Shown here one piece after another: positions 1 through 18,399 of a stretch of 18,399 bases of DNA (positions within the stretch are counted from its first letter, which is position 1; each line of letters begins with the position of its first letter). Below the pieces are notes generated by a model that had not been told where the DNA came from, searched no databases, and was given only the letters and a program-made list of their open reading frames with translations. The position numbers were made by a program, and so were the translations under genes. Source of the DNA: Candidatus Heimdallarchaeota archaeon. GTDB taxonomy: Archaea; Asgardarchaeota; Heimdallarchaeia; JABLTI01. The stretch covers positions 1 through 18,399 of the forward strand of contig JAUWKS010000062.1 in assembly GCA_030614005.1 (NCBI GenBank), given 5' to 3'.

Positions 1-155
1 CGTATCATTATACCATAGATGTTTGCGAAGGAAAGGTCAGTATTAATTACAGCACCAACAGCTGCTGCTCGAATGAGGCTATTTGCTGTCTCCCAGTCGT
101 TGTAAGGTGTGGGTTCTTTGTCGTATAGTAATGGATCTGTTGACCAGTGGAGCAT
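1..155 (-). CDS. Possible 5' part of a hypothetical protein running off the left edge (MLHWSTDPLLYDKEPTPYNDWETANSLIRAAAVGAVINTDLSFANIYGIMI...)
   Basis: Manual translation: ATG at 155-153, open to position 1, purine-rich AGGTTGGAAAGG just upstream, in-frame TAA five codons upstream. No recognisable motif. Confidence 0.3.
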   Translation of the reverse strand, partial: MLHWSTDPLLYDKEPTPYNDWETANSLIRAAAVGAVINTDLSFANIYGIMI

Positions 156-377
156 ACCTTTCCAACCTATTTATTGACAATATACTTGAGCGTCTAAAAC
201 TAGCTTTGAATTAAAATATAAAAAGACTTGGAGGTCTGTATCAAATTTAACAAGTAATTTGCTATTTTAATTCAATGGATCAAGGTTAATTAAGCTAAAC
301 TAATCTTGTTGTATAACAATAAATCATATTGTTAGATCCTGCTACTAATTTAATGAAACGTTTGATCTTACTTTTGT

Positions 378-1502
378 TTATTGTTTGGATTCGGTAAGTG
401 TAAAATTAATTTTATAGATAAATGTTTGAATGTTCTTAGTCTTTTTTAACGCATAATATAGATTCTCATCATAACTTCCAGCAATAACAATACCCTTTAC
501 TGTTTGACCACCAGTTTTGTGAGATTCAAGCCATCCTATATATCTTAATATCTGACCAACAGTAACATCAGATGTTTTATTTCGTTTAAGTTCGATTACA
601 ACTAGCTGTTTTGTTTTTTTGTCTCGAACTAAAATATCAATAATTCCAACATCTGTTCTGTACTGTTGACTAACTAAGTCTCCATTTTGTTCAATCAATT
701 CATAATTTTTAGCTAAATCTGTTTTATCCCAATTAGCAATTAAAAAATTCTCGAGCTCGTTTTCCATATAGAAACTTGCTTCATCACCATGAATAACATC
801 AACTTTATTCTCATATGTTGTATCTGAAGCATCATCCGAACCTCTCCAATCGTTTTTTAGTTTAGCGTATAAAAATTGAGCTAATATTTGAGGAGTAGTT
901 TCTATCCCTTTTTCTTTAAATCCACTCAAGATGATTTTATTAGTTTGGGTTATTTTCCTGCCTTGAGAATCATTCTCAAAATCGAGGTTATGTGCAAATT
1001 GGTAAAAATCAATAATCTTCTTTCTATCATTTAATGAAACAACTGCAAGATATTTTGTTGGAGAATAAGCAAAAAGCATAGAATTAATAGCATTACCACT
1101 TTTACCTGTAAGACTGTTTTTTCTTCCTTTATTGAACTCATAAAGCTCATCAATAGTAGCAATTTTCTCATCATCATTTTCTGAAATGAAAATCTTGTTT
1201 AATAAAGATTTTAGTTCCTTATTTTGTTGAATTTCTTTGAAAAGTCGCCTCCAAACACCTTGAGGAATCATGACATTTGCTACTGCATGAGTATCTTTTG
1301 TACTTCCTTTTGCTTTTTTATCTAGGATTAACACTATTTCATCAATTTCTGAATCTGATATTGATGGATATGAATCATCCATTATTTTTTTCTGCCAGAA
1401 ACCTATGAACTTCTTACTTTGTTTTAACCAAATATTCCCTAAATCCTCTGTATCGTTACTCTCAATATAAGACTTAAATGTGTTTTGTAGTTCATTACTC
1501 AT
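378..1502 (-). CDS. PD-(D/E)XK endonuclease with a C-terminal NucS/DUF91-like nuclease domain and an uncharacterised N-terminal domain; putative restriction/defence nuclease
   Basis: C-terminal 130 aa: ENELENFL (motif I E), QQYRTDVGIIDILVRD (PD-type D), LVVIELKR (ExK), VGQILRYIGWL (QxxxY), GIVIA. 374-aa uninterrupted ORF. Confidence 0.8.
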   Translation of the reverse strand: MSNELQNTFKSYIESNDTEDLGNIWLKQSKKFIGFWQKKIMDDSYPSISDSEIDEIVLILDKKAKGSTKDTHAVANVMIPQGVWRRLFKEIQQNKELKSLLNKIFISENDDEKIATIDELYEFNKGRKNSLTGKSGNAINSMLFAYSPTKYLAVVSLNDRKKIIDFYQFAHNLDFENDSQGRKITQTNKIILSGFKEKGIETTPQILAQFLYAKLKNDWRGSDDASDTTYENKVDVIHGDEASFYMENELENFLIANWDKTDLAKNYELIEQNGDLVSQQYRTDVGIIDILVRDKKTKQLVVIELKRNKTSDVTVGQILRYIGWLESHKTGGQTVKGIVIAGSYDENLYYALKKTKNIQTFIYKINFTLTESKQ

Positions 1503-1649
1503 TTCGAAATCACCAAGTAATACTAAATACTAAATCTAGAAAGTCAATTTAGTACAATTGCAGATACAAGTATTCCAGAAACTCTTTAATGTTCTCATAA
1601 AGGAATTTTCAATTGACTTCATTAACTAATAATAAAGACCATAAAATTT

Positions 1650-1817
1650 TCACTCTTTCTTTAGAGGACCCAATATTATAGTTTCTCCTTCTACTCTAAT
1701 TTGCATTACATCCCCTTTCTGTAGCTCAAAAGCTTCTACTAATTCAATAGGTATGTTTACCGAAAGTGATCCTTTGTTATCTATTAGTTTTCTTTTGAAA
1801 ATTATCTCTTTTGGCAT
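1650..1817 (-). CDS. AbrB/MazE/SpoVT-family DNA-binding protein, 55 aa (MPKEIIFKRKLIDNKGSLSVNIPIELVEAFELQKGDVMQIRVEGETIILGPLKKE)
   Basis: Not in the ORF track; translated manually from ATG 1817-1815 to TGA 1652-1650. Swapped-hairpin signature KGSLSVNIP...L.KGD.M.I.VEG..IIL.P. Confidence 0.85.
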   Translation of the reverse strand: MPKEIIFKRKLIDNKGSLSVNIPIELVEAFELQKGDVMQIRVEGETIILGPLKKE

Positions 1818-1856
1818 TGAAATTACACTCTAACTGTGTACTATAATTATCCGTGG

Positions 1857-1865
1857 TATTTATAA
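1857..1865. promoter_or_regulatory. Candidate TATA box shared by the divergent abrB-like and RAMP transcription units
   Basis: TATTTATAA reads as TTTATAA on + (about 58 nt before ATG 1923) and TTATAAATA on - (about 40 nt before ATG 1817). Confidence 0.4.
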
Positions 1866-1886
1866 GCAATACTCCATATAATATAT

Positions 1887-1905
1887 TAGGATATTACTAG
1901 GATAT
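1887..1905 (+). repeat. Two direct TAGGATAT octamers 11 bp apart; possible operator
   Basis: TAGGATAT at 1887-1894 and 1898-1905, between the TATA box and the GAGGAAG ribosome-binding site (1909-1915). Confidence 0.35.
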
Positions 1906-1922
1906 AATGAGGAAGATGTTTT

Positions 1923-2714
1923 ATGATTGAACGAAAATTCAAACGGTTAGTAATAAGCGCTTCAACACCAATCGCTAAAACGGGCAATGGACCAGCGGTG
2001 GGAGGAAAGGTGAACAATCTGTTACTGTTAGGAAATGGAACAGAAAATGGCAAGGATGACAGCAAGAGATACCTGATGAAAGGCATCCGAGGATGGATCA
2101 ATCATGCAATGATAGCAGTGGCAAAAGAACAGGGAGTAGAAGTATGTCATACATCAAGCAAAACAGAAACGCAAAGTGGAGTGAACTTACTACCAACAGG
2201 TTTGCACGCAAGAGGAAAGTGTCTGGAAACAGAAGAATGCATACAGCACAAACTGATGGGATCGATAAGTAAACCATCCAAACTAAAATTTGAGCCTGTG
2301 ATAATCATATCAACAGCAAGCAAAGGAAAGATAGAAGACAACAACACACAAAAAATGCACATAGCCACCGAAAGAAGAAACTCACTGGTACACAAAACAA
2401 AAATTGCTATACAAGATTTCGGTGAGAGATACTTCAGTGGAAAGTTCACCATAAAAATAGAGTTCCTAGAAGAACTAACAAAAGAAGAATTAGCATTCCT
2501 TCTGAAAGGAATACTATATGCACCAGAGATCGGTCTTGGAGCAGCAGTGAACAACGGGTCGGGAAAGGTAAACATACATTCAGTGGCACTACAGGAAGTA
2601 ACTCGCTCACGAGGGTTCAACAAGCAAGGAAAAGTAGTCGAAGAGGAAAAAATACGAAACCTCTGGAAAGAGATGGAGGAGGGAATGAAAGCATGGCCGA
2701 AAGCAAACACCTAA
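1923..2714 (+). CDS. Cas7-group RAMP protein (Csm3/Cmr4-like backbone subunit), highly diverged
   Basis: N-terminal strand ending in STPI; YLMKGIRGWINHAM matches the Cas7 sSlKGalR helix; Cys/His cluster VCH...HARGKC...ECIQHKLMGS matches the Csm3 C..C.lFGs Zn-lid position; C-terminal Gly-rich loop IGLGAAVNNGSGKV. Confidence 0.75.
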   Translation: MIERKFKRLVISASTPIAKTGNGPAVGGKVNNLLLLGNGTENGKDDSKRYLMKGIRGWINHAMIAVAKEQGVEVCHTSSKTETQSGVNLLPTGLHARGKCLETEECIQHKLMGSISKPSKLKFEPVIIISTASKGKIEDNNTQKMHIATERRNSLVHKTKIAIQDFGERYFSGKFTIKIEFLEELTKEELAFLLKGILYAPEIGLGAAVNNGSGKVNIHSVALQEVTRSRGFNKQGKVVEEEKIRNLWKEMEEGMKAWPKANT

Positions 2715-3784
2715 GACTAATAGGGAAAATAATCACCCCAATAGTTACCAATAAACCGTTCTTCTATATGAGAGGATGTAAAGTAGCGATAACCAAGCAC
2801 CCAGAGGAAAACGAACGAGGATATTTTCCCTACCCAAGAAGAACACACTATGGAAAATTGATAAAGGGGGACCGTAGGGCACCCACATTACGAAAATGCT
2901 ACAAGGGATTTGTAGTAGTAATGTTCATACCAGACTACCCAGGTGGCCAAGAACAAACAGAAAAGAAGTTAAAGTGGTTTCTAAACCTGGAGGGATTGGG
3001 TGCACACCAAAATGAAGGAATGGGAAAAATACATTGGTTGGAAAGAAAGGAATGTATGCGTAAGAAAAAACTACCCAAGAAACGAAAATTCCACTACTTG
3101 AAAGGATTAGGAAGCTACTCAGAACCAATCCTTATTGCAATCAAAGCACTACTACTGCACGACTTTGTCAAAACAGAGAAGCACATAAGCAAAATATACC
3201 AAGAAGTAGACATCAAAAACGAACTCATAAAAGAAGCATGCAAGAACCATCACAACAAGGAATACAAAGGAAATAACTGGCTGATACCCATAATAAGAAA
3301 ATATGATGGACTAGCAGCATTCATAACCCGCAAAATACCACGAAAAATGACCGCGAGATACGACTACTTCAACGGAGAACTAGACTTTAAAGAACTAGTA
3401 AAAGAAATTGAACTAAACCAATACTCAACCCATGAACTATACAACTATATCTACAACTCAAAAACTCTCCAAAGAATACCAGAAGCAATGAACTATTCAA
3501 ACAATAACTTGAGAAAACATCTGCTATTAGCAGTAAACTTATTTATCAATGATTTTAAAAAGGGACTCATTTTAGTAAAAGATAATGAAATAAGGAAAGT
3601 TTCAATACCGGCAAAAGAAGAAGAAAGCAAAAAATTCTTATCTAAGTCAAAGGTGCTGAAACGCATCTACCCGTCTAAAAAAGCTGATTCTAGAATTAGA
3701 AATAGCGATCAAGTGACTGACTGCTCAGGGGGAAAACCACCCGAAAAAAAGCAGAAGGAATGGAGCTTGAAACGGGATAACTAA
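2693..3784 (+). CDS. Short RAMP (Cas5/Csm4-like) domain fused to an HD nuclease domain
   Basis: N-terminal ~120 aa: LIGKIITPIV first strand and Gly-rich loop LEGLGAHQNEGMGKIHW. Then HD motifs ALLLHDFVK (H156 D157), CKNHHN (H186 H187), IIRKYDGLAA (D205), and late NLRKHLLLAVN (H276). Overlaps the upstream gene by 22 nt with GGAGGAGG upstream of its ATG. Confidence 0.7.
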   Translation: MAESKHLRLIGKIITPIVTNKPFFYMRGCKVAITKHPEENERGYFPYPRRTHYGKLIKGDRRAPTLRKCYKGFVVVMFIPDYPGGQEQTEKKLKWFLNLEGLGAHQNEGMGKIHWLERKECMRKKKLPKKRKFHYLKGLGSYSEPILIAIKALLLHDFVKTEKHISKIYQEVDIKNELIKEACKNHHNKEYKGNNWLIPIIRKYDGLAAFITRKIPRKMTARYDYFNGELDFKELVKEIELNQYSTHELYNYIYNSKTLQRIPEAMNYSNNNLRKHLLLAVNLFINDFKKGLILVKDNEIRKVSIPAKEEESKKFLSKSKVLKRIYPSKKADSRIRNSDQVTDCSGGKPPEKKQKEWSLKRDN

Positions 3785-3843
3785 ATAAATTGACTAGAAA
3801 ATAGACGAAAAAAGAGAAAAAAAATTTAGTGTGTTGTATTCGC

Positions 3844-6063
3844 ATGGTACGTATTAAAAATCCCGACGAGATTCGAACAATGGTCAAATCCCATCCTATG
3901 GATCAGCGTCGTGTCTTCAGTATTGCCGCCCACATTGATCACGGCAAGACCACTACGAGCGATTATTTGCTTCGTCGTGCTGGTCTTATGAGTGATCAAG
4001 ATGCTGGCACTAAGTTGATGACTGACTCTGATGAGGAGGAGCAAGAGCGTGGTATAACTATTTTTACCAGTGTTGTTCTTCTTAGTTACGAGCACCAGGG
4101 CAAGGACTATCTTTTTGAGATCAATGATACTCCTGGTCACATTAGTTTTACTGGTGAGGTTAGTCGTGCTTTACGAGGTAGTGATGGTGCTATTATTTTA
4201 GTTGATGCTTTAGAGGGTTTGATGACTCAGACTATTACTAACATTCAGTTGGCTGTTGGCAGTGAGATGTGCAAGCCTGTTTTGTTCATTAACAAGATTG
4301 ATCGTTTGATCAGTGAGTTGAAGCTTCCTGCTAACAAGGTTTTTGAGAAGGTTGATACTATTATCACTCAAGTTAACGAGCAGATTAAAAAGTTCGCTCC
4401 TCCTGAGTTCAAGAAGAAGTGGCAAGTTTCTTTTGCTAAGAACAGTGTTGCTATTGGCAGTGCTAAGGATGGTTGGGCTTTCACTCTTGAGATTCTCAAG
4501 GATGCTGGTCATACTAATCCTGACATTGTTTTTGAGAAGTATGCTGAGGATGACCGGCAATGGCTCCGTGATAACCTTCATTTAGAGGATGCTTTGCTTC
4601 GTATGGTTATTAATCATTTACCCAATCCTGCTGAAGCTCAAAAGTATAAGATCCCTCATATTTGGAGTGGTGACATTGACTCCCCTGAAGGTCAATCTTT
4701 AATTAACTGTGACCCTGATGGTCCTTTATTAGGTATGATTACTAAAGTTTTCATTGATCCTAAGAGCAAGCGTCCTACTTTGATTGGTCGTGTTTTCAGT
4801 GGCACTATTCGTTCTGGTATGGATATTGAGCTCATTGGTCAGAAGCGCAAGGTTCCTATCAAGCGTTTAGGTGTTATGGAGATCACTGATATCCTTGATT
4901 GTGATGAGATTCCTGCTGGCAATCTTTTTGCTATGTTCGGTTTCATTGCTCCCAGTGGTGAGTCCTTCCGTGAGCCTGGTACTAATTATGCCGGCTTTGA
5001 AGAGATCAGTTATGCTGCTGAACCTGTTGTCAGTCGTGCTATTGAAGCTGTTGACCCTCAAGATTTAGCCAAGCTTGGTGATGTTGTTAGTAAATGGATT
5101 ATGGCTGATCCTACTGCTACTTTCCGTCATGACAAGGAGAGCAACAAGTATGTTCTCTCTGGTATTGATCCTCTTCAGATTGAGATTTTGACTAAGCGTA
5201 TTAACGAGCAGATCAAGATCAACATCAATGAGCCTATTATTGTTTATCGTGAGCGCATTAACCAGACTGGTAGTGTTGTTCATTCCAAGTCCCCCAACGG
5301 TCACAACCGTTTGAAGCTCTACATTGAGCCTTTAGATGATAAAGCTGTTGCTCTTATCAAGAGTGGTGCTATCAATATGGATCAAGCCGATAAAGTTCGT
5401 GCTGGTGTTCTTCGTGATAAAGCCGGTTGGGATGCTAAATTTGCTCGTAAGATTTGGGCTATGGAAGGTCAGAATATGATCATTGATGCCAGTTCTGGTG
5501 TCCAGCGTATGGATCGTATTAAGCAATATGTCATTCAAATTTTCAAGGACTTTACTTACTCTGCTACTGTTGCTAAAGAGCCTACTCTTGGTCTCAAGGT
5601 TGTTATTACAGATGCTACTATTCACACTGACCCCGCTCATACTGGTTTCTCTGAAATCCTTGGTATGACCACTGCTGCGATGAACATTTCCTTCCTCACT
5701 GCTAATCCCCATATCTATGAGCCTATACTCTCTGTTGATATTAAAACCCCCAAAGAGTATATGGGTGCCGTTATGGGTCTTATCAGTCAACACCGAGGTC
5801 GCGTTGAGAACACTGTCGACGAAGGTGAGCAAATCCGTGTTGTCGGTGTTTTGCCCACTGCTGAAACTTTAGGTGATTTTGCTGACAAGATTCGCAGTGC
5901 TACTTCTGGTCGCAGTTTCTGGGGTTATCAGTTCAAAGCTTTTGAGCAAATACCTTCCAATATGGAAGTTGATATTATCATTGAAATCCGCACTCGTAAA
6001 GGTTTGAGTCCTGAAGTACCTGTTCCTGATAATTGGTCCCGATTTGTTTACAAACGGCAATAG
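3844..6063 (+). CDS. fusA: Archaeal elongation factor 2 family GTPase, probably a divergent EF-2 paralog
   Basis: G1 AHIDHGKTT, G2 ERGITI, G3 DTPGH, G4 NKID, GSA; domain IV KSPNGHNRL; C-terminal IRTRKGL. ATG 3844 (MVRIK) preferred over the GTG at 3829. Diphthamide loop reads HTDPAHTGFSE. Confidence 0.93.
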   Translation: MVRIKNPDEIRTMVKSHPMDQRRVFSIAAHIDHGKTTTSDYLLRRAGLMSDQDAGTKLMTDSDEEEQERGITIFTSVVLLSYEHQGKDYLFEINDTPGHISFTGEVSRALRGSDGAIILVDALEGLMTQTITNIQLAVGSEMCKPVLFINKIDRLISELKLPANKVFEKVDTIITQVNEQIKKFAPPEFKKKWQVSFAKNSVAIGSAKDGWAFTLEILKDAGHTNPDIVFEKYAEDDRQWLRDNLHLEDALLRMVINHLPNPAEAQKYKIPHIWSGDIDSPEGQSLINCDPDGPLLGMITKVFIDPKSKRPTLIGRVFSGTIRSGMDIELIGQKRKVPIKRLGVMEITDILDCDEIPAGNLFAMFGFIAPSGESFREPGTNYAGFEEISYAAEPVVSRAIEAVDPQDLAKLGDVVSKWIMADPTATFRHDKESNKYVLSGIDPLQIEILTKRINEQIKININEPIIVYRERINQTGSVVHSKSPNGHNRLKLYIEPLDDKAVALIKSGAINMDQADKVRAGVLRDKAGWDAKFARKIWAMEGQNMIIDASSGVQRMDRIKQYVIQIFKDFTYSATVAKEPTLGLKVVITDATIHTDPAHTGFSEILGMTTAAMNISFLTANPHIYEPILSVDIKTPKEYMGAVMGLISQHRGRVENTVDEGEQIRVVGVLPTAETLGDFADKIRSATSGRSFWGYQFKAFEQIPSNMEVDIIIEIRTRKGLSPEVPVPDNWSRFVYKRQ

Positions 6064-6120
6064 GCTTTTGGTTTTTTTCGAGAGATTTTTCTCTCTCATT
6101 TCCTCTTTCTTTTTTGTTTT
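5941..6120 (+). repeat. Left copy of a ~180-bp direct repeat (EF-2 last 40 codons, stop and terminator)
   Basis: Aligns without gaps to 13801-13980 (offset 7,860). Manual count: 94/123 nt identical over the coding part; perfect 44-bp core at 6047-6090 = 13907-13950. Confidence 0.95.
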
Positions 6121-6124
6121 TCTT
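6066..6124. terminator. T-rich terminator region with a short GAGAG/CTCTC hairpin between convergent EF-2 and ABC ATPase genes
   Basis: TTTTGGTTTTTTTCGAGAGATTTTTCTCTCTC followed by long pyrimidine runs immediately after the EF-2 TAG. Confidence 0.6.
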
Positions 6125-7783
6125 TTATTTTTCTTTTCGTTTCTTTGTTACAACTAGCCCATCTTTGACTATTTTTCCATCTACTAATTCTATTGCTCGA
6201 GTTTTTTCTCTTATCATTGTTATATTATGTGTTGCAATGATTGTTGTTTGAGCTGTCTCTTTATTCATTTTGTATATTTGATCTGCTGTTTGTTCTACCA
6301 ATTCCGAATCAAGATTTGCTGTTGGTTCATCCAGTACCAATATTTTTGGTGTCCCATTGTTTGCCATTGCCAACATTGCTCTTTGTAGCTCTCCTCCTGA
6401 TATTTCCATCGGGTAGTTATTTTGTTTGTGTGCTATTTGAAACGTTTCTAGCAATGTTTTCTTTTCGTTTTTGGTTGTCTCTTTTTTCTCTTTCTTCTTG
6501 GAGTATATTTCTTTCAAATAGAGATTTTCTCTCACAGTTAGATATGGGTGCATATTTCCTTGTTGTGATACTATTCCAAACTCTTCTCTTCTTACTGCTG
6601 CTCTTTCCACATCTGTTTTTTCGCTAAAATTCTCTCCCAGGATGGTTATCTTTCCTTCTGTGCATGGCTCCATACCTGTTATTACTTTTAGGAGGGTTGT
6701 TTTCCCTGAACCACTTGGTCCGAGAATAAAGAGCAATTCTCCTTCATTGATTTCTAGTTCTATCCCTGCTAATGCTTTTACTTCCCCTTTCTTATACAGG
6801 TATGTTTTTGCTACATTCTCTAATTTAATTGCTTTTTTCGCGTTTTTGTAATAGTCTTTTGGCAGTGGTTCTAGTAGCAATTGTTTTCTCTGCTCTTTGT
6901 ATTCCGGTAATTTCACTTTTTTTGGCGGCTTTTTCTCTGGATGGCCAAGAGTTATCGAGCCTTTTTTCGTTACCTTAAATTCCAAGTTTCTTTCTAGTTG
7001 TAAGGTTTCAAATACTAGATCTGGCAGTCTAGTATGTTTTGTTTGATCAATATAGCTTTTCAGATATATCGGGAATGAGCTTCTTTGTTTTCTTTCTTCT
7101 TCGCTCAGCACGGTTGATATCCGTCCATCCCGTATTTCATAGGTCTTATCTACTCCTTCTAAGAATCTGGAGTCATGAGTTACTACAATTACTGTTGTAT
7201 CGTACACTTCTGCTATTTGTTTCAGTAATTGTTTTACATTCTTGGTGTTCTCACTGTCTAGCTGTCCTGTTGGTTCATCACACAATAATAAGGGTGTTTT
7301 CTTTGCTAACGCACAAGCAATTGCAACTCGAGTCATCTCTCCTCCTGATAATGGTTTCACCAATCTATTTTCTAAATGACTGATACCTAAATCAGTCATT
7401 ATTTTCATTCTTTTCTTTCCTGTTGTTGGTGTATCCCCATATCTGAGGGTATAGGCAAATTGTAGATTATCTTTCACTGTTGCATCTAAGAATAAAGTTC
7501 GTTCTGGAAATTGGTCCACAAAGCCTATTATTTTCAGTCTGTAATTGCTCAAATTCTCAGGAGTGATTTTTTCCAAGCGGTACCCTGCTACGATTGCTTC
7601 TCCACTTGATATTGTTTCAATTCCACCCAAGATATTTATCAGTGTTGTTTTTCCTGAGCCGCTTGGTCCTACAATTGAAATCAACTCACCCTCCTCTACC
7701 ACTAATTCGCACCCTCGTAAAGCAGGTATTTTTGTTCCGAGGGAACTTTCGTATATTTTTATCAAGTCAATGCATTCTATCAT
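6125..7783 (-). CDS. ABC transporter ATP-binding protein with two fused LolD/MacB-type ATPase domains and an AbrB-like linker (552 aa)
   Basis: Two Walker A GPSGSGKTT motifs, signatures LSGGE and ISGGE, Walker B LLCDEPT and LVLDEPT, H-loops VVTH and IATH. Start set at ATG 7783 (MIECIDL), preceded by AGGAG overlapping the upstream gene's stop. Confidence 0.9.
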   Translation of the reverse strand: MIECIDLIKIYESSLGTKIPALRGCELVVEEGELISIVGPSGSGKTTLINILGGIETISSGEAIVAGYRLEKITPENLSNYRLKIIGFVDQFPERTLFLDATVKDNLQFAYTLRYGDTPTTGKKRMKIMTDLGISHLENRLVKPLSGGEMTRVAIACALAKKTPLLLCDEPTGQLDSENTKNVKQLLKQIAEVYDTTVIVVTHDSRFLEGVDKTYEIRDGRISTVLSEEERKQRSSFPIYLKSYIDQTKHTRLPDLVFETLQLERNLEFKVTKKGSITLGHPEKKPPKKVKLPEYKEQRKQLLLEPLPKDYYKNAKKAIKLENVAKTYLYKKGEVKALAGIELEINEGELLFILGPSGSGKTTLLKVITGMEPCTEGKITILGENFSEKTDVERAAVRREEFGIVSQQGNMHPYLTVRENLYLKEIYSKKKEKKETTKNEKKTLLETFQIAHKQNNYPMEISGGELQRAMLAMANNGTPKILVLDEPTANLDSELVEQTADQIYKMNKETAQTTIIATHNITMIREKTRAIELVDGKIVKDGLVVTKKRKEK

Positions 7784-7788
7784 TTTTC

Positions 7789-10698
7789 TTACTCCTGTTT
7801 TATTGGTCTGTATTGGTTTATTGGTCGTATTAGTGCTATACTCCAAATTCCATTTATCGCTAGAAATTCCATTAGCGTTATTATAACTAGTAACCACCAA
7901 GGTACGCAAAGAGCGAATTGATTATACACAAACAATTTCACTACTAGGTACTTGTCTACTAATTGTAGTACAGTAGTTGCCAATCCAATTGAGATACTGA
8001 TAGGTATAATAGTTATCAACAGAATTTCTATAGTGAATCCCCACCAGATTTGTTTTCTATTTGCTCCTAATCTATACTGAGTTTCGACTATTTTCATTCT
8101 TTGTTGAAAGATTATCTTTGAGGTAAACAAACTATAGAATACCAGCACAAAAACTGTCAGCGCAGTTGTTATTTGCAATAAAAGCAGAATAAAATTATTG
8201 TAAGTATCTAACGCTGGTCTGGTATTCTCTTCATCTAGAGTAAACTGTAATTGATAGGTTTCTTTGAGATCTTCTTTGATTGGTTGTATTTCCTCTTCGG
8301 CTGAGATTTTCATCAAAAGAAAACTACTTTTTGTTACTGTGATGTCTTTTGCAGTATATGCTAATTCTTTTGCAGTGTTATAGTTTGTTACTAGACTATA
8401 GGTTACTAATCGATTATTTGACAAAATATCTTTATCTTGCAATGGCAGTAATGGAAAGTATTCAAAATAGCTGACATATGTTAAAGCGAATTGGTAATAG
8501 GTGGAACTTAGTTGTGAGTTATAGAGCGTAGTGTTCTTATCATAATTATTCTTTTTTGCATAGTTTTCACTCATCAGATAGCTATTATCGGTTTCTAACG
8601 CACTAATATGTTCCAGAGAATAGCTTACTTGTCCTAATTTTGTGTAATCTATTGCTTGGCAAAACTGCTCTGGATTGTGTATTCCCAAGATATGAATGGT
8701 ATAATCAGTAATGTAAGTTGTTTCTACAACACCTAATGTGTAGCTGAATTTATAGAGCGTAACTTCTGTTGCTACTTCAATGTTTTCCCGTAAACTGAGC
8801 TCTGTCAATATCGTCTCATTTGTAGTCCAATCCATTACTACTAAATCAGAACAACCATTTGCTAGATTTGATTCCAAAATGTGGTGATCTTCATATGATT
8901 TGCTAATTACTGCTCCAGGTATAATACATAATAGTGAAACTAGAAGAACAAAAATGAACCTTTTATAATCCCTATAATTTGCTGAGAAATTTTTCAATGA
9001 GAGTGTTACCAAGTTTTTCTTCCAGAGCCAAACCTTGTCGCCCAGAAAAGCAATCCCTCTCGTAATTATTCTTGAGATGAAGTAAAAAATCGAACAACTT
9101 AGAAGAATAATTCCAACGAATAGCAAGGAAACAAAGATCATTAGGTTTGATAGGTAAAATGAATAGGTATCTACTAAAATGAACCCCATGAATTGCAGGA
9201 GGAAGATTCCTAGAATACCTAGGGATGTGGTCAGTATTCCCGGGAACAAAACCTTACATTCTGGATAGGCTAAAAGCTTTGATGCTATCTTCTGGTGTAA
9301 TTTTACTGGTTCACTCACAGGAATGAATGCTGTTTTTTTCATCAGCGCTTTTTCGGTTAAATACCCACCTAAGAATAAAAAGAGGGTGAATGAACAAACC
9401 GAAAACCAATAGAGTGGTAGCACTAATCCTCCAATAAAACTGGATGGTTCCACTTGATACTTTTGTACTGATGTGAGGATAATTCCCATGATTATTCCTA
9501 TGAAGAAACCAGTTACAAAGCTTGCACCAGTTGTTATTATTCCTTCAAATATGAGTACTTTTTTCATTGTTTTATTTTTTATCCCATATTTTTTCAGAAT
9601 TGCAAATGTTGTTTGTAGTTTTTGGGCATCTATATTGAATGATTCCAGTGCGGTAAAGAATATCAATGATAAAATTGGTAGACTGATAGCTATTATTCGA
9701 ATCGTTTCTCGTGTCCAGTAATTGTTAAATGAAAATAGTTTTTTTAGAAGAGCGCTCCCCCAAGTAAAAGCACCATATCTGATAGTTGTTATCCCATACT
9801 CATAGACAAAATCACCAGCTACTTTGTTAATTTTCCATTCCAGTTGACTTTGGTATTTGAACATATTTCGATAATTCATTACAGACCAATCATAGCTAAA
9901 ATCCACTACTATAGCAAAACCAAGACTGGTATATGGATGTTGCTTCACTGCTTCAACAAAGAGATTAGCAGTTGTGAAGAATTGATGTGTAACACTTACT
10001 GGTAGATATTTCTTCCAGTTTAGCACATCAATTGATTTATTGTAGAGAATGAATTCGTTTGTTAGGTTTTCAATGATTCCAACAACAGTATAATTTTGAG
10101 AGTATCTTCTACTATATTTGTTTACAGATAATGAAAAATTATCGCCAATAGTAGGATTTGTCTCTGAAACTCCTTCTCTGAAATAGAGGAGTTCACTTTC
10201 ATTATTTGGCATTCTACCTTCCTGTAAACAATTATTCAGTAATTCATTGGTATTATCATCTAGAAAATTTAATCCATAAGCTGGTGCTCCTTCTGCAGGA
10301 TAAAGTCTTAATGCTATTAATCCAGTCGTGCTAGTAATCGTGTTTTCTGGGAGAATAGTATAGTACTGATATTTATATTTAGATATAATTATTTCAAGGA
10401 TGTTTCTTGTTAGATTTAATTGCTCAACAGCTAGGTGGCTGGAGTAATGTTCTTCTGAAATACTATATTCTTGATCATTCAACCAGTTAGTATTTTCTTT
10501 TGAAAAATTTTGGTATAGATCTATTCTATAACTATTCCATACTAAAATTATTGAAGTAAATATAGCAAAGAAAACCATTCCTGTGAGAATATAAAGTAAA
10601 ATTCTTCTCTTCCCTACTTTCAGAAACATTTTGGTTATTGTTTTCATAGATATTGGATGTGTGTGTCTGAGTGATTTTCTTTCGTAATTTGATTTCAT
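7789..10698 (-). CDS. FtsX/MacB-like ABC exporter permease (duplicated architecture, 969 aa)
   Basis: N-terminal TM, large extracytoplasmic domain (LQEGRMPNNESE, YTVVGII), three TMs, then a repeat of that layout; coupling-helix-like ILKKYGI and YRLGA; in an operon with the ABC ATPase. Confidence 0.8.
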   Translation of the reverse strand: MKSNYERKSLRHTHPISMKTITKMFLKVGKRRILLYILTGMVFFAIFTSIILVWNSYRIDLYQNFSKENTNWLNDQEYSISEEHYSSHLAVEQLNLTRNILEIIISKYKYQYYTILPENTITSTTGLIALRLYPAEGAPAYGLNFLDDNTNELLNNCLQEGRMPNNESELLYFREGVSETNPTIGDNFSLSVNKYSRRYSQNYTVVGIIENLTNEFILYNKSIDVLNWKKYLPVSVTHQFFTTANLFVEAVKQHPYTSLGFAIVVDFSYDWSVMNYRNMFKYQSQLEWKINKVAGDFVYEYGITTIRYGAFTWGSALLKKLFSFNNYWTRETIRIIAISLPILSLIFFTALESFNIDAQKLQTTFAILKKYGIKNKTMKKVLIFEGIITTGASFVTGFFIGIIMGIILTSVQKYQVEPSSFIGGLVLPLYWFSVCSFTLFLFLGGYLTEKALMKKTAFIPVSEPVKLHQKIASKLLAYPECKVLFPGILTTSLGILGIFLLQFMGFILVDTYSFYLSNLMIFVSLLFVGIILLSCSIFYFISRIITRGIAFLGDKVWLWKKNLVTLSLKNFSANYRDYKRFIFVLLVSLLCIIPGAVISKSYEDHHILESNLANGCSDLVVMDWTTNETILTELSLRENIEVATEVTLYKFSYTLGVVETTYITDYTIHILGIHNPEQFCQAIDYTKLGQVSYSLEHISALETDNSYLMSENYAKKNNYDKNTTLYNSQLSSTYYQFALTYVSYFEYFPLLPLQDKDILSNNRLVTYSLVTNYNTAKELAYTAKDITVTKSSFLLMKISAEEEIQPIKEDLKETYQLQFTLDEENTRPALDTYNNFILLLLQITTALTVFVLVFYSLFTSKIIFQQRMKIVETQYRLGANRKQIWWGFTIEILLITIIPISISIGLATTVLQLVDKYLVVKLFVYNQFALCVPWWLLVIITLMEFLAINGIWSIALIRPINQYRPIKQE

Positions 10699-10714
10699 TT
10701 TGTATCCCCCATTA

Positions 10715-13612
10715 TTACTCCACTTTTATTGGTCTATAGTTTTTCACTTGTGGTATCAGACTTGCTGCATTTCCCCCTACTATCAAACATTCGCTTAGAA
10801 GTGTAATCAATATCAATAACCACCAAGGTAACCAGAGATTAAATGAATGATATATTTGCTGAATAGGTATCAATTGCTTGAGAAGCAATAAGAATAGACA
10901 GCTAGCCATTGTGGATATCAGAACAGGACCAGCTGTGATCAAAATTATCTCTAGTACCATTCCTTGCCAAATTTGATTTCTATCTATTCCCAATCTATAT
11001 TCTGTTTCGATTATTCTTTTTCGCCGGTTGTAAATAGTTACTGCAGTAATATACCCGTAGAAGAAGATTATACTAGCAACAATAACAGAGCAAATTATTG
11101 AAAAAATACTTGTGAAAGAATTAGTAGTTTGATCAAGTTCTTTTTCTACAGATTCTGTCGTAATTATTGATGACCAATTATAGATGTTAGTTATTTCACT
11201 TGTGATTGAAGTGAGATTTCCTTCAGCTGTTGTCCTAAGTAGCAAGTAGTCTCTTTCAGAGTAAGTGGCACTTGTTGTAACACTCTCGAGTAGTTGAACT
11301 GTTTGCAAAGATGTTACCAATTGAAATGAAATTGATTGTTGGAATGGTGTTGAGGCATCTGCCACCAAGGGTAGTAGTGGGAAATAATCAAATGATTTAA
11401 CGTATTCTAGTGGATATCTTTCAATCGTTTCTCCGAAAAAGGAGTTATATAAAATTCTATCTGGATCATCATAACCATAGTTCTTCACATGTTCCTTGTT
11501 CATCAAATAAGTTAAATTTCTTGATAATTTTTCAATATCTTCTTCGGAGTATTGTATCTTCCCTAATCTAGACAAATCAACCACTTGATTAAAATGCTTA
11601 CAATTATGTATCGCTAGAATTAAAATCGTATATATCACGTTATGCCCAAAGTCAAAACTGGCTTCAAAATTGATAGTTACAATGGTTACTGTAGTTGTTT
11701 GTTGAACACCAACTATTTGCTCTATTTCTCTTTGTGGTAAAGTATAGTTATCCCAATTTTCTATTAGCAAATCGGCACATCCAACACTCATATCTCTTTC
11801 AAGAGCTATTTGCCTATTCATCGAAGGAGGAAGTATTGCACCTGGCAATAAACCTATACTTGCGATTAATGTAATGACAATTACTCTTTGATAATTTTCT
11901 TTATTTGTTATAAGATTCTTCAATGCATAACTTAGTCTATTTTTATTTTCATACCATCTTCTTTCTCCGATTTTATTGAATTGAGCAAGGATGCATCTTG
12001 CTACTATATAGAACAAACCATTTATTGTGACCAATGCACCTACGATAATGAATACCCATGCAATTAAGGTTATCAAACTTGACAAATCATAAGAAATTGA
12101 AGTTGCAGTTAGTCGTTCAAGCGGGACTATTGTTGCCAATAAAACTCCAGGCAGAAGCATAGTGATTCCGGTTGCTAATAAAACTAGTTCATGTGGAGTC
12201 AACCATACTCTTTTTTTCTTTGAGAATGCTTTTGTTTCTGGTTTCGATTTCATTACTGAGGTTTTCCTCACTATTCGATTTTCTGCGATTATCATTCCTA
12301 TGAACAAAACAAACGTTATCAGTGCCAATATTAGAAGATAGAATGGTTCGAGAAGATACTCAAGAATCGTTTGAATGGTTACTCTAAGGCCTATTATTTT
12401 AGTTAATGCTAATCCCACGAAAGTTCCAACAATAATACCAACAATTAAACTTAGAAGTACTACAAATACACCTTTTATAAGAAGGAGGTTTTTTATTGTT
12501 CTATTTGATAGTCCTTGTAGTTTCATTTTAAAGGTTATATTTTCAAACTCTGTTTGCCCACTTTTGTTTATTTCAATACTGACAAAGAAGAGTAAGAGGA
12601 GTGCAGGTGTCAATAGAAGAATGCTCTTTATTGTTTCGTATATCCAGAAGTAATTAAAACCTTGGAGTGTAGAGAATATATCTTTACACAAAGTGATACT
12701 CTCACTTTGCTCAGAGGAGAAATGAACATCTGTTTGTAATAGATCCTGATGTTGAGATAAATACATCGATATTCTTTGAACATTTATTGCCGAATAGTCA
12801 TACATAAAATCGACAATCATTGCTCTACCGGCATTTATCACTGGGAACGAATTGATTGTTGAGAAGAAATCTTCATTGTTAGTATAAAATATTTCATTAG
12901 CAGAAAAGATATATCGATACTCGTTAAGATTTTCTTGCCAATTCACACAATTCGATGAATAGCCTGATGATTCTAAATGTGGTACAAGAGGACCTAGTAT
13001 TCCTACTATTGTAAAATTCTTTGCAAAGGTATTTGGCACCCTTAATGTTCGGATGGAAATTTCATCATTTAGGTTATAGGTTGAGATATTTTGTTTTTGA
13101 AAATAAAGTATTTCTGCATTATTTGCTGGCAATCGTCCAGTAACTAAACTCTGGTTTAGTATTGGTAGAAGTTCAGCAGTTGTAGTTCTAAACTCAGTAT
13201 GGTGAAAATCGGTTTGTGTAACTAGATTTGAGTAAAATTCTATTGACATCATTCCTATTATCTTCTCTGAAATGACGTTTGGATATAACTCATTCATGGT
13301 TTCTTGTATTTCTAATGTTAAATCTTCTAAATAGTTCTGATCATATGAAGGGACATAACCGTCTTTAACTGTACTATAAAAAGCACTAATTTGATGCTCT
13401 TCATTCTCTTCTACGAAATCCAAAAAGCTTACAGTTTTCGTGGAATTCCAAGTAGTTAAAAATGATGTCAAAAGAAAAATACAGAATAAAGTAATAACTA
13501 CTGAAAGAAGAAACCTTCTCAAATCATTTTTTATTAGAATCGTAAGTTGATTTTTGATACGATGCAAGGGTTTCTTTTTATTATCACTACTACCATTTGA
13601 ACTATTTATCAT
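10715..13612 (-). CDS. FtsX/MacB-like ABC exporter permease (965 aa), paralog of 7789-10698
   Basis: Same layout (LVTGRLPANNAE, FTIVGIL, MKLQGL, YRLGI); C-termini YRPIKVE vs YRPIKQE; shared GCxDL and FxYFPLLP motifs. Confidence 0.8.
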   Translation of the reverse strand: MINSSNGSSDNKKKPLHRIKNQLTILIKNDLRRFLLSVVITLFCIFLLTSFLTTWNSTKTVSFLDFVEENEEHQISAFYSTVKDGYVPSYDQNYLEDLTLEIQETMNELYPNVISEKIIGMMSIEFYSNLVTQTDFHHTEFRTTTAELLPILNQSLVTGRLPANNAEILYFQKQNISTYNLNDEISIRTLRVPNTFAKNFTIVGILGPLVPHLESSGYSSNCVNWQENLNEYRYIFSANEIFYTNNEDFFSTINSFPVINAGRAMIVDFMYDYSAINVQRISMYLSQHQDLLQTDVHFSSEQSESITLCKDIFSTLQGFNYFWIYETIKSILLLTPALLLLFFVSIEINKSGQTEFENITFKMKLQGLSNRTIKNLLLIKGVFVVLLSLIVGIIVGTFVGLALTKIIGLRVTIQTILEYLLEPFYLLILALITFVLFIGMIIAENRIVRKTSVMKSKPETKAFSKKKRVWLTPHELVLLATGITMLLPGVLLATIVPLERLTATSISYDLSSLITLIAWVFIIVGALVTINGLFYIVARCILAQFNKIGERRWYENKNRLSYALKNLITNKENYQRVIVITLIASIGLLPGAILPPSMNRQIALERDMSVGCADLLIENWDNYTLPQREIEQIVGVQQTTTVTIVTINFEASFDFGHNVIYTILILAIHNCKHFNQVVDLSRLGKIQYSEEDIEKLSRNLTYLMNKEHVKNYGYDDPDRILYNSFFGETIERYPLEYVKSFDYFPLLPLVADASTPFQQSISFQLVTSLQTVQLLESVTTSATYSERDYLLLRTTAEGNLTSITSEITNIYNWSSIITTESVEKELDQTTNSFTSIFSIICSVIVASIIFFYGYITAVTIYNRRKRIIETEYRLGIDRNQIWQGMVLEIILITAGPVLISTMASCLFLLLLKQLIPIQQIYHSFNLWLPWWLLILITLLSECLIVGGNAASLIPQVKNYRPIKVE

Positions 13613-13800
13613 ATGTCCACTTCCCTTCTAAAACCCACTTGTATAAACTGTACCTACTGTAAAATAGGTTCTTATACTATTCAATAATTCAATGTAAAAC
13701 TATTTGTCTTCAAGTGTTCATATCATGTTTTCATAAATTAATTAAAATCTAGTTATTTGAAGAAATTTTCTTGCTTATCCACTATTTGAGTATTATTTGT

Positions 13801-13923
13801 TTTGCTCCTTTACCATCAAGCTTAGAAGTCGATGCTATCATTGAAATTCGCAAGCGAAAAGGTTTGACTGCCGAAGTTCCCGTTCCCGAGAATTGGGCTC
13901 GTTTTATTTACAAACGGCAATAG
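13801..13923 (+). pseudogene. Orphan 3' fragment of an EF-2 gene (40 codons plus TAG)
   Basis: Translates to FAPLPSSLEVDAIIEIRKRKGLTAEVPVPENWARFIYKRQ*, 28/40 aa identical to the EF-2 C-terminus. Homology stops at about 13801 and an in-frame TAG lies at 13750-13752. Confidence 0.9.
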
Positions 13924-13980
13924 GCTTTTGGTTTTTTTCGAGAGATTTTTTTCTCTCCTTTTCTCTTTCTTTTTTTTTTC
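13801..13980 (+). repeat. Right copy of the ~180-bp EF-2 3'-end direct repeat
   Basis: See 5941-6120; includes the identical TTTACAAACGGCAATAGGCTTTTGGTTTTTTTCGAGAGATTTTT core. Confidence 0.95.
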
Positions 13981-14107
13981 TTTCGTCTAAATTTAGCTAA
14001 ATGGTCTTTTATTCTGAGCGAAAAAAGCTTAAAATTGCTTTAATCTTACAATTGTTTTTATAGTCTATTTAACATATTTTCGTATAGAATTTGTGGAGAT
14101 ACAAATT

Positions 14108-14341
14108 ATGTCAAAAGAAAAATCAACTTTTCCTCTCGCAACCATTGAGAGGCTTATGAAAGAACATCTACCAAACAACAAAATTGGTAAGAGCGCGAAA
14201 ATAGAGTTTGGTAATTCACTTGCTGAAGTAGCCAAACTTGCTTGTGAAAAAACTCTTGTCTATACCAATGATGCTAAGAGAAAAACAGTCAAGGCTGAAG
14301 ATGTTCAATCAGCTTTCGAATCAATTGGCGATACAGGCTAA
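14108..14341 (+). CDS. Archaeal histone / histone-fold protein (77 aa)
   Basis: FPLATIERLMK (alpha1) and AKRKTVKAEDV (L2-alpha3) histone-fold signatures. ATG 14108 has GGAG at 14095-14098. Confidence 0.9.
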   Translation: MSKEKSTFPLATIERLMKEHLPNNKIGKSAKIEFGNSLAEVAKLACEKTLVYTNDAKRKTVKAEDVQSAFESIGDTG

Positions 14342-14426
14342 TTACTTGTCTAGAACTCATCTAATGCAGGGTGAAAAATAACACAGGTCTTTGTCTAACG
14401 ACAATAGTTAAATAATCAAATAATTG

Positions 14427-14462
14427 GGGAGAAAAATTTTCTCTCTTTCTTTTTTATTTTTA
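14427..14462 (+). terminator. GAGA/TCTC hairpin followed by a T-tract downstream of the histone gene
   Basis: GGGAGAAAAATTTTCTCTCTTTCTTTTTTATTTTT, similar to the EF-2 terminator. Confidence 0.5.
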
Positions 14463-14791
14463 GTCAAATGGTCGTTCCTCATATTTTATCTTTTCAACCT
14501 AAATTGTGCTTTTCTTCTTTCCAAAAAAAATTGCCTCTAAAATATCTCTTATAAGGAGTAAAGAGCAATGATAGCTACGAATTTGAGGGTAAGAAACGCT
14601 TGTTATATTTTCTTCAACTCTTATAACAAAATTATAACCTCTACCCAAAAAAACGTTTATTGGGACGGTGGACTGGATTCCCACTGTCCGTGAATTTTTC
14701 TTGTGTTAGCATATGCTGATCAAAACGTTACAGAATATAGCAATTGAAAAAAGAAAGAAAAAAGGCAAAAAAAAGTTCGTTAATTGATTTA

Positions 14792-14950
14792 TTAGATAGA
14801 TTCGAAATCGCCTTTGCCGGCGCCACACACAGGGCAGACCCAATCATCGGGGACATCTTCCCATTTTGTTCCGGGAGCAACACCTGATTCTGGATCGCCT
14901 TCATCTTCGTCATAAATGTAGGCACAAATTGTGCACTCGTATTTTGCCAT
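14792..14950 (-). CDS. rub: Rubredoxin, 52 aa ([52 protein letters not shown])
   Basis: Manual translation, absent from the ORF track. Two CxxC motifs (CTIC, CPVC) and the canonical YD..GDP..G..PGT.WED.PDDW core. Confidence 0.97.
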
Positions 14951-15141
14951 TGGTTTTTTTCTCCAATATTCTTTTGCAAGTAATTGTTATTTTCTTTCGT
15001 ATTAAACAATTCTTACATTTTGTTCACTTGCACCCAATATAAAAATATGCTCTCTTCATTTCTGAGACACGTTATCAATAAAAAATTAGAAATACAAGAG
15101 CGAAATATTGCTCGCATCTTGCAGTTGATTGTTTAGTTGGT

Positions 15142-15687
15142 TCATTCTATCCAGATTTTTTCGGTAAATGCTTGTGCGGTTTGATAGTACTCCTTTGCAT
15201 TTCGTCGCACTTTAATTGCAAAATGTCGCACAGAATTGGAATTTTTATCCACGAAACGAAGTGTGATAATAGTTTTCTTCAAACAACTTAGAACTATAAT
15301 CAGCACACCAAATATAAGAATAATAATACCAAGTCCCAATGGCGCACCATCTCCATCATTATTAAATAAATCAGCTGCAAAAACAATTATTCCAAAAATA
15401 CCTGGTAAGGATATTAGTGAACCAATTATAATGCCCAGTAGATTAAAAGCTCGAAAACTTACTGATGAACCTCTAAAATCCTCTTTCATAATGTCTAAGT
15501 GAAGATCTCCGGCATTAATCGTTCTTTGTACTTCTATAGCTATTTTCTCTTCATCAACGTTTATGTCTACATTTTTCATTCGTTGTAAGTGTGCGAAACG
15601 CAATAGGAAATTCATACCCATATTTGTTCTTTCATGTGGTGAAAAAATCGATGATCTATTTACTATTGTATATTTAGTGTCTTTCAT
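15142..15687 (-). CDS. Uncharacterised membrane protein with two TM helices (181 aa); paralog of 15725-16270
   Basis: Two hydrophobic segments flanked by soluble beta-rich regions; about 71% identical to its neighbour (128/181 by manual count). Confidence 0.8.
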   Translation of the reverse strand: MKDTKYTIVNRSSIFSPHERTNMGMNFLLRFAHLQRMKNVDINVDEEKIAIEVQRTINAGDLHLDIMKEDFRGSSVSFRAFNLLGIIIGSLISLPGIFGIIVFAADLFNNDGDGAPLGLGIIILIFGVLIIVLSCLKKTIITLRFVDKNSNSVRHFAIKVRRNAKEYYQTAQAFTEKIWIE

Positions 15688-15724
15688 TATTTTACATCCG
15701 TGTTTTTTTTTCTTTTGCTAAAAC

Positions 15725-16270
15725 CTATTTGCTCCAGAGTTTTTCTGTAAATTCCTTTGCTGTTTGATAGTACTCCTTTGCATTTCGTCGTACACTTATT
15801 GCAAAATATCGAACTGAATTGGAATTTTTATCCACGAAGCGTAGTGAGATTATTGTTCTCCTGAGTAAGCTAGTAATTAGAATTGGCAATCCAAACACAA
15901 GAAAAATAATACCAATTCCCATTGGTGTAAAATCACCGTCATTCTGAAATAAATCAGCTGCATAAACAATTATTGCAAAAAGACCTGTTAATGTTAATAG
16001 TGAACCAATTATAATTCCTATTATGTTAAAATTTCGATAGCTTACTGATGAACCTCTGAAATCTTCTTTTTTAATATCTAAGTGGAAATCCCCAGCCAAA
16101 ATTGTTCTATGACCTTCTATTGCAATTTTCTCTTCATCAACGTTTATTTCCGTATGTTTCATTCGCTGCAAGTGAGCTAACCGTAATATGAAATTCATGC
16201 CTAAGGCAATTCTTTCATATGGAGTAAAAATCGTTGATCTATCATTTATTGAATATTTGATATCTTTCAT
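15725..16270 (-). CDS. Uncharacterised membrane protein with two TM helices (181 aa); paralog of 15142-15687
   Basis: Start moved to ATG 16270 (MKDIK), which gives the same length and N-terminus as the paralog (MKDTK). Confidence 0.8.
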   Translation of the reverse strand: MKDIKYSINDRSTIFTPYERIALGMNFILRLAHLQRMKHTEINVDEEKIAIEGHRTILAGDFHLDIKKEDFRGSSVSYRNFNIIGIIIGSLLTLTGLFAIIVYAADLFQNDGDFTPMGIGIIFLVFGLPILITSLLRRTIISLRFVDKNSNSVRYFAISVRRNAKEYYQTAKEFTEKLWSK

Positions 16271-16466
16271 TTCTTTACGCCTTAGTTTTTGTAAATTCAA
16301 TTTTGAACCATTAATAATAAAAGTTTGTTCAAGACTTTAATCACCTTAATATTCTGCCATACTATTTAAGCTTCTTGGAAAGGTCATTCATTACATTTTA
16401 ACAAAAGATACTCAATAACTAATTTCTTTTACTCTAGGAGAGGTTTTTTGTCGTTTCATTTAGTCC

Positions 16467-16474
16467 TTTATAAA
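16467..16474 (+). promoter_or_regulatory. Candidate TATA box for the glycosyltransferase gene
   Basis: TTTATAAA about 56 nt upstream of the GTG start at 16531. Confidence 0.35.
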
Positions 16475-16530
16475 GTAAATCTCCCAGTGTTCTATCGAGT
16501 CCAGAACAGAGTAGTAAAGTTTCCTGGAGA

Positions 16531-17784
16531 GTGAGTATTAATTTGAAAATCTGTATGATCACTGACACTTATCATCCTGGTTTCGATGGCATTGTTCGCT
16601 ATCTAGATTATTTAATTCCACAGTTACTTCAGAAAGGTCATGAAGTTTCAGTTGTTTGTCCCTGGTTTAAAGGAAATCAACATTACTCTTCTCCTGAAGA
16701 AGGTTTTGAAATCATTCGCACAACCACTACTCGTTTTCGCTCAAATGCGTATTATTGGGCTATTCCAGATTGGCGTCTCATCAAAGCTATTATTCAATCT
16801 GATTTTATTGTTCTTCATTCTCTTATGCCTCTAGGACTGGCTGGAGGATTGGTTGCAAAGCTTTTCCGAAAAAAGATTGGTTTTTGGTGTCACCATGATG
16901 AGCGCGTTATCTTCAACGATATTTTACAACTTCCATCTTTTCTTGTTCGACTTTTTTACAAGTTCATAGAAAAGTTTTATACAAAAATAGTTGATGTGTT
17001 CTTTCATGCTACGGAGCGCTTCCGCCGCAAACTTGTTTATTTTGGGGCTCCAAGCGATAAGACACATCACACTCCTTTTGCTATAAATACCAGTAAATTC
17101 CATTCTGAACCTGAAATTGATTTACGTAAGCGATATAGTATTCCCTCTGATGCCATCATTACTTGCTATCTTGGTCGTCTTTCCGTTGAGAAGAATGTAG
17201 ACAATATACTCCTTGCACTTGATGCTGCTATGGAGGATGTTCCAAATCTTTTTGCACTAATTGTTGGTGGTGGTCCAGATGAAGAAAAGTATCTTGCATT
17301 ACCAAGGAAGAATAACGAACGATTTATTTTCACCGGGTTCATTCCTGAGAATGAACTACAAAGTCATTATGCTACTAGTGATATTTTTGTCACTCCCACT
17401 CTTAATGAGTCCTCTTGCTTTACAGTTTTTGAATCTATGACGTGCAACGTTCCTGTTATCACATCTGCAATGGATCATGATCCGGATATAATTGATAGAG
17501 AAAATGCCCTTCTTGTTTATGATGTACTTAATCCATCTGAAATTAAAGAAAATTTGCTTCGACTTGCTACGAATGAATCATTTCGTAAGCGTATTGCAAT
17601 GAATGGGCAGAAACTCATTTCATCCCGCACCTGGGAAAACCATTCAGAGCGATTTGTTTATGGCATGAATACCGTTTTCTCTGCAAATGTCAAGCACAAG
17701 AAATCAGTTGCTAGAGTTGCTACCATTCCGAAAAATCACTCCAAGCGTAAATTAGGTCGCATTAAGAAATCCATTGGATTGTAG
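16531..17784 (+). CDS. Glycosyltransferase family 4 (GT-B fold, retaining)
   Basis: N-terminal KICMITDTYHPGFDG...KGHEV; YLGRLSVEKN; IVGGGP; FTGFIP; E-x7-E motif ESSCFTVFE; GTG start after GGAGA. Confidence 0.9.
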   Translation: MSINLKICMITDTYHPGFDGIVRYLDYLIPQLLQKGHEVSVVCPWFKGNQHYSSPEEGFEIIRTTTTRFRSNAYYWAIPDWRLIKAIIQSDFIVLHSLMPLGLAGGLVAKLFRKKIGFWCHHDERVIFNDILQLPSFLVRLFYKFIEKFYTKIVDVFFHATERFRRKLVYFGAPSDKTHHTPFAINTSKFHSEPEIDLRKRYSIPSDAIITCYLGRLSVEKNVDNILLALDAAMEDVPNLFALIVGGGPDEEKYLALPRKNNERFIFTGFIPENELQSHYATSDIFVTPTLNESSCFTVFESMTCNVPVITSAMDHDPDIIDRENALLVYDVLNPSEIKENLLRLATNESFRKRIAMNGQKLISSRTWENHSERFVYGMNTVFSANVKHKKSVARVATIPKNHSKRKLGRIKKSIGL

Positions 17785-17806
17785 TAGGGAACTAAATTAA
17801 AAGGCA

Positions 17807-17820
17807 CTTTCTTCTTTTTT
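17807..17820 (+). terminator. T-tract terminator after the GT4 gene
   Basis: CTTTCTTCTTTTTT about 22 nt after the stop codon. Confidence 0.4.
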
Positions 17821-18350
17821 GCAGTGTAAATAAAAGAAGGTGAAGAGGCGACAAGTTTGACCGTCTTCTAGTCTTCCGGGAACATGATTAAGACTCAGAA
17901 TATGTTCTTTTTGTCTTTTTCCTCCAAAAATCCTATTCTCCCTCACAAATACTCAAGTTCTTTGGATAAGTCTTTTTGAAGGCTTTCTCTTCACCAATTG
18001 CAATTTTGATTTTTTTGCCTTATTTATTTTATTGCCTTAATCATTTTGATACTATCTCAATGCATCAATTTTTATTGTATTTTCGGTAAAAACTAACATT
18101 CTTATGTTAACTTTATCTTTACTATTTTGTTATTATATTAGATAGCTACTAATTAAAAGGTGGAGTGGATAATTTATTATGATATCATTTCGTTAACTAA
18201 TAGTTAAATTTTCCACAGTCAAAGAAAAAAAGCCAGTATTTTTTTCATAGAAATGTCAATAATTTTGCATAGTGATTCTCCTACAATTCAATACCCTTTC
18301 TTCTTTTTAAATGCCTCTTAGAATAGCTGTACGAATAGTTAATTGTTCAA

Positions 18351-18398
18351 CTATTCTTTTAAATAAAGGACAATACTTTCAGTAACCTCTTTAGCTAA
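18351..18398 (-). CDS. Possible 3' end of a gene entering from the right edge (...LAKEVTESIVLYLKE*)
   Basis: Open frame from the window edge to TAG at 18353-18351; too short to identify. Confidence 0.25.
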   Translation of the reverse strand, partial: LAKEVTESIVLYLKE

Positions 18399-18399
18399 A

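Follow-up and report, generated by a model that had tools for sequence, protein, structure and literature searches.

Of all derivatives of CRISPR systems, ARAMP and HRAMP are the most poorly understood, and because they are array-less both their guide, if there is one, and their role are obscure. ARAMP was reportedly named by Makarova, Wolf, Shmakov, Liu, Li and Koonin in 2020 (CRISPR J 3:156), and HRAMP is said to have been named by Makarova et al. in 2019 (FEMS Microbiol Lett 366:fnz079). As summarised in PMC8730458 and PMC12669027, ARAMP is array-less, derived from type III and restricted to Asgard archaea, and it contains highly diverged Cas7 and Cas5 proteins. The associated nucleases are most often HNH or PD-(D/E)xK enzymes in the summary of PMC12669027, and a distinct form of Cas1 is present in most loci in that of PMC8730458.

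The locus described here resembles ARAMP in several ways. It and nearly all of its source-named homologues come from Asgard archaea; it encodes a diverged Cas7/Cas5 pair without a CRISPR array; and a PD-(D/E)xK gene lies next to the pair, with a LAGLIDADG-like gene also present. A large protein encoded at other copies may be the "distinct Cas1" of the summary. In contrast, no Cas1-like gene is visible in the window (the whole 18,399-nt stretch that was analysed), which reaches 1.9 kb upstream of the pair. From the descriptions given in PMC8730458 and PMC12669027 we infer that the gene pair is a member of the ARAMP class. A previous interpretation, hereafter the sequence-only reading, had suggested kinship with a described Asgard variant, and the pair fits ARAMP as summarised in those two papers. 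Since ARAMP is already named the pair is of a known kind, and the novelty that the reading implied is overstated.

Several other known systems are close as well. HRAMP, compared by its summary description, is also array-less, with diverged Cas5 and Cas7 proteins, associated nucleases and a presumed role in non-programmable defence, but it is found in another lineage, and its operons are larger, with HNH among their nucleases. Compared with the type III-A Csm core (Csm3, Csm4 and the HD domain of Csm1), the locus lacks the Palm/GGDD cyclase, Csm2, Csm5, Cas6 and an array, and its Cas5-like part is a single RRM of ~125 aa. Csm3 has a catalytic Asp in an N-terminal loop (the Csm3/Cmr4-type Asp that cleaves target RNA); in the sequence alignment of the Cas7-like family no conserved acidic residue is seen in the presumed loop region, since no Asp or Glu at residues 15-50 is invariant or nearly invariant. 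Type IV-C, likewise a reduced descendant of type III, has kept a Cas10-type HD domain without the cyclase palm beside Cas7 and Cas5 (PMC8730458, PMC13676074). It differs in having a separate large subunit and CRISPR arrays, whereas in the present array-less locus the Cas5-like RAMP itself bears the HD domain. Type VII (Cas7, Cas5 and Cas14; PDB 8yhd, 8yhe, 8z4j) has the beta-CASP nuclease Cas14 and array-derived crRNAs, neither of which is in the window.

The gene pair and its neighbours

The gene pair is kept in Heimdall-type Asgard archaea (Table 1). The sequence-only reading described two overlapping, translationally coupled genes. Both ORFs are present with an overlap of 22 nt, and a Shine-Dalgarno-like run, GGAGGAGGG, is located 9-17 nt ahead of the ATG at 2693, consistent with coupling. 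An alternative gene call places the start of the second gene later, giving a product of 338 aa. Residues 1-25 of the longer product are conserved among homologues, with L9, G11 and P16 nearly invariant, so the start at 2693 is the likelier one. No tRNA was found within the window.

Table 1. Features of the window, with the basis on which each was assigned.
Feature	Position	Strand	Basis
LAGLIDADG-like gene of ~530 aa, 5' end (first ~51 codons), truncated by contig end	1..155	-	tblastn
PD-(D/E)xK nuclease, NucS_C-like C-terminal domain	378..1502	-	Pfam NucS_C, 3.5e-13
AbrB/MazE-fold (SpoVT-AbrB) gene, 55 aa, divergent from RAMP operon	1650..1817	-	Pfam MazE_antitoxin, 1.6e-5, above cut-off
Divergent intergenic region, presumed shared promoter/operator	1818..1922	.	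position only
Cas7-like RAMP gene (P0001, 263 aa)	1923..2714	+	ORF
Second gene, Cas5-like RAMP-HD fusion (P0002, 363 aa)	2693..3784	+	ORF
Single-RRM RAMP domain, N-terminal, Cas5-like (P0002 residues 1-128)	2693..3076	+	
Cas10-type HD domain (P0002 residues 143-305)	3119..3607	+	
Structured RNA element (helices 3651-3776)	3636..3791	+	covariation, 8 orthologues
EF-2 family GTPase, co-oriented downstream neighbour	3844..6063	+	Pfam GTP_EFTU, 1.3e-42; EFG_III, EFG_IV, EFG_C

P0001 is a member of the RAMP superfamily and belongs to the Cas7 group. A Foldseek search with the predicted model (pLDDT 82, pTM 0.81) returned 149 matches at E <= 1e-3, of which the type VII Cas7 8yhe_J was the best (E 6.2e-9), followed by Csf2 and Csm3. 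Type VII Cas7 was also recovered from the PDB by the family profile (2.5e-5). The protein matched the PADLOC Csm3 model at 2.2e-5 and Pfam RAMPs at E 7.8e-4, where its 20.4 bits fall slightly below the cut-off of 22.1. The expected Gly-rich loop is present, with G206, G212 and G214 invariant and G204 nearly invariant among 30 homologues. The Csm3-like KGxxG and Cys/His motifs are equally well kept, K53, G54, G57, C75, H76, H95 and C100 being invariant in the 30 homologues.

The domain-wise fold assignment of P0002 was taken from VIA-align. Residues 143-305 adopt an HD-superfamily fold of the Cas10 type with intact metal ligands, the HD dyad standing near the start of the domain and a closing His near its end. 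In 21 homologues the RAMP loop glycines G103, G109 and G111 are invariant, as are the HD residues H156, D157, H164, H186, H187 and H276, and D205 is nearly so; the RAMP loop and full set of HD ligands seen earlier are thus borne out. The tail that follows the HD domain is disordered (pLDDT < 50 from residue 303 in the predicted model). Foldseek with the whole two-domain model gave nothing at E <= 1e-3, and the top matches were all RAMPs. Matches to Csm1 stop at chain residue ~230. The palm domains and GGDD motif of Cas10 are absent from the 363 residues, and no Cas10 family in Pfam, NCBIfam or PADLOC matched. A link between the HD domain and Cas10 was also sought at the sequence level. The family profile had no match in the PDB, BLASTP gave a non-significant E of 1.1, Pfam HD matched 3/21 family members at a non-significant E >= 0.06, and hhalign with the N-terminus of a congener's Cas10 returned a 13-column motif match at a probability of 1.7%. 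The fold searches recover a RAMP fold and uphold the proposal of a Cas7-like RAMP next to a fusion of a Cas5-like RAMP with an HD domain.

The two proteins are predicted to bind each other. The pairing model reached an ipSAE of 0.70 (best control 0.00), a mark attained by 58/80 solved complexes and 2/110 mismatched pairs, but Cas5-Cas7 complexes are among the solved structures, and resemblance to them may have contributed to the value. The runs had contact agreement of at least 66% and partner pLDDT of at least 76.

Divergent from the pair is a small AbrB-fold gene whose product is a probable regulator. It is called in the equivalent divergent position in loci L001-L006 and L028-L030 and is also found at own copies C67, C9a and C9b. 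The PD-(D/E)xK gene matches the PADLOC candidate defence family PDC-S02 (7.7e-44) and has no paralogue in the genome, and PDDEXK_1 genes adjoin other copies of the cassette. The LAGLIDADG-like fragment at the contig end is 76% identical to residues 5-54 of the family copy at C122 (tblastn). Members of this family adjoin most cassettes and carry a pair of LAGLIDADG motifs in which the Asp is conserved; the family profile matches the PI-PfuI endonuclease 1dq3 (E 2.9e-4). The slot between the LAGLIDADG-like gene and the AbrB gene is variable, with other genes there in orthologous loci. Near several other copies a protein of ~670-700 aa has an invariant E...H...E spacing that resembles the Cas1 triad; the family had no profile match in the PDB and no match in the Atlas, and its likeness to Cas1 is putative. 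Downstream, the EF-2 gene follows the pair in at least six other assemblies, and the DNA between the start of the RAMP genes and the end of EF-2 is collinear with L028 at 87.6% identity.

A structured RNA at the 3' end of the second gene

Alignment of orthologous loci brought to light a structured RNA of ~155 nt. It overlaps the final ~49 codons of this ORF, which encode the disordered tail, and ~68 nt lie between its end and the start of EF-2. RNAalifold of eight orthologues gave 28 base pairs, 15 of them with compensatory changes. In this alignment 95.5% of the cells are paired, compared with 36-50% when the partners are slid, and the covariation score was attained by 0/500 shuffles. The fold of the single sequence has z = -3.6. 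Over the window none of 4227 Rfam covariance models reached the gathering score, and positions 1400-4000 gave no match at E <= 1. A second conserved element of ~90 nt lies beyond AbrB in the three youngest own copies; its motif is absent from the window, where region 1503-1649, in which the element was sought, folded no better than shuffles (z -0.5 and -0.1).

Searches with a covariance model and with the hairpin motif located the RNA at the matching position in other cassettes. All 7 own cassettes have it at the 3' end of their second gene, as does essentially every locus of the Heimdall-type clade, which has 27 members. Its length is ~130-155 nt and the hairpin GRUGC-UGARAN-GCAUY is invariant. 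A second subtype has a variable 3' hairpin followed immediately by a Shine-Dalgarno-like GGTGA/GGAGA motif, and in L005 the downstream gene begins directly after the RNA end. An orphan RNA, accompanied by a mere remnant of the RAMP-HD gene, is located directly upstream of the gene for ribosomal protein S19e. Distant relatives in Borr- and Thorarchaeota are without the hairpin motif and have a GIY-YIG gene downstream instead.

The second ORF stays open through the RNA, with 1 in-frame stop where the two alternative frames have 3 and 8. Part of the RNA's conservation could therefore be protein-coding, and these counts do not support base composition alone as the reason that the tail is open. Orthologous ORFs terminate in differing frames, and at own copy C122 and at L005 the RNA lies entirely downstream of the stop codon. 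Hence the overlap of RNA and ORF is no conserved coding feature.

A guide-target search with the RNA against the whole genome (blastn-short) found only A-rich matches of <= 17 nt, near chance. Blastn of the intergenic segments of the window against the genome gave nothing above chance. In its tight fold and its conservation from genome to genome the RNA is unlike a spacer-type guide, which is extended in the Cas7 filament.

The sequence-only reading had proposed a minimal two-protein module that loads either a guide from elsewhere or a non-CRISPR RNA. The RAMP pair stands, but the conserved unit adds the AbrB gene and the structured RNA and lies beside nuclease genes. Both additions had been missed, the RNA lying inside the very coordinates assigned to the module, and so had the truncated LAGLIDADG-like gene and the presence of seven cassette copies in the genome. 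The RNA may be the missing RNA partner. Because a covarying RNA is located at the second gene's 3' end in every copy of the Heimdall-type clade examined, a guide from elsewhere is now the less likely of the two options.

Copies, genomic positions and CRISPR components

The genome contains seven copies of the cassette, both ORFs being intact in each, and other genomes have up to about 12 matches. The genome-by-genome search covered the Asgard phylum, where 14/151 genomes sampled have a match, often with many copies. Source-named homologues come nearly all from Heimdall-, Thor-, Hod- and Borrarchaeota MAGs; the exceptions in label are one Zixibacteria cluster and one locus in a Bathyarchaeia bin.

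The downstream gene is co-oriented in 6/7 own copies, while C9c faces a convergent gene, and it is co-oriented at all other loci where it was identified. Most of these neighbours are core genes, encoding EF-2, Rpb7/Spt4, Snf7 (ESCRT-III), Topo VI-B, Glu/Gln-tRNA synthetase, PfkB and an E2-like protein, to which the orphan RNA adds ribosomal protein S19e. The youngest duplicates share a sharply bounded unit of 2.46-2.49 kb that extends from beyond AbrB to the RNA 3' end. Three young own copies form one clade (100/100) and precede three different genes. The copies adjacent to EF-2 and to Rpb7 form position-specific clades across assemblies (support of 99/95 and 100/98, respectively), and older copies are position-stable across assemblies at 56-85% protein identity, which argues that movement is rare.

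The sequence-only reading had found no array, cas1, cas2, cas4, cas6 or Palm domain in 18 kb. This is largely correct. The window has no CRISPR array, and scans of its large ORFs with Pfam and NCBIfam found no cas1, cas2, cas6 or Cas10 palm. The statement on cas4 must be qualified, since the PD-(D/E)xK gene has weak Cas4-like matches (NCBIfam cas4, E 0.022; PADLOC Cas4_II, 5e-4). The genome-wide array search that had been advised also came out negative. The genome, which is 90% complete, has no array, and it has no Cas6, Cas10 palm, Pfam Cas1 or other RAMPs. A canonical type III locus, with a palm-bearing Cas10, Cas6, small subunit and array, is not matched here.

Related loci give the same picture. 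Arrays are absent from 44 of about 45 (596 kb). The exception is GCA_050009915.1, where the orthologous cassette next to EF-2 has two arrays (37-nt repeat, 5 + 7 units) at a distance of 2.8-5.4 kb on its upstream side. A congener has this 37-nt repeat on the flanks of a Csx7-Cas10-Cas6 type III locus, and a search of ten other genomes of the genus found it in four; it is absent from the 90%-complete genome studied here. The possibility that the pair is a fragment of a complete type I or type III locus is ruled out by the homologous loci, as 0 of about 40 lie inside one.

Possible modes of action

We propose that the locus is an ARAMP-type module made up of an AbrB-fold regulator, a Cas7-like protein, a Cas5-like-HD protein and a cis-encoded structured RNA, which together act as a ribonucleoprotein nuclease through the HD site. 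We assign this reading a probability of about 0.6. The operon would be transcribed from the divergent promoter under AbrB control. The two RAMP proteins, which pair in the predicted model, would form a complex with the cis-encoded RNA in which the Cas5-like domain holds the GRUGC-UGARAN-GCAUY hairpin; this contact is modelled on the binding of repeat-derived handles by Cas5 and Cas6. The conserved ligands suggest that the ribonucleoprotein would use its intact HD site as a nuclease. By analogy with what has been proposed for ARAMP and HRAMP the most probable role is in defence or conflict. A role in which the module processes or controls the core gene downstream of it must be taken seriously as an alternative.

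This alternative can be stated as a regulatory module transcriptionally fused before a core gene, with the RNA in the 5' leader of that gene and the RAMP-HD complex binding or cutting the leader to set or switch expression, for example in growth arrest under stress or infection. The nearly uniform co-orientation with core genes, the position-specific clades at EF-2 and Rpb7, the GGTGA/GGAGA motif right after the second RNA subtype, the gene start at the RNA end in L005 and the orphan RNA retained before S19e all favour it. However, the same RNA precedes unrelated genes and so is not a gene-specific leader, the ~68 nt before EF-2 contain a conserved A/T-rich stretch and leave room for a separate promoter, and C9c faces a convergent gene. 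On balance we consider leader processing rather unlikely. Quite unlikely is a more far-reaching form, in which each cassette makes a self-contained ribonucleoprotein from Cas7-like subunits, one Cas5-HD and its dedicated non-CRISPR RNA, and this 2.5-kb unit, fronting core growth genes, processes or gates their mRNAs. If true, a CRISPR-derived effector would have been turned into a tool for controlling host genes or arresting growth, or a selfish element would target the upstream side of the genes.

We also wondered whether the pair might be a minimal interference complex that loads crRNAs produced by Cas6 and a canonical type III system at another site. The arrays of GCA_050009915.1 and the sharing of their repeat with a congener's type III locus and other genomes of the genus point in this direction, but seven intact cassettes persist in a genome that has neither the repeat nor any array, Pfam Cas1 or other RAMPs, an array is near only one of the related loci, and the cassettes have a conserved RNA of their own; borrowing of crRNAs is thus very unlikely. 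It is highly improbable that the cassette is a selfish or mobile unit of 2.5 kb that inserts duplicatively before genes, possibly helped by the LAGLIDADG-like endonuclease or by the Cas1-like and PD-(D/E)xK genes nearby, and uses the RAMP-HD protein and RNA for targeting or addiction rather than host defence. The copy numbers here and elsewhere, the sharp boundaries of the three young copies before three different genes, the double-motif LAGLIDADG protein adjoining most copies and the variable cargo beside AbrB speak for such a unit. Against this, the older copies have kept their positions, the 2.5-kb unit contains no transposase or integrase, and the ~680-aa neighbour is only putatively Cas1-like. 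Decay of a type III locus to a remnant without present function would account for the missing array, Cas6, Cas10 palm and small subunit. This is barely credible, as conservation contradicts it: each of the seven copies has both ORFs intact, the residues proposed to be catalytic or structural do not vary in 21-30 homologues down to 33-35% identity, the RNA covaries and the architecture recurs in several Asgard lineages.

For the ARAMP-type module that we favour, the fusion of Cas5 and HD gives an idea of the extent to which type III effectors may be pared down with the nuclease retained. The regulator gene, two proteins and one RNA offer a compact test object of 2.2 kb. Because the RNA covaries strongly, is unannotated and travels with the genes, it is a concrete candidate for the RNA partner in a class of systems whose guide has been obscure.

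The RAMP gene pair

The Cas7-like gene P0001 and the RAMP-HD gene P0002 overlap by 22 nt, with a GGAGGAGGG run upstream of the second ATG. A sequence-only reading had described two overlapping genes, each with a glycine-rich loop, and both ORFs and both loops were found. Neither protein matched a family at the curated threshold. P0001 scored 20.4 bits against Pfam RAMP, just below the cut-off of 22.1, and matched the PADLOC Csm3 (2.2e-5) and Cmr1 models. P0002 had no match in Pfam, NCBIfam, PADLOC or PDB sequences. A large protein collection yielded 62 relatives of P0001 and 32 of P0002, nearly all of those with a source name coming from Heimdall-type or other Asgard MAGs. In the P0001 alignment K53-G54-x-x-G57, C75, H76, H95, C100 and the loop glycines G206, G212 and G214 are invariant, and G204 is nearly so. 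In P0002, G103, G109, G111, H156-D157, H164, H186-H187 and H276 are invariant and D205 is nearly invariant. The KGxxG and Cys/His motifs and the HD metal ligands noticed by the same reading are among these residues. P0001 and P0002 are genuine conserved genes.

Features of the window around the gene pair
Feature	Positions	Strand	Details
LAGLIDADG-like gene	left contig end, runs off it		first ~51 codons of ~530-aa double-motif protein
PD-(D/E)xK nuclease, NucS_C-like	378-1502	-	PADLOC PDC-S02, 7.7e-44
AbrB/MazE-fold ORF	1650-1817	-	55 aa, divergent from gene pair
P0001, Cas7-like RAMP gene	1923-2714	+	ORF, 263 aa
P0002, RAMP-HD gene	2693-3784	+	ORF, 363 aa
Companion structured RNA	3636-3791		
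EF-2 family GTPase	3844-6063		directly downstream of gene pair

The AlphaFold model of P0001 (pLDDT 82, pTM 0.81) gave 149 structural matches at E ≤ 1e-3. Among known structures type VII Cas7 came first (E 6e-9), followed by type IV Csf2 and type III Csm3, and the P0001 family profile also recovers type VII Cas7 by sequence (2.5e-5). The P0002 model has two domains (pLDDT 76; residues 303-363 below 50), and its nearest shapes in the ESM Atlas are the Csm4_C, Csf3, Csx10 and Cmr3 clusters. Because sequence profiles were not significant, the HD call leans on a moderate Z and on the invariant motif order HD...HH...D...H. Structure and shape searches of the models recovered the domain calls made earlier, and the pair is accepted as a predicted Cas7-like protein and a predicted Cas5-like RAMP fused to a Cas10-type HD domain. 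That the RAMP domain of P0002 is Cas5- rather than Cas6-like is only a preference drawn from the model. P0002 has no palm domain and is therefore no Cas10.

P0001 modelled as a pair with residues 1-135 of P0002 scored 0.70 (best control 0.00). Among solved complexes 58 of 80 attain this mark, among mismatched pairs 2 of 110; because Cas5-Cas7 complexes have already been solved, this score reflects likeness as much as binding. The runs share at least 66% of contacts, with partner pLDDT of at least 76.

The summaries PMC8730458 and PMC12669027, both from the group that had defined the class, present ARAMP as a CRISPR-like system without arrays that arose from type III and occurs in Asgard archaea; its Cas5 and Cas7 homologues have diverged far. 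HNH or PD-(D/E)xK nucleases usually accompany it, as in most cases does a distinct Cas1, and the mechanism is given there as unknown. Compared through these summaries, the gene pair fits the published ARAMP class: all tested features agree, and the Cas1 link, at a locus that is truncated, counts neither for nor against. The interpretation made from sequence, an array-less RAMP module, was largely right, but it was incomplete and the class had already been published. The ARAMP passages of the two papers, which alone in the library searched use the name in this sense, do not mention an RNA, and the companion RNA and the genomic placement are possibly features not yet in print.

A structured RNA at the 3' end of the RAMP-HD gene

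The final 150 nt of the P0002 ORF encode the segment left disordered in the model, and their DNA conservation is far above expectation from protein identity. RNAalifold of eight EF-2-adjacent orthologues gave an invariant hairpin, GGUGC-UGAAAC-GCAUC, and after it a three-way domain that a 7-bp helix closes. Compensatory double changes occur at 15 of 28 pairs in these eight orthologues (2-5 in slid controls), 95.5% of cells are paired compared with 36-50% when partners are slid 1-3 columns, and the covariation score was reached by 0/500 shuffles. The single-sequence fold has z = -3.6. No Rfam family matched the RNA. A covariance model found weaker matches in other subfamilies, their relative position being exactly the same.

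In 7/7 cassettes of this genome and in essentially all loci of a 27-member Heimdall-type clade, the RAMP-HD gene has the hairpin motif G[AG]TGCTGA[AG]AN-GCA[TC]C at its 3' end. The ORF tail over the RNA has 1 stop in frame, and the other two frames have 3 and 8. Orthologous RAMP-HD ORFs end in differing frames, and at some loci the stop codon precedes the whole RNA. The motif is absent from Borr- and Thorarchaeota relatives, which have a GIY-YIG gene downstream in its place. In the distant Borrarchaeum clade (L049, L052, L053, L054) the RAMP-HD gene, of ~270 aa, has neither tail nor motif, and a GIY-YIG nuclease gene comes after it. Two extra RNA copies without an intact cassette were seen in this genome, at C94:2240-2384 (-) and C9:140320-140465 (-). 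Of these the C94 copy, directly upstream of the genes for ribosomal proteins S19e, then L31e, as named by sequence, still has a remnant of the RAMP-HD C-terminus.

Cassette copies and their surroundings

The order AbrB (divergent), RAMP, RAMP-HD was seen in all loci fetched, where the LAGLIDADG-like gene mostly adjoins AbrB and a PDDEXK_1 gene and a ~650-700-aa protein often lie farther out. The genome (3.62 Mb, 90% complete) holds seven RAMP/RAMP-HD pairs, all with the companion RNA, and an AbrB gene was identified at four (C83, C67, C9a and C9b). The gene pair of the proposed two-protein module stands, but the module was incomplete, as the AbrB gene and the RNA also recur. Downstream neighbours in this genome are EF-2, Rpb7/Spt4, Topo VI-B, PfkB, Glu/Gln-tRNA synthetase and a DUF6320 membrane protein; neighbours in other assemblies are EF-2, Rpb7, Snf7, DUF6320, an M20 peptidase and an E2-like protein. 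Among 151 sampled genomes of the phylum 14 have a RAMP-HD gene, several with 6-12 matches. Collinearity between the window and its nearest orthologue begins with the first base of the RAMP gene and lasts until EF-2 ends, at 87.6% identity; between the LAGLIDADG and RAMP genes the two differ in gene content. In a maximum likelihood tree of 36 RAMP-HD proteins, three copies from this genome, each before a different gene, form a young clade (100/100). They share a unit of 2.46-2.49 kb with sharp ends, one ~100 nt past the AbrB stop and the other at the RNA 3' end.

A conserved ~90-nt stretch lies just past the AbrB stop, at the opposite end of the 2.5-kb duplicated unit from the RNA, in L024 (9310-9420), L025 (9201-9300) and L027 (9800-9910), all on contig C9 of this genome. 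Its inner hairpin apparently covaries, with fold z -2.8 in one copy, and it was looked for in the window and not found. The ~650-700-aa family (L022 2226-4322, L023 13312-15330, L003 2840-4831, L005 4079-6013), seen next to several cassettes, has Cys clusters and an invariant E460...H521...E537, spaced like the Cas1 catalytic triad. It has no match to Pfam Cas1, PDB or Atlas and may be the distinct Cas1 of ARAMP.

Direct repeats of 180 nt, 82% identical, lie at 5940-6119 and 13800-13979, the latter encoding 41 aa that repeat the EF-2 C-terminus at 68% identity. They enclose a block (6125-13612) of a double ABC ATPase and two ~970-aa FtsX-type permeases, which looks like an insertion at the EF-2 3' end with target duplication. 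The other EF-2 family gene of the genome (C9:79266-81257) is only 31% identical to the cassette-adjacent one, which reads ...HTDPAHTG... at the position of the diphthamide His-Arg-Gly motif in canonical EF-2. Tandem paralogues at 15142-15687 and 15725-16300 (-), of 181 and 191 aa with weak Pfam matches only, overlap a 300-nt direct repeat of 80% identity.

Possible sources of the RNA and proposed mode of action

Overall the best supported reading, at a probability of roughly 0.6, is that an AbrB-controlled operon would produce a Cas7-like/Cas5-HD complex, which would bind its own 3'-encoded structured RNA and act through the HD site. The parts have very probably been identified correctly; their assembly with the RNA is a tentative proposal. 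Fold, conservation, covariation and synteny are observed, and all further steps are inferred.

The gene pair might instead use crRNAs from elsewhere. No array or tRNA was found in the window, as the sequence-only reading had said of arrays, and a k-mer scan, the genome-wide search it had suggested, detected no array in this genome. Pfam Cas1 and RAMP genes outside the cassettes were likewise not found there. Two CRISPR arrays lie 2.8-5.4 kb upstream of an orthologous cassette in GCA_050009915.1, and they keep the idea of borrowed crRNAs alive at low probability. Their 37-nt repeat occurs in 4/10 other genomes of the genus searched; in one of these a canonical type III locus (Csx7, Cas10, Cas6), flanked by the repeat, has no cassette genes around it. 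The arrays are read as co-location in a variable region, not dependence, and borrowed guides are improbable. The arrays (L001 = L063, 4546-4885 and 6742-7240) have 5 and 7 units, with spacers of ~39 nt, and an operon of three genes, encoding proteins of 132, 197 and 210 aa, lies between them. On one side of the whole is a Cas1-like/PDDEXK block, on the other the LAGLIDADG-AbrB-RAMP block.

Control or processing of the leader of a downstream core gene by the cassette is unlikely, but the foremost of the alternatives. The downstream gene is co-oriented with the cassette in 6/7 copies of this genome. A second RNA subtype has a variable terminal hairpin followed immediately by a GGTGA/GGAGA Shine-Dalgarno-like motif, and in locus L005 the downstream gene begins right where the RNA stops. 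A mainly selfish, mobile cassette is slightly less probable than borrowed guides. In the RAMP-HD tree the copies next to EF-2 group together (99/95), as do those next to Rpb7 (100/98), and these positions are therefore older than the divergence of the assemblies. That the cassette is a dead remnant is scarcely credible. The genomic placement is conserved; the module itself is compact and intact, and it now has a concrete RNA candidate.

What the first reader, a model, noticed from the sequence alone, without database searches (positions are those of the whole stretch)
5941..13980. EF-2 3' end is duplicated around a 7.86-kb cargo: an integration hotspot with a spare C-terminus
Seen: the last 40 codons, stop and terminator of EF-2 recur exactly 7,860 bp downstream. 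The coding part is 76% identical in DNA and 28/40 in protein, with mostly synonymous or conservative changes and no stop or frameshift, followed by a perfect 44-bp core spanning the stop codon. Known: some integrative elements target protein-coding 3' ends and supply a replacement end (for example e14 at E. coli icd). Inference: the ABC cassette entered at the EF-2 3' end, and one copy comes from a related lineage's allele. Recombination within the core would excise the island and place EF-2 next to the histone gene; crossover further 5' would also swap the C-terminus. No recombinase is encoded between the repeats, so it would need a trans-acting integrase or homologous recombination.
Basis: partly seen in the sequence, partly recalled or inferred. 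Interest (0 to 1): 0.75.

Follow-up and report, generated by a model that had tools for sequence, protein, structure and literature searches.

The report
Duplicated EF-2 end around ABC operon
In a Heimdall-type Asgard archaeon the last 41 codons and terminator of the essential elongation factor 2 gene occur twice, 7.9 kb apart, around an ABC-transporter operon; the repeat is real, but it looks like a recombination scar at a locus whose gene content varies, not an active integrase-driven island.

Summary
Window 5940-6119 recurs at 13800-13979 (spacing 7860): the coding part is 76% identical, 28/40 residues match, and 44 nt are perfect (6047-6090 = 13907-13950). Copy B has no EF-2 body.

The usual gene order in this group is EF-2, terminator hairpin, histone, rubredoxin, glycosyltransferase. 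Only this genome and a ~90%-identical sister lineage carry an ABC operon (ATPase plus two FtsX permeases) between the EF-2 terminator and the truncated copy B, which still abuts the histone gene. The closest congener (G010) shows the unoccupied order. So, probably, does a 574-nt contig (L126) whose histone DNA is 99% identical.

The island holds no recombinase, TIRs or tRNA. The 90%-complete genome has one tyrosine recombinase, on another contig. The "perfect core" is not a conserved att core: the sister's copy A has a different, longer spacer, like G010 and L126. I read the core as a later gene-conversion tract, with the original crossover at the conserved GAGAGA/TCTCTC hairpin.

Best reading (0.5): a Campbell-type, homology-driven insertion, or its reverse. 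Rivals are an in-situ rearrangement, since homologous cassettes sit nearby in other lineages, and a recombinase acting in trans.

Earlier scan notes describe similar EF-G/EF-2 gene-end duplications on other DNA. Interest is moderate to low.

The parts
3829..6063 (+). EF-2 gene (744-aa ORF), the only full EF-2 in the genome
   Evidence: Pfam GTP_EFTU, EFG_III, EFG_IV and EFG_C. The own-genome search finds this gene, a 32%-identical paralog on C9 and the fragment B.
5940..6119 (+). Repeat copy A: the last 40 codons, the stop and the terminator region of the functional EF-2
6047..6090 (+). 44-nt stretch identical to 13907-13950, read as a gene-conversion tract
   Evidence: The sister's copy A' has a different, longer spacer here, as do G010 and L126.
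6080..6097 (+). Terminator-like hairpin A (GAGAGA, loop, TCTCTC) followed by a T-rich tract
   Evidence: A hairpin in this place is present in all 19 distinct lineages examined.
6125..7909 (-). ABC ATPase with two nucleotide-binding domains. The form on record is 552 aa, about 6125-7783. Its stop codon lies 5 nt from the end of repeat A.
   Evidence: Pfam ABC_tran x2; P0007
7789..10698 (-). FtsX-type permease 1 (969 aa)
   Evidence: Pfam FtsX
10715..13612 (-). FtsX-type permease 2 (965 aa)
   Evidence: Pfam FtsX. Closest homologs are 88%, 57%, 55% and 48% identical.
13613..13708 (.). Upstream region of the operon. Collinearity with the cassette of L066/L067 ends here.
13709..13800 (.). 92-nt filler of unknown origin between the operon's upstream region and tail B. 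About 50 nt of it are 96% conserved in the sister lineage.
13800..13979 (+). Repeat copy B: a truncated EF-2 3' end (41 codons, stop at 13921-13923) plus terminator, with no gene body
13940..13957 (+). Terminator-like hairpin B. Its loop and 3' side match L126 exactly and, across hairpin and loop, G010.
14108..14341 (+). Histone-fold gene, the normal downstream neighbour of EF-2 in this group
   Evidence: Pfam CBFD_NFYB_HMF. EF-2 next to histone in L071, L072, L121, L123-125, L127-134 and G010.
14531..14701 (.). Conserved non-annotated element X. Collinearity with L066, L067 and L064 resumes here.
14728..14886 (-). Rubredoxin gene (about 52 aa), part of the conserved backbone
   Evidence: tblastn. 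Pfam Rubredoxin on the called homologs.

Best explanation
The repeat is a recombination scar, not the att pair of a self-mobile element.

The backbone order in this group of Heimdall-type Asgard archaea is EF-2, terminator hairpin, histone, rubredoxin, glycosyltransferase. In the common ancestor of this genome and a ~90%-identical sister lineage, a ~7.7-kb stretch recombined with the chromosome at the EF-2 terminator hairpin. That stretch carried an ABC operon together with a copy of an EF-2 3' end and terminator.

A single reciprocal (Campbell-type) crossover, or transfer of an already formed island by flanking homology, would leave the present structure. Copy A is the resident functional tail joined to the incoming post-hairpin sequence and the ATPase end. 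Copy B is the incoming truncated tail joined to the resident post-hairpin sequence and the histone gene.

The enzyme was most likely the host's own homologous or short-homology recombination system. Later, in this lineage only, a short gene conversion between the two copies produced the 44-nt perfect stretch. Recombination between the copies would remove the operon and restore EF-2 next to histone, the order seen in relatives.

Shown: the repeat; the truncation of B; both junctions in independent assemblies; the unoccupied order in relatives; the absence of any recombinase in the island; the sister's different spacer.
Inferred: the crossover point, the gene conversion, the direction of the event and the enzyme.
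For: (1) Copy B has no EF-2 body and sits just upstream of the histone gene, as a full EF-2 does in G010, L071, L072, L121, L123-125 and L127-134.
(2) None of 8 congeners nor the sister-genus genome G011 has the cassette at its EF-2 locus. G010 (EF-2 95% aa, 92.6% DNA) has EF-2, 186 nt, then histone.
(3) Segment groupings fit a crossover at the hairpin. Tail A groups with functional tails: 84% to G010 and 85% to L126, with 11 of 15 differences from L126 at third codon positions. Tail B with B' forms its own clade (98/98). The hairpin 3' side and post-hairpin sequence of A match the sister's A'. Those of B match L126, and G010 as far as the hairpin and loop.
(4) L126 is 99.1% identical in histone DNA and 95% from the hairpin to the ATG, but only 80% (to B) and 85% (to A) in the tail. 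That is a sharp identity break at the terminator.
(5) The 44-nt core is specific to this genome. The sister's A' has a 28-nt spacer of the type seen in G010 and L126, so the perfect identity arose after the event, which implies the two copies recombine.
(6) There is no recombinase, tRNA or Rfam family in the island or window. The genome has one PF00589 hit, on contig C58, and no PF01867 hit.
(7) The interval from EF-2 to the glycosyltransferase ranges from 0.3 to 10.5 kb with different genes in different lineages.
Against: No donor with a B-type tail was found. B is 69-79% identical to every sampled allele, and its position in the tree is unresolved. B's branch is about twice as long as those of functional tails, which also fits a drifting local duplicate.

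Homologous cassettes (FtsX 52-62%, ATPase 76% aa) lie next to rubredoxin in L064, L066, L067 and L068 with no histone and no EF-2 tail. Relative to L066/L067 the window carries a clean 822-nt extra block, 13709-14530: filler, tail B, terminator and histone. The moved piece could therefore be the tail-histone block rather than the operon.

The arrangement that either direction of the event requires, EF-2 terminator next to the ATPase without copy B, was not observed in any sequence. L126 is only 574 nt, so its status as an unoccupied site is inferred.
Confidence: 0.5

Rival explanations
1. In-situ rearrangement. The ABC cassette is an old resident of this neighbourhood. A segmental duplication or duplicative transposition of the block 'EF-2 tail, terminator, histone' (about 0.8 kb), or a tandem duplication followed by deletions, placed a second tail beyond the cassette. 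Copy B is then a local pseudogene fragment that has drifted since.
For: L066/L067 show the cassette's upstream region and element X as contiguous. The window has an exact 822-nt extra block there, 13709-14530. Cassettes with 52-76% aa identity occupy the same neighbourhood in at least two other lineages. B's branch is about twice as long as those of functional tails, and codon-position bias on it is weak. No donor allele was found.
Against: Seven of B's nine residue differences from the A/G010 consensus are residues used at that position by other functional EF-2 tails (PLPSSLE, RKRKGL, ENWARF, FIY). B and B' keep the frame with no stop or indel. Substitutions cluster in B's first 36 nt rather than being spread evenly. 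A tandem-duplication route needs a later deletion ending within about 6 nt of the original breakpoint. No relative shows a second EF-2 or a longer fragment.
Confidence: 0.25
2. Site-specific integration of a mobilisable island that has no integrase of its own (CIME-like, or a decayed casposon-like element). A recombinase encoded elsewhere recognises the EF-2 terminator hairpin as its att core. The element carried an EF-2 3' end as part of attP.
For: The structure is attL, cargo, attR, with an unoccupied site in relatives. The inferred crossover segment, about 12 nt at a conserved hairpin, is of the size reported for archaeal att sites (median 17 bp in Thaumarchaeota, PMC6563490). The 3'-distal part of aEF-2 is a documented target of thaumarchaeal family-1 casposons (PMC4779613, PMC6563490). 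The island is present in one close lineage and apparently absent from another.
Against: There is no recombinase in the island and no TIRs. The genome has one PF00589 hit, on another contig, and no PF01867 hit. EF-2-tail DNA occurs nowhere else in the genome, the 40 relatives or the viral contigs. The 44-nt core is not conserved in the sister lineage. The duplication was found only in this genome and its sister, although the locus varies in many lineages.
Confidence: 0.15
3. Assembly chimera: contigs of two co-occurring strains were joined through the shared 44-nt stretch.
For: The genome is a MAG of 126 contigs. Several strains or lineages co-occur in the samples. Logan contigs break at the repeat.
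Against: The junction of filler and tail B lies outside any repeat, and an independent contig spans it with 0 differences (X3, 13159-14111). The sister lineage has both junctions on separate contigs (L063, L070). The island is covered in runs from three studies.
Confidence: 0.03

Closest known systems
e14 prophage at E. coli icd, and similar islands that integrate into the 3' end of a protein gene and supply a replacement end (my own knowledge, not tested here)
   Same: Direct repeats made of a gene's 3' end flank the cargo. One copy is a displaced, non-functional fragment with allelic differences, and the gene stays intact.
   Different: e14 encodes its own integrase. Its identical crossover core lies at the 5' edge of the duplicated segment, and the element supplies the new functional end. 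Here there is no integrase, identity is highest at the 3' edge (stop and terminator), the functional tail appears to be the resident one, and the perfect stretch is a later conversion.
[quoted passage not shown]
   Same: An archaeal host, the same target gene and the same end of that gene. The unoccupied and occupied states are seen in related genomes.
   Different: Casposons carry Cas1 (casposase), PolB and TIRs, and make short target-site duplications. None of these is present here, and the repeat is 180 nt and diverged.
Cis-mobilisable elements (CIMEs) and tandem accretion at the fda 3' end in Streptococcus thermophilus (my own knowledge)
   Same: Cargo without an integrase, bounded by att-like direct repeats at the 3' end of a housekeeping gene.
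   Different: CIMEs share exact att sites with co-resident ICEs that provide the integrase. No such partner element or conserved core was found here.
Campbell-type or homology-facilitated illegitimate recombination of foreign chromosomal DNA, and recombination scars at variable genomic islets (my own knowledge)
   Same: Diverged homologous segments flank the insert. Identity is mosaic, with a sharp break at the junction. No dedicated recombinase is needed. A gene-conversion tract lies between the copies.
   Different: The mechanism was established in bacteria by experiment. Nothing has been measured in Asgard archaea, and the circular or donor intermediate is hypothetical.
Earlier notes of this scan on other DNA: the EF-G 3'-end duplication around xisH-xisI in a cyanobacterium (e1-3815023) and cassettes bounded by repeats of the fusA end in a CPR bacterium (e1-768153)
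   Same: The end of a translocase gene (EF-G/EF-2) is duplicated at the borders of inserted cassettes, the enzyme is unknown, and the site is read as a recombination hotspot.
   Different: Those are bacterial, with much shorter or near-identical repeats and small cassettes. They are unchecked AI notes and I did not test them.

Membership tests
Integrase-encoding integrative element at a gene 3' end (e14/icd type) | A tyrosine or serine integrase gene inside the element | tested here: not met
   Three ORFs fill 6125-13612 and match only ABC_tran and FtsX. The single PF00589 hit in the genome is on contig C58.
Integrase-encoding integrative element at a gene 3' end (e14/icd type) | Direct repeats (attL/attR) that share an identical core conserved among occupied sites | tested here: not met
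   The repeats exist. However, the 44-nt identical stretch is absent from the sister lineage's copy A', which has a 28-nt spacer of the G010/L126 type. Only about 12 nt of the hairpin are shared.
Integrase-encoding integrative element at a gene 3' end (e14/icd type) | An unoccupied site in relatives | tested here: met
   G010 has EF-2, 186 nt, then histone. L126 has a functional-type tail, the terminator and a histone gene 99% identical in DNA. EF-2 next to histone is seen in more than 10 lineages.
Integrase-encoding integrative element at a gene 3' end (e14/icd type) | An excised circle or empty junction in the same population | tested here: inconclusive
   Only assembled Logan contigs could be laid. 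No joints were seen, and contigs drop rare variants.
Casposon (family 1, aEF-2 target) | Cas1-type casposase and PolB | tested here: not met
   No such ORF in the island. No PF01867 hit in the genome.
Casposon (family 1, aEF-2 target) | Terminal inverted repeats and a short target-site duplication | tested here: not met
   No inverted repeat pairs the island's ends. The repeat is 180 nt and 82% identical.
CIME-like island mobilised in trans | A related element that encodes an integrase and uses the same att sequence in the same or related genomes | tested here: not met
   EF-2-tail DNA occurs only at the two sites in the own genome. In 40 relatives the tail part matches only EF-2 loci; the other, weak hits fall in the T-rich tract or the filler. 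No viral contig holds it.
Homology-driven (Campbell-type or flanking-homology) recombination scar | Flanking repeats are diverged homologs whose segments have different nearest relatives | tested here: met
   Tail A groups with functional tails, and B with B' forms a separate clade (98/98). Post-hairpin A groups with A', and post-hairpin B with L126; G010 matches B only in the hairpin and loop.
Homology-driven (Campbell-type or flanking-homology) recombination scar | A sharp change of identity to close relatives at the junction | tested here: met
   L126 against the window: 99.1% in histone, 95.3% from the hairpin to the ATG, 79.8% (B) and 84.8% (A) in the tail.
Homology-driven (Campbell-type or flanking-homology) recombination scar | An identified donor arrangement or allele | tested here: not met
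   No sampled EF-2 tail is more than 79% identical to B. No sequence shows EF-2 next to the ATPase without copy B.
Decayed tandem duplication of EF-2 | A second full or longer partial EF-2 copy in this genome or its relatives | tested here: not met
   Only the 41-codon fragment here. A single tail per locus in all relatives and metagenome loci.

The most novel reading that the evidence does not exclude
The conserved GAGAG...CTCTC hairpin just after the EF-2 stop codon is a true recombination site. In Heimdall-type Asgard archaea an enzyme acting in trans would use it to insert and remove gene cassettes that have no integrase, each bringing its own EF-2 3' end. This essential gene's end would then serve as a reusable docking site, as casposons use aEF-2 in Thaumarchaeota, and the EF-2 C-terminus could be swapped between lineages.
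Probability: 0.1. Interest if true: 0.7.

Novelty: new member of a known kind. Interest (0 to 1): 0.35.

Why it matters
It gives a concrete, datable example of how gene content turns over next to an essential gene in the archaeal group closest to eukaryotes. The turnover happens without any recognisable mobile-element machinery. The example includes signs of recombination between lineages (an identity break at the terminator) and of gene conversion between 180-nt repeats that are 82% identical.

If the terminator hairpin proved to be a real recombination site, it would join the aEF-2 target of thaumarchaeal casposons and the EF-G-end cassettes noted elsewhere in this scan, as a wider pattern of translocase gene ends serving as docking sites. 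As it stands, this is an ordinary recombination scar at a variable locus, documented in detail.

Tried and rejected
- Contigs of four runs from three studies were laid on 3800-15000. No joint for an empty site or a circle appeared. Only assembled contigs were available and they break at the repeat, so this says nothing either way.
- Exact scans for a 27-nt piece of the core in genome contigs and metagenome contigs found 0 hits.
- A scan of viral contigs with the EF-2 C-terminal 105 aa found none.
- A scan of genome contigs with an alignment of FtsX2 homologs, meant to recover complete L066- or L064-type loci, found none.
- The gene next to the ATPase in L064 (tail ...PLAINDTLF) was not recognisable in the own genome. 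The DNA of the P0010 contig was not available.
- The origin of the 92-nt filler at 13709-13800 was not found anywhere.
- An ML tree of the 120-nt tails recovers B with B' (98/98), but their placement is a polytomy, so it cannot tell a foreign allele from a drifting duplicate.
- I first read the window's histone (89% DNA identity to L072, 71% to G010) as evidence that the tail-histone block was imported. I dropped this when many lineages showed histones 84-99% identical in protein, which makes G010's histone the outlier.
- Other ABC cassettes of the same family in the genome show no flanking repeats.
- The Rfam and tRNA scans of the window were empty.
Full report
**The window and the observation**

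The window is a whole 18.4-kb contig (C83) of a 3.6-Mb MAG of 126 contigs, about 90% complete. It comes from marine-sediment and cold-seep metagenomes. Source names attached to close protein homologs place it among Heimdall-type Asgard archaea.

The gene order is as follows:
- a NucS-like gene (-), a weak RAMP-like ORF and orf363
- EF-2 (3829-6063, +)
- an ABC ATPase with two nucleotide-binding domains (6125-7909, -)
- two FtsX permeases of about 965 aa (7789-10698 and 10715-13612, -)
- a truncated EF-2 tail (13801-13923, +)
- a histone gene (14108-14341, +)
- a conserved element X and rubredoxin (-)
- two paralogous ORFs of about 185 aa (-)
- a GT4 glycosyltransferase (16531-17784, +)

Window 5940-6119 recurs at 13800-13979, with spacing 7860 and 82% identity. 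The coding part is 75.8% identical, 28/40 residues match, and 44 nt are perfect (6047-6090 = 13907-13950) across the stop codon. Identity drops to 22-32% outside the repeat. The genome holds this DNA only at these two places, and only one full EF-2 plus a 32%-identical paralog. Copy B has no gene body.

**Is the structure real?**

An independent Logan contig (run X3) spans 13159-14111 with no differences. Runs from three studies cover the whole island.

A sister lineage from one public run carries the same structure on two contigs.
- L063 is 90.45% identical to window 7882-13900. It ends inside a tail B' that is in frame and 87% identical to B.
- L070 holds the ATPase (92% aa), a terminator and the end of an EF-2 gene (...WSRFVYKRQ, stop).

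The structure is therefore not an assembly artefact, and it predates the split of two lineages that differ by about 10% in DNA.

**What is normal at this locus?**

In G010, the closest congener (EF-2 95% aa and 92.6% DNA; glycosyltransferase 83% aa), the order is orf363, EF-2, 186 nt, histone, X, rubredoxin, the two ~185-aa ORFs and the glycosyltransferase. There is no cassette.

EF-2, hairpin, histone, rubredoxin and glycosyltransferase lie in that order in many other contigs and MAGs: L071, L072, L121, L123-125 and L127-134. More distant genomes have EF-2 0.3-0.6 kb from the glycosyltransferase (G011, G007/L075), or other genes between them. These include HhH-GPD glycosylase, VWA, Big_7 and CBM9 proteins and unknown ORFs. 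The interval downstream of the EF-2 terminator is thus a spot where gene content varies. The duplicated tail, however, was found only here and in the sister lineage.

**The cassette**

FtsX permeases of this type are highly paralogous in the genus: 7 genes here and up to 11 in relatives. All those found in the species representatives are at most 33% identical to this one.

In wider assemblies the nearest homologs after the sister are 48-57% identical (FtsX2), and for the ATPase 76%. They lie in the same neighbourhood: glycosyltransferase (-), a ~180-aa ORF, rubredoxin, X, FtsX2, FtsX1, ATPase. This is seen in L064, L065 and L068, and in L066 and L067 as far as their contigs run (they end inside FtsX1). 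There is no histone between X and the cassette. In L064, L065 and L068 the gene beyond the ATPase is not EF-2; that side is not covered in L066 and L067.

Relative to L066/L067 the window has a clean 822-nt extra block, 13709-14530. It consists of a 92-nt filler, tail B, the terminator, the histone gene and 190 nt. This is the main reason the direction of the event stays open.

**Which copy is which?**

Tail A behaves as the resident functional end. It is 84% identical to G010's tail, while the gene body is 92.6% identical and identity declines smoothly toward the 3' end.

Tail B is 76-79% identical to A and to G010, and at most 77% identical to every other allele. Its first 45 nt are at most 69% identical to anything sampled. 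B and B' form a well-supported clade (98/98) with a long stem, but where it attaches is unresolved.

Seven of B's nine residue differences from the A/G010 consensus are residues that other functional EF-2 tails use at the same positions. Both B and B' keep the frame. This favours descent from a functional allele of another lineage, but it does not prove it.

**The "perfect core" and the crossover point**

All 19 distinct lineages examined have a hairpin 5-35 nt after the EF-2 stop, followed by a T-rich tract. Within the genus its stem is GAGAG(A/T)...(A/T)CTCTC. The neighbouring genus has a different, compensated stem. The simple terminator scan picks up both copies here. Their folding energies, about -8.4 kcal/mol, are unremarkable against shuffled sequence.

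Taking the region segment by segment:
- The spacer between stop and hairpin is identical in A and B of this genome (GCTTTTGGTTTTTTT).
- The sister's A' has a 28-nt spacer beginning GAACTTTTAGAG. It resembles L126 (GAACTTTAAGA...) and G010.
- The hairpin's 3' side and the post-hairpin sequence group A with A'. They group B with L126, and with G010 across the hairpin and loop.

So the 44-nt identity is specific to this genome. It is best explained as a short gene conversion between the two copies after the event. The segment shared at the original junction is only about 12 nt, (C/T)GAGAGATTTTT.

**L126**

This 574-nt ENA contig is 99.1% identical to the window in histone DNA, 100% over the 43 nt after the histone gene, and 95.3% from the hairpin to the histone ATG. 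Its EF-2 tail, however, is a third allele (...MEVDIIVEIRTRKGLNPEVPVPENWSRFVYKRM, stop), 84.8% identical to A and 79.8% to B. Of its 15 differences from A, 11 fall at third codon positions.

It looks like an unoccupied EF-2-terminator-histone site in a very close relative. It also shows a sharp identity break exactly at the terminator, which means lineages have recombined there. Because the contig is short, the claim that a full EF-2 lies upstream is an inference.

**Mechanism**

Nothing in the island or the window is a recombinase, a tRNA or a known RNA family. No inverted repeat pairs the island's ends. The genome has one PF00589 hit, on contig C58, and no PF01867 hit. EF-2-tail DNA is not carried by any other contig, by any of 40 relatives outside their EF-2 loci, or by any viral contig.

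The geometry is that of a single reciprocal crossover at the terminator, or its reverse, a deletion between the repeats. Copy A is resident tail plus incoming downstream sequence, and copy B is incoming tail plus resident downstream sequence. I therefore commit to a homology or short-homology driven, Campbell-type event, or import of a pre-formed island by flanking homology, at confidence 0.5.

The rivals are:
- an in-situ rearrangement in which the tail-histone block moved and B is a drifting local copy (0.25)
- a trans-acting site-specific recombinase using the hairpin (0.15)
- an assembly chimera (0.03)

**Comparison with what is known**

Integration into the 3'-distal part of protein genes is documented in archaea. 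The aEF-2 gene is the commonest target of thaumarchaeal family-1 casposons (PMC4779613; PMC6563490, which also reports 14 of 68 elements in the 3' ends of protein genes and a median att length of 17 bp).

Described Heimdall mobile elements use other sites: aloposons and integrated viruses use tRNA genes, and Tn7-like elements use nrdD, tRNA or methylase genes (PMC8813620; bioRxiv 10.1101/2025.07.27.667033). None of the defining parts of these families is present here; see the membership table.

Earlier notes from this scan report duplicated EF-G/EF-2 gene ends around cassettes in a cyanobacterium, a CPR bacterium and a DPANN archaeon. They are unchecked, but they suggest the theme recurs.

**Verdict**

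This is a new example of a known kind of structure, a gene-end duplication left by recombination at a variable locus. It has two informative details: the later conversion tract, and the identity break at a conserved terminator hairpin. Interest is 0.35.

Noticed in passing
G000 contig C21 (34,839 nt), outside the window: The first and last 85 nt of this contig are identical, as expected for a circular molecule such as a plasmid or virus binned with the MAG. It carries no EF-2-tail DNA.
   Followed up: partly
G000 contig C10, 14209-14380 and 20933-21107: This is another partial-gene direct repeat. A 175-nt near-terminal piece of a 923-aa gene recurs 6.7 kb downstream at 90% identity, around four genes; the N-termini of two look TPR-like and that of the ORF just beyond the repeat looks like a response-regulator receiver, by eye only (no domain search). 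The duplicated piece does not reach the gene's end.
   Followed up: partly
window 13733-13783: About 50 nt in the filler just upstream of tail B are 96% identical between this genome and the sister lineage, although the surrounding intergenic DNA is only about 79% identical. It may be a promoter or regulator site of the ABC operon. No copy exists elsewhere in the genome.
   Followed up: partly
window 14531-14701: A conserved non-annotated element X lies between the histone and rubredoxin genes. It is shared with G010, L064, L066 and L067 at 70-84% DNA identity. It has no Rfam match and no convincing ORF.
   Followed up: partly
L032 (G010) 16305-16523: G010's histone next to EF-2 is only 57% identical in protein to this window's. 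Histones at the same position in many other lineages are 84-99% identical to it. Either G010's gene has diverged very fast or it has been replaced.
   Followed up: partly
window 15142-15687 and 15725-16300: These are tandem paralogous ORFs of 181 and 191 aa (300 nt at 80% DNA identity) with no Pfam family. One or two copies are present in G010, L064, L066, L073 and L121, and they are absent from several lineages, so they are another variable part of the locus.
   Followed up: partly
window 14426-14446: A terminator-like hairpin after the histone gene uses the same GAGA...TCTC theme as the EF-2 hairpin.
   Followed up: no
The genome search, genus g4: None of the 14 genomes of one genus in the same class matches this EF-2 at E <= 1e-100, although they are up to 99% complete. 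That genus seems to use a clearly different EF-2 type.
   Followed up: no
window 6125-7909 / 7789-10698: The longest ORF of the ATPase (TTG start, 594 aa) overlaps the end of the FtsX1 gene by about 120 nt. The form on record is 552 aa, so the real start is probably at about 7783.
   Followed up: no
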